DNA of 64,000 nucleotides from the NCBI GenBank assembly GCA_964558645.1, contig CAZLEV010000001.1, forward strand, positions 93,568-157,567, read 5' to 3'. The position numbers and the translations under genes were made by a program. This stretch comes from an uncultured archaeon (GTDB lineage: Archaea > Asgardarchaeota > Thorarchaeia > Thorarchaeales > Thorarchaeaceae). How positions within the stretch are numbered: the first letter of the stretch is position 1; the number at the start of each line of letters is the position of its first letter. The notes under the pieces were generated by a model. That model did no database searches and was not told the DNA's origin. It saw only the letters and a program-made list of their open reading frames with translations. This document shows positions 1 through 64,000 of the stretch, in pieces.

Positions 1-118
1 TCTCCAGTATTGACATTCCAGTTTCTTCCCAGTTCAAAAGCTCTTCCTTGGCTCTCTTCAATGCAGGGAGTGGAAGAGTAGCTGGGCCCGGATAGAAATT
101 ATACACTCGATCTACCAT
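1..118 (-). CDS. serC: Phosphoserine aminotransferase, N-terminal part (runs off the window start)
   Basis: Not in the ORF track. Manual translation from ATG at 118 gives MVDRVYNFYPGPATLPLPALKRAKEELLNWEETGMSILE, matching the SerC N-terminal pattern (YNF-x-x-GPA-x-LP...GMS-x-x-E). GGTG SD upstream. Confidence 0.85.
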   Translation of the reverse strand, partial: MVDRVYNFYPGPATLPLPALKRAKEELLNWEETGMSILE

Positions 119-260
119 GAGTAACACCAAATTCTTTTTCTAAACACTGTGCAGTCCCACGGTGAAGACTATATGTGCCTTCAAGACTACGTGTCCGCGA
201 CTGTTTCACCTTCATAATAAGGACATCGATGAGTGAACGCACAGACGACTCTGTTTCAGT

Positions 261-303
261 GAAGGAGTTGGGACAGACTCTTGATGGCCTGTCCCCCCTC
301 TTC
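261..303 (-). terminator. GC-rich hairpin just downstream of the DUF1015 gene
   Basis: GGGACAG/CTGTCCC inverted repeat (270-296), extendable through GAAGGAG/CTCTTC; lies ~20 nt past the stop codon. Confidence 0.3.
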
Positions 304-324
304 GATGAATGCGTGGATATCAGC

Positions 325-1656
325 TCATCTGAGCTTGTTGATTGTGAAACCAGTGTGGACCTTCGGATAGAAGAAAGTGCTCTTCTGCGGCATGCACTCA
401 AAGCCGTTTGCCACAGCTTCAACCTCTTCTACACGCGTCGGGTTCATGAAGAGAACAGCTTGTGCTTCATTCTTGACCGAGCGAATTGAGTCTTTGACTG
501 CATCGCCGATGCCCTTGACATAGACTACATAACCTCCTCCACTCACGGTGCCTTCGAGAAGCTTCTGTTTGTCAATGCCGAAGACTCTGTCAAGAATTAA
601 TGAATGCAGGATGGACACGTCCAACCTCCTTAGCTCCTCTGATTTGTCAGGAAGCATTTTGTCCATAATGCTGGGGTTCTTGAGAGTTAGAGCGTAGTAT
701 TTGCCATCGTCCATGAAGAGCCCGAAAGCATGCTGTCCCTCTTCAAAGCGTTCATCCATCAACTGGAACATGGGTTCTTTCTCGGTGAATTCGTCGACTT
801 CGAAATGCTCTCTTATGCCCTCAAGAATTTTCGTCTTGTCGAAGTTCTCAAGATTCTGAACTAGTCTGTGAGTTGGCAGGACAACAAGTCCCGGATTCTG
901 AATATTGACAAAGGTCAACATACGGTACTTGGCACTCTCAAGTTCTGGGTTTTCCTTTGAAAGGGCAAGTGCAGTCTTGTATCGATGATGGCCGTCTGCG
1001 ATGATGACATACTTGTCAGACATATGGTCTGTAATATGCTGCTTGTCTTCGTCATCCGTTATCCTCCAGATTCGATGGCGAACTCCCTCTCTGTCTTTGA
1101 CATCAGCAATTGGCTGTTCTTTCATGTGCTTCTCAAGTATTTTGTCTACGGCTCGTTCATGATCCGGATATATCACAAAAATCTGACCGAACTGGGCCAT
1201 TGTCGCTCGAGAGAGGTTCAGCCGGTCTTGGATATCTTTCGGAAGCGTTTCTTCATGCTGAAGGACGCCAGCGAAATCCCCATCTTCAGGAGCTTCTGTT
1301 GCGAACTCCTCGAGCTCGATCAGCCCAATGAATCCAAAACGGAACATCATCTCTCCATGTACTTCGAAGTTCTGTCCATAGATGTAAAATGCGTCTTGGT
1401 CATCTTGAACTAATACATCGTTTTCGATCCATTTCTCAAGAAGTCTTCCCGCTCTGGTATATTGGTTCTCCTCATCAGAATCCTCTTTGCGGGGTTTGTT
1501 CTTTATTATCCATGAGATGTTGTATTCTGAGAGTCCTTGAAGTTCGTCCACAAGCTTTCCCTTGATTATGTCATAGGGTGGTGAGAAAAGCTTCGCGAGG
1601 TCTCCGGCTTTCTTCTCATTGTATCGATAGGCCTTGAAAGGAACGACATTTACCAT
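325..1656 (-). CDS. DUF1015 family protein (ParB/Srx-like fold)
   Basis: VVPFKAYRY start, SPPYDII, QHEETL, IADGHHRY, C-terminal MPQKSTFFYPK; co-oriented upstream of serC. Confidence 0.9.
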   Translation of the reverse strand: MVNVVPFKAYRYNEKKAGDLAKLFSPPYDIIKGKLVDELQGLSEYNISWIIKNKPRKEDSDEENQYTRAGRLLEKWIENDVLVQDDQDAFYIYGQNFEVHGEMMFRFGFIGLIELEEFATEAPEDGDFAGVLQHEETLPKDIQDRLNLSRATMAQFGQIFVIYPDHERAVDKILEKHMKEQPIADVKDREGVRHRIWRITDDEDKQHITDHMSDKYVIIADGHHRYKTALALSKENPELESAKYRMLTFVNIQNPGLVVLPTHRLVQNLENFDKTKILEGIREHFEVDEFTEKEPMFQLMDERFEEGQHAFGLFMDDGKYYALTLKNPSIMDKMLPDKSEELRRLDVSILHSLILDRVFGIDKQKLLEGTVSGGGYVVYVKGIGDAVKDSIRSVKNEAQAVLFMNPTRVEEVEAVANGFECMPQKSTFFYPKVHTGFTINKLR

Positions 1657-1847
1657 TATATTTCCTCCACTGAGTAGTGCAGTCCATTCTTAGACAATGG
1701 CAGCATGGCGGCGCAGAAATACGGCAATGTCATAAGTCTTTCTTTGGAAACAAACACGAGATTGTCAATTCCAAGAACAACGAACGTCAGACTTAAATTG
1801 AGATGTGGCGCGAACACGGAGGCTGTAAAATTCAGGGGTGATAAAGA

Positions 1848-2114
1848 ATGGAGTTCTGCGATAAGTGTGGTACTTTGATGATTCCGGAGAAGAAGGATGG
1901 GAAACCCATCTTGAAATGTAGAGAGTGTGGGCATGAGAAGAAGATTGGCAAGTCGCCCAAGTATACTGTGGAGTACAGGATCAAACACTCACCGAAGGAG
2001 AAGATTGTGGTCGTAGAGGGGGACTCACAGAGGAATGAAGATATCTCTGAAGACGAACGCAGAGAGCGTCGGAAGGCCATTCTTGAGTTCTTTGATGCTG
2101 ACGAATCAGAATAA
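1848..2114 (+). CDS. TFS/RpoM (Rpb9-like) N-terminal zinc-ribbon protein without the C-terminal cleavage ribbon
   Basis: MEFCDKCGTLMIP...LKCRECG; GGGGTGA SD; the C-terminus is a charged helix instead of a second CxxC pair with an ADE loop. Confidence 0.8.
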   Translation: MEFCDKCGTLMIPEKKDGKPILKCRECGHEKKIGKSPKYTVEYRIKHSPKEKIVVVEGDSQRNEDISEDERRERRKAILEFFDADESE

Positions 2115-2245
2115 CTCTAAGGAACCTTTAAGTTCGTGTTTAGACGAATATATCATGTCGATGCGAATGATGACTGTTCCATTGCCCTAGTTCTAAACGG
2201 CTTCCTTGCAGTACTGAGCTACGGGGAGGTCATGGAGGTATACCC

Positions 2246-3124
2246 TTGAAAAAGAGAGAAGTTGACTTTCATTACGATGTAGTTCCCTTCATTCTGAAGG
2301 AGGGCGACGTTCTGGATATTCTGAGAGTGGCCAACGCGGGTCTTGACATCCCCGAGAATCACCTCTCGGAAGCATTGGACGATCTGAAAGACTTGATGAA
2401 CCCGGACGGAGGGGTGCCCTTTGCTTTGCAGAAGGGAAATCCCAGTTCGGTCAAGAAGACCGCAGAAGTTCTTTCACTCATTGTGAACTATGATGAATGC
2501 TCGAAGATCATCGAACCAATGACAGAATTCCTGATTTCCAGACAGAAGAAAGATGGAGGCTTTGCCGAGACTCTCAACTTGGAACCCCTCATTCAGGACC
2601 GATATGCCTCTGCTGGAGGAGTCGAATGGTATCCTGTGGGTAAGAGCATCACGTGGCTGACTGGAAAGGCTTTAGAGGCCTTGTGCCGTGTGGGCTATGA
2701 AGAGGAGCATCGTCTGCGAAAAGCGCGCGATTTCCTCATGTACTCCCAGAACGAAGATGGCCACTGGCCCGATTACCTGGGCCAGAACGAGTCTGACCCG
2801 CTCGCGACAGGGAATATCTTTGCAGGGCTGACCGAGATGGGTGTCAGCAAGGACCACAAAGTCTACCAGAATGCTCGGGCCGCGCTATTCCATCACCTCA
2901 AGACTTCTGCAGATAGCGGATCCACTTATGATATGGTTGATCTCTCTGCGGTTGATGCAGTCGAGACGGAGATGGAGCGGAAAGTGGTTGAAAAGGGCTT
3001 TGAGCTCGTCATAGAGAGCCAGAACAAAGACGGCGGTTGGGTCGATCTGGGGATGAAGAAGAGCAATCCCGAACTAACCTCCCTTTTGGTCTTTGCTCTG
3101 AATACCTGTTGCAAAGGCAAGTGA
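2246..3124 (+). CDS. Prenyltransferase/squalene-oxidase repeat (alpha-alpha toroid) protein
   Basis: Repeated QW-like motifs MNPDGGV, QKKDGGF, QNEDGHW, QNKDGGW; GGAGGT SD before TTG. Confidence 0.75.
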   Translation: MKKREVDFHYDVVPFILKEGDVLDILRVANAGLDIPENHLSEALDDLKDLMNPDGGVPFALQKGNPSSVKKTAEVLSLIVNYDECSKIIEPMTEFLISRQKKDGGFAETLNLEPLIQDRYASAGGVEWYPVGKSITWLTGKALEALCRVGYEEEHRLRKARDFLMYSQNEDGHWPDYLGQNESDPLATGNIFAGLTEMGVSKDHKVYQNARAALFHHLKTSADSGSTYDMVDLSAVDAVETEMERKVVEKGFELVIESQNKDGGWVDLGMKKSNPELTSLLVFALNTCCKGK

Positions 3125-3177
3125 TTTCAGAGTGGCCCTCGTGGAAGAGATAGGTCTGTAATTCGAATGGATTTCTC

Positions 3178-3190
3178 AGAACCTTTTATT
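3178..3190 (+). promoter_or_regulatory. Putative archaeal BRE/TATA promoter
   Basis: AGAACCTTTTATT, the same A-rich+CCTTT(T)AT pattern seen at ~2121, 42093 and 53351. Confidence 0.4.
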
Positions 3191-3244
3191 GTGCTGATGC
3201 ACTTGTGACGGCTTGGGACCCCTTGAACAAGAGAGTGTAGAACC

Positions 3245-3718
3245 GTGAATCTTAAAGTACAACGTAATGACGAAATCGTCGAATTGCGAAAAGTAGATCT
3301 TGAAGCACTGAGTCCGCCTCTCTATAGAACAATGATTGGCTACAATTCTCTTAAAAGACTCGGATATTCCATATCCTTCATCAGGCCGAAGAAGAACTCC
3401 TCAGGGGATTTCGAGCGTATCAGGTATAGCTTCATTGAGCGAGGAATCATGACTCGCCAGCTTGAGGAGGAGCTAGAACCTGATATGAAACGGGGGATAC
3501 TCAACCAGCTTCCTCGTGGCGATTTTGCGATAGTTCTCTTACTTACACAGGTTCCCAGACGGGGTGTCAACATACGATTGGATAAGTTCACCTACGAGTT
3601 TCTAGGATGCATTCTCATGAGAGACGATGAAATTCTAGATGTTGTAATGAACACGGCACCAACGCGTGAGATTCTGATGCCAACATACGAAGAAGCAACA
3701 ACTGCCACTGTGAGTTAG
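3245..3718 (+). CDS. Hypothetical protein (157 aa)
   Basis: Fills the gap, follows a putative promoter, and its stop abuts the convergent small ORF. Confidence 0.65.
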   Translation: MNLKVQRNDEIVELRKVDLEALSPPLYRTMIGYNSLKRLGYSISFIRPKKNSSGDFERIRYSFIERGIMTRQLEEELEPDMKRGILNQLPRGDFAIVLLLTQVPRRGVNIRLDKFTYEFLGCILMRDDEILDVVMNTAPTREILMPTYEEATTATVS

Positions 3719-3874
3719 CTATATGCTCCGTGTCAGAGGCGTAGATTCCTCCTCAAGCTGACGAATCTTCTCTCTCTTCTTCCTCGTACGATAGGCTTGT
3801 AGCCCAGCTCTTCCGAGGAGAATCATGAATGGAATGATCCACCAGATGATGTAGAGCCCCATGTCAAACTGCAT
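3719..3874 (-). CDS. Small single-pass membrane protein (51 aa)
   Basis: Below the ORF-track cutoff: MQFDMGLYIIWWIIPFMILLGRAGLQAYRTRKKREKIRQLEEESTPLTRSI. One TM helix followed by a basic stretch; its stop codon is directly adjacent to the stop of the convergent gene. Confidence 0.65.
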   Translation of the reverse strand: MQFDMGLYIIWWIIPFMILLGRAGLQAYRTRKKREKIRQLEEESTPLTRSI

Positions 3875-3997
3875 TATCTGCACTCAGATGGACGTTCTTC
3901 GTGATACAATTAAGCTTGTTGGCTTACGCACCAAATCGTCTTCTCAGGCAGGCTTATGTTGAACCACTCGGGAGACCTACAATGTGGAGCTGTGATC

Positions 3998-5698
3998 ATG
4001 CCGCGAAGTCTGAGAGGTGTTCCGAAGGAGATAGCTGCGTTCGGTGAACGCCAGTTCCGAGAAACCGGTGCTGTTGCGGTTGAGGTCTTGCGGGTGAAAG
4101 CCTCGACCGTGCGTAAGCATTTCAGACGCCTCCAGGGCATAACGTATCTTGTTGCTGTCGTCAATCTTGATAGAATCCGTGTATACTTCTTCAACAGGGA
4201 AGGCGTCATGCTGGTGGGGGAGAATGTCGAAACTTCGAAATACAAGAAGATTCGCGAGAAATCTCGCCTTCTGGCAAAATTCGAGAAACCACAAGAACCC
4301 ACCAAAGAAGAGCTGAGGATGGAGGCAACTGAGGAACTCAGGAACTCTCTCTCAAGAGCTATCAAGAGGGTATGCAGGTTCCTCGCATTGACTGAGCCAC
4401 CATTCCCAGAGACCTATGTGAGCAAGCAGTCCCTTGCTGAACACACACAGTCCTTTGGTCTCAAGATTGAGGATGATGCGCTGGTCTTCCAAGAGTCTCT
4501 GTTGCATGGTGCACCCCTTGAAGGTCTGTCAAATCGCGCGGCATTTCTATTGCTATTGGACGCACAGAGGGCCAGAGTTGAATACCTGAATTGTCTGGGA
4601 AATGCCGTGGCTGCTGCTGTCTTGAAGAGCCCCTTGTGTGAAGAATGGCAAGATGTCTGGCTCAAGAACTCCAAAGAAACGGATTATCATGTTTTGATGC
4701 GCCATTTCATTCGGCACCTTGAAACATACCAGGAACAAGGTTTCTTGCGTCTGTTGGAGGTGGCAAAATCCAGTCCACCCATTGAAGATACTTCCAGATG
4801 GACCAAGAGCCTGAAGATGATCCATGACACGCTCGAGCTCAGTGCAGGTACCGAGGAGTTTCCAGTCCTCAAGAGATTCTTGGGCGACCTGACAGATCTC
4901 AATGCATTGAATCAGAAGCGTAACACACTCGAACGTTTTCATCTCGCACCCAGAGTTTGGTGTAACCCACAGTCTCTGGAGCGCCAGATGCATGTTAATC
5001 TTGACACTGGTGACCTGCAAAGCGATGCACTCTGTGAGATTGTCTATGTCGATGCTCATTCTCCAAAGACCATGCGGATTCTGGAAGAAGGTGAACTCCA
5101 AGTAAATGCCATGGAGTACATGCTGAATCTTGAAGATGTCTTTCCCAAGCCGGGCGGCTTAGCGTCGCGTGGAAGGTATCTGGTTGAACGTGCTCTGGCT
5201 GCTATGGGGGTACAGTCCTCGTCAGAACTGACCTTTTCAAGAAGGCTTGAGTTCAATGGTGGAACGATAAGCAACGCGGAGAAGGCAGTACTTGAGAGAC
5301 TGTGGACTGGACGCCTGCAGATTCTGTCAGACTCATTGATCGGCTCACCGAAGCGAATGCAGTCGTTGATTGATAGTGGGCATTTGGTTCTGATTCCTGA
5401 TTTCAATCACTTGGGTGTTTCACCGACGCATCTCCTTGTAGGCGAGCTAGAATCTGTAGTCGGCATCTGCAGAGAACACGCACTGGAGGCAACCCTATTT
5501 CACTCGTCATCTGACTCGTTCGCCATCGCATGTTCAGTTTCGCACTGGAAACAACAATTGCTGGATGAGTGCACAAGATTGCACGTTCGGTTGTATCCTA
5601 TCATGGGGGTCAGCTCAGTCAACAAGCTGGTGCGAGATGAGCCGGTGCTTTTTGACCTGTCCGAGTCTGTGACATGGAGCAGCTCCTCTAGTCCCTGA
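3998..5698 (+). CDS. Hypothetical protein (~566 aa), possibly with a degenerate Lrp/AsnC-like C-terminal region
   Basis: Long ORF (track start 3956; ATG 3998 has GGAG upstream). The C-terminal RMQSLIDSGHLVLIPDFNHLG resembles the Lrp linker. Confidence 0.7.
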   Translation: MPRSLRGVPKEIAAFGERQFRETGAVAVEVLRVKASTVRKHFRRLQGITYLVAVVNLDRIRVYFFNREGVMLVGENVETSKYKKIREKSRLLAKFEKPQEPTKEELRMEATEELRNSLSRAIKRVCRFLALTEPPFPETYVSKQSLAEHTQSFGLKIEDDALVFQESLLHGAPLEGLSNRAAFLLLLDAQRARVEYLNCLGNAVAAAVLKSPLCEEWQDVWLKNSKETDYHVLMRHFIRHLETYQEQGFLRLLEVAKSSPPIEDTSRWTKSLKMIHDTLELSAGTEEFPVLKRFLGDLTDLNALNQKRNTLERFHLAPRVWCNPQSLERQMHVNLDTGDLQSDALCEIVYVDAHSPKTMRILEEGELQVNAMEYMLNLEDVFPKPGGLASRGRYLVERALAAMGVQSSSELTFSRRLEFNGGTISNAEKAVLERLWTGRLQILSDSLIGSPKRMQSLIDSGHLVLIPDFNHLGVSPTHLLVGELESVVGICREHALEATLFHSSSDSFAIACSVSHWKQQLLDECTRLHVRLYPIMGVSSVNKLVRDEPVLFDLSESVTWSSSSSP

Positions 5699-7376
5699 TC
5701 TCGACGATTGTTCCTATGGCTCTGGTGTTTGCTTCACGAAGCACGATTCTATCTCCTGCCTGTACTGCTTCGGGAACCATTAGAAACTGAAGACGGACTC
5801 TTGCGAAATCTCCCACACACAGGTATTCCTTATCATAAATGTGCTGGAGCACGACAGTCTGTTGGATTGTATGACATTGCATGACCGGGCAGTAACCCTT
5901 AGATATTCTTGTCGGGTGGCGCGTGACCACTATATTTGCTTCGAAGACTCTGGCACTCTGTACTGGTTCCTCAGTGTCTGCAATCAGCTGTCCTCTTCTG
6001 ATCTTGTGCTTGTCCACATCTTTGACGTCGAATCCAAAGAGGTCGCCTGCACGTACGCGTCCAACCCTCTTCTTGAACATCTCTATGCTGAACAGGCGTC
6101 CCTCCATGAACTCTCCATTCGGATCAGGTCCAATCAGTAGGTTTTGCCCTGTCTTGAAGACACCCTGATTTACGGTCCCTGTAATCACCACACTCGTTCC
6201 CTTGATGCCTCTATACACCTTGTCGACGAACCCTCTTGCGGGTTCTGAGAGATCCCTCTCACCTGAGAACGATGGGAGTCTTGAGAGCAGACTGGTGAGC
6301 AGTGACAGAGATTCCCAATCCGTCGCCGCGACTTGGAGAATCGGTACAACGACTTGGTTGCCAATCTCCTTGATGACTGCTGGGATGTCTTCCTCTCCTT
6401 TGACATTGACCGGTATCTTTCCGATCTCCTTCAGAGTCTTTCTGACGAGACTCTGTACCAGTTCCATCTCATCGTCCGCTGTCTTGTCACCTTTAGATAT
6501 CACCACGATGAATGGGGCCTCTTGATTCGCCATGAGTATCATGTGTTCACGTGTGATATCATCCAGTCTCTTGGAGCCTGTCCTTTCTTCTTCGCTTCGG
6601 ATTAGATTCGCCTCTTCAGGGCCAGGAACTAGAATCATCCCGTACTGAGCATCCGCGCCAAGGATACTCCGAATCATGGTCTTACTGTATTCCTTGTGCC
6701 CTGGGGCATCGAAGAATGTGAGGATCTTCTTGGAACGATCAAGAACCCTTGCAGCCTCCTCCTTGTTGAGCGGATTCTCAAGATGGATTGGAACACCCGT
6801 TTCATCATACCCTAGAAATGCAAGATGGATATCTGCAGTCTGTCCTCGGGTGATCTCTTGAGGGTGTTTCAGCAGAAAGGACCTTGCACTTCCGCTTCCG
6901 TTGTCTGGCTTCCCGGTGACGAGAGCTCCAATCAGTGTTGACTTTCCTGAATTGACTCTGCCTGCAACGTTTACAGAGCAGGTCTCTTTGATTTCCAGTG
7001 CTTCTGTTCTCTTGAGAAGGTAGACCCCGACCAGACCTCTTGGAGTCTCCACCCATTCTTCTTCGACTATGTCCACTTCTGCTTCTTGACATATGCGATT
7101 GAGTATCTTCTCGGCGTTCTTCAGCCCTGACTCCGTGAGACCGTAAAGTCGCCACTGATCACCATTGATATCTTCTATGCCGATGAGAAATCTCCCTTCA
7201 AACGGGCTTTCACATGTCATGTACCTTATTCGTGTGACTAGCTTTTGTTTCCTCACAGGTCTGAGATCAGTCTTTGTCAGGTTTCTTTTGAACTCGGTGT
7301 TTCTTGTCTCTCCCACCCTGAGGATTCTCTGAACTTCCTCGACTGTGGTCATCTGGGGCAACCCTGTTGTCATCAT
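5688..7376 (-). CDS. Translational GTPase of the GTPBP1/GTPBP2 (archaeal GTPBP) family
   Basis: N-terminal GETRNTEFK domain; G1 GRVNSGKS, G2 RGQT, G3 DAPGH, G4 SKGD; EF-Tu-like domains II/III ending TRAIGTI. Confidence 0.88.
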   Translation of the reverse strand: MMTTGLPQMTTVEEVQRILRVGETRNTEFKRNLTKTDLRPVRKQKLVTRIRYMTCESPFEGRFLIGIEDINGDQWRLYGLTESGLKNAEKILNRICQEAEVDIVEEEWVETPRGLVGVYLLKRTEALEIKETCSVNVAGRVNSGKSTLIGALVTGKPDNGSGSARSFLLKHPQEITRGQTADIHLAFLGYDETGVPIHLENPLNKEEAARVLDRSKKILTFFDAPGHKEYSKTMIRSILGADAQYGMILVPGPEEANLIRSEEERTGSKRLDDITREHMILMANQEAPFIVVISKGDKTADDEMELVQSLVRKTLKEIGKIPVNVKGEEDIPAVIKEIGNQVVVPILQVAATDWESLSLLTSLLSRLPSFSGERDLSEPARGFVDKVYRGIKGTSVVITGTVNQGVFKTGQNLLIGPDPNGEFMEGRLFSIEMFKKRVGRVRAGDLFGFDVKDVDKHKIRRGQLIADTEEPVQSARVFEANIVVTRHPTRISKGYCPVMQCHTIQQTVVLQHIYDKEYLCVGDFARVRLQFLMVPEAVQAGDRIVLREANTRAIGTIVEIRD

Positions 7377-7632
7377 TCACATGATCTCTCGTTATAACAA
7401 TATCTGACTCACAAGATCTCTTTGTGACCATGAATCCTTGAGAGGCGTGTAGGAGATGCCTGGACAACGACGATGGTTATGTGGTTCTTCCTAATTCAAT
7501 GTCCTGGCCAATACGGCAAATCAACAAGTCTATCCTTGTGACTATGCTTGGTCGCCCGAATCAACAGGTTAATAGTGTGAGATTGGCAAACACGACTCCG
7601 AACGCACAGATGCTCGGAGATGAGACCTGATC

Positions 7633-9021
7633 TTGTTTGATTTACTGGAACGAGCGATGGAGACGGCCCGTGGCTTGGAGGCAGCATATGTTGAGCTCCG
7701 TGGTGAGGATATCTTTATCGAATACATTCAGATGGACGACGGACGAATAAATGCCCTGACTCAGAGAATCGAGAGAGGCGTTGCAGTACGAGTCTTGGCT
7801 GATGGCGCATGGGGCTTTGTCACCACTGGCGACTTGGAGCGCCTAGATTCAGCGATAAAGGATGCATACTCGATTGCTAGGGCTGCAGCCCCGACCCGAA
7901 AGGAACCTATCGAACTCGCTGAGACAAAGTCTGTTCACGATACGGTGAGGAGTTCAGTGAAGGAAGATCCTCGTCATATCCCTGTTGAAGAGAAAGTGAC
8001 ATACTTGCGAGATACGACGCGGGTGATTCGCGACTATGATGAACGGATCACTGCCGTGACACTGAAGATGCAAAACGCCTCGGGAGAGAGATTTCTTCTG
8101 ACCTCCGATGGTACGCGGATAGAATCGCCAGTGAACCTTGTCTGGATCTACCCGTGGGTGACTGGCAAAGAAGGTACTCGGCTGAGCGCAGCTCGTTACG
8201 AGGAGGCCTCTACTCATCAGGGCTGGGAGTTCATGAGAGCAACCGCAAGTCCCGAATTCATAGGTGAAGAGGTGGCTAACCGTGTGAAGCTGCAACTTGA
8301 TGGGGTTCCAGCAAAGGGCGGAAGCTTCCCTTGTGTTATGGGGCCAAGAGTGATCGGTGTCTTGGCACATGAAGCTCTTGGTCACCTTGCCGAGGCAGAC
8401 TTGACAGTGCACACCCCTTTCAATGACAGACTTGGCGAAGTTGTGGCGGCTCCCGGTGTCAATATGGTTGATGACGGAACTGACCCGGGCAATCTCGGAA
8501 CTGCGAAGTACGATGATGAGGGAACTCCAACAACCCGTGTTGACATCATAAGAGACTCGGTGCTCACTGAACTGATGACCAATCGGGAGTATGCAGCCAA
8601 GATCGATCAACGCCCCACTGGTAACGCTCGCGCAGAGAGCTATCTATATCCACCTATCATTCGTATGCGGAATACTATGTTTGAGAGAGGTGATCACTCC
8701 CGTGAGGAGATCTTTGAGGGTATTGGATTCGGGTACTATTGTGCCGATTTCAGGGGTGGACAGGCACAGATGAATGCAAGCTTTCAAGTCGGTGTTCAAG
8801 AGGCCTATGAAATAGTCAACGGTGAAATCGGTCGACCGGTCACAGACCTTTCGATATCTGGTATCGCGACTGATGCGTTATTCAAGATTGAGGCTGTTGC
8901 CGATGAGGGTTTTCCGTTCGAAGTTGGGCGGTGCGGCAAGGGCCAGACTGCGTACATCTCTGCAGGAGGCCCCCATATTCGGTTTTCGAAAGGTGGTATT
9001 ACCTTCGGAGGAAAGGACTAG
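7633..9021 (+). CDS. tldD: TldD metalloprotease subunit
   Basis: GVAVRVLADGAWGF, HEALGHLAEAD (HExxxH), IRMRNT, CGKGQ. Confidence 0.93.
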   Translation: MFDLLERAMETARGLEAAYVELRGEDIFIEYIQMDDGRINALTQRIERGVAVRVLADGAWGFVTTGDLERLDSAIKDAYSIARAAAPTRKEPIELAETKSVHDTVRSSVKEDPRHIPVEEKVTYLRDTTRVIRDYDERITAVTLKMQNASGERFLLTSDGTRIESPVNLVWIYPWVTGKEGTRLSAARYEEASTHQGWEFMRATASPEFIGEEVANRVKLQLDGVPAKGGSFPCVMGPRVIGVLAHEALGHLAEADLTVHTPFNDRLGEVVAAPGVNMVDDGTDPGNLGTAKYDDEGTPTTRVDIIRDSVLTELMTNREYAAKIDQRPTGNARAESYLYPPIIRMRNTMFERGDHSREEIFEGIGFGYYCADFRGGQAQMNASFQVGVQEAYEIVNGEIGRPVTDLSISGIATDALFKIEAVADEGFPFEVGRCGKGQTAYISAGGPHIRFSKGGITFGGKD

Positions 9022-9030
9022 GAGGCGCCA

Positions 9031-10389
9031 ATGATGATTGATGAGAATGAACTACTCGCCCTTTGTGATCATGCAGTTGCCTTTGGAATGGCGAAAGGCG
9101 TTGATCAAATAGAAGTTCAGGCGCAGTTCAAGTCAGAACTGGAGACCGAGGTAGAGCAGGGCGAGGTCAGCAGTGTGAATCGAATCATGGGTAGTGAGAT
9201 TGCAGTCCGTGTGTTTCTCGATAAACGGATGGGTTCTGCATTCACAAACATTGCGACAAAGGGATCAGTGGCCGAAACAGTATCGCTGGCCATTAAGGCC
9301 TCCCAGTCTCTAAGCCCTGACGAAGATTTCGTTTCGCTTTCGAAGCCCTCCAGCTATCGAAAAGTCGAGGGATTGTGGGACGGGTCGGTTCTGAAGGCTG
9401 ACCCGGGCAGCGTGGTAAAGGACGTTGTCGAGATTGTTAGAATGGGGGCATCTCACGAGGGGCTCGTTCCTGCTATGGCGAGCTCAGGAGCCAATGCATA
9501 CCTTATTGCATATGCCAATAGCAACGGAGTACGCCATGCGGAGAAGACGAGCATAGGTTATGGGTTCCTGGCCGCTATTGCCAAGACCGAGAGTGGAGTT
9601 ACACCCATGGTCTTTGCAGTAGATATCGGTCGTGACCTCGCCATAGACAAGGAGAAGATTGTCAATGAGGTGGCCGACACACTATCCATTTGCAGGAACG
9701 AAGTAACCGGAAGGTCAGGCCGTCACGTGACAATCTTCCACCCTCGAGCTCTACTACAGCTTCTCCAAAATACTCTGGTCCCTTCTATCAAAGGCGAGAA
9801 TGTTGCAAGAGGCAAATCAAGGATTGCTGATAAGATTGGAGAGCAGATTGCATCGGAGAACATCACACTCCATGATGATGGAATCCATCCTGAGGGGGTT
9901 GGTTCTTCAGTTGCGGATGCCGAGGGTGTGGCCCGACAGAAGACAACAGTCATCGACAATGGAGTTTTGAAATCCTTCCTATGGGACACCTACTGGGCCC
10001 ATAAGATGGGCGTTCAGACCACAGGAAATGCCTCAAGAAACATGCGTCAGGGTCTCGTAGAGATTGAACCGACAAACATTGTCATTGAACCTGGAACCAG
10101 AGAGATTGATGAGATAATCTCTGGGATTGAGTACGGTTTCTATGTTCAGAATGTGCAAGGAGCGCACAGTGCCAATCCTGAGTCAGGGGATTTCAGCGTC
10201 GTTGGGAATCCAGCTATTCTTATCGAAAACGGCAAGAGAGTGGGGCAGGTTCACGGCCTGATGGTATCTGGCAATATGTTCGATATGTTGAAACAAACAA
10301 AGGAAGTCGCCAAGACCCCTCACTACTTGCAGGGTATCATCGCACCAGAGATTGTCTTCGCTGATATTTCGATTGTTACGAAGGAGTAG
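9031..10389 (+). CDS. pmbA: PmbA/TldE non-catalytic partner
   Basis: DAEGV, TTGNASR, HSANPESGDFSV; no HExxxH; 9 nt downstream of tldD. Confidence 0.9.
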   Translation: MMIDENELLALCDHAVAFGMAKGVDQIEVQAQFKSELETEVEQGEVSSVNRIMGSEIAVRVFLDKRMGSAFTNIATKGSVAETVSLAIKASQSLSPDEDFVSLSKPSSYRKVEGLWDGSVLKADPGSVVKDVVEIVRMGASHEGLVPAMASSGANAYLIAYANSNGVRHAEKTSIGYGFLAAIAKTESGVTPMVFAVDIGRDLAIDKEKIVNEVADTLSICRNEVTGRSGRHVTIFHPRALLQLLQNTLVPSIKGENVARGKSRIADKIGEQIASENITLHDDGIHPEGVGSSVADAEGVARQKTTVIDNGVLKSFLWDTYWAHKMGVQTTGNASRNMRQGLVEIEPTNIVIEPGTREIDEIISGIEYGFYVQNVQGAHSANPESGDFSVVGNPAILIENGKRVGQVHGLMVSGNMFDMLKQTKEVAKTPHYLQGIIAPEIVFADISIVTKE

Positions 10390-10513
10390 AAAGGTGCGGG
10401 AGGTCGTGACAAAGGACCAGTATCTCCATCCTTTGGCTTTTCTGCACACAAAGCATATCAATTATAGACATACCACGTTAGAGTTGCCAAGAAAGACCTG
10501 AGGTTCTCGTACC

Positions 10514-13500
10514 TTGAAGCGTACATTGATGATCATCATTCTTCTTACTGCGATGGCGTTCCCTGCTGCTTTCAGCACTGCAGAACGATGGCAAAACCCA
10601 CTTTCCTATGACTACGTGGCGGCTTCGCTCCGGATGGAGTTGGGTGTCGTGCAGGAAACCAGATCCTCTACGACGTACGAGTACAGGGATGTACTTCTTC
10701 ACTTCGCGGATGAGTTAAGCCCTCACGAGCTTTCATCAATACAAGATAGCGGAGTAGATTTCCTCCATCGTGGAGGTGAGCCTATTCACGTGGGTGGCTT
10801 TTATCGTGCGAGGATTGACCGCTTAGAATCACTGAGAGCGGCTCGTGATTTTGGGCTCCTGAGGGTCTCTTCTGGCTCCAAGCAGTTCTATCCCTCCCTG
10901 GCTTCATCTGTTCCGGCAACCAGAGCTCCTGATGTCTGGAACAATCTCAACACGGATGGGGTGGCAATTGATGGGAATGGAACTCTTGTGGCTGTTATCG
11001 ATACTGGTGCCTCATGGTTACATCCCTCATTCTGGCGTGTAACAGGAGGACCGTATGAAGTGATTCAAGATGGTTCTCACTTCTATGTGGACCTCAACGG
11101 GGATGGGGAGCCGGGAGTCGGTGAGGGGCCGATAAGAGTCGTTCACGCTCAGAACCCCTCAACCATAGAGGCCTCAAATGAATACCTCTACATCGATGTC
11201 AACAACAACGGGGTGTTCGATTATGGAGATGGTGACCGATGGCTCTGCGGTGTAGACTCGAATCAAGATGGCATCATCGATCTGCCGTCTGAGGATGTAG
11301 TACTCCTGAATGAGAGTAAGGTCTCTCTGTTCTACGACCAGTATTCCGGTGACGTCTATCAGCGAGGAGTGAACTTGACCTCTGGTGCGCTTAGCGTAGG
11401 CGACACGCACGGCCACGGCACTCACGTTGCTTCCACCATTGCAGGTGGTCAACCTGGGTACAGCCAGATGTTGGGGGCAGCCCCGGGTGCCGACCTGATA
11501 ATCGTAAGAAGTCCACTGCAGTCCAGCGACATCATCGACGGTATCCACTTTGCCCTCGCGAATGATGCTGATGTCATCAACATGTCGTTTTCCAGCTTTC
11601 TCGGTTTCATGGACGGGACCGATGTGGAAGACCTAGCCGTCAACGAGGCCTTGCGAAGATACGGTACTATATCGACATTAGCGGCTGGGAATCTTGCTGG
11701 AAGGTCCAAGCATGCCAGCTTTACCGTGACAGGTGGAGGGAATGGTTCTGCGATGTTCTCCGTACAGAATCCGCCGGATTACTCGTTTCTCAACATACTC
11801 TGGCACAGCGCTGATCGAGATGAAGAGATAGTCCTCACGACTCCCGGTGATGAAGAGATAAACCTGGGACGCTTCTCGGACATAGATGGAATGAGTTACG
11901 AGCTTGTAGAGTCAGAGATTCGAGCATACATCTTTCCAGATACGAGTATTCGGGGGACAAACCAGATAATCATCCAGGTTTCAGACGAAGAACATCGGTG
12001 GGATAGCGGTATCTGGCAACTGACCGTCATCAATAGCGCGGGGGAGCCAGTTCGAGTCGACGCTTATGCTTGGGATAACAGCTGGGATGGCTCAAATCTC
12101 AGATTCACTTCCCAGATAGATAACAGCCGCACGGTGAGCTCGCCCGGAACCGCCGATTTGGGAATCACTGTGGCTGCATATGATGAATCAACGGAACAGA
12201 TCTCATCAAGCTCGGGCCGGGGTCCCAGAATAGATGGCGTTCCAAAACCGGACGTTGCGGCGCCAGGAGCATCCATCCTGGCTGCAAGAAACAGCATCTC
12301 AAGCCTCTGGTTCTCGAGAAGTGGTACAAGCATGGCGGCACCCCATGTTGCAGGTCTTGTGGCTCTGCTTCAACAGACCTCATCGGATGAGTCTGGCTGG
12401 GAGGCCCTGAGTTCACTACTTCAAGGTGCAGGCGACACCAAGACTCACCATAGCCCACCTGATGACCGCTGGGGATACGGCCTCAGTGACGCCCTATCAG
12501 CTGTCCGCCATCTTCTTCCGCTATCGGCCAATCCAAGTCTTCCGAGTCAGGGATGGGTTGGAATCGAAGAGATATACTCGGGCAATCCAGAAGACGGGAT
12601 TGACGGAGAGCTTGACATTGTTTCTGTACTCGGATATCTGAACACAACTGCCCTTTCACTTGCCGTAGAGACTGCTCAGCCTCCTGATTTTTCCGGCACC
12701 AATACCCTACTTCTCGGGTGGGATTCAGATGGCAATCCCGCTACCGGAGATAATGGAGTGGATTATCGTGTTGAAGTGACTGGTGGTACTAGTCAGGTGT
12801 ATGAGTGGACGGGGTCGGCATTTGAAGAGTCAAGCATCCCGACTCTTGCTTGGAGTATCGGGAACACTCAGTATATCTCTCTGGAGAATCCATCGGCAAC
12901 CCCGGCACGTAACCTCTCAGTTTCAACCCTCAACACATCGGGACTGCAGGACTGGACGGGCTGGCTATCCTTGCAGTATAGATGGCGCCCGGTCGTTAGT
13001 GATTTCTCTCTTGCAGTTTCAGGTTCTGGATACTTGGCTAGCTTCAGTCTTCAGGACTGGGACAGCGATGCCTCTGTTCTTAGCGTTGGTTGGGCCTTGA
13101 GCGATGGTTCCTTCAATGCACTACGCTCCAACACTGTTATGGGAACCAACTCTATCAGCTTGGAAGGTGATTACTCCGAAGAGGACACCTCTGAGGCATT
13201 CAGTTTCATGCTTAATGTGAGCGATTCGGACTCTGTGCTCTACTTGCCACCTGTGATGCTCGTATCCGCTGGAGCTACAAGCATCCAGTTCTCCAATACG
13301 AGTCTGTTGACCAATGAGATTCGGGTGGGTCCGTTTTTCTCCGGGGTAATAAGAGGGAGCTTCAGCTTGGATGGCTATCAACTAGTTGAAGAGATCGAGG
13401 TTTCTTTTGTCAACGAGTTCGGTTTTGCACTGAATTTCTCAGTGCAGGGTTCGAACGGTGACTATTGGTTTGAGATATCTGCTTCGGGTTTCACTGCGGG

Positions 13501-13690
13501 GGTCTACGATGTATACGCAGTTGCGCGGATTGGAACCGGGCAGCGTTACGAGCACAAGTTCGGCACTCTTGCAGTCATTCAGGATTACTCCGCGCTTACG
13601 AGTCTGCTGCTAGTGGTTGGAGCAGGCATAGTTATAATCGTCGTTATCAGAAGAGTCATCTCACCCTCTCATAAGGAGTTATCATCATGA
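10514..13690 (+). CDS. Secreted, C-terminally anchored S8 subtilase (CspA-like, with inserts in the catalytic domain)
   Basis: Signal peptide; triad IDTG / GHGTHVAS / GTSMAAPHVAG; oxyanion AAGN; DxNxDG-type Ca-binding motifs between Asp and His; beta-rich insert between Asn and Ser; C-terminal TM followed by RR. Confidence 0.92.
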   Translation: MKRTLMIIILLTAMAFPAAFSTAERWQNPLSYDYVAASLRMELGVVQETRSSTTYEYRDVLLHFADELSPHELSSIQDSGVDFLHRGGEPIHVGGFYRARIDRLESLRAARDFGLLRVSSGSKQFYPSLASSVPATRAPDVWNNLNTDGVAIDGNGTLVAVIDTGASWLHPSFWRVTGGPYEVIQDGSHFYVDLNGDGEPGVGEGPIRVVHAQNPSTIEASNEYLYIDVNNNGVFDYGDGDRWLCGVDSNQDGIIDLPSEDVVLLNESKVSLFYDQYSGDVYQRGVNLTSGALSVGDTHGHGTHVASTIAGGQPGYSQMLGAAPGADLIIVRSPLQSSDIIDGIHFALANDADVINMSFSSFLGFMDGTDVEDLAVNEALRRYGTISTLAAGNLAGRSKHASFTVTGGGNGSAMFSVQNPPDYSFLNILWHSADRDEEIVLTTPGDEEINLGRFSDIDGMSYELVESEIRAYIFPDTSIRGTNQIIIQVSDEEHRWDSGIWQLTVINSAGEPVRVDAYAWDNSWDGSNLRFTSQIDNSRTVSSPGTADLGITVAAYDESTEQISSSSGRGPRIDGVPKPDVAAPGASILAARNSISSLWFSRSGTSMAAPHVAGLVALLQQTSSDESGWEALSSLLQGAGDTKTHHSPPDDRWGYGLSDALSAVRHLLPLSANPSLPSQGWVGIEEIYSGNPEDGIDGELDIVSVLGYLNTTALSLAVETAQPPDFSGTNTLLLGWDSDGNPATGDNGVDYRVEVTGGTSQVYEWTGSAFEESSIPTLAWSIGNTQYISLENPSATPARNLSVSTLNTSGLQDWTGWLSLQYRWRPVVSDFSLAVSGSGYLASFSLQDWDSDASVLSVGWALSDGSFNALRSNTVMGTNSISLEGDYSEEDTSEAFSFMLNVSDSDSVLYLPPVMLVSAGATSIQFSNTSLLTNEIRVGPFFSGVIRGSFSLDGYQLVEEIEVSFVNEFGFALNFSVQGSNGDYWFEISASGFTAGVYDVYAVARIGTGQRYEHKFGTLAVIQDYSALTSLLLVVGAGIVIIVVIRRVISPSHKELSS

Positions 13691-14970
13691 GAATTGTCGT
13701 TGTTGGTTATGGTCCCGGAGGGGTTTCCGCGGCCAATGCAGCACATATGTTCGCTCAGGATGCTGAGGTTGTTATCATAACCGAGGAAACATCTCCCGCA
13801 CACAGAAAACCGGGGTCCTCACTAGCATTGGAGTATCCTGAAACTGACAGACTCAACATCCCCGACTGGACACCCGAGTCGCTTGAGAAGAAGGGTATTG
13901 AGGTTGTGACCGGCCATCGTGTAGTGTCAGGCGACCTGAAGGACAAGAATATTGTCGTCATTGGTCCAGAGGGTGAAGAGAAGACAATGGGCTATGACAA
14001 ACTGATACTTGCAACGGGCGGGAAGCCCTATGTTCCTGATATTCCAGGCACCGACCTGGAAGGCGTTTACACAATCCAGGATGTTTCAGATGCGTCAAGA
14101 GTGGGTCAGCGTCTGTCTAACATTGAAACCGTGGTTGTAGTGGGCGCGGGATTCAGCGGCCTGGAGGTTGCAGAGCGATTCTTCGAGTTAGGGAAGAGAG
14201 TGCACATCATTGTGCGGTCCCGGCTTCTTCGACGCCTCTTGGAGCCTGAGCTTAGCGAAGAGCTTCAATCTAGAATTCCCTCAGCTATTCGTGTACATCA
14301 GGGCAATACGCCACAGCGGGTTCTCGGCGATACACAGGTTGAGGGACTTGTTGTTGGCGAGAAGACCATCGAGACCCAAGCAGTTCTGTTCATGACGGGT
14401 GTCACTCCAAACACGGAACTCGCACGAGAACTCGGTCTCGATATCGGTGAGCTTGATGGAGTGGTGGTGGATGAAAGGATGCAAACATCGGATGGGGATG
14501 TCTATGCTGTAGGCGACTGTGTTCAGATGCATGATTTCTTGACAGGCGAACCTGTGCTGATGCCCATCGGCAGTGTGGCTGCTCGAGCAGGTCGTCAAGC
14601 TGGTGTTGCTGCCGTTGGAAACAATCGCCTCTACCCGGAAACCAAGCTCAGATTTCAGTACGACCGAATATTCGACACGGACATCGTATGCATGGGCCAT
14701 TCTTCGGAGATAGCAGGCAGGGTTGGCAATGAGGTACGGGTCACTCTTCTTCAGGATGATAGCGAGGCTGCAAAGATTGCGTTGGTTACTGATATGAACG
14801 ACCGCATTGTTGGTGGACAGGTTCTTGCATCAAGGATGGGTCCGAGAATTGGATATCAGATCCTTGCGAGGATGGACGAGGGACTGAAGTTAAGTGAGGC
14901 CCCTCTGCTTGATCCTCGCCATGACCAAATCAAGAGCCTTCTGGAGGAAACACTTGGCCCAATAGACTAG
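13687..14970 (+). CDS. FAD-dependent pyridine nucleotide-disulfide oxidoreductase (NADH oxidase/CoADR-like, lacking the redox Cys)
   Basis: GYGPGG, LATG, GAGFSGLE, TSDGDVYAVGD; ATGA overlap with the upstream S8 gene. Confidence 0.88.
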   Translation: MRIVVVGYGPGGVSAANAAHMFAQDAEVVIITEETSPAHRKPGSSLALEYPETDRLNIPDWTPESLEKKGIEVVTGHRVVSGDLKDKNIVVIGPEGEEKTMGYDKLILATGGKPYVPDIPGTDLEGVYTIQDVSDASRVGQRLSNIETVVVVGAGFSGLEVAERFFELGKRVHIIVRSRLLRRLLEPELSEELQSRIPSAIRVHQGNTPQRVLGDTQVEGLVVGEKTIETQAVLFMTGVTPNTELARELGLDIGELDGVVVDERMQTSDGDVYAVGDCVQMHDFLTGEPVLMPIGSVAARAGRQAGVAAVGNNRLYPETKLRFQYDRIFDTDIVCMGHSSEIAGRVGNEVRVTLLQDDSEAAKIALVTDMNDRIVGGQVLASRMGPRIGYQILARMDEGLKLSEAPLLDPRHDQIKSLLEETLGPID

Positions 14971-14974
14971 GTCG

Positions 14975-17866
14975 CTATTCAATCTCTGGCGGCCTTCCTC
15001 TATCCTCCACCTCAATTTCCCATTCACCATCATCATATCTTCTAGGCCGTTTCTTGCGGCCATATTTGAGATAGGCCACATAGACGATTCCAACTGCAAC
15101 TGTCGCCAAGAAACCTCCTATGACCAGGGTTGAAAACTCCGGGTCAACCGTTTCGGCGGCTACAAGAAAGGTCTTCTTGAACAACTTCACGTTCCCTTCC
15201 GAATCCACGGCTCTGATTGCTATGTCGTAAAAACCCCCTGTTTCAATCACGAAGCTCGATGTGAACTTGTACCCCAGAGACTCAACCATACTGTCGGTGA
15301 CATTCTCGCCACTTGGGCTGGTGATTGTTATTGAGACAGTTTCAAGGTCTTCGTCAAAAATGTACGTTGTGACATTGGCCTCTTCTCCAATCTCTCCTCT
15401 GTTCAGTACTACATCGAATATCCTTGGTCTGGCCGGGATTACGTTTTCAGCGATGTTTCTGAGAAGATTAAGATTGTCTGCTCCTCCTCTGACGGCATCA
15501 TATACCGTGCTATCATAGAGAATGGATCCGTCTGAGACCGCAATCACTTTTCCATTTCCATAGTCAGCCTTAGCGAGCACCGCGTGATTCTTCTCAGAAT
15601 CAATCCAGAATAGTCCTTGTGCACCTGCAACAGAGGGGTCTACACTGAAAGTGCTGCCCATCAGAATATACAAATCCGAAACGCCTACAGTAAGTGGGTC
15701 ATCTTCAACAACTCCGCCGTATGACTCGCCGTAGAACCTGCCCGTGAACTGTGTCATTCCAACACCTATCCCCTTCTCTTCGCACTGAATGCCAACAGGG
15801 GCAAGAATCCTGTTATACGATTCAATGGCAAAACTGGCACTCTGGGTGGTGCTGTCATAGAACTCTGAGAGAATCAGCAGAGTGCCTCCATCCTGGATGA
15901 ACTGGTGGATAGCCTCAACCTCGGCGTCTGTGTAGTATGTTTCGGTGTCCATTATCATGAAGACATCGGACTGTGAGAGGTCTCCATATCGAATTGGAGC
16001 CGCCTCCATTGGATCGGAAAACAGGTCCATGATCACCCCCTTGCCACGCAGGTAGTCTTCAAAGTAGCGATAGTAGGTCGGATCATCTGGATCATCAAGG
16101 GAGTGATGGGACATGTCAACTAACAACCTACCGCCATACGTGGATATAGTGAAATCAATCTCAATGCTACAGGCGGTCACATTGGCTGCAATGAGTTGCA
16201 GACACGCTTGATAGTGGCCCGTCGAACTCAACGGGAGGTCTTGAGGGATCTCAAGGTTGATGCTGAAGTAAGAATAGCCCGCCCGGATGTCAACAGCGTC
16301 TTCTGTCACTATGAAATCGCTTGCATTTCCGTTGATTTGGATTGCTGCCGGTCCAAGATTCACAGTTGAGATGACTGTGACATTCTGTGCCTCACGTTCG
16401 TCTCCAACAATGAGGACTCCGCTGCCCCCAGGCAAGGTCGGATACCTTAGAGGGGCTGCTACAGTGATCATTCGCGACGTATTACTGATAAGCTCAGAGG
16501 ACTTCGAGGCGTTGACAATTCCGTGGCCCTGCGCCATGGCATCTTGTTTCAGGTCTGTGGCTCCCTTCATCAAGTAGCTCTTGATTTCAAGGGGCGTAAG
16601 CCCGGTGTACTGATTCATGAGGAGTGCTGACACTCCTGCCGCCAGTGGTGCAGACACGGAGGTTCCTGACCATTGCGTGTAGAGATCTCCGAACTGGCTG
16701 AAGTTGTAGAGGGGGTATTCGAAAGAGTCTGCGCCATCCCATCGGCCTGACACTACATTGGAGCCGGGCGCCAGGATATCGGGCCTCGTGAATACTCCGG
16801 GCGGATTGGTTATCGTCCTGATGACAGGACCTCTACTGCTAAATGATACGACTCCACTTCCCCCTGAGGATGCTCCAACAGCCACGACTTCCTCTACTAT
16901 TGCAGGAGAGTTGATTGTTTCCGTCGCTGGGCCATCATTTCCTGCAGCAACAAACACCGGCGTGTGTCCCTCTCGTACGGCGGCTCGGGCCGCAAGTGCC
17001 GAAGGATCCACGTAATTCGAGTCACTCCAACTGCCTCCAAGACTCAGACTGATTGCGTCCACACCTTGTTCCACAGCAAACTCTATTCCTTCTGCTATTA
17101 CGGAGTCCTGACCGGAACCAGTCTCATCAAGGACCTTGATAATCAGAAGTTCAGCGCCCGGAGCCATCCCTGTAAATGCCCCATCCATTCCCTCTCCTGA
17201 TCCTGCAATGAGCCATGCACATGCAGTCCCGTGGCCGTTGTCATCATAAGCATCGACGCCGTCAGAAGGATCCATATCATGCTCCTCGTTCACCAAATCC
17301 TGGAAACCTGCAAGTCTGTCAGCCAAGTCGAGATGGTCTCCTTGTACACCACTGTCTAGCACAGCGACTGTAATGCCGGTCCCGTTATACCCTTCATTCC
17401 AGAGCCTTCCAACGTCCATTATCTCATCCGGATGGACATAGCTGACGCCGTTACTCATGCTCAATTCATGAGAATCTGGTCGGGACTCGAAATCGAATGT
17501 TCTGTCAATGTCAACAGCTTCAACTTGAGCAACATCAGCCAACCGATGGATAGCATCTAAATTAGCATATGCAGAAACAACAGGGATGAGACTGAACACA
17601 TGTCGTAAAGTGATGGCGTTCCCAACGTACCCCATCACTAAGTTGGTCATCTCGAGCGAGGTGGTGCCATGTGGGAATCTGGCAACAATCGGAATCAGAC
17701 CGTCCGATGCGGTGGCACTCATCTCTTTCACGAGCATCGGTCCAATCTTCGTACTTATGTTTGCGTTTGTCTTGCCATCAGCTGGTATCACAATCCCCCA
17801 GAGAGGGCCCAAGAATAGCACGACAAGCGTCATGGCAATGATCTGCTTTCGGTTCAAGTTCATCAT
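14975..17866 (-). CDS. Type-I membrane S8 protease with a GATase-like domain; Site-1 protease (MBTPS1/SKI-1)-like
   Basis: Signal peptide, I9-like propeptide, VLDSG / GHGT / GNDGP / SGTSVSAP, QGHG, then a beta domain, a DUF4350/GldG-like alpha-beta domain, a beta domain, a TM helix and a charged tail. Confidence 0.88.
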   Translation of the reverse strand: MMNLNRKQIIAMTLVVLFLGPLWGIVIPADGKTNANISTKIGPMLVKEMSATASDGLIPIVARFPHGTTSLEMTNLVMGYVGNAITLRHVFSLIPVVSAYANLDAIHRLADVAQVEAVDIDRTFDFESRPDSHELSMSNGVSYVHPDEIMDVGRLWNEGYNGTGITVAVLDSGVQGDHLDLADRLAGFQDLVNEEHDMDPSDGVDAYDDNGHGTACAWLIAGSGEGMDGAFTGMAPGAELLIIKVLDETGSGQDSVIAEGIEFAVEQGVDAISLSLGGSWSDSNYVDPSALAARAAVREGHTPVFVAAGNDGPATETINSPAIVEEVVAVGASSGGSGVVSFSSRGPVIRTITNPPGVFTRPDILAPGSNVVSGRWDGADSFEYPLYNFSQFGDLYTQWSGTSVSAPLAAGVSALLMNQYTGLTPLEIKSYLMKGATDLKQDAMAQGHGIVNASKSSELISNTSRMITVAAPLRYPTLPGGSGVLIVGDEREAQNVTVISTVNLGPAAIQINGNASDFIVTEDAVDIRAGYSYFSINLEIPQDLPLSSTGHYQACLQLIAANVTACSIEIDFTISTYGGRLLVDMSHHSLDDPDDPTYYRYFEDYLRGKGVIMDLFSDPMEAAPIRYGDLSQSDVFMIMDTETYYTDAEVEAIHQFIQDGGTLLILSEFYDSTTQSASFAIESYNRILAPVGIQCEEKGIGVGMTQFTGRFYGESYGGVVEDDPLTVGVSDLYILMGSTFSVDPSVAGAQGLFWIDSEKNHAVLAKADYGNGKVIAVSDGSILYDSTVYDAVRGGADNLNLLRNIAENVIPARPRIFDVVLNRGEIGEEANVTTYIFDEDLETVSITITSPSGENVTDSMVESLGYKFTSSFVIETGGFYDIAIRAVDSEGNVKLFKKTFLVAAETVDPEFSTLVIGGFLATVAVGIVYVAYLKYGRKKRPRRYDDGEWEIEVEDRGRPPEIE

Positions 17867-18035
17867 CCTGCGTTTTGTAGGTGCTCTTGCTCGATTCTGT
17901 GATTCTTCAATTAAGCCTTATCTTGAGGGCGGAATCTCTTCGGAGTCAGCTCGGTGTGGCCGAGAAATAGACCCAATACACTTTTCGACCAGTAGTACTT
18001 GGGTTAGACCACCTAACAAGAAGGAGATGGAATAA

Positions 18036-18326
18036 ATGGGAAGTAAACCACCGCTATACGAAAGAAGACTCCAGCTGAAGCACTTTTTTGATGATCGAAC
18101 CACCGGGCAGACCCGAAGAACGTGGCTCGAGCTTCAGCTTCAGCCGCCAGAGAAGAGCTCTGAGGGCTGGGTTAATGACGGCAGGATTCGCCTGAGTCTC
18201 GGAGAAGACCGCGATGTAAAGGGATCCTTCCTGCTATCAATAGAGGAGGCGTCTCGGATGTTCAAAGTACTTGAGATGATGTTTGAGGATCATGAGCACC
18301 AGAAGGCTGAACTCTGGAGAGAGTAG
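18036..18326 (+). CDS. Hypothetical protein (96 aa)
   Basis: GGAGATGG upstream; compact pattern of beta-strands plus a C-terminal helix. Confidence 0.75.
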   Translation: MGSKPPLYERRLQLKHFFDDRTTGQTRRTWLELQLQPPEKSSEGWVNDGRIRLSLGEDRDVKGSFLLSIEEASRMFKVLEMMFEDHEHQKAELWRE

Positions 18327-18440
18327 ATCTTCGCTGAAAAGAGCCCTAAACAACTGGTCACCAGCATCTTCTCGTCAAGACCGTTAATCAGGAATAGATT
18401 TATTCAATGATCTCAACTACTACTCCGAGGAGGAAACACC

Positions 18441-19544
18441 TTGGTAGGTATACATCCTGTTCCTAGTCTCGGAGTAAGCGTAGATTCTCAGTTTCCAATG
18501 AGTGATATTCTGGCCGTTATCCCCTATGTGTTGCCGCTTGTCTTTCTCGGAATGATATTTCTTTTCTATCAGCGATATCTACCAAGGGATGAGTTACGAC
18601 GGAATATCCTCGTCTTCGTCGGCATCGTGTTTCAAATCACGGCGTTCCTCATGGTGCTTTACACAGGATTTGGGGCCGTCTGGTGGGGGCCAGATGAATT
18701 GACCTTTGGTTCGTGGTGGTTTCTCATAGGTCTTCTTCAATTTGCCACTGATGTTGTGTTCGGGTCCGTCCTGGCCAGCATGATCTACCTCATCCTGGTA
18801 GTTGTTGCGCTGGGTATTGCCACACATTATGTGATAGCTCCTCCCGATCCTGACTTTGTGGCCCTTCGCGAGGAATTGCGGAATACCCAAGAGGCACTGA
18901 AAAAGGCGGAGGAGGCAGTTAGACAACTCGAAGCTGAAAAGAAACAGCTCACGGAGCAGTTCGCGGAGCGGGAAGACAGCTTCTCAGAGCTCCAGTCTGA
19001 ACTCGAGTCCTTGAAGGCACGAGTTGAGGATGCAGAGGCGGAGAAAGTGAGTCTGGCAAAGCAGCTCGAGGAAGCACCGGGGGTCGGCGTCGAGCGTGAA
19101 CAGCAGCTTGTTGCTGAGATAGCCAAGAAGGATGAGACCATCCAATCCCTTCAGTCTGAGATAGACGATCTTCGCCTTGTTGTTGAATCCCGGCCAACTG
19201 CCGTGGTTGATTCTGAACAGATCTCTAGTTTGGAGTCAGAGCTGAAGACAGCAAAGGCAACATTGGTAGACGTCGCTCGACGCGCAGAGACTGCATCTGA
19301 GGTGTCTGATAGCGTCATATCTGACTTGGCTGAATTAATCTCTACAATCGAGGGAAGCGGCCTGGATCCGTCTGCAAAGATCGCTTTGACAAGTCTGGTC
19401 AAAGGACTTGGTAGGGCAATGGGGCGTGTCTCGCGACCAGATGATGGTAAAGCACCAGATACCCGTGTTGAGATGATCGGGGCCGTCATGATGGTGCACG
19501 AGATTGTGGATGGAATCAAGAAGCTGGTCCGCTCAACCAAATGA
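18441..19544 (+). CDS. Membrane protein with 3-4 N-terminal TM helices and a long coiled coil
   Basis: GGAGG SD before TTG; hydrophobic N-terminal third; E/K/Q/L heptad region ~aa 138-285; helical C-terminal domain. Confidence 0.8.
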   Translation: MVGIHPVPSLGVSVDSQFPMSDILAVIPYVLPLVFLGMIFLFYQRYLPRDELRRNILVFVGIVFQITAFLMVLYTGFGAVWWGPDELTFGSWWFLIGLLQFATDVVFGSVLASMIYLILVVVALGIATHYVIAPPDPDFVALREELRNTQEALKKAEEAVRQLEAEKKQLTEQFAEREDSFSELQSELESLKARVEDAEAEKVSLAKQLEEAPGVGVEREQQLVAEIAKKDETIQSLQSEIDDLRLVVESRPTAVVDSEQISSLESELKTAKATLVDVARRAETASEVSDSVISDLAELISTIEGSGLDPSAKIALTSLVKGLGRAMGRVSRPDDGKAPDTRVEMIGAVMMVHEIVDGIKKLVRSTK

Positions 19545-19669
19545 TTGTCGGGCCTTTACTTCAGATTTATGCGTTCACTCGGAAGATGGAAGGTTTGGAT
19601 TGACAAACGCTTTCAGTCGTAATGCTTAATAGACCCATGCCAAGTTGTTTGGTTAATCACACACGATCT

Positions 19670-19800
19670 TAGAGAACGCGATTTGAGGAGATATTCCTGT
19701 TGCGCTGGAGGAGAGTTGCAGCAGGCTTCGGAGGTTTGTTAGCAGTCGCAAGTAGAGTGTCCATATGACACCTTCTCTGCGTTGCTTGCCTCGTTCTCTA
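19670..19800 (+). ncRNA. Putative structured 5' leader (three-way junction) of the large S8 gene
   Basis: TAGAGAACG(19670-78)/CGTTCTCTA(19792-800) closes two hairpins: CCTGTTGC/GCAGCAGG (19696-725) and AGCAG-CGCA...GTGTC-catat-GACAC...TGCG-TTGCT (19741-786). Confidence 0.45.
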
Positions 19801-19828
19801 TGTCAACTTGTGAGGAGAAAGAGTAAAA

Positions 19829-22800
19829 ATGAGTAAAAAGCGAACTGTAGCAGTTCTGTTATTTCTGGCTGCCCTGAGCATGTCTATGCTTATGGCACCA
19901 GTAGGCCCGATGGCCAGCACAGAATCTGCCAGCCCGCCAGCGCTCACTCCAGATGTCCAGGATCAGGTGGACGAGTGGTATAAGACCCTCGAACAGCCTG
20001 GCTACCAGGCCACAGTCGACTCTGTGTTGGCTGAATGGAGTAGGAGCGGCGTGCTGAGCGACAGGGTCGTGACCAGACCTGACGGCGCCGTGAGTGCGCT
20101 TGTCTTTATGGCCCCATGGGTCGATATGACAGCCGTACGCGACGTTGTTGAGGTAAAATGGTCAGTAGACCTGAAGGCAATGAGGACCGCTCTGGTCAAC
20201 GTGCCTGGTGTCGATGCTCTCGAGGCACTGAGAGCAATCGATGGTGTTGGTGGAATCGAGGCCGATCAGTATAGGTTTGAGCGACCAGATGAACTGGTCA
20301 AGAACTTGGACAAGCTTGAGAACCCAGGTATCGGGGTTGATATGTACAAGATCAAGGAAGTTGTGAAGGCTGATGACAGCACACTCTACGCCGGCCAATA
20401 CAACGGTAGCGGAGTAGTTGTCGGTCATCTTGACACAGGAATGGACTATGGCAATCCTGAGCTGGAGCACACCCTTGATGCAATCAATCACGGTGCTTAC
20501 GACCCAAGTGGTGATGGGCTGGTTCCAACGTTCTATCACGCAAACTCCACTCCAGTCAACGTGACCGAGTGGACAGCAGACCCCTATAACCTTCTGACCT
20601 ACGTGGATGACGACGGCTTCGTCTACCTCGATGTCGAGGGTTGGGATCCCATGGTCAACTCGTACTACTATCCAGGATATCTGATTGGCAATGATGATCA
20701 TGCTGGCTGGTTGTACTACTATTCCAATGCATGGGGTGTCGAGGGAGTCCAAGATGTCTTCGAGAACTATGTCTGGAAGGACATCAAACTACCCAATGCA
20801 TCGGCACTTGCCACTGGTACCAACTACTCAGTTGGTTTCATCATGCAGCAGCGATGGTCTCCGATGAGCATGATATTCGGTCCTGCTCTTGTCTACGAAG
20901 ACACTGGCAACGAGAAGAACGTCATTGTTGGCTGGGAGGACACTCTCGGCTGGAACAAGCTCTGGTCTGGTGCCATCTGGTACGAGGCTATCGATCTCAC
21001 GGACATCTACGACGCATATGATGTTGTCACCACATTCGACAACAGCTTCTATGATGAGTGGGACGAAGGAGAGATCTACAACCTTGATAACCCGATTGTG
21101 AACAAGGACTTCAGCGGCGACGGTATTGCCGACTTCAGCCTTGGTGCACTTGGCTGGTGTTACGACGACCATGGTTGGTTTGACAATGAGATCCTCTTCA
21201 ACGGTATCAGGAGCGATGGTGACGCCTTCGCACTGTACTTTGACGATGGCACTCACGGTACTGCAACCGCTTCACATGTTGCAGGTGCAGGCAAGCTGAC
21301 CTATGAACATGCAGAGGAAGGCTTCGGCACAACTGAGTTCACCATGGAAGGTATCGCACCTGGTGCAAAGATCCAGTCAGTCAGACTGATCACTCATGGT
21401 GGATCCTACGGCTCGTATCTATGGGTCTGTGGTTTCCATTGGAATGAGACCAGTGGTGAGTGGTACTACCTAGGTGAGCATGAAACTGACCTCGTGACCA
21501 ACTCTTGGGGTTGGATAACCGAACCAGCAAGTGAGATGAACTATCTCGCGCTGACCTGGAACATCCTGTCAAGTCCTGGCTTCCTCGATGCGACCTATAA
21601 CGGCGTCCTGCACGTATTCTCAGCAGGCAACGAGGGTTCAGGATTCATGACGATTGGTCCGCCCGGCGCAGCACACGGTGTCCTTACTGTTGGTGCCTCT
21701 ACTAGCAGTCACTGGCTTGAGTACCTCTATGGCCCGACACAGCCCTACGAGGGTCTGGCATCCTTCACAAGCAAGGGACCGGCCTATTCTGGCTATGTCA
21801 AGCCCGATGTACTCGCACCTGGTCTTGCAGGCTACGCAGCCGTGCCCTGGTTTGCACAGTACATGGCTGCAGATGGTTACTGGCTCGCTAGCGAAGCAGA
21901 ATACACGCTGTTCTCTGGTACTAGTCAGGCAGCCCCCGTTGTAGCGGGTGTTGCAGCACTCGTCTACGAGGCGATGGGCGGAGCTCATGCGACCCCGTTC
22001 GAGGCAAAGATGATTCTCCAGTCAACCGCTGACGACTTGGGTTATGACCCGGCGAGTCAGGGCTTTGGGAGAGTCAATGCAGATGCAGCTTGTGCATTCG
22101 CAGAAGGAACTGCTGGTGCAGTATCATACAACATCGACTCGTGGAACAACATTGCAGCAATCCTAGCTAACCCATGGAAGAAATGGGGTACAACCGGAAC
22201 TCCGGCCAACAAGAGCCTGGACTACCCAACAGACTTCTGGGATGGTTCGCTCTTCTTCGGTCATTTGTATCCGGGTGAGAGTGCCACAATCCATCAGAAC
22301 GTCCACACTGACTTCTTTGGAACCCGTGTTGCATTCGGCGCCATGAGCTCGTTCGATGCATACACGATGGTCGAGGCCGAAACATTCACGTTCACCGACA
22401 CGACGTTTGTATATTCAGACGACAACGTGACGGGAGATCTAGCATACGGTTACCACATGCTGAGTGACCTTATTGGTGTTGACTACGACACGGCCGCTTC
22501 GACCTACAAGTACATCACCATCGGCGTATCATTCGATGCTGCTGATGTTGCTGGTGCAGAGCCATGGATGTTCCTCTATGACTGGGAAGACAACAATGTC
22601 ACTGATGGCTATCCGAACCTCTGGAACGGAACCCACGGTGATGAACTGCATCGTCTGACCAGCGCGAGCGACCCGAGTAACACCAACATGATGTCTTGGG
22701 CCACCACAGATGCGAACATCAATGCCGCACTCCTAGGTGACCTGACGTTGGTCATCCATGATCCTGTGTTCGATGCCAATGAGACAGCTAGCCTACTTGG

Positions 22801-24619
22801 CCTAGTTGACGGCAACGAGTTCACAGCCACTGTGATCTTCTGGCAAGAGGTCGACGCATCTGCTTCGATCACCTTCGCGGATGGTGGAGCGGAGCACACT
22901 GTGAACATCACAATGGATGTTCCCGCTGGTACCGATGCTGGTATCCATCAGGGATTCGTTGTGTTGACCTACGGAACTGACGTCCTGAGGATTCCTTGGA
23001 GCGTCATGGTCAAGGCACAGATTGCAGTTGGAAAGGACACCGCACAGACCATCGTTGATGGCTTTGGTGATGCCCTATCACCCTACGACATGCCGATGTA
23101 CGGCTGCATGGATTCTGACCCAGACGACTGGGACTTCAGAACCATCGTTCTGAACATCCCCGAGGCTGGAGAGAACGCTACCTACCTCGGTGTACGTGTT
23201 ATCTGGCCTGAAGGCGGAAACAACATGTACGTCGATGTACGCGATGAGAACGCAACATCTCTTGCTGCTGGTGCCGACGGCACTGCAACAACTACTGCGA
23301 TTCTTGCTGCTTTGCCAGCCGACCCAGTTGGTGACTACTACCTCTTCATGCATGCGCTCGCTGTGAACGGTACAACGTTCCTACCTGCGAACTACAGCGT
23401 CGAAGTGATGTGGTACGAAGAGCTAACCACTCAGGATCTCCAGTTCACCTGGACATCCAACGATAAGCCCAGTCCGTCAACTATCACGGACGGCGACACC
23501 CTTGTGGGCGATCACGTAGTGGTCAATGCTTCCTACCCAGAGTTCAACCTGCCGGCAATGCCCGAGTACGAGGTTGACTCAGTCGGGATCTCGTTCCTGT
23601 CTGGTCTCTACCATGTGGGCACAGGACCCCTTGTCATTCCGGACGCCAACTACGATCCATTCTCAGGTGTGATTGATCTTGATCAGTTTGCTTGGGAGTA
23701 CGTGGAAGGTATCAACGCGGGCGACACAGTCAAGGTGACTGCTGACTTCACGAACGGCGACTGTGACATCATGGCATGGTGGGCTGACACCGACAACAGC
23801 ACATGGACCTACGCGAACAACATTCTGGGCTCTCAGATGGCCACTGGTGCCAAACCTGAGAAGGGCTCGTTTGTTGCAACTAGGTCGGGTGCGGTCATGT
23901 TCGGTATCTTCGACTACGATCTGCAAGAGGGTACATACACACTGACAGTAGACACTCGAGTTGGTGTATCAGCAACTGGTACTCCCGATGAGGTAACCTA
24001 CGACACGTATACGTTCCTGAAGAACGGTAGCTTCTCAGTGCAGGTTGAGGCGACGACCAAGACCAACATTGGATTCGAGGTCAACTACTTAGAGCTGAGA
24101 TTCGAGAACTTCTTCTCGCCAGTAGTCTCTGACGTAGAAGTCACTGGTACTGGCACGACGAAGAACATCACGTGGACAGCCTCCGACCTGAACGCAGGTG
24201 ACGATCTCTACTTCGAGCTCTATCTGTCTCAGGACTCGGGAACGACCTATCAGCTCGTAGCTGTGAACCTCACTGAGACCTTCTACCTCTGGGATTCATC
24301 CGAGTTCATCGAACGGGACACCTACAGGATTCGGGTCATTGTCTTTGACAACGATCCTAATGAGAATCCAACTGTAGGTCCCAATGACTACTGGATGGGT
24401 CTGACTGACTCTGCGGAGTCTGAGGTGTTCAGTGCAGGCGGAGTCGAGCCAACAACCACTACGACTACCACAACTACGACCACCACAACCACTACAACCA
24501 CAACCACAACCACGGAAGAGCCCCCAGTGGGTATCGATCCGTTGTGGATTGGTCTGATTGGCGGTATTGGTGTCGGTGTTGTTGTCGTGTTGATACTCTT
24601 CCTTGTGAAGAAGAAGTAG
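19829..24619 (+). CDS. Large cell-surface S8 protease (pyrolysin/STABLE-like) with Thr-rich stalk and C-terminal anchor
   Basis: Signal peptide; HLDTG, HGTATASH, SAGNEG, GTSQAAPVVAG; many NxS/T sequons; poly-Thr, TM, KKK terminus; GAGGAG SD. Confidence 0.92.
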   Translation: MSKKRTVAVLLFLAALSMSMLMAPVGPMASTESASPPALTPDVQDQVDEWYKTLEQPGYQATVDSVLAEWSRSGVLSDRVVTRPDGAVSALVFMAPWVDMTAVRDVVEVKWSVDLKAMRTALVNVPGVDALEALRAIDGVGGIEADQYRFERPDELVKNLDKLENPGIGVDMYKIKEVVKADDSTLYAGQYNGSGVVVGHLDTGMDYGNPELEHTLDAINHGAYDPSGDGLVPTFYHANSTPVNVTEWTADPYNLLTYVDDDGFVYLDVEGWDPMVNSYYYPGYLIGNDDHAGWLYYYSNAWGVEGVQDVFENYVWKDIKLPNASALATGTNYSVGFIMQQRWSPMSMIFGPALVYEDTGNEKNVIVGWEDTLGWNKLWSGAIWYEAIDLTDIYDAYDVVTTFDNSFYDEWDEGEIYNLDNPIVNKDFSGDGIADFSLGALGWCYDDHGWFDNEILFNGIRSDGDAFALYFDDGTHGTATASHVAGAGKLTYEHAEEGFGTTEFTMEGIAPGAKIQSVRLITHGGSYGSYLWVCGFHWNETSGEWYYLGEHETDLVTNSWGWITEPASEMNYLALTWNILSSPGFLDATYNGVLHVFSAGNEGSGFMTIGPPGAAHGVLTVGASTSSHWLEYLYGPTQPYEGLASFTSKGPAYSGYVKPDVLAPGLAGYAAVPWFAQYMAADGYWLASEAEYTLFSGTSQAAPVVAGVAALVYEAMGGAHATPFEAKMILQSTADDLGYDPASQGFGRVNADAACAFAEGTAGAVSYNIDSWNNIAAILANPWKKWGTTGTPANKSLDYPTDFWDGSLFFGHLYPGESATIHQNVHTDFFGTRVAFGAMSSFDAYTMVEAETFTFTDTTFVYSDDNVTGDLAYGYHMLSDLIGVDYDTAASTYKYITIGVSFDAADVAGAEPWMFLYDWEDNNVTDGYPNLWNGTHGDELHRLTSASDPSNTNMMSWATTDANINAALLGDLTLVIHDPVFDANETASLLGLVDGNEFTATVIFWQEVDASASITFADGGAEHTVNITMDVPAGTDAGIHQGFVVLTYGTDVLRIPWSVMVKAQIAVGKDTAQTIVDGFGDALSPYDMPMYGCMDSDPDDWDFRTIVLNIPEAGENATYLGVRVIWPEGGNNMYVDVRDENATSLAAGADGTATTTAILAALPADPVGDYYLFMHALAVNGTTFLPANYSVEVMWYEELTTQDLQFTWTSNDKPSPSTITDGDTLVGDHVVVNASYPEFNLPAMPEYEVDSVGISFLSGLYHVGTGPLVIPDANYDPFSGVIDLDQFAWEYVEGINAGDTVKVTADFTNGDCDIMAWWADTDNSTWTYANNILGSQMATGAKPEKGSFVATRSGAVMFGIFDYDLQEGTYTLTVDTRVGVSATGTPDEVTYDTYTFLKNGSFSVQVEATTKTNIGFEVNYLELRFENFFSPVVSDVEVTGTGTTKNITWTASDLNAGDDLYFELYLSQDSGTTYQLVAVNLTETFYLWDSSEFIERDTYRIRVIVFDNDPNENPTVGPNDYWMGLTDSAESEVFSAGGVEPTTTTTTTTTTTTTTTTTTTTTEEPPVGIDPLWIGLIGGIGVGVVVVLILFLVKKK
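24452..24514 (+). repeat. 21-codon poly-threonine tract (ACN repeat), probable glycosylated stalk
   Basis: ACA ACC ACT ACG... in frame just before the TM anchor; third positions are mixed. Confidence 0.9.
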
Positions 24620-24633
24620 CTCTAGACTTTCAA

Positions 24634-24666
24634 AGGGGGCACACGCCCCCTACACCCTTTTTTTTT
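24634..24666 (+). terminator. Hairpin plus oligo-T terminator
   Basis: AGGGGGC-acac-GCCCCCT followed by T9, 15 nt after the stop codon. Confidence 0.8.
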
Positions 24667-24724
24667 CAGATACTCATCCCAGAATCAGTCCATAAGATTG
24701 GTCGTTTCGCTTTCTGACTAGCAC

Positions 24725-25744
24725 TCACTTTGCAGTGATTCGTCCTATTCTCAGACCCTCCGGATTCACCACATTGGGTGGTATTCTGCCTGAGAGAGCC
24801 GCTATGATATTCTCCGCGCACATGACTGACATTTTGTTGCGAGTTGCGTAGCTGGCGCTTCCAATGTGGGGCAGAACCACTGTATTGGGCAGTCTTGTGA
24901 GTTCATTGTCTGCGTCAAGGGGTTCCTGTGTGAATACATCCAGCCCGGCTGCGTGTAGGTGCCCGCTCTTGAGTGCATCAATAAGTGCTTCTTCGTCAAC
25001 AACCGGCCCCCTGGATGTGTTGACGAGTATCGAACCTTGCTTCATCATCTGGATCTCTCTTGCACCTATCAATCCCTCTGTGGACTCATCCAACGGAACG
25101 TGAAGTGTCACTATGTCTGATTCGGAGAGCAGTTCCTCCAACGATACGCTCTTGGCCCCAACCTCTCTCTCGATTGAAATTGTACCCTCGTTTCTACTAC
25201 GGGAATGGTACAGCACCTTCATGGCGAATCCCTTGGAGCGTCGAGCAACTGCTGATCCAATTCGCCCCATCCCAACGATTCCCAGTGTGGCACCGAAGAC
25301 ATCTTTTCCAAGCAAGAGCATCGGCCGCCACCCAACCACCCACTCTCCCTGCCGCACATACCTATCTGCCTCTACAACTCTGCGGCATGTCGCCATGATG
25401 AGCGCCCATGTTAGGTCTGCAGTTGTTTCAGTGAGAACTCCAGGGGTATTGGTGACAATCACACCTCGTTCTGTGGCAGTTTCAATGTCAATGTTGTCAT
25501 AGCCCACAGCGTATTGGGATATAACCTCAAGCTTGGGCAGTTGTAAGATCAACTCTCTATCAATGGGGTCCGAGAGGAGCGTGACCAGGCCCTGGCAATC
25601 TCTTGCTTGTTCCGCTATTTCTTCTTTGGTGGGTTCCCGATTATGCTCCCAGACTTTGACATCGAATTCTCTTCTCAGTATAGCTAACCCTTTGTCCGGT
25701 ATCTCACGGGTCACGAAGACCTTCTTCAAATCAATACTCTCCAT
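24725..25744 (-). CDS. gyaR: Glyoxylate reductase / D-2-hydroxyacid dehydrogenase
   Basis: KVFVTREIP, AVGYDNID, NTPGVLTETTAD, GMGRIG, NTSRG, LDVF, PHIGSA; start moved to ATG 25744. Confidence 0.9.
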   Translation of the reverse strand: MESIDLKKVFVTREIPDKGLAILRREFDVKVWEHNREPTKEEIAEQARDCQGLVTLLSDPIDRELILQLPKLEVISQYAVGYDNIDIETATERGVIVTNTPGVLTETTADLTWALIMATCRRVVEADRYVRQGEWVVGWRPMLLLGKDVFGATLGIVGMGRIGSAVARRSKGFAMKVLYHSRSRNEGTISIEREVGAKSVSLEELLSESDIVTLHVPLDESTEGLIGAREIQMMKQGSILVNTSRGPVVDEEALIDALKSGHLHAAGLDVFTQEPLDADNELTRLPNTVVLPHIGSASYATRNKMSVMCAENIIAALSGRIPPNVVNPEGLRIGRITAK

Positions 25745-25960
25745 GTGGATGCTCCATGCTGTACATCGTCTTAACCAACTCTGATTAATCTCACGCCTCA
25801 AGGAATCAATCCAGAAAAACACAGTAGACAGGAAGCAGTAACTTTATCAATAATGGGTCGATACGCTCGGCTGCAAAACAATGCGTAAATCCTGCCCCTT
25901 ATATCTGGAAACGCTAAATATATGCAACGAGCAACAACGCTCTCAGGTCGGGTGTTAAAG

Positions 25961-26233
25961 ATGAACATGTCTCTAGAACTACCTCGCAGTGCGATTATTG
26001 TACTTGACAAGCTGCAACATGAGGGACCAATGACACCGAAAGACATCTCTGACAAGGTTGATCTAGCCCCGAGAACTGTATCGTTTGCACTCAGGAAGCT
26101 TATGGGTCAGAAGCTCTGTCGCAAGATACCAAACCTGCAAGACATGCGACAGCCCCTCTATCTGGCTGATCTGGAGAGAACTCGAGAACTTCGAATGAAG
26201 TACGAGCATGTCTTCCGTCAGGTACTGATCTGA
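25961..26233 (+). CDS. Small winged-helix (MarR-like) transcription regulator
   Basis: LPRSAIIVLDKLQHEGPMTPKDI...LAPRTVSFALRKL...PNLQDMRQPLY. Confidence 0.85.
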   Translation: MNMSLELPRSAIIVLDKLQHEGPMTPKDISDKVDLAPRTVSFALRKLMGQKLCRKIPNLQDMRQPLYLADLERTRELRMKYEHVFRQVLI

Positions 26234-26246
26234 TTATCGGCTCATG

Positions 26247-26282
26247 GAATCCTTGGGTGAACAACGCAGTTCACGGGGATTC
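26247..26282 (+). terminator. Long hairpin after the wHTH gene
   Basis: GAATCC-TT..GTGAAC-aacgca-GTTCAC-GG-GGATTC followed by a pyrimidine tract. Confidence 0.45.
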
Positions 26283-26342
26283 TCCCCTCTGTTTCAGCTA
26301 GAGTTAATAGTGCTTCTCTTTTGCTTCTGACAGTGGCTGAAC

Positions 26343-26528
26343 ATGGCGCATGAAGGTTTGACTGTAGTGCTCGTAGTACTCGGTGTTATGTTACTGCTTG
26401 GCTACTATCTAGGACCAAATCGTGAAACACGTGCAGTGAAGAGAATTGAGGGCAAGATTATGCTGGTACCAACTGGTGTTCTTCTCTTCATCCTCGCCGC
26501 TGTTATTTTCTCAGGAATACTCGGCTAG
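26343..26528 (+). CDS. Small two-TM membrane protein (61 aa)
   Basis: Two hydrophobic helices separated by a basic loop; stop overlaps the convergent citG-like gene. Confidence 0.75.
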   Translation: MAHEGLTVVLVVLGVMLLLGYYLGPNRETRAVKRIEGKIMLVPTGVLLFILAAVIFSGILG

Positions 26529-27496
26529 TCTTCGGGAAACTCCATAGCCAATAGTCTGCATAGAAGGCCCGCTGACAGGAGATCTGCTGTACTACCCGGA
26601 TTCAGACGATTATTTTCAACCCCAAAACTCCTCTCAAGCATGGATAGTTTCTCCTCGATACACATTTCGCCGTCGATATACGATATGGCGTCGACAATGC
26701 TTTTCTGAACTTGTTGGGCCTTGGCCAGACCTTCTTTCTTTGCTATCAGCTTGTCAGGATGTCGCGATAGAAGCCATAGAAAGGTCTCAACGATGCCCTC
26801 CTCAATGTCTTCGAACCCCCTGATTGTCTTTGTAAGATGCGGATAGATTTCTTCGATGACTCTGGAGTATGCTGTTGCATACTCTTCACTGATTGCATCC
26901 ACATCCCTTGCAAGTTCCGACAGCTTGAGCAGCGTGAGTTCATCATCTGAAACATTCTGGTACACTCTCGGATTCGCGATATCATAGCGGGAATGCATCT
27001 CAGTCCAAGACTCCTCTATTCTCGCACTGATGCCGCTAGTGAGGTTATGGCGCAATGCCCGATAGAAATGCAGTGTATCATCAACAGTGGTCAGTTCCAG
27101 AATGCGTCTGATCGATGCTCTGAGGGTCTGAGGTTGAAACGCTCCTGCATCTAGGACAGTGTACGTAGAGGCCACCACCAGGGGTATGTGTAAAATGATT
27201 GAACCGAGGATTGTGTTGCTCTTGCTGAATCCTGAGAATGCATCATCGACACAGCCTAGAATCAACTCCCCGATGCCAACCTCTGCTGGATCAATCTGCC
27301 CGCTGTGGAGAAGAATCCCCTTTTCTGCTGCTTGCTTCATACCTCTGTTTGTCAAAGCGATGGTCGCCAAGAAATGCCGATAGGACATATCAGAGAAGCG
27401 CCTCAGTCGATTCACGTTTCCTGGTTTCGGGGCACTGACTTCAAGGAGCATGGCGAGCTGTGCGAGACTTGTGATTCTCCAAGCTAGGTCTTTCAC
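26525..27496 (-). CDS. citG: CitG/MdcB family (triphosphoribosyl-dephospho-CoA synthase-like) protein
   Basis: LEVSAPKPGNVNR, NTILG, LNPGSTADL. Confidence 0.85.
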   Translation of the reverse strand: MKDLAWRITSLAQLAMLLEVSAPKPGNVNRLRRFSDMSYRHFLATIALTNRGMKQAAEKGILLHSGQIDPAEVGIGELILGCVDDAFSGFSKSNTILGSIILHIPLVVASTYTVLDAGAFQPQTLRASIRRILELTTVDDTLHFYRALRHNLTSGISARIEESWTEMHSRYDIANPRVYQNVSDDELTLLKLSELARDVDAISEEYATAYSRVIEEIYPHLTKTIRGFEDIEEGIVETFLWLLSRHPDKLIAKKEGLAKAQQVQKSIVDAISYIDGEMCIEEKLSMLERSFGVENNRLNPGSTADLLSAGLLCRLLAMEFPED

Positions 27497-27579
27497 ACTT
27501 CTTCACCCATCACATCTGATCCGGTACTGATATGACGCAGAAAGCATAATAGGGCTTCTGAATCAACTCTGGGTAGCTG

Positions 27580-27918
27580 ATGTTCATGAGCATATCTGCA
27601 CGTCTCACCTTTTCGCAAGTAGGCCTTCTGGTTTCAATCATTGTCTACCTCGCCGTGAGAGGATTTTTCGTCATATTGAATCTCGGCCTCTTATGGACGC
27701 AAGTGGGGGGTTTCCTCAGTATTGCATTTCCTCTAGGCCCGGTCATTGTTCTAGGATTTACTGCATGTGTGGTTTCGTACGGTTATTCCTATCTTGGCCT
27801 CTGGCTGATGGATAACTACCAACACATGGTTGGGCTCCTCACCATATTCTTCGGAGTGATTCTCATCCCGGGGGCACTAGCAGTCTACTCATGGTTCTTC
27901 TTCCCCGTGATTGTGTGA
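27580..27918 (+). CDS. Small multi-pass membrane protein
   Basis: Almost entirely hydrophobic (3-4 helices); fits the gap between flanking genes. Confidence 0.65.
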   Translation: MFMSISARLTFSQVGLLVSIIVYLAVRGFFVILNLGLLWTQVGGFLSIAFPLGPVIVLGFTACVVSYGYSYLGLWLMDNYQHMVGLLTIFFGVILIPGALAVYSWFFFPVIV

Positions 27919-27922
27919 TCTA

Positions 27923-28666
27923 TCAATCTAGGATTATGGGGAGTATCTCTTCTGCCCGCCCTCTCAGGACCACATCTGCAACGTCATCCCTGTTTGTACC
28001 GTGCAGATTAATGAGTACTATCTTTGCTCCCGCATTCTTGGCTAGCTGGGGAAGGAACGCCGCCGGATATATCTCCAGACTAGTACCCGCCACTATCATG
28101 AGGTCTGCGTCCTTGGATATTCTAACAGCCTCTTCCATGGCATCCTCAGGTAGTGGTTCTCCAAAGAGTATCGCCTCTGATTTGATTACTCCACCACAGT
28201 CGCGGCACATTGGCGGCGTTTCACCTTCAGCAACTCTACGGTGGAGTTCCTCACCCACAAACTCCTTTCCGCACTTCATGCAATATGCCCGAAGGTAGTT
28301 GCCATGCAGCTCAATGACCTTGCTGCTACCAGCACGTTGATGCAGGTTGTCTATGTTTTGAGTGATTATTCCGATCATTGTTCCATGCTTTTCGAAGTCG
28401 GCAAGGGCTTGGTGTGCTTGGTTCGGTTCAGCATCAAGAAGAACACCGGCAAGATAGTGACCCATCTCCCAGAACTTGGCTGGGTTCTTAAGAAAACTCT
28501 CGTAGGTAGCATACTCGAGAGGGTCAAATCTGGTCCAAAGCCCCCCTTCTGATCTAAAATCTGGAATGCCAGAATCCACACTGATTCCTGCGCCAGTGAG
28601 AGCACAGACTTTCTTAGCATCAGCAATCAGTTCTCTCGCCCGTAGAATATCCTTATCTGAAAGCAT
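27923..28666 (-). CDS. cobB: NAD-dependent protein deacylase (Sir2)
   Basis: GAGISVDSGIPDFR, TQNIDNLH, ELHG, two CxxC, GTSL. Confidence 0.95.
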   Translation of the reverse strand: MLSDKDILRARELIADAKKVCALTGAGISVDSGIPDFRSEGGLWTRFDPLEYATYESFLKNPAKFWEMGHYLAGVLLDAEPNQAHQALADFEKHGTMIGIITQNIDNLHQRAGSSKVIELHGNYLRAYCMKCGKEFVGEELHRRVAEGETPPMCRDCGGVIKSEAILFGEPLPEDAMEEAVRISKDADLMIVAGTSLEIYPAAFLPQLAKNAGAKIVLINLHGTNRDDVADVVLRGRAEEILPIILD

Positions 28667-28880
28667 ACTGGAATATCAGGAGGCAAGCTAGATTTCGTTT
28701 TCGGTATTGAGCTCTCTGAAGAAGATGTAGATGTCGAAAGCTTTTTCTTATGTGGTTTCCGACAAACGCTAGAGTCACCTAAGGGGTACATGTCCTCTGA
28801 TGAGGTCACCCCGGTCGGTCCAACCCGCCGACCAGTTTCTGTGCTTGTTAGCTAGAGATAATCATCCATAAGTCGTCAGA

Positions 28881-29501
28881 GTGACCAGAGAGATGAAAGA
28901 AAACAACGCATCCCACCGAGAAGAATCCTCAGACGAAGAAGAAGAAGAGCCAGTGGAGATCGATTTAGAGTCCGAGTCTGATGAGCAGGAGACCGACACT
29001 GAACTCTCAGAGGCTGAACAGCGTGCTGATGAACTGCTTGAGAAACTCATGCGAGTGCAGGCTGAGTTTGAGAACTATAGAAAACGGATGAATGACAGGT
29101 TCAGTGAGGCGACGAAGTACGCTAGCGAGAGTATCCTGTTGAAGGTGCTTGATATCCATGATAATCTTGAGAGGGCTCTACAGGTGAACTTTGAGGAGAA
29201 TCCAGATGCTGCTAGAAAGGGGATTGAGGCGATTGAGAAGCAGATGCAGAAGTTGTTCGAACAAGAAGGTGTTCGGCCAATAGACGCTTTGAATGAGCCC
29301 TTTGACGCCTACTATCAGCACTCAGTGGCGAAAGCATGCGATCCCGAACAGCCTGACGGTGTAGTTGTCGAGGTCTATCAGAAGGGATACATGATACATG
29401 ACAAGGTCTTACGTCCTGCTCTGGTCTGTGTCAATCGACAAGAAGCCCCTGTCGACAATGGTGACAGTGATAAGGAAGCCTCTGAAGAAGAAGGTGAATA
29501 G
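28881..29501 (+). CDS. grpE: Nucleotide exchange factor GrpE
   Basis: AEFENYRKR, DNLERAL, VYQKGY...VLRPALV. Confidence 0.95.
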   Translation: MTREMKENNASHREESSDEEEEEPVEIDLESESDEQETDTELSEAEQRADELLEKLMRVQAEFENYRKRMNDRFSEATKYASESILLKVLDIHDNLERALQVNFEENPDAARKGIEAIEKQMQKLFEQEGVRPIDALNEPFDAYYQHSVAKACDPEQPDGVVVEVYQKGYMIHDKVLRPALVCVNRQEAPVDNGDSDKEASEEEGE

Positions 29502-29504
29502 ACA

Positions 29505-31379
29505 ATGACGAAAGTTGTAGGTATCGACTTAGGTACAACCAATAGCGGAATCGCATATATGGAGGGCGGAAAGCCCACGATTATCCCCAACGCAGAGGGA
29601 AAACGACTTACACCGTCGGTAGTGGGAATAACCCCCAAGGGAGAGATAGTCGTCGGAGAACTAGCCAAGCGACAGGCTGTTTCCATGCCTGACCGCACAG
29701 TCCGCTCGATCAAGCGGAAGATGGGACAGGACTACAAAGTAAAGATTGATGACAAGGAGTACACTCCTCAGGAGATTTCTGCGATGATCCTCCAAAAACT
29801 GAAGAAGGATGCCGAGGCATTTCTTGGCGAAGACATAGAGAAGGCAGTCATAACTGTGCCGGCTTATTTCAATGACAGTCAGCGCCAAGCGACCAAGGAT
29901 GCGGGCAAGATAGCCGGCCTCGAGGTCATGCGAATAGTCAACGAGCCCACCGCATCGACTCTTGCATATGGCCTTGAAGAGGGTGAGGATCTGAAGATTC
30001 TCGTTTACGACCTTGGCGGCGGGACTTTCGATGTATCCATCCTGGATATCGGTGAGGACGTCTATCAGGTGCTCTCTACCAGCGGAAACACGCAGCTCGG
30101 CGGTGACGACTGGGACAAGCGAATCATTGATTGGGTTGCGGATAACTTCAAGGACGAAACAGGCATCGATCTGAGTGAGGATCTTTCTGCAATGCAGCGC
30201 ATTCGAGATGCTGCCGAACAGGCCAAGATTGAACTCTCTACGGTGAAGCAGACCACCATCAACCTTCCCTATATCACTGCTGACCAGAGTGGTCCGAAAC
30301 ATATTGACATGGAGATCACACGCGCTAAATTTGAACAGATGACAGATGACCTTGTTCAGGCCACACTGGGTCCAATTCGTCGAGCTCTATCCGATGCGAA
30401 GATGGAGGCGGAAGATGTTGATCGGATACTGCTGGTCGGTGGGGCAACACGAATGCCCATGATTCAGGAGGCAGTGCGGGGCATTTTCGGAAAGGAAGGT
30501 GACAAGAGTATCAACCCAGATGAATGTGTTGCCCTTGGTGCTGCTGTTCAGGCCGGCATCATCGCCGGTGACACTGACATCCTTTTGCTTGATGTTACGC
30601 CGCTAACCCTGAGTGTAGAAACACAGGGCGGGATTGCCACCCCTCTCATTGAGCGCAATACAACCATACCGACAAAGAAGAGCAAGATATTCACGACTGC
30701 CGCAGACAACCAGACTGCAGTTGATATCCATGTAGTCCAAGGGGAGCGTAAGCTAGCTAGAGACAACATGAGTCTGGGCAAGTTTCAACTCGTTGGTATT
30801 CCTCCTGCACCTCGAGGTGTTCCCCAGATAGAAGTTGAGTTCGACATAGATGCCAACGGCATTGTGAATGTCAAGGCCACTGACAAGGCTACCGGGAATG
30901 AGCAATCCATTACCATCACGGCTACTACAAATCTGTCAGACAATGACGTCGAGAGAATGGTGGAAGAAGCCGAGAAGTATGCAGAAGAAGATGCCAAGCG
31001 GAAGGCACAGATCGACGCGAAGAACAATGCAGATGCCATGATCTATCAAGGCGAGAAACTCGTGCGGGATATGGGTGACAAAATACCCGACGATCTGAAG
31101 AACGAACTCAAAGAGAAATCTGACAAACTAAGAAAGGCAATCGAAGCAGAGGACTTCGATAAAATCGAGTCTGGTACAGAGGAGCTTCAGCAGGTCATCT
31201 TCAAGATATCGGAGAAGGTCTACGGAGCTGCCGGTCCTGGTGGAGCAGGACCCGCAGGCGCAGACTTTGACCCAAGTCAGATGGGTGTCGATCCAAGCAA
31301 GATGGCCGGCGCTTCATCCTCGTCAGAGGACAAGAGTGAAGACGAGGCTGTTGACGTAGACTTTGAGGATCTGGACTAG
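29505..31379 (+). CDS. dnaK: Chaperone DnaK (Hsp70)
   Basis: [36 protein letters not shown]. Confidence 0.99.
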
Positions 31380-31395
31380 ATTCAGGTGAAACTCT

Positions 31396-32436
31396 TTGGC
31401 AGAGGACGATTACTATGACATTCTCGGTGTTAGCAGAAATGCCACAGAGGCGGAGATAAAGAAGGCTTATCGACGGCTCGCCAAGGAGCACCATCCTGAC
31501 AGAAATCCTGGTGACAACTCGGCAGGAGAGAGACTCAAGAAGATCAATGAGGCATATGAGGTACTCAGTGATTCCGAAAAGAGAGCCAACTACGACAGAT
31601 ATGGTACTGCTGACTTCCAAGGCATCAACATGAACGGCTTCAGCGATATCTTCCGTGACTTCTTCAATGGATTTGGTGGATTCGGGATGGGCCGCAGAAG
31701 GCGAGCGGGTCCTCCCCCAGGGGACAATCTCCGGATAACAATCCATCTCACCTTCGACGAAGCCTTTTTCGGAACTGAGAAGGAGATTGCATTCAATCGG
31801 AAAGTAAAATGTGAAACATGCGGTGGAAGTGGCGCAAAGCCCGGCTCTTCTCCGACAACCTGTCGGACTTGTGGGGGCCGAGGACAGGTAGCACGTTCTA
31901 TGGGCGGATTCATGACTGTTGCTCAGACCTGCCCAACCTGCGGAGGTCGAGGAGAGACCATAGACAATCCATGCTCCAAGTGCAGAGGTTCTGGTCTAGA
32001 GTCTGAGCGCATGGAAGTCAAGATACCTGTCCCACCCGGCGTCGAAGATGGGATGTCCCAGCGCATCAGAGGGGGCGGAAATGCAGGCCCACGAGGTGGC
32101 CCCCACGGTGATTTAATAATCGTCTTCACAGTGGAACCCCATGAACGTTTTGTCCGGAGGGGTCTCCATGTATACCTTGAAGAGGAGATCCCCTTTGATG
32201 TTGCAGCACTAGGGGGAGAGCAAGAAGTTCCTACTATGTGGGGCACAAGCAAGATCAAAGTGGAACCCGGGACTGAAGGCGGAACCCTATTCCGGATGAG
32301 GGGAAAAGGGGTACACGCTGATGATGGGCGGACCGGAGATCAGCTCGTTCGTGTGAAGATAGGAATACCGAAGAAACTCTCCAAGTCCCAGAAGCAGTAT
32401 CTTCGGGAGTTCAGAGAGCACTTCAGAGAGGACTAG
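31396..32436 (+). CDS. dnaJ: Chaperone DnaJ
   Basis: J-domain HPD, G/F-rich region, four CxxCxGxG repeats. Confidence 0.98.
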
Positions 32437-33002
32437 AACTCGAATGGCTTACAAATGCAAGCTTTCATCCTCAGTTCAGGGAAACTGCTGGTATACGCTG
32501 GCCTTACAATCCACGCCGTGTCTGCTCCCCGTCCTGTCCCGGCTATACACACAACATCCTTGTCAACTCTGACCAGCCCTGCATCTGCTGCCATCATGGC
32601 AATTTCTGCGCAGACTTTCGTTCCCTGAGAGAACGTGCGGAATGCAACGGCCATTAGTTCAGCTGGTGTCCACGTTCCTAGTTTCTTCCTGATACCTCGA
32701 GCTAATCCTGCCATGGCATGTGTGGCTGTGAGAACCTTTGCTCCATTTCTCTCTATCTCCTCTCTCTTATCATCATCAAGCTCGTTCTCATTGGCTTCGG
32801 CGAAGCCTTCCTGATGGGATACTACAATCAGGTTCCTGTCAGTGAAGACCTTGGAGGCCGCCAATCCGGTGTTACCTCGTGTGGTTGCCACAATCACATC
32901 TCGTACGTCAGGGTTGCTGTTGAGATACTCTCTCACAATCTCAAGAGTCTGATCGGTTAGTTCCCATGAGGCTTCATCGAAATAGTGCGTTTTGATATCC
33001 AT
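32433..33002 (-). CDS. Stand-alone pyruvate kinase alpha/beta (PK_C-like) domain protein
   Basis: [48 protein letters not shown]; start moved to ATG 33002. Confidence 0.85.
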
Positions 33003-33061
33003 CTTCTTCTCTTCTCCTTTCACATTGATTGAAGTATGAATTGTCCAAGTCATAAAGCATA

Positions 33062-33508
33062 CTAATTTCCTCTCTGGACTTGCCAGCCTCTTATGACCCA
33101 TTCAAGAACCACAAAGACTAACAAGACCCCAACGGCCAGAAGAAAGTCAACTGCACCACCGGTAATCTGGTTGACAACCCATGCAGCAATCACCACAACA
33201 ACTATCTTGACGAGAATCTCTGCCAACGCCTTCCAATCCCGATGCTCGTCTTCTGTTTGGCCTTCACCTATCCTCTGCTGTCCGAAGGCTTCAGCTATGT
33301 CTTCGGGTTCCCCAATCTCATGGAAGACTTCGTCGAGTAGTATGTCAGTATCTGCTTCTGGTCTCTCTTCCATCTTATGTTGAAGTGACTCGTAGATATG
33401 AGCACTAACATCCTCCAGAAGGTCCTCTGTTTCAAAGGTATCCGGGAGAACGGTTCTAGCTCTCCGAATATAATCATTAACACGTTTTCCTATCTTCTCA
33501 TTCTCCAT
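33062..33508 (-). CDS. HAAS-like domain membrane protein, PadR-associated
   Basis: DYIRR...EDVSAHIYE...IGEPEDIA, then two TM helices; coupled to the padR-like gene. Confidence 0.75.
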   Translation of the reverse strand: MENEKIGKRVNDYIRRARTVLPDTFETEDLLEDVSAHIYESLQHKMEERPEADTDILLDEVFHEIGEPEDIAEAFGQQRIGEGQTEDEHRDWKALAEILVKIVVVVIAAWVVNQITGGAVDFLLAVGVLLVFVVLEWVIRGWQVQRGN

Positions 33509-33858
33509 CAGCTCAATGCCTCCAGTTTCTCAAATACGTCTGTCAGGGTTCGCGAAAGCTCTCTATAGACTCTGTCTCCCTCGCCTGTCAAGACATACAT
33601 CTTCCGTCGAGGCCCCACATCTGACTCCTCAGTGTAAGAGTTCAAGAGCCTGTCCTTTCGCAACCGGTGTAGAATCGGATACAGAGTGCCCTCTTTCACT
33701 TCGAGAAGTCCATCAGTCCGCTCATCGAGTTCGCGGGCAATTCCATAGCCATGAATGCCTTCCTCATGCAGTCTTACTATTGCTAGGACTGCATACTGTA
33801 AAAGTCCTCTGCGAAGCTCTACCTTCCAGCTCTGTTCGAAACTAGGGCCTTTCTTCAA
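33508..33858 (-). CDS. PadR family transcription regulator
   Basis: ELRRGLL, HGYGI, EGTLYPILHRL, PRRKMYVLTGEG; TTG 33858 with GAGG upstream. Confidence 0.92.
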   Translation of the reverse strand: MKKGPSFEQSWKVELRRGLLQYAVLAIVRLHEEGIHGYGIARELDERTDGLLEVKEGTLYPILHRLRKDRLLNSYTEESDVGPRRKMYVLTGEGDRVYRELSRTLTDVFEKLEALS

Positions 33859-33919
33859 TGTACAGTCCTCGCGAGGAACGCATGTACAAGTCGTTGTTGA
33901 ATTCTTAAGTATCTCTCTC

Positions 33920-35260
33920 TTAAGGGCCTCTGTCGGCATGGCGCCCTGGAAAGAAACCTCTGATCTCGGTCCAGAAGTCTGAGGAGTACTCACGGGGTTC
34001 ATCTAGGAGAAGGTACAAGAAGGAGCTGATGAATCGGAGTCCACCACTCAGCAACAGCATGGCAAACACCGCCAGATAGCTTCCGAGACCTACGGCCACG
34101 AAGTCTCCGAGGATTCCTGCGAGCAGCGAGCCCACCAGCATGACAATGCCCGTAAACGTGTTGTACACGGAGAGATGAGACCCTCGCTCTTCAGATGGTG
34201 CAATATCATAGATGTAAGCAGTGTTGGCGTTCGTTGAAGCTGCAACACAGAAACCTGCAATTGCATTAGCAAGATAGATGATAACAGTCGTTGAAGCAAA
34301 TGCATACATGATCGGTACTATGAAGAGGGTTATGCGCCCCAAGAAAATCAGGGGCTTCCGTCCAACTCGGTCGCTGAGCCGCCCGAAGGGCATTGTGAAG
34401 ATCACGGTAGTCAACGTCATGATAGCCGACGCAATCGCTATCTCCAACAGTGTGTTGTTCAACCATTGGCGCTGCACAATTATCCAAAATGGCCAGGCCA
34501 TGGACATTGAGAATGAGAAGAAGACGCTGACAAGACAGAACCTTCTGAAATCGCCCGGTCTTGACAGAAGGCGAAGGATTGGTGGAAACTCTCTAGGGCC
34601 TGTGGAAGAGTCGTTTCTGGTCTGAATTCTGATAGATATGATAGATGCCACGATTCCAGTGATTGCAGCCAAGTAGAAGGGCATGTAGTATACCTGCTTC
34701 CACGTCTCCACAGACGGGAAGATAATGGGTCCCAGCCCACCGAATTGTGACCTCAGATACGGGCCGAAACCTGGAAAACCTGCTACAAAGCCTGCAAGGA
34801 GTGTCGCCAGCAGGGACATGATGTTAGTGGCCACACCGAGTCTACCCAGTTCGTGGCCTCTGTTATCTTCGTCGATGAGGCTACCCACGAGTGAGAGCCA
34901 GGTTGGTATCTGGATGCTGAGCAGAATAGACTGGATTCCATAGAGAATGATCATGTCAAGCGGTGATGCCGCAAAGAGGAAGAGAAAGACGGTGAATAGT
35001 CCTGACGCCGTTCCAAAGGCGACGAAGGCCTTGGTATGCCCTGTTTTATCCGACACCGATCCCCAAACAGGCTGCATGATTGTCGGCGCTAGGTTGCCAA
35101 CGCTTCTGAAAGCGCCTATCTCAGAGAGCGTAGCTCCTATATCGACCATGTAGCTGTTCAGAAAGGGGGCGTACAGTCCTTGAGCAAACATCACGAGTGA
35201 TCCCGCCGCATATGCCTTGGCAGGAAGCTTTCTCGATTCAGTGGTCTCTTGCTCAATCAT
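33920..35260 (-). CDS. MFS transporter
   Basis: ~12 TM helices; motif A GSVSDKTGH and GRLSDRVGRK; start moved to ATG 35260. Confidence 0.9.
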   Translation of the reverse strand: MIEQETTESRKLPAKAYAAGSLVMFAQGLYAPFLNSYMVDIGATLSEIGAFRSVGNLAPTIMQPVWGSVSDKTGHTKAFVAFGTASGLFTVFLFLFAASPLDMIILYGIQSILLSIQIPTWLSLVGSLIDEDNRGHELGRLGVATNIMSLLATLLAGFVAGFPGFGPYLRSQFGGLGPIIFPSVETWKQVYYMPFYLAAITGIVASIISIRIQTRNDSSTGPREFPPILRLLSRPGDFRRFCLVSVFFSFSMSMAWPFWIIVQRQWLNNTLLEIAIASAIMTLTTVIFTMPFGRLSDRVGRKPLIFLGRITLFIVPIMYAFASTTVIIYLANAIAGFCVAASTNANTAYIYDIAPSEERGSHLSVYNTFTGIVMLVGSLLAGILGDFVAVGLGSYLAVFAMLLLSGGLRFISSFLYLLLDEPREYSSDFWTEIRGFFPGRHADRGP

Positions 35261-35384
35261 CTGTCTGTGGCCGTCCCGTTGAAGTGCTGTAGTATTCCTC
35301 CATGTTTTAACTCTAGTTCTCGCATCACCGAATGAGTTATCTAGAACACAGAAAAGGGATGAAACATTCAGAGGGAAACTCGCC

Positions 35385-36491
35385 ATGCTCTCAGACAGTG
35401 TGTACCAGGAGCGCCTCGAGAGAGTCCGTGACTATCTATTGGAAATCGATGCCGACCATGCCTTTCTCACTCCTTCTGCCAACTTTGAGTACTTGGCAGG
35501 TTTCTCGTATGACATGCGGGAGCGATTAGTCGGTCTGGTGGTTCGTAAGGATGAGGAGCCGTTCATCATCGCCCCCTCTTTTGATGTGTCCAACATTGAA
35601 GGCCAGACCTGGATCAAGAACATGCTTCCATGGGCCGAAGACGAAGACCCGTACGGCCTACTCCGCCGCGAAATCGGGCAAGCGAATAATACCTTCGCGC
35701 TCTTTGACATGTCCACTCCCCTAGGAGTCTTCTGGCTTTTCAGAGAGAAGGTTCAGGACCCAGAACGTACTGACTTGGTCTCCCCTTTCATCGAAGAGAT
35801 GCGTTTGGTGAAGGATGCTGAGGAGATTGGTCTCATGAAGAAGGCCGGAGGGGTGATTGACTCCGCCATCATGCATGCCTTCGAAAGGGCTGATATCGGC
35901 ATGACTGAGATCGAAATGCAACAGCTCATCCACAATGAGATAGTCCGGAAGGGTGCAAGACCCACCTTTGCAGCAGTGCAGTTTGGTGAGAACAGCGCAA
36001 AACCGCACGCGGAGGCGGGAACCCGAGAGTTGCGAGTAGGGGATATAGTCCTGCTCGACTGTGGGTGTTCCATTTCTGGATATAACACGGACATGACACG
36101 CGTGGCTGTGGTTGGTCCTCCCTCATCTCAGCAAGAGAAGGTATACTCTGTTGTGCTTGAAGCACAGAAGACGGCTTTAGATTCTATCCGCGCAGGAATG
36201 ACATGTAGTGCTGCTGACGGTGTTGCCAGGAGAGTCATAGATGAAGGGGGCTATGGTGAATTCTTCACGCATCGCCTCGGGCATGGCATCGGTCTTCAAG
36301 TTCACGAGCCACCATATCTAGTGAATGGCAACTCCAGTGTCCTGCAGCCCGGTATGTGTCATAGTATCGAGCCCGGCATCTACCTGCAGGACAAGTTCGG
36401 CATTCGCATCGAGGATTTGGTTGCTGTCACCGAGGATGGAGCAGAGCTACTCACTTACTCGCCAAAGGATCTATTTGAGATTGAGGCCTAG
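35385..36491 (+). CDS. Xaa-Pro peptidase (M24B)
   Basis: Creatinase-like N-domain; D-x-G...YNTDMTR, HRLGHGIGLQVHE, IEPGIY, GIRIED. Confidence 0.93.
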   Translation: MLSDSVYQERLERVRDYLLEIDADHAFLTPSANFEYLAGFSYDMRERLVGLVVRKDEEPFIIAPSFDVSNIEGQTWIKNMLPWAEDEDPYGLLRREIGQANNTFALFDMSTPLGVFWLFREKVQDPERTDLVSPFIEEMRLVKDAEEIGLMKKAGGVIDSAIMHAFERADIGMTEIEMQQLIHNEIVRKGARPTFAAVQFGENSAKPHAEAGTRELRVGDIVLLDCGCSISGYNTDMTRVAVVGPPSSQQEKVYSVVLEAQKTALDSIRAGMTCSAADGVARRVIDEGGYGEFFTHRLGHGIGLQVHEPPYLVNGNSSVLQPGMCHSIEPGIYLQDKFGIRIEDLVAVTEDGAELLTYSPKDLFEIEA

Positions 36492-37102
36492 TCGGAATTC
36501 TCGCTGTCCGTGGGCTCGTTCTCTTGCTCTCTGCGCTTAGACATGATCTCATCAAGTTTCTTACGATCATCTTCACTCAGGTCTTTCATGGCCTCTGCAG
36601 ATTGTCTGAGCATCTGACCCATGATTACAGAATAGACTGCCGGAAGCGCGGTAGCCGTTCTGACACGTTCCTCGCATTCTTTCTCTGCCAGTTCCTTCGC
36701 CTCTTTCAGGGCCTCTTTTGTTACTTCACCCTTTCCTATGCCGGAGCAATCCTTGTTCGTCACATAGAATTTCTCTCCGTCATGCTCCAAGGGAAATGTG
36801 CGGCATGATATGGGTCTTGAGAATCGTATACGGCAGGCATTTGCCTCATCATCGTAGAAGATGCATGCTGTCTGTTCCGAGTTCTCCGAGAGTGGCTTTC
36901 GCAGAGTGCCCAAGGTGATGCCCTTTTCCTCGGCTGCTTCAACATTCATGGTTATTCCATGCAGGATATGGTTCAAGTAATTCTGTGTTGTCCATCGGGA
37001 TAGGTCGTCGAAAGTCACATTCACATGAGGTCGAGTGCAACAGACTCGCTGAGGGCAGTTCTGCTCAAGGCACTTGAAGCTGTATTTCTTCTTGTCTGTC
37101 AT
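36488..37102 (-). CDS. YkgJ family cysteine-cluster protein
   Basis: FKCLEQNCPQRVCC, CIFY...CRI...RPISCRTFP, CSGIG. Confidence 0.85.
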   Translation of the reverse strand: MTDKKKYSFKCLEQNCPQRVCCTRPHVNVTFDDLSRWTTQNYLNHILHGITMNVEAAEEKGITLGTLRKPLSENSEQTACIFYDDEANACRIRFSRPISCRTFPLEHDGEKFYVTNKDCSGIGKGEVTKEALKEAKELAEKECEERVRTATALPAVYSVIMGQMLRQSAEAMKDLSEDDRKKLDEIMSKRREQENEPTDSENSD

Positions 37103-37269
37103 CTCATGTCACCTGAACGACTGTGTGGACTCCGTTCAATTGAGATTTCTCTTAATCCTTTCGAACTTGTCAATTCCTGCTCGTCTTTCCGACAGGTTTA
37201 TTTTCGGTGCTTTATCGCGCTCAGTATAATCCTCTCCCAAAGCAGGTTCGAAGAAACGGAGAACTCGCA

Positions 37270-40068
37270 ATGACTACACAAGAATGGTACCGCAATGACG
37301 TTGACTTTGTCCTTGACGAACTTGAAACCTCTCCTAAAGGGCTGACAACAACAGAGGCCGACAAGAGGCTCGAGAAGTATGGCTACAATGAGCTCACAGA
37401 AGTTGGGAAGATATCTCCTCTTCGGATGTTCTTGGAGCAATTCACTGACCCAATGGTCATCATCCTTCTCATAGCAATTGCCATTTCTCTCGTGGTTGCC
37501 TTTGCAGGTGATCATGGAGAGGGCGGAATCATTGATGCGATCATGATTTCAGTGATTGTCGTCTTCAATGCAGTCTTCGGTTTTGCTCAGGAGTACCGGT
37601 CCGAAAAGGCCCTCGAAGCTCTCAAGAAGCTGGCGGCACCAAAGGCAAGAGTTCTTCGTAATGACTTGTGGGTGGAAATAGACTCCCGGTACGTGGTTCC
37701 AGGAGATATAATCGGCCTGGATCCGGGTGATATTGTTCCAGCCGATGGGCGCATCAATCAGGCTGTTGGCCTATCGGTTGACGAATCCATTCTTACCGGT
37801 GAGTCGGTAGCAGTCCGGAAGATATGTGAACCGCTAGATTTGGAGAATCCCACTGTGGGAGATATGAGAAATACGGTCTTTCAAGGTACTACTATCGCTG
37901 CAGGCAAAGGTACCGCTGTCGTGACTGAAACCGGAATGAACACACAATTCGGAGAGATAGCTGGGCTCGTTCAAGAGAGTCAGAAGGAAATGACTCCCCT
38001 TCAACACGATTTGGCCGACCTTGGTAAGAAACTTGGCCTGCTCATCACTTTCCTCTGTGTCATAATCTTTGCGGCAGAGGTCTACCAGGATATCACTGAG
38101 AGTATCATAGAGGCACTCTTTGCAGCCATCGCTTTGGCTGTATCAGCTGTACCAGAAGGACTTCCCGCAGTTGTCACCATCACCCTCGCAATTGGTGTTC
38201 AGCGAATGGTTGAGAAGAATGCCATCGTCCGTAGACTCCCTTCAGTTGAAACCCTGGGGTCAACCACAGTGATATGCTCAGACAAGACGGGTACCATTAC
38301 TCGGAACGAGATGACGGTGCAGGAGTTGTACGTAGACGGTTCCAGGATAAGAGTGACTGGCTCAGGTTATGATGATGAGGGTAGTTTCTTCCGCGACGGC
38401 CAAGAGATCGACCCAACCACCGATTCTCATCTTGAGAAGCTGTTGGTTATAGGCCAGTTATGCTCGAATTCTCTTCTCCAGGATGATCCTTCTGGTGCTG
38501 CCAAGTGGACTATTGTTGGAGATCCAACTGAGGGCGCACTTCTGGTTGCAGCTGAGAAGGGAGGTTTCAGGTATGAAGAAACCTGGGAGAAATATGAGGA
38601 GATAACTGAGATCTCTTTCGATTCTGCTCGAAAGCGTATGACCTCCATATGCAAAGACCAGAATGGCGATCTCGCTGCCTACACGAAAGGGGCACCAGAG
38701 ATTGTCCTGGCCCTCTGTACCCACCTGCTGGATGATGGTGAAGTACGACCCCTGACGGACTCAAAGCGTGACGAGATTCTCAATGTGAATGCAGAGCTCG
38801 CTAGTAACGCTCTTCGCGTTCTGGCTATGGCCTATCGTCCACTGGAATCTGCTCTTCCAGATTGGGATCCAGAGATGGTGGAACAGAACCTCATATTCGT
38901 TGGACTGTCAGCAATGATTGATCCTCCTCGCGATGAAGTGTCTGAGGCCATCAAGATATGCGTCAATGCTGGCATTCGTCCCATCATGATAACCGGGGAC
39001 CATAGGTTGACCGCCCGTGCAATCGCTATCGAGGTCGGCTTGATATCAGGTGAGGGCACTGTCATTACTGGTGCCCAGATTGACGAGATGACAGATGATG
39101 AGTTCTTTGATGCAGTCCATGATGTGGATGTTTTCGCCAGAGTCGCTCCAGGGCATAAGCTTCGAATCGTTAATGCACTGAAGGAGCAGAATCAGGTTGT
39201 GGCCATGACCGGTGATGGGGTCAATGATGCTCCAGCTGTCAAGAATGCCAACGTGGGAGTATCTATGGGCATCCGAGGGTCCGACGTAACTCGAGAATCC
39301 TCCGACATAATACTCACCGATGACAATTTTGCGACAATAGTCACCGCAGTTGAGAAAGGTCGCGAGATCTACGAAAACATCCGGAAGTTCGTGAGATTCT
39401 TGTTGGCTGCCAACTTCAGTGAGATCTATCTAATCTTCACCATGATTATGATAGGGCTTCCTCTTCCCATAACGGCAATTCAGATTCTATGGATCAACCT
39501 TGCCACTGATGGCTTTCCTGCTCTTGCACTAGGAGTCGATCCCCCGGAGCCAGGCCTGATGGAGCGAGGTCCACGAAAACCCGGTTCAAGGATGATGAAC
39601 AAGGGACTTGCAGCTTTCATATTGATTGGAGGCTTTGTGCAGTTCATAGCTGGATCTCTCCTATTCCTTGGCTCATTGCTTGAATACGGAGGCTGGATTC
39701 CGGGTATCACCGGCCCGATGGTCGATTGGAGTGCCGCTCCTTGGGACTTTGCTCTCACGCACGCTCGGACAGTAGTTTTCGTATCCATCGTCGTATACGA
39801 GCTGCTGTTTGTCTGGAACTGCAGAACTGAATACGCCCCAGTGTGGAAAACCAACGTCACTAACTCAAAGGCACTTGCAGGCACTGTATTGCTCTCAGTT
39901 GTCTTGACCCTGATAGTACTCTATGTGCCATTCATCGCACCACTCTTCGGTGCGGTGCCGCTTAGTGCGCTGGATTGGCTCATCATCTTTGTGAGCTGTC
40001 TGCCAGCATTGTTGATTCCTCCCCACAAGATATTCGGCTACTTCAGGGAACGCGAAGAGAAAGACTAG
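37270..40068 (+). CDS. P-type cation-transporting ATPase (P2A, Ca2+-type)
   Basis: TGES, VPEGLP, DKTGT, KGAPE, TGDGVNDAP, WINLATDG; start moved to ATG 37270. Confidence 0.95.
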   Translation: MTTQEWYRNDVDFVLDELETSPKGLTTTEADKRLEKYGYNELTEVGKISPLRMFLEQFTDPMVIILLIAIAISLVVAFAGDHGEGGIIDAIMISVIVVFNAVFGFAQEYRSEKALEALKKLAAPKARVLRNDLWVEIDSRYVVPGDIIGLDPGDIVPADGRINQAVGLSVDESILTGESVAVRKICEPLDLENPTVGDMRNTVFQGTTIAAGKGTAVVTETGMNTQFGEIAGLVQESQKEMTPLQHDLADLGKKLGLLITFLCVIIFAAEVYQDITESIIEALFAAIALAVSAVPEGLPAVVTITLAIGVQRMVEKNAIVRRLPSVETLGSTTVICSDKTGTITRNEMTVQELYVDGSRIRVTGSGYDDEGSFFRDGQEIDPTTDSHLEKLLVIGQLCSNSLLQDDPSGAAKWTIVGDPTEGALLVAAEKGGFRYEETWEKYEEITEISFDSARKRMTSICKDQNGDLAAYTKGAPEIVLALCTHLLDDGEVRPLTDSKRDEILNVNAELASNALRVLAMAYRPLESALPDWDPEMVEQNLIFVGLSAMIDPPRDEVSEAIKICVNAGIRPIMITGDHRLTARAIAIEVGLISGEGTVITGAQIDEMTDDEFFDAVHDVDVFARVAPGHKLRIVNALKEQNQVVAMTGDGVNDAPAVKNANVGVSMGIRGSDVTRESSDIILTDDNFATIVTAVEKGREIYENIRKFVRFLLAANFSEIYLIFTMIMIGLPLPITAIQILWINLATDGFPALALGVDPPEPGLMERGPRKPGSRMMNKGLAAFILIGGFVQFIAGSLLFLGSLLEYGGWIPGITGPMVDWSAAPWDFALTHARTVVFVSIVVYELLFVWNCRTEYAPVWKTNVTNSKALAGTVLLSVVLTLIVLYVPFIAPLFGAVPLSALDWLIIFVSCLPALLIPPHKIFGYFREREEKD

Positions 40069-40907
40069 GTTGGGAGTCTGCCTTCCAACCAAGTCTCCAT
40101 ATCTCCCAGGACTAGTGCCTTCTGAGGTTCACTATGTAGCTCGTGATAGAGTCCCTCATAGAAGAGCCAAGTCTTATCCTCAGAGGCCAAGCTCTCGAAG
40201 AACTCCCGAGTCTTGTCAGGGTCGACGAGTCTGTCGTCACCAGCCTGTTGGACGAGGACTGGTAATCGGATAAATGGTGCCAACTGATATGCTTCCTTTG
40301 CGGCCTTTAGACCCTCTATTCCGAATCTGGGGGTGACCTTGTCGAATCGCAGAGGATCGTTCTCATGTTCGGCAATGACTTTCGGGTCGTGACATGCCAC
40401 CTCGAAATCGATTTCGTTCTCGAAGTATCGCTTTATGTTCAGGACAGAGAGTATTGACCCTGCGATTCTCTTACCGGTGCCGATGTCCAGGGTTTCTGAT
40501 ACGGCCGGGCACGACAGCATGATGCCGTCAGTTTCGAGCGGATATTCTGCCACATACCTGATAACATGCTGCCCTCCCAGCGAGTGGCCAAAGAGGAAGG
40601 TGAGTTTGTTGATGAATCGATCTTTCACTTGCATTACGATGTTGTGCATGTCTTCGACATATTCATCGAAGTCCATCACGTGTCCCTTGAGGCCGGAGAA
40701 GTGTCCAAAGCCTCTCATGTCTGGTGCGAAGACTCCCAGTCCCCTCTCTGCGAAGTACTCGCCAATGTTCTTCAGGGTCGATCCATGACTTCCAAGTCCA
40801 TGAATGGCAATGAGTAGTGCTCTGACGCGCTCATCATCCGGTAGCCACGTTGCCATGAACATCTTTGTTCCGTCATAGCCGATATACTCGCTTTCGTTAA
40901 ACTTCAT
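40065..40907 (-). CDS. Alpha/beta hydrolase (lysophospholipase/monoacylglycerol lipase-like)
   Basis: HGLGSH, DMRGFG, GHSLGG nucleophile elbow, D-RLV, YHE. Confidence 0.92.
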   Translation of the reverse strand: MKFNESEYIGYDGTKMFMATWLPDDERVRALLIAIHGLGSHGSTLKNIGEYFAERGLGVFAPDMRGFGHFSGLKGHVMDFDEYVEDMHNIVMQVKDRFINKLTFLFGHSLGGQHVIRYVAEYPLETDGIMLSCPAVSETLDIGTGKRIAGSILSVLNIKRYFENEIDFEVACHDPKVIAEHENDPLRFDKVTPRFGIEGLKAAKEAYQLAPFIRLPVLVQQAGDDRLVDPDKTREFFESLASEDKTWLFYEGLYHELHSEPQKALVLGDMETWLEGRLPT

Positions 40908-41037
40908 ACTACCATCAGGATACCTTACACAAAACGGATATTAATCTCTTCCAGAGAATCACGGCCTCTGGTTTGATCTCAAATAGTGACAAAGAATAGA
41001 AGAGAAGGACCACGTCAGTCATGGTCCTCCGATTTAT

Positions 41038-41919
41038 CTAGAACCTCATGGGCTCAGGCTTGTTGCCTGTGTAGTCATAGAAGCCCTTGCCGGCCTTTCT
41101 ACCAACCCACCCGGCCCTGACCATTTTTCTGAGCAGTGCGGGTGCGCGGTACTTCCCGTCCTTGAACTCCTCGACGAAATAGTCTGAGATATAGAGGAGG
41201 GTATCGAGACCAACAAAGTCTGCCAGCGTGAGCGGCCCCATGGGCCAGTTAAGACCTAGTTTGATAGCTAGGTCCATGTCTTCAACAGTAGCTACTCCTT
41301 CTTGGATGGCAAATATTGCCTCATTGATTGCGGGAACAAGAAGTCGGTTTACGGCAAACCCGGGTGCCTCGTTAACAAGTACAGTTTCTTTACCGATCTT
41401 CTTAGAGATCTCCTCAATCACCTTGACTGTTTCGTTGTCGGTTGCGGCGCCCTTGATAATCTCTACGAGCCCCATGACGGGTACTGGATTGAAGAAGTGC
41501 ATACCGATGAACTTCTCAGGTCTCTGTGTGACCGCTGCCATTTGTGTGATGCTGATGCTTGACGTGTTCGATGCGAAGATCGCATCCTTCGGAGCTAGTT
41601 CCTCCACCTCTCTCCATGTATCGAGTTTGAGCTTCACTATTTCGGGAATGGCCTCAATAACGAGGTCTGCATCTTTGACTGCTTTCTCAAGGTCGAGCAC
41701 ACCCTCAATTCTTCCCAGAGTAGCATCAACCTCCTCCTGAGTTATCCTGTCCTTCTTCAGACCTCTCTCCAAGTTCTTCTTGATGGTTTCGAGGCCTTTA
41801 TCGATGAATCTCTGCTCAATATCTCTCATCTTAACTTGATAGCCTGCTTGAGCACAGACATGGGCGATTCCATTGCCCATCTGTCCTGCTCCCAGCACTG
41901 CGATTCTCTTTACATCCAT
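41038..41919 (-). CDS. hbd: 3-hydroxybutyryl-/3-hydroxyacyl-CoA dehydrogenase
   Basis: GAGQMGNGIA, SNTSS, GMHFFNP, PMGPL; GGAGG SD before ATG 41919. Confidence 0.93.
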   Translation of the reverse strand: MDVKRIAVLGAGQMGNGIAHVCAQAGYQVKMRDIEQRFIDKGLETIKKNLERGLKKDRITQEEVDATLGRIEGVLDLEKAVKDADLVIEAIPEIVKLKLDTWREVEELAPKDAIFASNTSSISITQMAAVTQRPEKFIGMHFFNPVPVMGLVEIIKGAATDNETVKVIEEISKKIGKETVLVNEAPGFAVNRLLVPAINEAIFAIQEGVATVEDMDLAIKLGLNWPMGPLTLADFVGLDTLLYISDYFVEEFKDGKYRAPALLRKMVRAGWVGRKAGKGFYDYTGNKPEPMRF

Positions 41920-42092
41920 TGTGTGTTCCTCCAACTCATTGGTTGACTACATGTTGTCCGTTACGAGGGCCATAATATTTCTGTCTGTAGTCATGTTTTC
42001 TTTGAAATGGTATACATTTCAGTTTATGCAAGAAAACTTACGCCTACAAACATTTTGTTAAAAGCACTTAAATTAAAAGAACGGTTGGCATG

Positions 42093-42106
42093 GCAAACCT
42101 TTATAT
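42093..42106 (+). promoter_or_regulatory. Strong archaeal BRE/TATA promoter
   Basis: GCAAACCTTTATAT inside an AT-rich tract; implies a start site near 42123-42128. Confidence 0.65.
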
Positions 42107-42122
42107 GATTTCATTCTGTGGT

Positions 42123-42454
42123 GTGGGTGGCGCTCAATAGGTCAGGTCAATAGGCTGCGGTCGCAAGACCGTTCCTTCTGGCCGAAAACATAGATCTCTC
42201 ATCTCCTATAGTGCCAACGGGACCTCGCGTGCCGCTGGCACTCACGCAGGAGCAAATGGTCACATAATGTGACCCTATGATGCGACCCTGAAGTGTGGCT
42301 TCGCGTTATATAGTAGAGATGTCACTGAAAAGCCGGAGAAGTTCCAATGAGTCGGCACCAATCCCCGATGCACATAGCGTGTGGTCAGGAAGTGGTCAGG
42401 CAGTGTCCATTGAAGTGGTCACTTTCGCCCACCAATAGCATATGGCCTGACCAC
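42123..42454 (+). ncRNA. Unidentified large structured RNA or leader upstream of an MFS transporter
   Basis: No ORF of 60 aa or more. Helices: GCGGTC-GCAA-GACCGT, GTGCCA/TGGCAC, GGTCACA/TGTGACC, CATCTC-CTATA/TATAG-GAGATG, GTGGTCAGGC/GCCTGACCAC; also 5'-3' long-range complementarity. Confidence 0.6.
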
Positions 42455-42471
42455 CTATACGTCAAGATGAG

Positions 42472-43923
42472 ATGAACATCATGAGCAGGATTGTTGAGTT
42501 CTTTGGTCTGACTGACGGGAATGAGAAGGTACTGAGTCTAGCAAGGACTCTTGCAGTGTTGTTTCCCGTCGTGGCTCTGACAATCCAGCTGTCAACCACC
42601 TTCTTCATGATATTTGTTGCTGAGGCTGTGGGGCACGGTTCGTTCATCGAAGGTATGACGGTAGTAGGAGTTCTTGTAGTGATTCAGATGGCTGTTCAGA
42701 CCCTCTTGGACTATCCTACTGGAGCCATTGGGGATTGGATTGGTCAACGCTACATCATCACAGCAGCCTTCCTATCATTTTCGGCTGCCTTCCTGACGGT
42801 GTCATTTGTGGATTCCACGACCCCGATATACTTGCTGATACTCGTGTACGTACTACTTGGTTTTGCCACCTCACAGCTGAGTGGGGCATTCAATGCCTGG
42901 TTTGATAACAACTATCGAGTGGCGATGCCTGGAGACGGAGATCGGAAACAATATGGTGTCTTCATGGGCAAGATTGGCATGCTGTTCAGCCTGATAGGAA
43001 CGCTGTGCATGATTCCCGGCAGTATTCTAGCAGTCATTTTTGGACGTGCGTGGGTCTTTCAGCTCCAGGCCCTCATGTGTGCGGGCATCGCCCTAATCGT
43101 TATGCGGGTAGTCAGAGACTTTCCGGAAGTTGAAGAGGCAAGAGAGGCTCGACCCAGTCTTGGTCAATATACCTCTCTCCTGAAAGAGGGGATTGGTTTT
43201 CTCTTTAGTGATAGTTTTGTCACCTACCTCTTGCTAGGAGGATGCATTGTCATGAGCGTGGGTCTTGTCTGGGGTGAACTGCTCCTCTTTCCGATGTATT
43301 TCAGCTATCTTGTTGCCGAGGTCGCGGTTTCCAGCTTCAGGACTATCCTGTTCATTCCTGGGATATTCTGGCAAGAGCGTTCTGGTGTCTGGGCCAAGCG
43401 ATTTGAACCCGAGAAATGGATCCCACGTTTCAGATTGCTCCAGGGCACAGGCTTTGTCTTCTATCTGGCCTTTGCCGCCATCATGTACCTCTTTCCTCCA
43501 GCTGCCGGAGGTGCAATGATTGCCCTTTCAGTTCCTCTCACGCAGATTACACTTCTTGAGATTCCTGTCTCATCTATTCTTCCGATAACCCTTATGGCGA
43601 CGACCTTCACATTGACAGGAGTCTTTGGTGGGCTCTCACAGATTCTCACACAGCGAGTTCTCTTGGATGTGGTGCCGAACCGGATAAGGAATAGCATATA
43701 CTCTCTCTCTCCGACTATAGCCACAATCATAGCCATCCCTCAGATTGCAGTCTTTGGATGGCTCATTCCTCTTGCCGGATTCCCACTGACAATGGCATCC
43801 TGTGGACTGATCTCTCTCTTCGGGGTACTGATGATTCGAAAGGGTCTCAGCTACCCCAAGCCCACCCCCTCAGATGAGAGGGGTGAGGTTGTCACTATCC
43901 CTCCAACTGTCCCAGCTGAGTAG
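42472..43923 (+). CDS. MFS transporter
   Basis: ~12 TM helices; motif A variant DYPTGAIGDWIGQR. Confidence 0.85.
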   Translation: MNIMSRIVEFFGLTDGNEKVLSLARTLAVLFPVVALTIQLSTTFFMIFVAEAVGHGSFIEGMTVVGVLVVIQMAVQTLLDYPTGAIGDWIGQRYIITAAFLSFSAAFLTVSFVDSTTPIYLLILVYVLLGFATSQLSGAFNAWFDNNYRVAMPGDGDRKQYGVFMGKIGMLFSLIGTLCMIPGSILAVIFGRAWVFQLQALMCAGIALIVMRVVRDFPEVEEAREARPSLGQYTSLLKEGIGFLFSDSFVTYLLLGGCIVMSVGLVWGELLLFPMYFSYLVAEVAVSSFRTILFIPGIFWQERSGVWAKRFEPEKWIPRFRLLQGTGFVFYLAFAAIMYLFPPAAGGAMIALSVPLTQITLLEIPVSSILPITLMATTFTLTGVFGGLSQILTQRVLLDVVPNRIRNSIYSLSPTIATIIAIPQIAVFGWLIPLAGFPLTMASCGLISLFGVLMIRKGLSYPKPTPSDERGEVVTIPPTVPAE

Positions 43924-44067
43924 CTTTCTAGGCTGTCCTGCTCGAATGGGAGAGTATGTGTGCAACAAGGTTATTACGCAAGTTTTCATGAACCTGCATA
44001 GGTGTTACATTTGGCAGATAGACCAGTTTTCCTCACTGTTTCATACGGTGACTCAGGGCTCTCCACT

Positions 44068-44724
44068 ATGAAACATGAGCAGAAGATGATTCGAGAAGAT
44101 GACGTGAAATTTGATGGTGAAGACGGTATTCTAGAATGCACGGATGTGCGTCTTGTCTGGTACAAGAAACCGAGCCGATGGGGCGGTGTGAAAAAGTTCG
44201 GCGGTCTTGCTGGTGCAATAGCTGGGGCGGCCATTCTTGATGGAGTGGGTCGACAGATGGGTGGAATAGGCGGTCGGGCCGTCCGAGGAATAGGTCGCGG
44301 TATTGGTTATGCTGCCGTCGGAACGGCAATATCCTCCTGGACTCGCGACAGCTTCTACAATAAGGATAAAGATGGCAATACGGAGTCCATCGCCCTTCCT
44401 ATGATTGCCATTTCAAACATCGCACAGAGCGGCAAGAACCTAGTTGTCGAACTGAAATCTGGTGGCAACATGATATTCGAGTTCAAGCAGAAGAAAGTGA
44501 TTCCTAGCGTCCTTGCTAATGTCAAGCAAGCTCAGAACCAAGGCAAGTGCCCATTCTGCGGTGCGAATGCAGGAAACGCGGCAAAGTGCCCCAATTGCGG
44601 AGCTCCCATTGAAGGGAGCGGCGGAGGCGGAGCACCATCTGCGGGTGGGAAGTTCTGCACAAACTGCGGACAAGGAGTTCCTGCCGACGCCAAGTTCTGT
44701 GGCAAGTGTGGAAGCCCAGTCTAG
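44068..44724 (+). CDS. PH-like domain protein with a Gly-rich insert and C-terminal double zinc ribbons
   Basis: GILECTDVRLVW; Gly-zipper segment; CPFCG...CPNCG and CTNCG...CGKCG. Confidence 0.8.
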   Translation: MKHEQKMIREDDVKFDGEDGILECTDVRLVWYKKPSRWGGVKKFGGLAGAIAGAAILDGVGRQMGGIGGRAVRGIGRGIGYAAVGTAISSWTRDSFYNKDKDGNTESIALPMIAISNIAQSGKNLVVELKSGGNMIFEFKQKKVIPSVLANVKQAQNQGKCPFCGANAGNAAKCPNCGAPIEGSGGGGAPSAGGKFCTNCGQGVPADAKFCGKCGSPV

Positions 44725-44864
44725 ACCTAGACTTCACTCGAGCTATCTCGCTGTGCATGGTGTATGGCTAGACTGGCCTGTCTGGCTAGCACCTCTCTTA
44801 TATCCTGCTTGTCTTGTATGCCGTCCTAGATATGCATCATAGTGTCGGATATGATGACAATGAT

Positions 44865-45617
44865 TCATCGGAAGAGATCTTCCTCTGCAGGGCGGGTGAT
44901 TTCTCTTGCCTTCTCATTTCCTGGGGCGTAGCGATACCCTCTGACGATTGCTGCAGGGATTCCCTCTGCGTCCTGTCCCATGACCGGTTCCGCAGCAGAG
45001 GCAACTTCATCTGCTTGGCACACCATGGATCGTTCTAAGACCCGCCCAAATAGGTCCATCTTGCCCCTGTTATGTTTGAATGCGTTCAGCCCATCCGCTC
45101 CTATGGCAACGCCCACTGATCCCCTCCTCCAAGGTCTTCCCTGTGAATCCGAAATGACAACAGCTACATCTATCCCAAGAAGACTTCTGATTCTATTCCT
45201 TATTGACCGTGCACTTAGGTCTGGGTTCTCTGGGAGCAATACGTACGATTCTTGTTCTGTGTTGGATTTGTCTACTCCACTGAAGTTGCAGACCTGGCCG
45301 TTCTTCGTTTCAGTGATCAGAACTCGTTCGGCCCGGATGATGTTTCTGCTCTCTCTCAGAGCCAGCTCGACCTGGACTGGGTCGAAGCTGTTCCTCTGGG
45401 CGATTTGTGCGGCTCTATCAGAGACTTCAACATCAGATGACTTGATGATACGGCCTTCTGCCTTGGACACTATCTTCTGGGCTACCACCAGTACATCTCC
45501 CTCTTGAATCATCATGCGGCTCTCTCTCATTGCGTTCACAAGCAGTTCTGCGATGTTGTCTCCAGGTTGGATCATGGGTACACCTTGTACCCCAATAACG
45601 CGAACTATTCCTGACAC
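44865..45617 (-). CDS. cofE: Coenzyme F420-0:L-glutamate ligase
   Basis: AQKIVSKAEGR, SGVDKSN, LPENPD, DSQGRPWRRG, DLFGRVL, C-terminal DLFR. Confidence 0.95.
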   Translation of the reverse strand: MSGIVRVIGVQGVPMIQPGDNIAELLVNAMRESRMMIQEGDVLVVAQKIVSKAEGRIIKSSDVEVSDRAAQIAQRNSFDPVQVELALRESRNIIRAERVLITETKNGQVCNFSGVDKSNTEQESYVLLPENPDLSARSIRNRIRSLLGIDVAVVISDSQGRPWRRGSVGVAIGADGLNAFKHNRGKMDLFGRVLERSMVCQADEVASAAEPVMGQDAEGIPAAIVRGYRYAPGNEKAREITRPAEEDLFR

Positions 45618-45915
45618 AGATAGAACATCCTGGGCGCACGCTAGTATTATCTACAACGAATATCCTCTTATATGCACGCTTAGAACACGTGTACTAAGTC
45701 GAAATGAAACCGCAATAGAACGGATATGAGCATGACCCGGAAGGAGGCCGTGGTGCTTCATGGCTTCCACGGGAAAACAATAAATGCAGAGTGCGTGAGC
45801 TCAAAGTAGTTGGCTCGTATGCGACCATCTAGATTGTGGTCTGTTGCAGGTAATGAAGGGCGATGAATCCATAGCCTGCAACCAATGCAATAATCGTAAA
45901 GATGGAGTGGATCAA

Positions 45916-47904
45916 TTGAGTTCCTCAAAAAGAAGTGAATCAGCTGGCAAGAAGCGGTCCCATGAAACAGGGGACATCAAACAGGGTACAATAGCGAAAT
46001 TCATGAGAAAGAGGACCCAGTTGGTTGGATTTGAAACAGGCCTGAACAAACATACGCAGTACGCTATCGAGTTCCTGGATAATGCCATTGATGCTCTTGA
46101 GAGCTGGTGGTGGAGGAAGAAACGCAAGCCCAAGCTGACTGACCAGCTTGACCCAGATCTTATCAAAGAGATACGCGAGAAGTTTGAAGGAAAGACTATC
46201 GATTCTATTGCACGGTCCAAGAAACTGGAGAAAGACACCAAGGCAGGTCGGGAGGTAGATATTCCTCCACGACAGAAGGAGACGTTGGATGAACGTATCA
46301 AGAGATTCAGGAAATTCCTCGTACCATTCCGGACGTTGATCAAGAAGAACGAACCCTTTGCAGTGCTGAAGCTTACTGAGGTCCACATGCCAGATCTTGT
46401 GGCATTAGATGACGAGGAAGGTTTCAAAGTCTACGAGTTCACCTGCTTCGACAATGGTATTGGAATGGTTCCCCAGGATCTTGAGAAGTTCGGGATCTAT
46501 CTTGCGTCAAGCAAGTCTGAGAAGCTTCGTCAGACGCGAGGAAGTCAAGGCTTCGGAGCTCCATCAGCATTCAGTGACGCGCAGAATACTACCGGGAAGC
46601 CCATCTTCACGGTCTCTAAGCGAATGGGTTCCAAGATGTCCACTGTTGCAGACTTCTACACAACGACCGAAAACACAAAGGACTATGTCGGCGGGCCCAA
46701 ACAGATGAAACTCCCATTCAAGCATGGGACTTACGTTCGGCTCAACTATCTGAATATCCAATATCGCAGAGGCTATGCAGACATATACGCAGAGATGGCA
46801 TCGCTTCTGAATTCACATGTTACAATTATCTTCATAGATCCCTATGGTGAGGTCCACATCTATCCGCGAAGAGTCAACAAGTTTCCTGAGGAACCCAAAT
46901 TTGCCCAACCTCACCCTGCAAGCATCAGAATCGGTGAGTTTCAGGATCTTCTACGAGAAACGAAGGAGAAGACTATCAGGAGCTTTCTGACGAAAGCCTT
47001 CACCCGTTTGTCTACAAATAAAGCGAAGGACATCGTCAAGGCGGCGAATGCGGAGCTTGGGAAGAGACATCTTGACAAGATCAAACTCGGCGCTCTTCCA
47101 AGGAGCCTGAGTAAGGTTCAGGTAGAGCTGCTTTATCGTGCTTTCTCAAGTGAGGACTACTACTCTCCCCCTACCGACACTGTCGTCCCAGTGGGTGAAG
47201 AGGTATTCGAGCAGACAATAAAGATGGCCTACAGGCCCGACTTTGTGACATCGGTTACTAGGAAGCCAACATCCGGCAAAGGTCTCTCTTTTGCTGTTGA
47301 GGTGTGTATTGCCTATGGAGGAGAGATTGAGCCCGCAACATCAGCGCCGATGGTCCTATGGAGATTCGTCAACCGTGTACCCAAGTTGCGTGATAACAGC
47401 GATTGCGCTACCTGGAAAGCTTGTACTATGGTAAACTGGAAGAACTACAAGCTGAAAACATTTGACAACGGTATACCTCGAGGACCTGTTATGGTCTTCA
47501 TCCATGTATGTGGTGCCTACGTGCATGTCATGTTCAAAGGACAGAGCAAACAGGCCTTAGCTGAGGATGAGGTCTTACTCAAAGAAATCAAGCTTGCTCT
47601 TGAAGAGGCCGGCCGTAAGTTCAGGCGTTATATCACGCGAAGAGAAACTGCAAAGCGCAAGGCCAAACGAGCGGGCATTCTTGCTATGTACGCGGATCAG
47701 TTCACACACAGTCTCGTCACAATCGCGAATGGTTATGCGGGAAAGGAGGTATACGATGCGGAAACTCTGGCGAGCAAGATACGCGATTCAATCACCGGCT
47801 TTGAAACACGAGAAGACCTAGATGAAACCGAAACGGACTCTGAAGGAAGCGATTTAGTTTCCGACGTGCCGCTTGGTGAGGGTGAGGGATCTGAGGAGGA
47901 ATAG
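45916..47904 (+). CDS. top6B: DNA topoisomerase VI subunit B
   Basis: GHKL motifs EFLDNAIDA, DNGIG, QTRGSQGFG, HGT; RFVNRVP, FKGQSKQ; TTG 45916 with GGAGTGG upstream. Confidence 0.93.
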   Translation: MSSSKRSESAGKKRSHETGDIKQGTIAKFMRKRTQLVGFETGLNKHTQYAIEFLDNAIDALESWWWRKKRKPKLTDQLDPDLIKEIREKFEGKTIDSIARSKKLEKDTKAGREVDIPPRQKETLDERIKRFRKFLVPFRTLIKKNEPFAVLKLTEVHMPDLVALDDEEGFKVYEFTCFDNGIGMVPQDLEKFGIYLASSKSEKLRQTRGSQGFGAPSAFSDAQNTTGKPIFTVSKRMGSKMSTVADFYTTTENTKDYVGGPKQMKLPFKHGTYVRLNYLNIQYRRGYADIYAEMASLLNSHVTIIFIDPYGEVHIYPRRVNKFPEEPKFAQPHPASIRIGEFQDLLRETKEKTIRSFLTKAFTRLSTNKAKDIVKAANAELGKRHLDKIKLGALPRSLSKVQVELLYRAFSSEDYYSPPTDTVVPVGEEVFEQTIKMAYRPDFVTSVTRKPTSGKGLSFAVEVCIAYGGEIEPATSAPMVLWRFVNRVPKLRDNSDCATWKACTMVNWKNYKLKTFDNGIPRGPVMVFIHVCGAYVHVMFKGQSKQALAEDEVLLKEIKLALEEAGRKFRRYITRRETAKRKAKRAGILAMYADQFTHSLVTIANGYAGKEVYDAETLASKIRDSITGFETREDLDETETDSEGSDLVSDVPLGEGEGSEEE

Positions 47905-47907
47905 TTC

Positions 47908-50148
47908 ATGGCCAAGAAACGGAAGAAAGAGGAAACTGTCCAGATGACTCTAGATGCCTCCAATGCGAAGAGTGAGAAGATGCAGAGCAAACTAATGGAC
48001 TTGCCCGGCGTTGGAGAGAAGACCGTCGAGAGCCTTCTCAATGCGGGATACGACTCTCCAGAAAAGATAGTCGATTCAAGCGTAGGTATTCTGGCCAAGG
48101 AAGTAGACGGAGTAGGGAAAGGAACGGCCGGCAGAATCATTGCGGCTGCCAAGAAGATGGTGAAAGCACCGAAGACGAAGGCAAGTCGAAAGAAGACCAC
48201 CAAAGCGGTGAAGAAGAAGACCCAATCGGCCATCCCGATGACCAAGCTTCCAGGTGTGGGCAGCAAGACGAGAGAGAATCTCATTGCAGTTGGTTATGAT
48301 TCTGTTGAGAAGATCTCAAGCTCGAAGCCTTCTGAGATCGCAAAGGATGTCGAGGGAGTAGGAAAGATTACCGCCGAGAAGATTGTGAGAGCAGCCAAGA
48401 AGATGTCAAAACCTCCGAAGAAGACGCCAACCCCGAAGAAGAAATCCCGTACAGAACCACCAAAGAAAAGCGGTGCTCCTGAAGCATCAATGACATCTCT
48501 TCCGGGTGTGGGGGCCAAGACGCGAGAGGGTCTTATTGCAGCTGGCTATGACTCCGTGGAGAAGATTTCACGTTCGAAAGCCAAAGCGATTGCCAAAGAT
48601 GTTGACGGTGTCGGTAAGAAGACAGCTGAAGCCATTGTAAAGGCGGCAAAAGAGATTCTACCACCGGAAGAGCCGGAGGGCCCTGATATTTCCATGAAGG
48701 ATCTTCGCGGCGTCGGCCCCAAGACTAGAGACGCTCTAGTTGATGCGGGGTATTCATCAGTAGCGAAGATATCAGAGGCAAAGCCGACTGAGATTGCAAA
48801 GGCGGTTGACGGTGTTGGAAAAACCACGGCCGGGAAAATTGTTGAAGCGGCACAGGAGCTGGTGGGGTCAGAACAAGAATCTATGGAAGAGCCCAAGCCC
48901 TCTATGAGGCCTGTCAGACCACTCAAGAAGGTTCCCGAACGCGAAAGAGCTAAACCAGTGAAGAAGAAGTCTGGCCTGCCCGTGCCCGAGGAAGTCATAC
49001 AACTTGAGAAGGAAATGAAGAAGAACTGGGCGGAGGCTCAGAAGAAGATTGACGAGAGAGAAGTCCAGAAGACGATGAAGGTCTCGGCACTCACTGCCGA
49101 TGAGACCGAGGAACGGTTGGTCAAGGAAGTTGAGATGATTCTTAATGAAATAGTTACCACAGGGCGGCCTGCCTTCGAGATTCCTAGTAGGTCGTCGGAT
49201 AACATCGTGTGGGACGAGGTGCGCGACCTGCTACTTCTTGGTATGAAGAAGATATCTCGCCCCTATCACTCACTCGGTTCCGTTGTTGATGCAACGCGCA
49301 CGGCACGTCTGATGGAGATTGTATTTCAACTGCTTCAGTCTAATTTACACGCAACAAAGAGAGAAGTATTCTACAGTGATGTCAATCTATTCCGAGACCA
49401 GAAGTACAGTGATAGAATCATGGAAGATGTAGCCTCGATGCTTCAGACAACCCGTGACAGTATCCACATTGTAGCTTCTGCCAGGGGTTCTGCGATGGGT
49501 AGGGTCGTAATACGGGATGGGGGCGACCTGATTGACCTGACGAAGATGGGCACTGGTGGATGGGCTATCACCCCGTTTCTTGACCAAGTTGACATCGTCG
49601 AGAGCGATGCTGAGTTCATCATCATGTCAGAGAAGGACGCTGCTGTCATGAGGCTGGCCGAGGCAAAATACTGGAACCGACAGCCATGCATTGTACTGAC
49701 TGGAAAAGGTTCAGGGGACATCGCTACTCGCGCATTCCTGAAGCGCCTTGTTCGAGAACTGGAGATACCTGCCTTTGCTCTGGTGGATTCTGACCCCTAC
49801 GGACACTACATCTACTCTGTGTTCTTGCGGGGTTCCAAGAGGCTCTCATATGAGTCGCCATTCATCGCCACACCCGAACTGAAGCTTCTGGGTGTTCTGA
49901 GCCGCGATCTTGACGCTTACAACATCCCCAAGGCCGTCCGTATCCCAATGGAGCCGACCGACATGAAGCGTGTCAAGGATATGCTGAAAGAGGATTTTGT
50001 TCAAAGCAACAAGGAATGGGTTGAGGACCTCCGGCTGATGCTCAAGCTCAAAGAGAAAGCAGAGATTCAGGCGTTTGCGAGTCACAGCTTCGAGTTTCTC
50101 ACAGACGAATACCTTCCTACCAAGCTGGAAACTGGCGACTGGATCTAG
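47908..50148 (+). CDS. top6A: DNA topoisomerase VI subunit A (Spo11 family) with four N-terminal HhH domains
   Basis: TKREVFY (catalytic Tyr), TOPRIM EKDA, TGKG, DSDPYG, KAEIQA; ~380-aa N-terminal extension. Confidence 0.95.
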   Translation: MAKKRKKEETVQMTLDASNAKSEKMQSKLMDLPGVGEKTVESLLNAGYDSPEKIVDSSVGILAKEVDGVGKGTAGRIIAAAKKMVKAPKTKASRKKTTKAVKKKTQSAIPMTKLPGVGSKTRENLIAVGYDSVEKISSSKPSEIAKDVEGVGKITAEKIVRAAKKMSKPPKKTPTPKKKSRTEPPKKSGAPEASMTSLPGVGAKTREGLIAAGYDSVEKISRSKAKAIAKDVDGVGKKTAEAIVKAAKEILPPEEPEGPDISMKDLRGVGPKTRDALVDAGYSSVAKISEAKPTEIAKAVDGVGKTTAGKIVEAAQELVGSEQESMEEPKPSMRPVRPLKKVPERERAKPVKKKSGLPVPEEVIQLEKEMKKNWAEAQKKIDEREVQKTMKVSALTADETEERLVKEVEMILNEIVTTGRPAFEIPSRSSDNIVWDEVRDLLLLGMKKISRPYHSLGSVVDATRTARLMEIVFQLLQSNLHATKREVFYSDVNLFRDQKYSDRIMEDVASMLQTTRDSIHIVASARGSAMGRVVIRDGGDLIDLTKMGTGGWAITPFLDQVDIVESDAEFIIMSEKDAAVMRLAEAKYWNRQPCIVLTGKGSGDIATRAFLKRLVRELEIPAFALVDSDPYGHYIYSVFLRGSKRLSYESPFIATPELKLLGVLSRDLDAYNIPKAVRIPMEPTDMKRVKDMLKEDFVQSNKEWVEDLRLMLKLKEKAEIQAFASHSFEFLTDEYLPTKLETGDWI
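47992..48861 (+). repeat. Four ~56-aa intragenic (HhH)2 repeats
   Basis: L(P/R)GVGxKTxxxLxxAGYxSxxKI...AKxVxGVGKxTAxxIxxAA starting at about 47992, 48238, 48490 and 48694. Confidence 0.9.
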
Positions 50149-50273
50149 GAACATGCTTGTAATGCTATCAAGGACAACGGATACGGCACTCTTGCGGTTT
50201 GAAGAGACTCATAAGCCCCAACACAATTCACTATCGTAGGCTATGTAGCTAGAGTTGACACGAGGATTTACCC

Positions 50274-51212
50274 ATGGTTGTTTCAAAGCTCGGAATACGC
50301 GTCGTTGATTCACATGCTCATTTCTTCACTTATGACAATATGAGAGAGTGGCTGGAGGATGAAGAGAATGTGGAGCGAATGCAGCAGAGAGTTAAATACC
50401 AAACCGACATGAAAGAGCTCAAGCTTCCTGACGATCCCTGGGATGTTGGGAAGATGTGGATTGACGAGCTTGATAAGTACGGCATCTCTGCAATTGGGAT
50501 GATGGTATCTCCTGAGGCGTGGGATGAGTTCAATGAGGCACGTCAACGTTTTCCCGGTCGATTCATGGGTTACGCAAACATAGACCCCTCCCGTGATGAT
50601 GCTGTTGAGCTTGTTGCACGGGCTGGAAGTGACGATTTTCAGGGAATCAAGCTGTACCCGAGCACATGGGACTTCCCTGTATATGACGAAAAAGTCTATC
50701 CGATCTACAGAGAGGCGTTGAAGCAGGAACTGCTCGTGATTCTCCACTTCGGCATCACTATTGGTTCCAAAGCCAATCTGCGCTTTGGCAACCCATTGGA
50801 TATCCAGAGGCCAGCTCAGGACTTTCCTGATCTCAATTTCATGGTTGCTCATTTCGGGGCTGGTTTCTTCCGTGAAGCACTGATGCTCATGTACCAAGTA
50901 CCAAATGTCGTCATGGACACCAGTGGTAGCAACAGCTGGATGGACTATCAGCCAATTGATCTGACAATCACCAAAGTATTCGAGCGAGCTCTGAAAGCTG
51001 GTGCGTCTTGTCGAGTAGTTTTCGGGACAGACTCTTCATTCTTTCCACGTGGCTTCCGTTACAACATCCTAAAGGAGCAGTTCAATGCTGTGAAGGCTAT
51101 CTGTCCTCAAATGTGCTACTCATCTGATGATGTTGACCTGATTTTCAGCGGGAACATCCTGAGACTGACAGGATTTCGCCCGGCCGATTGGAGTGAATCG
51201 GTGCAGGTATAG
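50274..51212 (+). CDS. Amidohydrolase (Amidohydro_2 family)
   Basis: DSHAH, GIKLYP, ILHFG, VAHFG, FGTDS. Confidence 0.9.
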   Translation: MVVSKLGIRVVDSHAHFFTYDNMREWLEDEENVERMQQRVKYQTDMKELKLPDDPWDVGKMWIDELDKYGISAIGMMVSPEAWDEFNEARQRFPGRFMGYANIDPSRDDAVELVARAGSDDFQGIKLYPSTWDFPVYDEKVYPIYREALKQELLVILHFGITIGSKANLRFGNPLDIQRPAQDFPDLNFMVAHFGAGFFREALMLMYQVPNVVMDTSGSNSWMDYQPIDLTITKVFERALKAGASCRVVFGTDSSFFPRGFRYNILKEQFNAVKAICPQMCYSSDDVDLIFSGNILRLTGFRPADWSESVQV

Positions 51213-51218
51213 AACCGG

Positions 51219-52475
51219 CTATGCTTTTCGTATCTTCTTCTCAAGACCTCTTAGCCTCTTCTGGTCATCGCCCAGTCGGAACTTTTCTGCGGCCTCTTGA
51301 TATAGCGCAAGAGCATCACGTGTCATTCCCTTCTTAGCCAAGTCGTCTCCCTCTGACTCAATGAGCTTCCCCCAATCCGAATAGCATTCGCGGACCTTTT
51401 CAGCGCACTTTCCACGCATCTTGGCATTTGTCGTGAACATGTAAATCTCTCTTGCCTTCTTGTACTGGACAATGGCCCATTCGAACTCGTCTTCCTTCTT
51501 GTGCTCCTCCGCCTGGTCATAGTGGAACTCCGCCATGGCCTCATACCCGTCATCTATCTTCTTGCGAGCATCATCAACCGCTTTCTCGTAGTTGGCTCTT
51601 TCAAATAGCTTCTTCGCCATCTCAAATGACTCTATAGCTTTCTCATGTTCATTTGCTTCGAGTAGCTCTTCTCCGTGCTCAATTCGCGCCTTTCCCATGG
51701 CTTCAAACACGTAGTCTGGATACTCGAATCCGTCTCCGGTGATGGCTGCTCCACAACTCGGACAGCTTGGAGTCTTCAATTCCCTCATCGGTTCTTCGAT
51801 TCCTATCCTCTCGGGTTTACCGACCACTACATCGATGAACTCCTTGGAAGTTACGCCTCTTCCACTGGGAAACAGATGTGCAACCGTGTCAGTGGGATCC
51901 TCGCATTCTCCGTGGGGGAACAGATGGTCGCGTGTTTCGCTCATTAACGATTCTTTGCACGGGCCGTCATCCACTATATCAGGCGGTTCCACCTCGATGA
52001 ACGGGTTTCCAACCTTCACATCATCTGGTGTTATGACCTTGACCTGTGGAGCCTCCCATGTCAGGCTGTCTTCATCAGTACTCTTGTCCGATTCATCTTC
52101 CTCCGAAGGCATGTCCTCTACTTCCCAGCTGAGTGCCATGTCCGTTTCTTCCTGACCGGCTTCTTCGGCATTGAACTCCTCCGGTTCTTGTGGGAGAGGT
52201 TCCAAATCAGACTCCTCAAGAGGAGGCAAGACATCTAGTTCATCTTCCTCTTCTCCTGCAACCTCCAGACTGTCGCCATCAGCAAGCATGTTGGTCATCT
52301 TTGCCTTGAGCGCCTCCAGCTCCGGATTCAGCTGAGCGATATCCTCTTCTCTTCTGGGTGATTCCTCTTTAGCATCCTCTTGTGGCATGAGTCTCGTCCC
52401 ACACGTCATGCAATGCGTCGAACCCTTTCCCACGCGAGCTCCACATTCTGGACAGAAGTTGATATTGGCCACCAT
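51219..52475 (-). CDS. Zinc-ribbon / acidic linker / TPR (alpha-SNAP-like) repeat protein
   Basis: FCPECG...CMTCG; ~200-aa D/E/P-rich region; CPSCG; helical repeats such as KAIESFEMAKKLF and WAIVQYKKAREIY. Confidence 0.75.
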   Translation of the reverse strand: MVANINFCPECGARVGKGSTHCMTCGTRLMPQEDAKEESPRREEDIAQLNPELEALKAKMTNMLADGDSLEVAGEEEDELDVLPPLEESDLEPLPQEPEEFNAEEAGQEETDMALSWEVEDMPSEEDESDKSTDEDSLTWEAPQVKVITPDDVKVGNPFIEVEPPDIVDDGPCKESLMSETRDHLFPHGECEDPTDTVAHLFPSGRGVTSKEFIDVVVGKPERIGIEEPMRELKTPSCPSCGAAITGDGFEYPDYVFEAMGKARIEHGEELLEANEHEKAIESFEMAKKLFERANYEKAVDDARKKIDDGYEAMAEFHYDQAEEHKKEDEFEWAIVQYKKAREIYMFTTNAKMRGKCAEKVRECYSDWGKLIESEGDDLAKKGMTRDALALYQEAAEKFRLGDDQKRLRGLEKKIRKA

Positions 52476-52622
52476 ATGTATCCGCCATAGTGTTCTGGAC
52501 TGGATTAAATAAGGTAACTTGGTCTTTCCTCACACACTGAAGAAATCCCTATCTCATTTGTGAAAGTATAGATCAGTCCAAGATTATCTCGCTCTAGTCA
52601 TTTCATAAGAGTTACTCGTATC

Positions 52623-53249
52623 TCATGCCACGGGGTATAGGCTTGTATACACTACTAGAGTTATAACGATTCCAATGAAGAGCCCGAGAAGTCCCTGTTC
52701 TAGGGAGTGTTGTTTCAGAGTCATTCTTGACCAGACCACCAGAAACCAGATGGGAACGACGAGGAGCGCGACGATACCGTACATCCAGATTAGGGCAGTC
52801 CCCGGGCCTGAAACCCCTGTTGCATGGACGGAAACCTTCGTGAAATGATTGGCGAGCGTCACGCCGGATGTGACGAAAATATATGCAGCGGCCAGTATCG
52901 CCATCACTGTGCATTGTGTCAGAGAGTATACGGTGTAAGCTAACACGTAGCAGGCGATTGAGAACAAGAAATATCGTCCTCTGTGTTCCCGTCGGGATAC
53001 ATCGAGATCTACATGCCCTCTCCAAGCACTGAAGAGAATCGGACTAATAGGCAATATCACCATGGTCAGGACACATATGAACACTATCTCAATAGGCCCG
53101 AGGACTGGGCCCGTTCCTATGGGGGAAGTGAATGCAATCAAGAGTGCGACATAGAGGTTGAACACGGGCGCAGCTGTCAAGCGCGAGATCCCTCTTGCTA
53201 GATTGACCTTTCGGCCTTCCAGTTTCAAGACTTGATCTCCAAATCGCAT
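52623..53249 (-). CDS. Membrane PAP2-like phosphoesterase-related protein
   Basis: ~6 TM helices; KVSVHATG and WSR...HS motifs. Confidence 0.7.
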   Translation of the reverse strand: MRFGDQVLKLEGRKVNLARGISRLTAAPVFNLYVALLIAFTSPIGTGPVLGPIEIVFICVLTMVILPISPILFSAWRGHVDLDVSRREHRGRYFLFSIACYVLAYTVYSLTQCTVMAILAAAYIFVTSGVTLANHFTKVSVHATGVSGPGTALIWMYGIVALLVVPIWFLVVWSRMTLKQHSLEQGLLGLFIGIVITLVVYTSLYPVA

Positions 53250-53350
53250 AGCCTATTCCTCAGTCACGAAGGGCTTCAATCCTTTCTTTTTGAAGTGTTT
53301 GGTATTTGGTTTGCTCAAGCTGCTAGGTTTTTTTCATGTAGAAAGACAGG

Positions 53351-53363
53351 GAAAACCTTTATT
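53351..53363 (+). promoter_or_regulatory. Putative BRE/TATA promoter for the roadblock gene
   Basis: GAAAACCTTTATT ~50 nt upstream of the ORF. Confidence 0.5.
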
Positions 53364-53410
53364 CACTGAAATTACTCCTAGCAGACAACAGTTTTCGTGA
53401 ACCCTCACGG

Positions 53411-53731
53411 ATGTGCTCCAAAATGCCAGCAATGCCAAAGCGCGAGATGTTCGAACAGATAATACAGAGCATTACGAGTAAGTTTCCTGATGTATACGCT
53501 GCCCTCTTCATTAGTCCCGAAGGCTTCCCAATCAACACCTGGGGAGTATCCATGGAGCGCGCTGAAGAGATCTCGGCGCTTCTGAGTTCCCTTATTGGCA
53601 AGACAAAGGAGATTATATGCCAGGTAAGTGAAGGTGCTGCAATGCAGTTCATCCAGATTGCAACCAATATCGGGTCTATCAGGATTGCTCCTCAAGAGGA
53701 GTATATCCTTGTGACGCTGGCAAAGAACTGA
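53411..53731 (+). CDS. Roadblock/LC7 domain protein
   Basis: PDVYAALFISPEGFPI, EEISALLSSL, FIQIATNIGSIRI, YILVTL; exact start uncertain (53411, 53423 or 53432). Confidence 0.8.
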   Translation: MCSKMPAMPKREMFEQIIQSITSKFPDVYAALFISPEGFPINTWGVSMERAEEISALLSSLIGKTKEIICQVSEGAAMQFIQIATNIGSIRIAPQEEYILVTLAKN

Positions 53732-53926
53732 TACACTTCTCTGATTCGCTGATGACATGAACGAAACGATGCAGTTCGTGTTAGGTCTGCTATCATATGA
53801 CCATGACTATCTCTCACTCGGTGAAACCACTAGTGCCATTTTTATAAGATACATAATAACTCAAGACTAATAACGGACTCCATGAGAGATGGACACGTCA
53901 ACTGAAGACTGAGGGAGGTCTGAAAG

Positions 53927-54934
53927 ATTTCGCCCGACGATAATGAAGATGTAGACTATGAAGAATTCGAGGAAGAGGACTTCGACGAGGATGAAGAGGA
54001 TATCGAAGTTCAGGATCTGCCCGGAGTAGGTCCGGCAATCAGCAAGCGATTGGCTGAGGCCGGGTACAAGAGCGTCGAGGCTATAGCCGTAGCCTCTCCC
54101 AGTGAGTTAGCTGCTGCTGGTTCAATCGGTGAAACCACCGCAACGAAGATTATCAAGGCTGCTCGGGAGATGCTTGATATTGGCTTTGAAACAGCAGATC
54201 TTCTGCTAGAGCGCAGACACAACGCTGGGAGAATCACGACCGGCTCAAAAGCCATCGATGAGCTCTTTGGTGGTGGGGTGGAGACGCAAGGCATTACTGA
54301 GATGTATGGTTCGTTTCGTTCGGGTAAGACACAGATTGCCCATCAGCTGGCAATAAACGTACAGTTGCCCCCGGGTGAGGGCGGTTTGGGTGCCACTGCA
54401 ATCTATGTTGACACAGAGGGCACTTTTCGCCCTGAACGTCTAGTGGATATGGCAGAGCCCCTGGGACTCGATCCGGGGAAGGTCCTGAAGAATGTTGTTT
54501 GGGCTAGGGCATACAACTCTGATCATCAGATTCTCCTGTGCGATCAAGCCATGGAAATGGCTCCAGAGAAGAATGCCAAACTCCTAGTTGTCGATTCGGT
54601 AACCAGTCACTTCCGTGCTGAATACACTGGTCGAGGAACCCTTGCAGCTCGACAACAGAAACTCAACAAGCACCTGCACCACCTACAACGGGGTGCCGAA
54701 GTCAACAATATGGCTGTGTATATCACCAATCAGGTCATGTCGCGACCCGACGCTTTCTTTGGGGATCCGACTGCGCCTGTTGGTGGTCATGTTCTCGCGC
54801 ATGTACCCCAGACAAGGTGCTATCTCAGGAAATCAAAGGGTGAGAGGCGCATCTGCAGATTAGTAGACTCACCAAACCTTCCCGAAGGAGAAGCAGTCTT
54901 TACAATCACTAAGAATGGAATTGGGGATGTGTAA
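53927..54934 (+). CDS. radA: DNA repair and recombination protein RadA (probable ATT start)
   Basis: Walker [28 protein letters not shown]. The frame is open from 53924 and encodes an acidic leader plus DLPGVGP upstream of the track's TTG at 54050. GGGAGGT lies 7 nt before ATT. Confidence 0.95.
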
Positions 54935-54972
54935 GTGGATTCGCTCCTCAGCTGGAGCGGGTCTTCTCCCTG

Positions 54973-56325
54973 CTATGAGAAGTCTGCCTGCTCAATCACA
55001 CCTAGGACTTGCTCATTCCATTTCTCAAGACCGTTTGGCCTTAGGGGATAGTTTTCGTAGAGATTCGCGATTTTCTTCATGAGGCTTGCGGCCTTCTGTA
55101 TTTTCATGAGAAGTCGGATGTTCTTGATTCCTCTTTGGAACCGTTTGAGTTTCTCCAATGGACCCATTGAGAATCCTTCTCCCCTGTTGGCGTTCATCAA
55201 GTCGTCAGCCTCAAGTAAACGCTTCTCAAAACCGAAATCCATCTCTTCATCCGAAACTTGCTGCAAAAGTCTTCTGAATATCTCTAGCGATGCCAACCGA
55301 CTTCCGAAGTCAGAAAGATATCTCGTATTGTATGTCCATAGTCCTTTTGCAGTTGGGTTTCTTCCTGCAATCGCCTCTTTGGCCACTTCTCCCAGTATGG
55401 TTCCGGCTCTCATCCCAGCTCCAATTCCGCCTCCATGAATGGGGTTGGTCTGCAGCGCCGCGTCGCCGACGAATGCTACGCCGTCACCGACAAGACTCAT
55501 CATCGGTCGTCTCACGGGGACTGCTCCACCGGAACTCTCCAATACTTCACTCCCCTCAAACAACGGATACTCCTTCTTGAATTCCAAGAAATGGGATTTC
55601 GGTGAACCCCTCCCCTTGCCTCCACAAACTCCGACACCCACATTAACTTCCTCGACGCCCTTTGGAAACATCCAGGCGTATCCTCCGGGCGCAATGTCCC
55701 CCCCAAGGAACACTCGGGCAACTTCTGGCTCTCGAAGAGGCTCACTCAGCTTCAGTATCTCCCTGTAACAGAGGGCAACATCCTCTTTGTCTATTTCTTT
55801 CTCTACATATGGATGATCAATCTTATTGCGGAGGACCGCAGCAAAGCCGCTTGCATCAATCACAAGCTTCGAATACACTCTGTGGTCTTCTCTTGTTTTC
55901 AAGTCTTGGTATGCAATTCCCACCACTTGCTCAGATCTCAGTATTGGTTCTTTTACATGGCAATCAGGATAGAAGTATACTCCGGCTAGTATCGCTTCTT
56001 GAAGCAATCTTTGGCCAAACTTCCATCTGTCAACTGTCCATCCATCGAAGTCCTTCCATCCCCGAACCCGCAGTTCGTTGGACAGACTGGGTGGATATAC
56101 ATCGGCGCCTGCTATGACTGTGGATATCTCCTCTCCGCCTGGATAGTCGATACCTGTGGCCTCAAAATGAGATTTACTTATCTCATCCCCACAGACCTTT
56201 GATCCAACTCGCTCTCGTGGCTTTCTGTCAAGCATGAGTGTTCTAAGACCCATTTCGCAACACCTGCGAGCTGTGACACAACCTGCAGAGCCTGCTCCAA
56301 CAACAACGACATCTGGATGCTTCAA
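54973..56325 (-). CDS. Geranylgeranyl reductase family (archaeal lipid saturation)
   Basis: GAGSAG, KVCGD, IDASG, APGGYAWMFPKG, GDAA, NPIHGGGI. Confidence 0.9.
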   Translation of the reverse strand: MKHPDVVVVGAGSAGCVTARRCCEMGLRTLMLDRKPRERVGSKVCGDEISKSHFEATGIDYPGGEEISTVIAGADVYPPSLSNELRVRGWKDFDGWTVDRWKFGQRLLQEAILAGVYFYPDCHVKEPILRSEQVVGIAYQDLKTREDHRVYSKLVIDASGFAAVLRNKIDHPYVEKEIDKEDVALCYREILKLSEPLREPEVARVFLGGDIAPGGYAWMFPKGVEEVNVGVGVCGGKGRGSPKSHFLEFKKEYPLFEGSEVLESSGGAVPVRRPMMSLVGDGVAFVGDAALQTNPIHGGGIGAGMRAGTILGEVAKEAIAGRNPTAKGLWTYNTRYLSDFGSRLASLEIFRRLLQQVSDEEMDFGFEKRLLEADDLMNANRGEGFSMGPLEKLKRFQRGIKNIRLLMKIQKAASLMKKIANLYENYPLRPNGLEKWNEQVLGVIEQADFS

Positions 56326-56498
56326 TTTTGGTCACGAGTGCAATAGTTGCCGTAGATATAAATCCGACTTCTAAGATGGCCTCCTTGTCTCCTATGTTGG
56401 TTCGGTTATGTCCCTGTGGGTAAGCGATAGCTGGGGGTTAACCTGAGTCCTGCACAAGTGTTATCAAGGCTTTTGGGTCCAGGCCGAGTTGGTTGAGT

Positions 56499-57800
56499 AT
56501 GCCTAGTCTGGTTATCCTCGGTCTGCAATGGGGCGATGAAGGAAAGGGGAAGATTGTGGATTATTTGTCCGGCGAATTTGACATCATCGTTAGATTCCAA
56601 GGGGGGAATAATGCAGGACATACTGTCAAGATTCGGGATAGCACATACCGCCTCAGGTTAATTCCAACCGGTGCTATCCGGGGAAAGAGAGTCGTCATAG
56701 GAAATGGGGTGGTCGTGGATCCGCGCACATTGTTAGATGAAATCTCTGATCTCAGGAAAGCAGGTATCACTGTTGATCTCCTATTGAGTAATAGAGCGCA
56801 CATAACCACTCCTTATCATGTCAAGATTGATGAGCTTCAGGAGCTCGAGAAGGGAGAAACCCAGATTGGTACAACGAAGAGAGGCATCGGTCCAACATAT
56901 TCGAACAAGATAGACAGAATCGGTCTGAGAGTTGCCGACTTCTTGATAGAGCCATCGGAGTCAGTTGATGGATTTCGAGAATCGATATCTGCGAAAGTCG
57001 CTGCTCTATTCGGCATCGAAGTGACAGACGAGCTCAAGAATGAATATGAGCTGTGCTGTACACTTGTGCGATCTCTTGAGCCGCATATTGGCGATACAGG
57101 GGAGTATCTGAGAGCGGCGATACAGAGAGGTGAACGCGTGCTTTTCGAAGGCGCTCAGGGAACTATGCTCGACATAGATCACGGAACCTATCCATTTGTG
57201 ACATCTTCCAACTGCAGTATAGGGGGTGTTCCAACTGGAACTGGCGTTCCCCTATCTCAAGTTGGTTCGGTTCTTGGGGTCGCGAAGGCATATGTTACAA
57301 GAGTAGGGACCGGACCGTTTCCCACCGAACTGCACGACAGTGTTGGTAAGGCTATTCAAGCACGAGGGAAGGAATTCGGTACAGTCACAGGCAGACCAAG
57401 GCGGTGTGGCTGGCTTGACTTAGTAGCTCTAAGATATGCAGTAGCGCTGAATGATGCACGCCATCTTGCAATCACCAAGATAGACGTGCTTTCTGGCTTA
57501 TCAAAACTGAAAGTCTGCACAGGCTACGAATTGAGTGGTTCAGAGATTTCGTCCATCCCTGCACATGCAGACCAGTACGAATCAGTAGAACCCATCTATG
57601 AAGAAGTGAAGGGGTGGGCTGCTCCTGAGGAGGGGCACTGGACTCGGGTCTTGGAAGGTGGGCCTGATTCTTTGCCGGCCAATCTCCTCGAGTATGTGGA
57701 ACTGATCGAGAGATTCACCAAGTCAGAAGTGAAACTGCTTTCATTCGGGCCGAAGCGAGAAGAAACCTTGGTCCTAGATGAGAAATGGTTTCAAGACTAG
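56499..57800 (+). CDS. purA: Adenylosuccinate synthetase (long form)
   Basis: QWGDEGKGK, GGNNAGHT, EGAQG, TYPFVTSS, GTVTGRPRRCGWLD. Confidence 0.98.
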   Translation: MPSLVILGLQWGDEGKGKIVDYLSGEFDIIVRFQGGNNAGHTVKIRDSTYRLRLIPTGAIRGKRVVIGNGVVVDPRTLLDEISDLRKAGITVDLLLSNRAHITTPYHVKIDELQELEKGETQIGTTKRGIGPTYSNKIDRIGLRVADFLIEPSESVDGFRESISAKVAALFGIEVTDELKNEYELCCTLVRSLEPHIGDTGEYLRAAIQRGERVLFEGAQGTMLDIDHGTYPFVTSSNCSIGGVPTGTGVPLSQVGSVLGVAKAYVTRVGTGPFPTELHDSVGKAIQARGKEFGTVTGRPRRCGWLDLVALRYAVALNDARHLAITKIDVLSGLSKLKVCTGYELSGSEISSIPAHADQYESVEPIYEEVKGWAAPEEGHWTRVLEGGPDSLPANLLEYVELIERFTKSEVKLLSFGPKREETLVLDEKWFQD

Positions 57801-58342
57801 ATGTGTTTGAACTCGATTATCACTATTGACAAGATGACCATTAGTACTATCAGAAGCAGGATTGGAGGCGTCCAGTTCAGAAAGAGCTCGAAGTATCCAA
57901 CGATTGTTGATGGGTCAAGCGCGATAACAACGAGGTGGGCATAGATCAGAAGGAACCCATAGACTGCGAATATGGGATAGAATACTGGTCCGCCACTAAT
58001 GACTAGAAGCAGAACGAGTAGTGCAAGACGACTTTTGGTTGGATCAAGAAGTGAGACCGGTATTATTTCATCATCATCGAACTGGAAGTAGTAGCTCGGA
58101 AGAAACGTTGGTTTCCTAACCCGTAGTAGTTCGAGTATCTGCACTCCCAGTTGCACTGATAGGAGTGCGAAGGTATGCACAAGCATATAGCCCAAGATTA
58201 GGGCATTGAGTATCGGCAAGTCCTCTTGAAAGATTTGGAAGCTATCAACAACACCAACAAGAACACAGAAATTGATGACAAAAAGGGCCATATGCCCGAA
58301 CGCACCTCTTATTATCTGGGCCCTTTCTGGCATTTGAATCAA
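57797..58342 (-). CDS. Hypothetical four-TM membrane protein
   Basis: Four hydrophobic segments; 17 nt downstream of the co-oriented Rab-like GTPase. Confidence 0.75.
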   Translation of the reverse strand: MIQMPERAQIIRGAFGHMALFVINFCVLVGVVDSFQIFQEDLPILNALILGYMLVHTFALLSVQLGVQILELLRVRKPTFLPSYYFQFDDDEIIPVSLLDPTKSRLALLVLLLVISGGPVFYPIFAVYGFLLIYAHLVVIALDPSTIVGYFELFLNWTPPILLLIVLMVILSIVIIEFKHI

Positions 58343-58359
58343 TCCGCTTGTCCTTCGAG

Positions 58360-58962
58360 CTAGGTCATCTTGGATGGTTTTCCGGGAGTTACTGGTCCGG
58401 TTTGCTTCTTCCCGGATTGACGTGCCTGTTTCTGCTTTTCAATTGCCCTTTGCACAAGGTCTGTGAACAAGTCGTTAACATTCTCACCAGTCTTGGCTGA
58501 TGTTTCATAGTGCATAACATCCAGCCATTTCTTGACCATCTCTCCTGCCTCAGGTGGCACAAGTCTATCCGGACGGTCTATCTTGTTTGCGACAACCGTT
58601 ACAACGGCATTAGGGCAAACTGCAACAAACTTGGTGAACCACTCACCTATGTCCAAGAAGGTCTGAGGACGCGTCACGTCGTATACGATTATCGCCATCG
58701 AGGCGCCAGCCATGTATCGTCTTCTGAGCTCATTGTAGGTGGGCTGGCCAGCGAGGTCCCAGAGTACCACACGAGCTGTGACATCACTACCATCGGGCAT
58801 TTCCAGACTCACTGTTTTTAGCGCGAAGGTCGTGCCGATGGTCATGATGTAGCGTTCGCTGAAGCTGTCCTCAGTGTATCGCTTGATGCAGCTTGTCTTG
58901 CCGACGGCCCCATCTCCCAGGGCAACAAGCTTGAACATGTGCGATATCTCTTTTGTGGACAT
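58360..58962 (-). CDS. Rab-like small GTPase (copy 1)
   Basis: GDGAVGKT, TIG, WDLAGQ, NKID, ETSAK; ATG 58962 with GAGGT upstream; basic C-terminal tail without Cys. Confidence 0.93.
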   Translation of the reverse strand: MSTKEISHMFKLVALGDGAVGKTSCIKRYTEDSFSERYIMTIGTTFALKTVSLEMPDGSDVTARVVLWDLAGQPTYNELRRRYMAGASMAIIVYDVTRPQTFLDIGEWFTKFVAVCPNAVVTVVANKIDRPDRLVPPEAGEMVKKWLDVMHYETSAKTGENVNDLFTDLVQRAIEKQKQARQSGKKQTGPVTPGKPSKMT

Positions 58963-59392
58963 CTTGATAACGACCTCTGGTACACTGCCTCGAAAGAAAC
59001 CATATGTCCATTTAATGATTCTGGGAATGTCCTCCCAGCAATATTTCACGGTGAATGTCGCATGTATTCACCAGCACACCTCTCTAGGGAATTCCTCCAT
59101 AAGGGTTCGGCTCGGGTGTCACCTTCTTCAAACACGCAATAGACACCGTTCATTGTGTGTTGGATAAACTTGAGCACCACAGAATTGCCCCCAGATAACG
59201 GCATTGGTGGTTTCTGTCGTGGTCAGCGATACTTTGTGAGCGACCAGCTCTCAGTCATGGGCCGGATGATACAGACTCCTGCGCTGAAATGTCCAACTTT
59301 GTCCACGTTTTCCGTAACTGTTGGTATATCCTCAAAGCTTTTTTCTACTAAGTGTGCATGTCTGACATGACGATCATAGCAGGTGAAGTCCT

Positions 59393-60136
59393 ATGGCAGA
59401 GCAGTTTCTAAACAAGCTAAATGAGATTGAGAAGAGCATAGATTCTCTTGGTGATACCCTGAAACGCATGATTACGATACTCTCCACACTCAATGAGATC
59501 AAGTCGGAGGTGCGGGTTTCGAAGGAGGAAATCATCAATCGGATGCAGCAGATTTCTTCTCAGTCTACGGATACCACCACCGAAGAGGCAACTCAGAAGT
59601 TGACTGCTGAAGTTCAGTCTGTGAAAGAGGAGCTGATTTCTGTTGTCTCTGGTATGGGGGCTTCACAGTCGGGCGTATCGCGGGAAGAAGTAAACGAGAT
59701 AGTCAAGTCAGAGATCGATGAGTTAGGCAAGTTCATCATCGAAGGCATCGAAGACATGAAAGAAGACTTGATTGTGGCACTGAAGTCAGCTCCTGCGGCG
59801 GTTGCAGCACCACGCGTAGAATCTCAGGGAGAAACAGCTCCCGTGGCCTCTGACGCGAGTCTTGCTCCTGATCGTGCAATGAAGATTGCTGATCAGCTCC
59901 AGGTGATCTTGGATTCACTGAAAATGGGGTGTGTCGCGGGGGACGTTCTGGAAACCATGAATGAGGCCAAGTCCAGCATCATGAATATCGTGCCGAGCGA
60001 CCCAATCATGGTTAAGATTGACAAGTGGGCCGGCGTCGTAAAAACATATTCAAAGAGACACGAGCTGCAGGCACGTGACATTCTGAAACTGAAAAAGGAC
60101 CTACGTGAAGAGATCTCGAAGTATAGACCCGCCTAG
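59393..60136 (+). CDS. Hypothetical coiled-coil protein with a C-terminal helical domain
   Basis: AGGTGA SD; heptad-rich N-terminal half, Ala/Pro linker. Confidence 0.8.
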   Translation: MAEQFLNKLNEIEKSIDSLGDTLKRMITILSTLNEIKSEVRVSKEEIINRMQQISSQSTDTTTEEATQKLTAEVQSVKEELISVVSGMGASQSGVSREEVNEIVKSEIDELGKFIIEGIEDMKEDLIVALKSAPAAVAAPRVESQGETAPVASDASLAPDRAMKIADQLQVILDSLKMGCVAGDVLETMNEAKSSIMNIVPSDPIMVKIDKWAGVVKTYSKRHELQARDILKLKKDLREEISKYRPA

Positions 60137-60537
60137 TCTTCGGAAGCTCCACCCGCAATCATCTTCATAGTTGCAAGTACACGAATCAGGTCTGTTGCAG
60201 TGACTATTCCTATCGTCTGATCACCGTCTACAACAGGAAGGTGTTTCTTCCCTGTTCTATCCATCAGGGCGATGGCCTGCCAGAGGTCTGCCTCAGGAGA
60301 TATGCTGACCACCTGAGTCGTCATGATATCGCCCAGTCTGAGCCCCTTGTAGGCTTCCGGAGATAGTAGCTGTGAAGATATGAGATCTCTTTGAGTCACA
60401 ATGCCAACCATCGTATCTCCCTTGGTGATAACAAGACTACCGATGTCTTCAGCTGCCAAGAGCTTGGCGGCATCCGAAACTTGCATCGATATATCTGAAG
60501 TCACCAGAACAGACGTCATGAATTCTCTCACTTGCAT
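60133..60537 (-). CDS. Stand-alone CBS-pair protein
   Basis: VREFMT...IGSLVI...GIVTQRDL; DIMT...HLPVV...GIVTATDL. Confidence 0.92.
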   Translation of the reverse strand: MQVREFMTSVLVTSDISMQVSDAAKLLAAEDIGSLVITKGDTMVGIVTQRDLISSQLLSPEAYKGLRLGDIMTTQVVSISPEADLWQAIALMDRTGKKHLPVVDGDQTIGIVTATDLIRVLATMKMIAGGASED

Positions 60538-60571
60538 CGTCTATATGCTCCCGTCCGTAAAACTACCGTAA

Positions 60572-61177
60572 CTACATTTCAGTATCACGTTGCTCTTCTA
60601 ACTTCTTCTCCAGAATCAAAGTCGCTATCTCTCGAAATACATCTGCTACGGCCGTTCCAGTCTTCGCTGAGGTCTCGTAATAGGGTGCTTGGAACCAGTT
60701 TCTCAGCATGTGTCCTGGTTCAATTGGAACCATCCTCTCTTCTTCAAGATCTGTCTTATTGGCGGCCAATACCACTTCTGCGTCTGGACAAGTTTCTCTG
60801 AATGACTCAAACCAATTGTTCATTGCCATGAATGTTTCGGGCCTGGTAACATCATAGACAACAACCGCGCCTGCAGCTCCCTTCATGAACTGTCTTCGGA
60901 GTTCCCTGTATGTTTCCTGCCCTGCCATATCCCAGATTACAAGACGCACATTTCTGGTTTCTTCATCTTCTGATGTAACAGATACATCCTTGCTGGCAAA
61001 GGTTGTGCCGATGGTCTGTTTATACTCCTCATCGAAGACATTCTCAGTGAACCGCCTCAAGACCGATGTCTTGCCAACTCTTGCATCACCAAGAAGCACA
61101 ACCCGGAACTTGAATCCATCAAAACCTCCGTCCTCGGTGGGGCTTTTGCTGGTAGAGCTGGAATTCCCTGATGTCAT
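60572..61177 (-). CDS. Rab-like small GTPase (copy 2)
   Basis: GDARVGKT, TIG, WDMAGQE, NKTD, ETSAK; no C-terminal Cys. Confidence 0.93.
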   Translation of the reverse strand: MTSGNSSSTSKSPTEDGGFDGFKFRVVLLGDARVGKTSVLRRFTENVFDEEYKQTIGTTFASKDVSVTSEDEETRNVRLVIWDMAGQETYRELRRQFMKGAAGAVVVYDVTRPETFMAMNNWFESFRETCPDAEVVLAANKTDLEEERMVPIEPGHMLRNWFQAPYYETSAKTGTAVADVFREIATLILEKKLEEQRDTEM

Positions 61178-61297
61178 CCGTTTGCACCTCTGCTGGTTGG
61201 CTCGTTATCTCCGCTTACCCATATTCGAAAAGGATGTCTATCTTATATGTTTTCTTCGCAGTTTCTACCGGCACACGTAGGGCTCACCAATCGTGGT

Positions 61298-62959
61298 TTA
61301 CCATGCTCCATTCTCAGGTAGATGCATCTCGAAGGCCACCACCGGGTTTCCTATCTCGAAATTCGTTAGAACTGTGGGATCTATTTCTCCCGCAATGCCC
61401 ACATCTTCTTCGTCTATCAGTATTCTGGCTGAACGTCCTGTGATGAAAGACGAATCTCTACATGGTGTGAACCTGAAGCGTCCTTCAAGTCCCATTCCCC
61501 TCAGAACAAATGCCAACTCGCGAAGCAATTCGGTCACGTCAACTCTGTTGTTCGTAGTCATTGCACAGAGCGCAGTGAGTTGGCGTGTTCTAGTCTCTGT
61601 GTGTTGGTCGGGCAGGACAATGTCCCCCACCTCAAAAACCTTCTGAGGATAGTCTGCGTGTTGGTTTCTTGCAGCAAAATCAAGAATGACAGGGAGTAGT
61701 GAGTTTCTAAGAACCGAGAAGTCTCTACTCTTCGGATTTGCTGTACTTACATACGGTGTATACCTTTCCATCTTCAGATTGAGGACTTCTGGTGATGTCA
61801 TAACATAGCTCATGACTTCTTGGTAACCCACGCCTACCATTAGATCTCGGCCTTTGTTCTTCAACCGAGTCATCGTACGCAACGCTCCAATGGTCATGGT
61901 CTCCGGCAGTGTTGGCCTTATGTTATCAAAGCCGTATCCTATGGCAACATCTTCGATGATGTCAACAGGATGTAGAACGTCTACTCTAAACGCAGGAACC
62001 TTGACTTTAGCAGTTCCCTTATTCACCTTTGCACCGTAGCACATCCTTCTCAGACTCTCTCTGATCTCCTTATATGTCAGTTCAAGTCCTAGTAGCTGTC
62101 TGATCTGCTCCACATCAACCTCCATGTCCCTCGGGTCGAGGACTGGTGTGTGCGTAGTATTTCCATCAGGATATGCTACCTCGACAGATTCTATCCTCCC
62201 CCCACGTTCGGCCAGAGAAGTAGTCATGATATTGAGACACTGCTCTACCGTAGGTAGGTGCGTTCCTGTCACCTCGACAAAGATGTTTTTTGTGTCCTCG
62301 GAGATTTTTCCAAGGTCATTGCTGTTGATAATCGGGGGGAGACTCAGAATCTTACCTGCATTATCCGCTAACAGTGGCCACCTATCGAAGTCAGAGATGA
62401 TATGTCCAAATTCGATTCCCTTCTCATGCTTCTTCAGTATTGTTGGGCCGTCCATCGGTTCGTCGTGACCTAGTGGAATAAACTTGATTTTTTCAGAGTC
62501 CTCTGTACCATAATACACAGGGAAGTCAAGCTCGTCGTGTACGTAGAGTCCAATACTGGCCTTGCATCGATTCCGACCATGAGTTGATGTCAGCAGCTCC
62601 TGAAGACGCATATACTCTTTGATGAGCTGGTCACTTGTTTCTACATCTTTCACTATGCCACAGGCAATGTACTTCCTGATCTTCTCTAGTCCTCTCTCGA
62701 CGACTATCTTTTTTCCGGAGCCCTTGACCGGGAACTTGGGTAGACCTGGGCTGATGTCAAGGAATGCCCGCAATGCTCGTGCAATTCCCTCCGTGGAAAG
62801 CATGTCCTGTCTATCGGGGTTCACCTCAATGTCTATCGTTCCGTCGCCGAAACCTTCCACTTCGGATTTGAGGAGAAACAGCTTTTCTTCGAGCTGCTCT
62901 TCTGTAATCTTTCGGCCGATGAGCTTCAGGAGACTCTCAAGGATACATGTTACAATCAT
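61298..62959 (-). CDS. pheT: Phenylalanyl-tRNA synthetase beta subunit (archaeal type)
   Basis: NPDRQDMLS, SLPPIINS, DVLHPVDIIEDVAIGYG, LRNSLLP. Confidence 0.97.
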   Translation of the reverse strand: MIVTCILESLLKLIGRKITEEQLEEKLFLLKSEVEGFGDGTIDIEVNPDRQDMLSTEGIARALRAFLDISPGLPKFPVKGSGKKIVVERGLEKIRKYIACGIVKDVETSDQLIKEYMRLQELLTSTHGRNRCKASIGLYVHDELDFPVYYGTEDSEKIKFIPLGHDEPMDGPTILKKHEKGIEFGHIISDFDRWPLLADNAGKILSLPPIINSNDLGKISEDTKNIFVEVTGTHLPTVEQCLNIMTTSLAERGGRIESVEVAYPDGNTTHTPVLDPRDMEVDVEQIRQLLGLELTYKEIRESLRRMCYGAKVNKGTAKVKVPAFRVDVLHPVDIIEDVAIGYGFDNIRPTLPETMTIGALRTMTRLKNKGRDLMVGVGYQEVMSYVMTSPEVLNLKMERYTPYVSTANPKSRDFSVLRNSLLPVILDFAARNQHADYPQKVFEVGDIVLPDQHTETRTRQLTALCAMTTNNRVDVTELLRELAFVLRGMGLEGRFRFTPCRDSSFITGRSARILIDEEDVGIAGEIDPTVLTNFEIGNPVVAFEMHLPENGAW

Positions 62960-62965
62960 CTAGAT

Positions 62966-64000
62966 TCACCTCGTGAAATACTTCCTTCTTATCCAATTCA
63001 GGTCTCGACTGAACACATTCCTAATATCATCGATATCCATGGCCGCCATGTACATTCGGCTTGCTCCTAGCCCCCATGCCAACACTGTTTCTTTGATTCC
63101 CAAGGGATGGGTGACCTCTGGCCTGAAGATGCCTCCAGGTGCTACCTCAATCCAACCAAGTTTCTCGTGTTTTGCATACCCTTCGACGCTTGGTTCAGTG
63201 AATGGGAACTGTCCAGGTTTGAACCTCAGCTTCTTAATTCCCACGCTCTTGCATATCTCTCGGATATAGCCCATCAGGTCCCTCAACGTGAGCCCCTCGT
63301 CCCATATGATGCCTTCGCACTGGTCGAACTCTTGCCCATGGGTTGCACTGAGTGTTTCGGATCTGAAGTTGCGGTCGATGATGAACATCTTATGCGGAGG
63401 CTCGGCGTGGGTTGCCAAGTATCTGGCGGACACAGGTGTTGTGTGCGATCTCAAGCAGAGCCTTGTTGCAATCTCTCTGCTGAATGCGGCCTGCCACCCC
63501 GTAGAACCCGTGTTTCCTCCATCTTCATGAACTTCCTTGACTTGTTCGAAGTGATGTTCGTCAGGTATATCTCCATGGTCATAGGGTTCGTCTACGCGGA
63601 ACTGATCCTGTACTTCTCGGGCTACGTGGTCTTGAGGTACGAACAGCACGTCATTGTTCCAGAATTCAGTTTCAACATAAGGTCCCCACCATTCTGTGAA
63701 TCCAAGACTGATGAGCTCCTCCTTAAGCCAGTCAACGAATTCAGCATATGGATGTTTCCTACCTGCATTGATCGGTGGTGGAATGATCTCCATGTTGTAA
63801 GGTTTGAATCTCTTGCCTTGCCACTCTCGTGATGCAAGCATCCTTGGAGTCAGACTGAGTATATCTTCCTCTTCCGAACCAATCAGTGTTTCAGCTTTAG
63901 ATTTGTCAATCGCCAGAGAAGCAACGAATACCTTCTCTATGCTGGTTTCAACAAGGGTTCTTCCTTGGGCCTGGCGTAGCCCTTTTAGAAGCCCTTTTTC
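62966..64000 (-). CDS. pheS: Phenylalanyl-tRNA synthetase alpha subunit (5' part outside the window)
   Basis: FWNNDVLFVPQDHVARE, LRSHTT, FPFTEPSVE, GIFRPE, AWGLG; frame stays open to position 64000. Confidence 0.97.
   Translation of the reverse strand, partial: EKGLLKGLRQAQGRTLVETSIEKVFVASLAIDKSKAETLIGSEEEDILSLTPRMLASREWQGKRFKPYNMEIIPPPINAGRKHPYAEFVDWLKEELISLGFTEWWGPYVETEFWNNDVLFVPQDHVAREVQDQFRVDEPYDHGDIPDEHHFEQVKEVHEDGGNTGSTGWQAAFSREIATRLCLRSHTTPVSARYLATHAEPPHKMFIIDRNFRSETLSATHGQEFDQCEGIIWDEGLTLRDLMGYIREICKSVGIKKLRFKPGQFPFTEPSVEGYAKHEKLGWIEVAPGGIFRPEVTHPLGIKETVLAWGLGASRMYMAAMDIDDIRNVFSRDLNWIRRKYFTR

What the first reader, a model, noticed from the sequence alone, without database searches (positions are those of the whole stretch)
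14975..17866. Candidate archaeal counterpart of eukaryotic Site-1 protease (MBTPS1/SKI-1)
Seen: signal peptide, propeptide, S8 domain, beta domain, GATase-like domain, TM helix and cytoplasmic tail. Motifs: LWNEGYNGTGITVAVLDSG, GNDGPATETINSPA, FSSRG, SGTSVSAP (Val rather than the usual Met after the catalytic Ser), QGHG, RLLVDMSH, MIMDTETYYTDAEVEAIHQFIQDGGTLLILSEFYD, GKVIAVSDGSILYD. From memory, unverified, S1P has the same domain order and LWQMGYTG..VAVFDTG, GNDGPLYGTLNNPA, FSSRG, SGTSVASP, QGHG, RVLWDQYH, LMVDSEEEYFPEEI...GLSLVIFSDWYN, GRIVLYGDSNCLDD. The similarity extends beyond the protease domain, which suggests orthology. Inference: the first step of SREBP/ATF6-type regulated proteolysis may have an Asgard precursor. 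No S2P (M50) gene is in this window.
Basis: partly seen in the sequence, partly recalled or inferred. Interest (0 to 1): 0.82.

Follow-up and report, generated by a model that had tools for sequence, protein, structure and literature searches.

The report
Thorarchaeal membrane subtilase, S1P-like build
This Thorarchaeota gene encodes an apparently active, membrane-anchored subtilisin-type protease with the same domain order as the eukaryotic site-1 protease, but it is a distant cousin: a different Asgard branch, in Heimdall/Hod archaea, is the one that groups with the eukaryotic enzyme.

Summary
Window 14975-17866 (-) is one intact 963-aa ORF. It reads signal peptide, I9-like propeptide, S8 domain with an invariant D171/H212/N310/S403, beta-sandwich, GIFT (GATase1-like) domain, Ig-like domain, TM helix and a short conserved tail. 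It is a single-copy core gene of its Thorarchaeota family (68 of 86 genomes) and sits in a conserved protease island.

The architecture matches S1P: S1P is the top whole-chain Foldseek, ESM-Atlas fold and language-model neighbour. Profile comparison supports homology for the S8 domain and the N-terminal half of GIFT.

Specific orthology of this gene is not supported.
- Its S8 domain is closest to Tk-SP.
- Its GIFT domain is closer to IFT52 than to S1P.
- It matches no MBTPS1_3rd model, and MBTPS1_4th stays below threshold.
- S1P's best hit in this genome is another subtilase.
- An AU test rejects S1P plus this clade (p = 0.011).

S1P instead groups (UFBoot 97 / SH-aLRT 78) with an 820-850-aa S8-GIFT-TM subfamily. 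That subfamily was found in only one Asgard group, whose members NCBI labels Heimdallarchaeota or Hodarchaeota, and it is absent from this genome.

Likely function: a glycosylated cell-surface protease for protein scavenging or surface-protein processing. No RIP role is shown.

This scan has already reported the same kind of protein in at least 36 genomes.

The parts
14975..17866 (-). Whole gene, 963 aa plus stop: membrane-anchored S8-beta-GIFT-Ig-TM subtilase (P0001)
   Evidence: about 110 full-length homologues at 47-76% identity, nearly all labelled Thorarchaeota
17777..17866 (-). Signal peptide region (about residues 1-30): hydrophobic helix 2-24, then IPADG
   Evidence: sequence; helix in the model; the cleavage site is inferred, not predicted by a tool
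17492..17749 (-). Propeptide, residues 40-125, beta-alpha-beta-beta-alpha-beta (I9-like). It is followed by a disordered linker 126-144 (pLDDT under 50), the likely autoprocessing region
   Evidence: aligned with the Tk-SP propeptide in 3afg (model 36-567); hhalign against the S1P prodomains is only marginal (P 0.012)
16472..17434 (-). Peptidase S8 domain, residues 145-465, with catalytic D171, H212 and S403 and oxyanion N310
   Evidence: Pfam 5e-53; all four residues invariant in 44 homologues; best solved relative Tk-SP (E 1.5e-44; Z 45)
16139..16465 (-). Beta-sandwich domain, residues 468-576, in the position of S1P's P-like subdomain and of the Tk-SP beta-jelly roll
   Evidence: no sequence-profile similarity to the S1P P-like domain (P 0.055)
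15434..16132 (-). GIFT / GATase1-like domain, residues 579-811, with conserved D584, H587, D640 and E649
   Evidence: DUF4350 31.3 bits; profile against IFT52 2e-14 and against S1P 2e-9; VIA-align Z 21.9 to IFT52, 18.9 to OST48, 17.8 to S1P; hhalign against S1P GIFT P 2e-13
15158..15427 (-). Ig-like beta domain, residues 814-903, between GIFT and the membrane. It has no detectable counterpart in S1P
   Evidence: own HMM recovers it in relatives; hhalign against S1P finds nothing
15062..15142 (-). Transmembrane helix, residues 909-935
14978..15061 (-). Cytoplasmic tail, residues 936-963: a basic stretch, then the conserved EWE(I/V)PV...PPEI(E/V)
   Evidence: W949, P959, P960 and I962 invariant or nearly so
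7633..14970 (+). Conserved neighbours on one side: TldD and PmbA metallopeptidases (7633-9021, 9031-10389), a 1058-aa S8 protease (10514-13690) and an FAD oxidoreductase (13687-14970)
   Evidence: Pfam; the same order in two other Thorarchaeota genomes
18036..24619 (+). Conserved divergent neighbours: a 96-aa soluble protein (18036-18326), a membrane plus coiled-coil protein (18441-19544) and a 1596-aa S8 protease (19829-24619)
   Evidence: the 96-aa and coiled-coil genes lie beside the orthologue in both other Thorarchaeota genomes, while the large S8 protease is seen in one of them only

Best explanation
The gene encodes an active type-I membrane-anchored subtilase. The following steps are inferred from family knowledge. 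It is made as a pre-pro-enzyme and exported by its signal peptide. It folds with the help of its I9-like propeptide and cuts the propeptide off in the disordered linker (residues 126-144). It then stays tethered to the cell surface by the C-terminal helix, with an N-glycosylated ectodomain (S8, beta-sandwich, GIFT, Ig) outside and a short conserved tail inside.

It belongs to a large Asgard superfamily of S8-beta-GIFT-TM proteases. This superfamily shares the body plan of eukaryotic site-1 protease and, most likely, common ancestry with it. Within the superfamily this gene is an out-paralogue of S1P, not its counterpart: the S1P-like branch is an 820-850-aa subfamily of Heimdall/Hod archaea that this genome lacks.

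The gene is single-copy and conserved, and it sits in a conserved island with two other large subtilases and TldD/PmbA peptidases. The genome holds about 15 subtilase ORFs. Its most likely job is therefore pericellular proteolysis, meaning protein scavenging and/or maturation of surface proteins. A first cut in a regulated intramembrane proteolysis pathway is less likely.

The GIFT domain probably acts as a non-catalytic module packed beside the protease, possibly binding a metal through its conserved Asp/His/Asp/Glu cluster. That last point is inference.
For: Shown:
- Intact ORF with an invariant catalytic tetrad, S8 at 5e-53 and a confident model (pLDDT 85).
- Ten N-X-S/T sequons, all between residues 36 and 855, against 5.3 +/- 2.1 in shuffles (27 of 1000 shuffles reach 10).
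- Single copy in 68 of 86 genomes of the same GTDB family, in 22 of 23 high-quality genomes and in all 16 genera.
- Synteny with TldD/PmbA and the 1058-aa S8 protease is kept at about 50% protein identity in two other genomes; the 1596-aa S8 protease is seen in one of them.
- About 15 ORFs with an S8 match, at least five of them with a GIFT domain (two lie on duplicated contigs), plus nine GIFT-only ORFs in this genome.

Superfamily:
- An exhaustive phmmer search of the C-terminal half finds many S8-beta-GIFT-TM proteins of 800-1310 aa. The named ones are Asgard.
- The C-terminal modules of the Heimdall type and the Thor type are homologous (hhalign 3e-29).

Link to S1P:
- S1P is the top Foldseek PDB hit over 778 columns, and also for beta+GIFT alone (4.5e-15).
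- S1P is the top ESM-Atlas fold neighbour (TM 0.51, 583 aligned residues) and fills language-model ranks 2-10.
- hhalign: S8 2.6e-59; GIFT N-terminal half P 2e-13.

Not the orthologue:
- Tk-SP scores 1.5e-44 against 1e-18 for S1P.
- S1P's hit to P0001 ranks third in the own genome, 58 bits against 79.8 for the best.
- In the careful trees the P0001 clade lies outside the clade that holds S1P (98/89). S1P plus the Heimdall type gets 97/78.
- The AU test rejects S1P plus the P0001 clade (p 0.011, delta lnL 81).
- The Heimdall protein has S1P as its top PDB sequence hit (2.6e-29, next best 5.5e-22) and TM 0.71 over 674 residues. That subfamily is found in 18 of 22 genomes of one group and in 0 of 85 Thor genomes.
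Against: - Function is inferred from context only. No substrate, expression or activity data exist.
- A strictly conserved single-copy gene with a conserved cytoplasmic tail could fit a specific processing role better than bulk digestion.
- The S8 trees have limited outgroups: no kexins, plant pyrolysin-type subtilases or TPPII, and only a few bacteria.
- S1P and the Heimdall clade both sit on long stems (1.37 and 1.17 changes per site), so long-branch attraction is possible. Support of 97/78 falls just short of the tool's star, and in the first careful tree the same join had only 65/19.
- The AU test used LG+F+G4, because the mixture-model test did not finish.
- Beta-sandwich against P-like domain shows no sequence signal, so three-domain homology is not proven.
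Confidence: 0.7

Rival explanations
1. One reading: this gene is the archaeal orthologue of S1P and makes the first cut in an SREBP/ATF6-type regulated proteolysis pathway.
For: Same domain order. S1P is the nearest whole-chain neighbour by fold and by language model. The GIFT N-terminal half is homologous. Conserved single-copy gene with a conserved cytoplasmic tail. M50 proteases exist in the genome.
Against: The S8 domain is closer to Tk-SP and to many subtilisins than to S1P. There is no reciprocal best hit. The AU test rejects S1P plus this clade (p 0.011). A different Asgard subfamily groups with S1P. MBTPS1_4th scores 18 bits, below its cut-off, and MBTPS1_3rd gives no hit. The Val after the catalytic Ser and the QGHG string are not family traits. 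M50 is universal (14 of 14 controls). No candidate substrate lies nearby. The P4-Arg contacts named for S1P (D218, Q282, S307; PMC11231238) are either generic subtilase residues or not conserved: Q282 aligns with Gly.
Confidence: 0.07
2. Convergence: the S8 and GIFT domains were fused independently in Asgard archaea and in the eukaryotic stem, so the likeness to S1P is analogy of architecture rather than descent.
For: GIFT domains are abundant and mobile in this genome: nine GIFT-only ORFs, and S8-GIFT paralogues with GIFT at quite different positions (424-666, 750-857, 1062-1250). The Asgard GIFT profile hits IFT52 more strongly and over its full length (2e-14), but S1P only over about 107 of its 350 profile positions (2e-9). 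Rigid-body Z is 21.9 for IFT52 against 17.8 for S1P. The beta-sandwich shows no sequence signal against the P-like domain. No Asgard genome of 400 has more than 36 bits to MBTPS1_4th. Deep S8 nodes are mostly unresolved.
Against: There is one colinear profile alignment from S8 through GIFT (Heimdall type 113-742 against S1P 190-853). The whole ectodomain superposes as one body (TM 0.71 over 674 residues). The S8 domain, analysed alone, nests S1P among Asgard S8-GIFT proteases (91/83) and next to the Heimdall type (97/78). Independent fusions would not predict this.
Confidence: 0.18
3. Specific sheddase or maturase: the enzyme processes one or a few surface or membrane proteins (for example S-layer or adhesin precursors, or the neighbouring giant subtilases) rather than digesting food protein.
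For: Strict single-copy conservation across 16 genera. Conserved tail motif EWE(I/V)PV...PPEI(E/V). Conserved neighbourhood with two large secreted subtilases, which may themselves need processing. S1P and the proprotein convertases are precedents for membrane-tethered subtilases acting as processing enzymes (established knowledge).
Against: There is no direct evidence. The S8 domain resembles broad-specificity enzymes such as Tk-SP and subtilisin. The co-located TldD/PmbA peptidases fit catabolism.
Confidence: 0.25

Closest known systems
Eukaryotic site-1 protease (MBTPS1 / S1P / SKI-1; plant SBT6.1; PDB 8UW8, 8UWC, 9CSD; PMC11231238)
   Same: Signal peptide, prodomain, S8 domain, beta-sandwich, GIFT domain, one TM helix and a short tail, in the same order. 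The S8 domain and the GIFT N-terminal half are homologous at profile level. S1P is the best whole-chain structural neighbour. The Asp/His/Asp/Glu positions of GIFT are shared (D584, H587, D640, E649 against S1P WDQYH and VDSEEEYFPEE).
   Different: Only about 19-22% identity. The S8 domain is not nearest to S1P, and the tree separates them. There is no MBTPS1_3rd match. The GIFT domain is compact (233 aa against about 380) and more like IFT52. There is an extra Ig-like domain before the membrane. The propeptide is a single unit of about 85 aa, not A+B prodomains. The tail carries an acidic/Pro motif as well as a basic stretch. No SPRING, SREBP or ATF6 context is known.
Heimdall/Hod-type S8-beta-GIFT-TM protease (e.g. 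L040 1120-3588 = P0480, NCBI UCE12602.1, labelled Candidatus Heimdallarchaeota)
   Same: Same superfamily and architecture. The C-terminal module is homologous (hhalign 3e-29).
   Different: It is shorter (819-849 aa), has no Ig-like domain and has a 6-aa basic tail. Its S8 domain carries S1P-like strings (RGTLNNPA). S1P is its top solved sequence relative, its fold matches S1P at TM 0.71 and it is sister to S1P in the tree (97/78). It lies in a Ras-like GTPase operon. It is absent from Thorarchaeota.
Tk-SP, subtilisin-like protease of Thermococcus kodakarensis (PDB 3AFG, 9UES)
   Same: Closest solved relative of the propeptide, S8 domain and following beta domain: E 1.5e-44; Z 43.6-45, 30-34% identity, model residues 36-567 aligned.
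   Different: Tk-SP ends after the beta-jelly-roll domain. It has no GIFT domain, Ig domain or membrane anchor.
GIFT domains of IFT52 and OST48 (PDB 5FMS, 5FMR, 6S7O)
   Same: Best single-domain matches of residues 579-811: profile E 2e-14 over the full domain; Z 21.9 and 18.9.
   Different: Those proteins carry no protease. IFT52 lacks the Asp/His/Asp positions kept in the Asgard proteins and in S1P.

Membership tests
Peptidase S8 (subtilases) | Asp-His-Ser triad in that order plus the oxyanion Asn, and a match to the S8 profile | tested here: met
   PF00082 5e-53; D171, H212, N310 and S403 invariant in 44 homologues
S1P / MBTPS1 orthologous group | Domain order SP, prodomain, S8, beta-sandwich, GIFT, TM, short tail | tested here: met
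   (with an extra Ig-like domain)
S1P / MBTPS1 orthologous group | S8 domain groups with eukaryotic S1P in a phylogeny | tested here: not met
   The P0001 clade lies outside the S1P-containing clade (98/89). The AU test rejects the join (p 0.011). Outgroup sampling was limited.
S1P / MBTPS1 orthologous group | Reciprocal best hit between S1P and this gene within the genome | tested here: not met
   S1P's best hit in the own genome is C13:72933 (79.8 bits). P0001 ranks third at 58 bits. P0001's best solved hit is Tk-SP.
S1P / MBTPS1 orthologous group | Match to Pfam MBTPS1_3rd (PF23094, P-like domain) and MBTPS1_4th (PF23090) above the gathering score | tested here: not met
   No MBTPS1_3rd hit at E 0.1. 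MBTPS1_4th scores 18.2 bits against a cut-off of 27, over 74 of 275 positions. hhalign of the beta domain against the P-like domain gives P 0.055.
S1P / MBTPS1 orthologous group | Cleavage after R-x-(hydrophobic)-(L/K/T), with stepwise A/B prodomain autoprocessing | not testable with these tools
   There is no conserved RxxL in the linker 121-145 of the family consensus. The P4 contact Q282 is not conserved.
GIFT domain (IFT52 / OST48 / S1P / GldG; Pfam DUF4350, ABC_transp_aux, IFT52_GIFT) | GATase1-like fold with the GIFT sequence profile | tested here: met
   DUF4350 31.3 bits, above the 30.4 cut-off; IFT52 2e-14; Z 21.9 over 205 residues at rmsd 2.7
Asgard S8-beta-GIFT-TM protease superfamily (defined in this report) | S8 domain followed by a homologous beta+GIFT module and a C-terminal TM helix | tested here: met
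Tk-SP-like subtilases | Propeptide, S8 domain and C-terminal beta-jelly roll as the whole protein | tested here: not met
   The core matches (Z 45), but 400 further residues (GIFT, Ig, TM) follow.

The most novel reading that the evidence does not exclude
Eukaryotic S1P descends from the Asgard S8-beta-GIFT-TM protease superfamily to which this gene belongs, through the Heimdall/Hod branch. In that branch the protease is already coupled to a Ras-like GTPase operon. The Thorarchaeal gene would then be a surviving out-paralogue showing the ancestral, pre-signalling state of the enzyme.
Probability: 0.45. Interest if true: 0.72.

Novelty: new variant of a known kind. Interest (0 to 1): 0.5.

Why it matters
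S1P is the gatekeeper of SREBP, ATF6 and many other eukaryotic signalling routes, and its origin is not discussed in the literature I could search. No paper in the held library mentions Asgard together with site-1 protease, and the single paper holding both 'Asgard' and 'MBTPS1' is an unrelated fish-feed study.

Asgard archaea carry a whole radiation of proteases with the S1P body plan, and S1P's catalytic domain nests among them, next to a Heimdall/Hod subfamily. This gives a concrete, testable candidate for the archaeal root of a eukaryotic secretory-pathway enzyme.

For this particular gene the lesson is cautionary. A shared architecture and a few matching motifs made a paralogue look like the orthologue.

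The gene itself is a conserved surface protease of Thorarchaeota. It is relevant to how these sediment archaea handle extracellular protein.

Tried and rejected
- Single-sequence searches with the C-terminal half did not reach any eukaryotic S1P: 99 hits, none of S1P grade.
- The search for homologous proteins with the full protein was saturated by Thorarchaeota homologues.
- To get S1P sequences for trees, I used a 75-residue piece of S1P exactly as printed as a query. I then used the S8 region of a retrieved S1P with 'shorter' lengths. That list was saturated by S1P fragments, so it gave plant, insect and cnidarian S1P but no non-S1P outgroups.
- The search for related loci with the S1P S8 alignment used only two patterns and returned nine bacterial subtilases at 27-37% identity. 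No close prokaryotic S1P was found.
- MBTPS1_4th searched over 400 Asgard genomes gave at most 36 bits, over the first 100 or so positions.
- treekit's AU test under the mixture model did not finish in three runs. I replaced it with IQ-TREE LG+F+G4.
- The presence of M50 (S2P) was checked and set aside as uninformative.
- The S1P P4-pocket residues were mapped but are uninformative.
- A pseudo-enzyme reading was rejected because the tetrad is invariant.
The topology comparison with the S1P P-like domain is therefore open.
- Whether bacteria or non-Asgard archaea have S8-beta-GIFT proteins could not be tested with the tools at hand.
Full report
**What is there.** The minus-strand ORF 14975-17866 is intact and encodes 963 residues. 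Pfam finds Peptidase_S8 at 162-444 (5e-53) and DUF4350 at 599-783 (31.3 bits, cut-off 30.4). Over the first third of the second domain there are sub-threshold hits to ABC_transp_aux, MBTPS1_4th (18.2 bits) and IFT52_GIFT. An AlphaFold2 model built on 44 homologues (pLDDT 85, pTM 0.76) resolves these parts:
- signal helix 2-24
- I9-like propeptide 40-125
- disordered linker 126-144
- S8 domain 145-465
- beta-sandwich 468-576
- GATase1-like (GIFT) domain 579-811
- Ig-like domain 814-903
- TM helix 909-935
- 28-residue tail

D171, H212, N310 and S403 are invariant across the family. Ten N-X-S/T sequons all lie in the predicted ectodomain, against 5.3 +/- 2.1 in shuffles. The S1P strings it recalled from memory are also right, as printed by tools.

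**Who has it.** About 110 full-length homologues at 47-76% identity are almost all labelled Thorarchaeota. After them the scores fall straight to generic subtilases. In the window's GTDB family the gene is single-copy in 68 of 86 genomes, in 22 of 23 high-quality genomes and in all 16 genera. Most of the neighbourhood is conserved in two other Thorarchaeota genomes at about 50% protein identity: TldD, PmbA, a 1058-aa subtilase and an FAD oxidoreductase on one side; a 96-aa protein and a membrane coiled-coil protein on the other. The 1596-aa subtilase beyond them appears in only one of the two genomes. The genome holds about 15 ORFs with an S8 match, at least five of them also with a GIFT domain at varying positions (two lie on duplicated contigs), plus nine GIFT-only ORFs.

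**Likeness to S1P.** According to PMC11231238, S1P consists of a signal peptide, A and B prodomains, an S8 domain (D218, H249, N338, S414), a P-like beta-sandwich (479-616), a GIFT subdomain (617-998), a TM helix and a tail. The order is the same here.
- S1P (9CSD, 8UW8) is the top Foldseek hit of the whole model (E 4e-38, 778 columns).
- It is also the top hit of the beta+GIFT model alone (4.5e-15, 427 columns).
- It is the top ESM-Atlas fold neighbour (TM 0.51, 583 residues).
- Nine S1P clusters follow the protein's own cluster in language-model space (0.93-0.94).
- Domain-by-domain hhalign between 34 Asgard S8-GIFT proteins and an S1P alignment gives: S8 2.6e-59; GIFT P 2e-13 over the N-terminal half; propeptide marginal (0.012); beta-sandwich against P-like not significant (0.055); Ig-like domain nothing.

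Homology beyond the protease domain is therefore real for GIFT. It is unproven for the beta-sandwich.

**Why it is not the S1P counterpart.**
- The S8 domain's closest solved relative is Tk-SP (1.5e-44; Z 45 including the beta domain). S1P stands at 1e-18, behind dozens of subtilisins.
- A profile of the Asgard beta+GIFT module hits IFT52 over the whole GIFT domain (2e-14). It hits S1P only over about 107 of its 350 profile positions (2e-9).
- In an unbiased structural search, IFT52 (Z 21.9) and OST48 (18.9) precede S1P (17.8).
- No genome among 400 Asgard genomes scores above 36 bits against MBTPS1_4th.
- In the window's own genome, S1P's best hit is a GIFT-less 769-aa subtilase (79.8 bits). 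This gene ranks third (58 bits).

**Trees.** I obtained eukaryotic S1P sequences (animals, plants and unnamed metagenomic sequences, possibly from protists) by querying with a 75-residue S1P segment printed. The S8 tree included these groups:
- S1P
- Thor-type and other Asgard S8-GIFT proteins
- the best Asgard hits of an S1P S8 profile
- the own genome's paralogues
- bacterial subtilases

In the careful LG+C20 tree of 81 rows, S1P (100/99) lies in a poorly resolved radiation made mostly of Asgard S8-GIFT proteases. The clade holding this gene is excluded from it by a 98/89 branch. An AU test (LG+F+G4) rejects S1P plus this clade (delta lnL 81, p 0.011). It does not reject S1P plus the Heimdall type. 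With ten Heimdall-type sequences added, S1P plus the nine from the Heimdall/Hod group gets 97/78. The next well-supported shell is Asgard S8-GIFT only (91/83).

Caveats: both partners sit on long stems, the outgroups are few, and support falls just short of the tool's star.

**The better candidate.** The Heimdall-type protein (L040 1120-3588, 822 aa; NCBI label Candidatus Heimdallarchaeota, with relatives labelled Hodarchaeota and B3_Heim) has the same architecture, without the Ig domain and with a 6-residue basic tail.
- S1P is its top solved sequence relative (2.6e-29 against 5.5e-22 for the next). The alignment runs past the S8 domain.
- Its Atlas model superposes on an S1P cluster at TM 0.71 over 674 residues, against about 0.5 for all other rows.
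- One colinear profile alignment links residues 113-742 to S1P 190-853.
- The subfamily is found in 18 of 22 genomes of one group and in no Thorarchaeota genome.
- In three genomes it is the last gene of a tight cluster: GT2 glycosyltransferase, Ras-family GTPase (4e-42), a 290-aa unknown protein, then the protease.

**Function.** The following is inference. The enzyme is exported, self-activates by propeptide removal and remains on the cell surface as a glycoprotein. Its Tk-SP-like catalytic domain, the surrounding protease island and the many paralogues make pericellular proteolysis for protein scavenging or surface-protein maturation the most likely role. A specific processing role remains possible, given the strict single-copy conservation and the conserved tail EWE(I/V)PV...PPEI(E/V).

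The conserved D584, H587, D640 and E649 of GIFT align with S1P's WDQYH and VDSEEEYFPEE. The S1P paper reports a putative calcium ion in an acidic pocket of GIFT near the protease interface. A similar structural metal site here is a guess worth testing.

**Prior knowledge.** I found no paper in the held library that links S1P to Asgard archaea. Within this scan the same kind of protein has been reported many times: 49 notes in at least 36 genomes. Those follow-ups reached the same 'built like S1P, descent not shown' verdict. Other first readers also noted the Heimdall-type gene and its GTPase operon.
- a phylogeny that includes S1P
- the rejection of orthology for the Thor-type gene
- the identification of the Heimdall/Hod subfamily as the branch that groups with S1P

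Noticed in passing
L064 3452-8343; L065 3232-8224; L066 5403-10413 (Heimdall-type genomes G065, G067, G059): The S1P-like 819-826-aa protease is the last gene of a conserved, tightly spaced cluster: GT2 glycosyltransferase, Ras-family small GTPase (Pfam Ras 4e-42), a 288-298-aa protein with no Pfam family, then the protease. A cytoplasmic GTPase coupled to an S1P-like ectoprotease in the archaea nearest to eukaryotes deserves its own follow-up.
   Followed up: partly
whole genome G000 (for example C1:174120-176123, C14:17240-19198, C31:5245-8136, C11:25416-29819): The genome carries about 15 ORFs with an S8 match. At least five have a GIFT domain at different positions, and there are nine GIFT-only ORFs. 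GIFT is a heavily reused extracellular module in this archaeon.
   Followed up: partly
G000 C9:133432-137835 and C11:25416-29819; also C9:109383-111362 and C11:1367-3346: Two pairs of subtilase ORFs on contigs C9 and C11 have the same length and identical domain coordinates and scores. This suggests a duplicated or redundantly assembled region (genome contamination estimate 6.3%).
   Followed up: no
window 14978-15061 (residues 936-963): The cytoplasmic tail keeps a basic stretch and then EWE(I/V)PV...PPEI(E/V) across the family (W949, P959, P960, I962). This looks like a docking motif for an unknown cytoplasmic partner.
   Followed up: partly
window 15434-16132 (GIFT domain): In an unbiased search of about 48,000 solved chains, the five best matches of the Asgard GIFT domain are all eukaryotic GIFT proteins (IFT52, OST48/Wbp1, S1P). 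They rank ahead of the bacterial STM3548 and ThuA-like proteins.
   Followed up: partly
window 18036-19544: A 96-aa soluble protein and a protein with N-terminal TM helices plus a long coiled coil are transcribed divergently from the protease. They keep this position in two other Thorarchaeota genomes. Their function is unknown.
   Followed up: partly
proteins P0279, P0420, P0408, P0439 (S1P S8 domains): The S8 domain of S1P is 65-70% identical between mammals and plants, yet only about 30% identical to any Asgard protein. Almost all of the divergence therefore lies on the eukaryotic stem.
   Followed up: no

Follow-up and report, generated by a model that had tools for sequence, protein, structure and literature searches.

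The interval studied here separates a 3-hydroxyacyl-CoA dehydrogenase gene, which starts at 41922 on the - strand, from an MFS_1 transporter gene on the + strand, within a window of 64 kb (the whole stretch of DNA that was analysed). A sequence-only reading of the window had taken it for the largest intergenic gap present; by a crude ORF map it ranks second, with 537 nt vs. 574 nt for the gap at 17867-18440. DNA of the interval is also present in marine-sediment sequencing runs; among the public runs listed as containing it, none was an RNA run. Orthologues or paralogues of the transporter are found in 68 of 81 genomes of the family, and NCBIfam gave no subfamily name for the MFS protein. Scanning metagenomes with this protein, we found 28 loci, none above 69% identity, which contributed no further sequences for the genus-specific leader described below.

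The start of the transporter gene had been placed, by implication, at 42472. We consider ATG 42481 the likelier start, because orthologues align from residue 3-4 of the 42472 ORF and because of where the Shine-Dalgarno (SD) sequence lies in other genera: 10-14 nt after a repeat element that we call E2 comes (A)TGAGGT(G/A)A, and the start codon follows 5-8 nt on. In our genome GAGATGA (42469-42475) occupies the position of this conserved SD sequence. By analogy with the other genera and from the orthologue alignment, GAGATGA is probably the ribosome-binding site of the MFS gene and ATG 42481 its start codon (42469-42483 together, + strand).

The sequence-only reading had described 42093-42471 as a single unidentified structured RNA of ~330 nt, built from three domains and a 3′ module of switch-like repeats. 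The motifs it listed are all there: the BRE/TATA GCAAACCTTTATAT at 42093-42106, a hairpin capped by GCAA at 42145-42183 (domain 1), the two closing strands of domain 2 (CATCTCCTATA at 42200-42210 and TATAG-TA-GAGATG at 42309-42321) with GTGCCA/TGGCAC and GGTCACA/TGTGACC between them, and the tandem GTGGTCAGG (42381-42389 and 42392-42400) with CCTGACCAC at 42446-42454. Compared with dinucleotide-shuffled sequences, a 362-nt stretch of the interval also folds better than expected (z of -3.94 for the + strand and -2.55 for the - strand). This signal is spread unevenly when segments are shuffled separately. The 5′ segment (42125-42262) has z of -2.3 here and -3.55 in the sister species, a genome of the same genus (G001); the middle segment (42263-42386) is no better than chance here (z of +0.1) and is absent in the sister species; and the 3′ segment (42376-42471) has z of -3.5 here and -0.7 in the sister species. 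Palindromic sites of the type bound by proteins account for some of the folding signal.

Known RNA families do not account for the interval. The 64-kb window has no Rfam match at gathering thresholds, and a permissive scan of 41900-42600 returned only two chance-level matches (E-values of 3.6 and 6.9) far below threshold. Rfam models gave no matches in 20 related loci either, and ARAGORN found no tRNA. RNase P, SRP and intron fragments were considered as candidates and dropped, with no covariance-model match for any of them. Literature searches (Asgard or Thorarchaeota combined with riboswitch or RNA motifs) returned no description of these elements. The elements are new in the sense that they are in neither Rfam nor the literature searched.

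At the 5′ end of the interval lies a distal promoter, P1. Its TATA box CTTTATATG (42099-42107, + strand) is abutted by a palindrome, GTTGG-CATGG-CAAAC (operator O1, 42084-42098), which overlaps the BRE and is kept in the sister species; the block GCAAACCTTTATATGATTTCA is invariant between the two species while its flanks diverge. From the usual archaeal TATA-to-start spacing, transcription from P1 would start near 42130. Of 30 related loci, 15 have the combination of GTT(T/G)G-N5-CAAAC and CTTTATATG in front of an MFS leader or a microprotein gene, and this class occurs upstream of MFS leaders in many genera. There is one further place with it in this genome, and the P1 TATA box is also seen at the syntenic dehydrogenase-MFS locus of another genus (L020). 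A conserved TATA box with an adjacent conserved box across loci is what characterizes an archaeal promoter with an operator, and P1 can be assigned to this type with the sequence data at hand. A tandem repeat, GGTCAGGTCA (42140-42149), lies at about +10 to +20 of the presumed P1 start and holds two of the eight GGTCA/TGACC copies of the interval (see below); in this region GTCAGGTCA is kept in the sister species.

Downstream of P1, 42125-42262 forms two hairpins, and the MFE and centroid structures agree. Hairpin A (42145-42183, + strand) has 14 bp in three stacked helices and a GCAA loop. Hairpin B (42203-42252, + strand) has an outer helix CUCCU/AGGAG (42203-42207 and 42248-42252) around an inner hairpin (42210-42242). 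The orthologous leader of the sister species differs by 19 substitutions, of which 8 fall in paired columns; none of the 39 predicted pairs is broken and 2 pairs are compensatory. When the same number of changes was placed at random, 6.8 pairs were broken on average, and zero broken pairs were obtained in 5 of 100,000 trials (P ~5e-5). This comparison covers two species and two near-identical strains (X3 and X4, from contigs that are ~97% identical), with the structure predicted from one of the compared sequences.

Hairpin A alone carries 8 substitutions relative to the sister species with no pair broken: one pair changes from G-C to U-A, and three one-sided changes keep pairing via G-U. The GNRA cap is not strictly maintained: the loop of hairpin A, GCAA in our sequence, is GUAA in the sister species, and strain X3 has CCAA. 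The inner hairpin of hairpin B and its immediate flanks have no substitutions relative to the sister species (14% for the whole leader), and its outer helix shows a compensatory change from U-A to G-C. Among the X3 and X4 changes, the four that lie in 42145-42252 (both hairpins and the linker) are all in loops or linkers, those at 42224 and 42227 being in the apical loop of hairpin B. Outside the hairpins, one X3 change (at 42129) and one X4 change (at 42258) each break a pair in a weak flanking 4-bp helix (42128-42144 and 42193-42261, respectively). Each species has four G-U pairs in the leader, which would be A-C on the opposite strand, and the + strand is therefore favoured.

Divergence from the sister species is 14% in the leader (42125-42255), 16.5% in the spacer from the dehydrogenase start to P1 (41923-42092), 20-22% at third codon positions of the flanking genes, and 6.7% in 42392-42480. 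Among 86 genomes of the family, a covariance model of the leader (R2) has just two matches, one here and one in the sister species. The leader is single-copy and confined to this genus, and in each of these two genomes it stands in front of the MFS gene; the many dispersed copies expected of a MITE-like element were not seen for it. We consider it well supported, within a modelled structure, that 42125-42262 is a structured RNA maintained by selection on the + strand. The proposed structured RNA is accordingly retained for its 5′ ~130 nt (domain 1 and the inner hairpin of domain 2) and given up as a single molecule of ~330 nt.

A pyrimidine-rich, anti-SD-like motif, AGAUCUCUCAUCUCC (42192-42206, + strand), lies at the foot of hairpin B and is identical in the sister species. 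GAGAUGA (42469-42475) is the exact complement of its UCAUCUC (42199-42205); by chance alone, about one in 50 leaders of such length should contain a 7-nt anti-SD complement. The tract also closes hairpin B locally (CUCCU/AGGAG), and in the fold of the sister-species leader it pairs with the start-codon region.

AGAUCUCUCAUCUCC matches 12 of 15 positions of AAAUCUCCUAUCUCC, a motif that in other genera precedes a covarying leader hairpin. There, AAAUCUCCUAUCUCC and a 13-bp hairpin (E3) are found 100-150 nt upstream of the MFS orthologue, sometimes with an extra inserted hairpin. A covariance model of E3 (R1) has a single match in each of 31 genomes, out of 86 for the family, and these belong to three genera (25 of 28 genomes in g6, 5 of 17 in g3 and 1 of 3 in g11). 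Among 30 E3 sequences, two-sided changes affect 11 of the 13 pairs, and pairing is possible in 98% of cells, values that no shuffle reaches; the alignment behind these figures was fitted to R1. R1 matches neither the window nor its genome with default filters. Run on 401 nt with the filters off, it aligns over its full length to 42180-42259 with 6.0 bits (E-value of 0.074). The leader studied here resembles E3 in preceding the same orthologous gene, in having nearly the same 15-nt CU-rich motif, in a hairpin of similar size and in a GGAG 7-8 nt later. It differs in hairpin sequence and loop, and the ACCGGAC motif upstream of E3 is missing here. Common descent of the AGAUCUCUCAUCUCC leader with the E3 leaders may be suggested by these likenesses as a lead, not as a result.

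The next part of the interval is a promoter cassette of 136 nt (42256-42391, + strand) which, by BLAST and by MAFFT alignment against the orthologous locus, is absent from the sister species; the rest of that locus is 89-91% identical. Strains X3 and X4 have the cassette without gaps. Its borders carry an imperfect 12-nt direct repeat (AGCAAATGGTCA and AGGAAGTGGTCA). The cassette contains an operator palindrome, GTCACA-TAA-TGTGAC (O2, 42259-42273), a degenerate third half-site GCGACCCT (42282-42289; consensus GTGACCCT in the alignment with other modules), and a conserved TGTGGCTTCGC box with a proximal TATA box, TTATATAG (P2; 42294-42313 together, + strand), from which transcription would start near 42340. 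The TGTGGCTTCGC box and the P2 TATA box are invariant across modules and unchanged in X3 and X4, and the third half-site decays further to GCGTCCCT in both strains.

The elements of the cassette form a module with fixed spacing: GTCACA-N3-TGTGAC, 8 nt, GTGACCCT, 4 nt, TGTGGCTTCGC, and the TTATATA box. At the sequence level, 42256-42312 matches two other loci of the same genome and six loci in five other genomes of the family with 74-86% identity, and this genome contains five full modules. Searching 185,579 species genomes with the exact fixed-spacing pattern, we found 77 copies; Asgard-type MAGs account for all of them, and nearly all are in genomes titled Thorarchaeota. Of the 75 other loci with enough sequence to tell, 74 have an ATG 83-86 nt after the palindrome, and the P2-type TATA box lies ~33 nt before the start codon. 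An ORF of 29-37 aa from one family is kept at 72 of the 77 cassette loci (72 of the 75 that are long enough). The family pattern is MALATNNR..K.N..ST.A..AY..(R/V)R; third codon positions vary more than the others (0.52 vs. 0.39 and 0.40), and all three stop codons are used. A protein-atlas search with the microprotein gave no usable match.

The genes that recur around the 77 loci are those for two types of MFS transporter and for 3-hydroxyacyl-CoA dehydrogenase, along with unrelated ones. A regulator gene recurring next to these loci was looked for and not found, and conserved microproteins also occur in operons without a transporter. Because the microprotein ORF lies at a fixed distance in 72 of 75 other loci, the cassette is better seen as a gene promoter than as a mobile unit. 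It appears to be the standard promoter of a lineage-specific microprotein operon family, and P2, being conserved across modules, has the characteristics of an archaeal promoter with an operator.

Two parts of the proposed RNA do not survive this comparison. The 3′ strand of the multibranch domain 2 is the P2 TATA box with the flank downstream of it, and its GGTCACA/TGTGACC helix is the operator palindrome of a cassette that the sister species does without. Domain 3 (42332-42383) is neither stable nor conserved, since it folds no better than shuffled sequences and is the fastest-evolving part of the interval in X3 and X4, where 42329-42381 changes at ~3 times the local average.

At this locus a 42-codon ORF (42347-42475, + strand) starts where the microprotein start codon sits in the other modules (the ATG is at an offset of 88 here vs. 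86 elsewhere). Its peptide has no resemblance to the microprotein family, the codons it has in common with the sister species carry one synonymous and three non-synonymous changes, and its terminus (MR-stop) arises from the SD-like GAGATGA itself. From this pattern of changes the ORF is probably not a conserved protein. We also considered translational coupling through the ATGA overlap of this ORF with the transporter gene, and rejected it: the overlap is a product of the SD-like sequence, and a start at 42481 is better supported.

The last part of the interval is E2 (42381-42455), an MFS-specific element of GGTCA repeats. Here it consists of GTGGTCAGG twice, GTGGTCAC, CCCACCA, CATAT, and the inverted CCTGACCAC. 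The same order is found in more than eight genera upstream of many MFS orthologues and paralogues. In its general layout, (G)TGGTCA(C/G) heptamers, two or three in number and spaced by 11-12 nt, are followed by CCCAYCA, CATAT, and an inverted GTGACCAG. The start codon that follows belongs either to the transporter or to a uORF of 35-40 codons that overlaps the transporter start. Among cassette loci, E2 is present in 18 of the 19 with an MFS gene within 2.6 kb and in 0 of the 58 without an MFS gene. It is the most constrained non-coding segment in the comparison with the sister species (6.7% divergence vs. ~21% at third codon positions), and it is unchanged in strain X3.

The heptamers are part of a wider array. 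GGTCA/TGACC occurs in 8 copies in the 379-nt interval vs. 0.98 expected, which makes this the densest GGTCA stretch in the 3.6-Mb genome (the sole window with at least 8 copies among 36,224 overlapping windows of the genome). Here as in other genera, copies in the same orientation are spaced 10-12 nt or about double that; two genera have arrays mainly of heptamers in the opposite orientation, again with 10-12-nt or doubled spacing. The GGTCA half-site also forms the operator upstream of the P2 TATA box, a position that is not transcribed from P2.

If the heptamers were arms of RNA helices, compensatory changes would be looked for among homologues. Across 23 sequences there was none: the 3′ arm never varies, and 5′ copies that do vary are left unpaired. 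Weak covariation within E2 was seen between the base before TGG and the Y of CCCAYCA (6 of 500 shuffles reach the observed value). The switch-like repeats, conserved in sequence and phased at ~11-12 nt without covariation, fit protein sites better than RNA helices, and the arms of the long-range pseudoknot proposed for them are copies of one repeated GGTCA motif. Covariation would be expected among homologues of a structured RNA; the 5′ leader, with two species and two close strains too thinly sampled for a consensus, shows 0 of 39 pairs broken and 2 compensatory between the species, and the repeat helices show no compensatory change. An over-represented motif, helical phasing and conservation at the level of sequence are the marks of a protein-binding array, and the interval seems to have all of them. 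Considering helical phasing, conservation of sequence but not of pairing, and reuse in a non-transcribed position, we infer that the heptamer array contains the sites of a sequence-specific DNA-binding regulator. Both heptamer orientations are always represented in E2, which directly precedes the ribosome-binding site, inside the region that would be transcribed from P1; this orientation and position would suit an RNA hairpin or a site for an RNA-binding protein equally well.

Putting these observations together, we find it moderately probable that the interval is a compound 5′ control region of a Thorarchaeota MFS gene, comprising P1, a structured leader, the P2 cassette and the heptamer element. 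The outermost layer would be the distal promoter, with the palindrome GTTGG-N5-CAAAC abutting its TATA box. Transcripts from P1 would carry the second layer, a leader of ~130 nt with two preserved hairpins and the CU-rich anti-SD-like tract at the foot of the second. The third would be the 136-nt P2 cassette, with the operator palindrome GTCACA-N3-TGTGAC, the third half-site and a BRE/TATA, and the fourth the MFS-specific phased (G)TGGTCA(C/G) heptamers, which end ~14 nt before the ribosome-binding site. One regulator may bind the GGTCA heptamers in all their positions (shortly after the presumed P1 start, ahead of P2, and in the array that precedes the ribosome-binding site) and would thereby tie expression of the transporter to the microprotein regulon. 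In P1 transcripts, the CU-rich tract could pair either with the GGAG of hairpin B or with the SD and start region of the transporter gene; these alternative pairings might act as a translational on/off platform that masks or exposes the ribosome-binding region. This reading draws on motif conservation, copy numbers, indel polymorphism, structure-preserving substitutions and motif enrichment, from which we infer the transcription starts, the regulator, its binding to DNA rather than RNA, and the anti-SD switching.

The structure-preserving evolution of 42125-42262 would also be expected if the interval were a riboswitch-like cis leader, with hairpins A and B as the aptamer, the GGUCA repeats as alternative partners gating the ribosome-binding site, and the cassette as a tolerated insertion. 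In its favour, one 3′ arm, CCUGACCAC, is complementary to several of the 5′ copies (with a perfect match of 9 bp here); E2 ends 10-14 nt before the SD sequence in every genus, MFS orthologues elsewhere carry a strongly covarying hairpin after nearly the same CU-rich motif, and no Rfam family matches. We judge it rather unlikely all the same, as the heptamer helices lack covariation and leave variant copies uncompensated, helical phasing and reuse of the half-site in a non-transcribed operator point to DNA recognition, and the 3′ module of the sister species folds like shuffled sequence (z of -0.7). Furthermore, an insertion of 136 nt is tolerated between the supposed aptamer and platform, and with the hairpins in one genus only, no aptamer consensus can be drawn. 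What holds of the earlier idea of a new riboswitch-like leader or ncRNA is the lack of a known family and the structured 5′ part; what does not hold is one RNA of ~330 nt. We also think it quite unlikely that the MFS family is controlled by a new RNA-level system, in which genus-specific leaders with a CU-rich anti-SD tract would be riboswitch-like sensors and the phased GGUCAC repeats would be recognized in the mRNA, either by an oligomeric RNA-binding protein or by the co-transcribed basic microproteins, so as to gate translation.

Hairpins A and B might instead belong to an independent ncRNA of ~120-130 nt, made from P1 and ending before the cassette, with separate transcription of the transporter gene starting at P2 or inside E2. 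Hairpin B is not followed by an oligo-T terminator, the single-copy leader always adjoins the MFS gene, and in the sister species, where no cassette stands between the two, the mRNA would include the hairpins. Such an ncRNA therefore looks very improbable to us, even though a strong conserved promoter is followed by two stable conserved hairpins and a second complete promoter lies directly downstream in this genome. The explanation to which we give the least credence, as extremely improbable, is a mobile-element or chance origin, with the repeats as MITE-like relics or the structure as a by-product of palindromic sites with no RNA function. The cassette is indeed multi-copy and indel-polymorphic with direct repeats at its borders, and palindromic protein-type sites do supply part of the folding signal; but it has no terminal inverted repeats, a conserved microprotein ORF stands at a fixed distance in 72 of 75 other cassette loci, the leader is single-copy, and 0 of 39 pairs broken over 19 substitutions is unexpected by chance. 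As a MITE or dispersed repeat the interval was rejected on the same counts (single-copy leader; five cassette copies here, ORF-linked in 72 of the 75 other loci).

Archaeal BRE/TATA promoters with palindromic operators that are bound by repressors or activators include those of TrmB/TGM in Thermococcales, Phr and MDR1. Under the compound control region that we favour, the interval is like them in having a TATA box with an adjacent conserved box, palindromic or repeated sites upstream of the TATA box or just past the presumed start, and one promoter/operator cassette reused at several co-regulated loci. It is unlike them in its regulon, which would comprise MFS transporters together with microprotein operons and is restricted to genomes of the Thorarchaeota type. 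We know of no archaeal motif that matches GTCACA-N3-TGTGAC with GTGACCCT, the phased TGGTCAC arrays, or GTTTG-N5-CAAAC. Conserved hairpins in a long leader upstream of a transporter gene recall SD-masking riboswitches and leaders, as does a CU-rich tract that could pair locally, closing hairpin B, or with the ribosome-binding region. Unlike riboswitches, the leader has no Rfam match, is known from two species and two close strains, and has a promoter cassette between its hairpins and the ribosome-binding site. There is also some likeness to bacterial leader peptides and uORFs of transporter or efflux genes, namely small ORFs between promoter and transporter gene and, in some Thorarchaeota genera, a uORF that overlaps the transporter start. 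Unlike those, the 42-codon ORF here shows no conservation at the protein level and owes its stop codon to the SD sequence.

The apparent structure in the centre and 3′ part of the interval comes mostly from promoter and operator sequences, which shows why good folding of a long intergenic region with many inverted repeats is no ground for calling it one RNA. To our knowledge, almost nothing is known about gene regulation in Asgard archaea. If our reading holds, there would be a lineage-wide regulon (microprotein operons and two kinds of MFS transporter) with a recognizable operator and promoter, together with a candidate binding motif for a putative regulator and two structured 5′ leaders.

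Among MFS orthologues of other genera, we observed an unannotated leader element composed of AAAUCUCCUAUCUCC and a 13-bp hairpin, with an optional inserted hairpin, for which a comparison with Rfam gave no match. Eleven of the 13 pairs covary (counted on 30 sequences, in an alignment fitted to the model of this hairpin). The element is found in one copy per genome in three genera and precedes the MFS orthologue by 100-150 nt; the loci are L029:1300-1385 (+), L036:1279-1391 (+), L040:3031-3143 (-) and 27 further ones (L042-L071). In one genus (g6), the leaders also contain a small ORF (38-51 codons) upstream of the hairpin, 228-390 nt before the MFS start (L037, L040, L036, L029 and L035); its product is conserved and contains Cys, reading ...KPCLT.E(D/N)(K/R)(T/S)I.VQSFGALCNAG.... 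Other uORFs occupy the last ~100-210 nt before the MFS start codon and overlap it (L014, L019, L021 and L026); they share the aromatic ending (F/V)Y.Y(H/R)W(R/S)(L/V), and it is conceivable that they act as putative arrest peptides.

The true MFS start in the window is probably ATG 42481 rather than 42472: the orthologue alignment begins at residue 3-4 of the ORF from 42472, and GAGATGA (42469-42475) occupies the position of the Shine-Dalgarno sequence in other genera. The gene that follows the MFS gene in the window (44002-44724) encodes a 240-aa protein with zinc ribbons in its C-terminal part, a relative of which recurs downstream of the operator/TATA cassette at seven related loci.

A second conserved promoter class, in which CTTTATATG is immediately abutted by the palindrome GTT(T/G)G-N5-CAAAC, precedes the MFS leaders of many genera; its copy in the window lies at 42084-42107. 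The window's genome also carries it at C2:356848-356918, and there it stands in front of another microprotein gene (MALAKNTRKES...).

Downstream of the conserved operator/TATA cassette (77 loci with the exact pattern), we found microprotein operons of two or three tandem sORFs that are restricted to Thorarchaeota (e.g. L003:1590-1918, +; L002:1180-1468, -; in the window's own genome, C2:276587, C8:57087, C10:113003 and C26:7911). The first two sORFs, 27-37 aa long, form one family, MAL(A/T)(T/I)NNR..K.N..ST.A..AY..(R/V)R-stop; the third has EVLALEAT at its end. The first ORF is kept at 72 of the 77 loci, and third codon positions are the most variable in these ORFs. A variant operator, GTCACATCTTGTGACC, followed by GTGAATCC and TTTATATG, was also seen in the window's own genome (C9:53665), where it precedes by ~97 nt a 414-aa gene whose product starts with MAEKQKFEKQER; this may be an additional member of the same regulon.

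The window-type MFS is present at 20/77 cassette loci, and transporters of another type, with Pfam matches to MFS_1 and MFS_3, lie downstream of the microprotein genes at 13/77 (L167:1598-2773, -, and 12 similar loci); MFS transporters are thus repeatedly linked to the microproteins.
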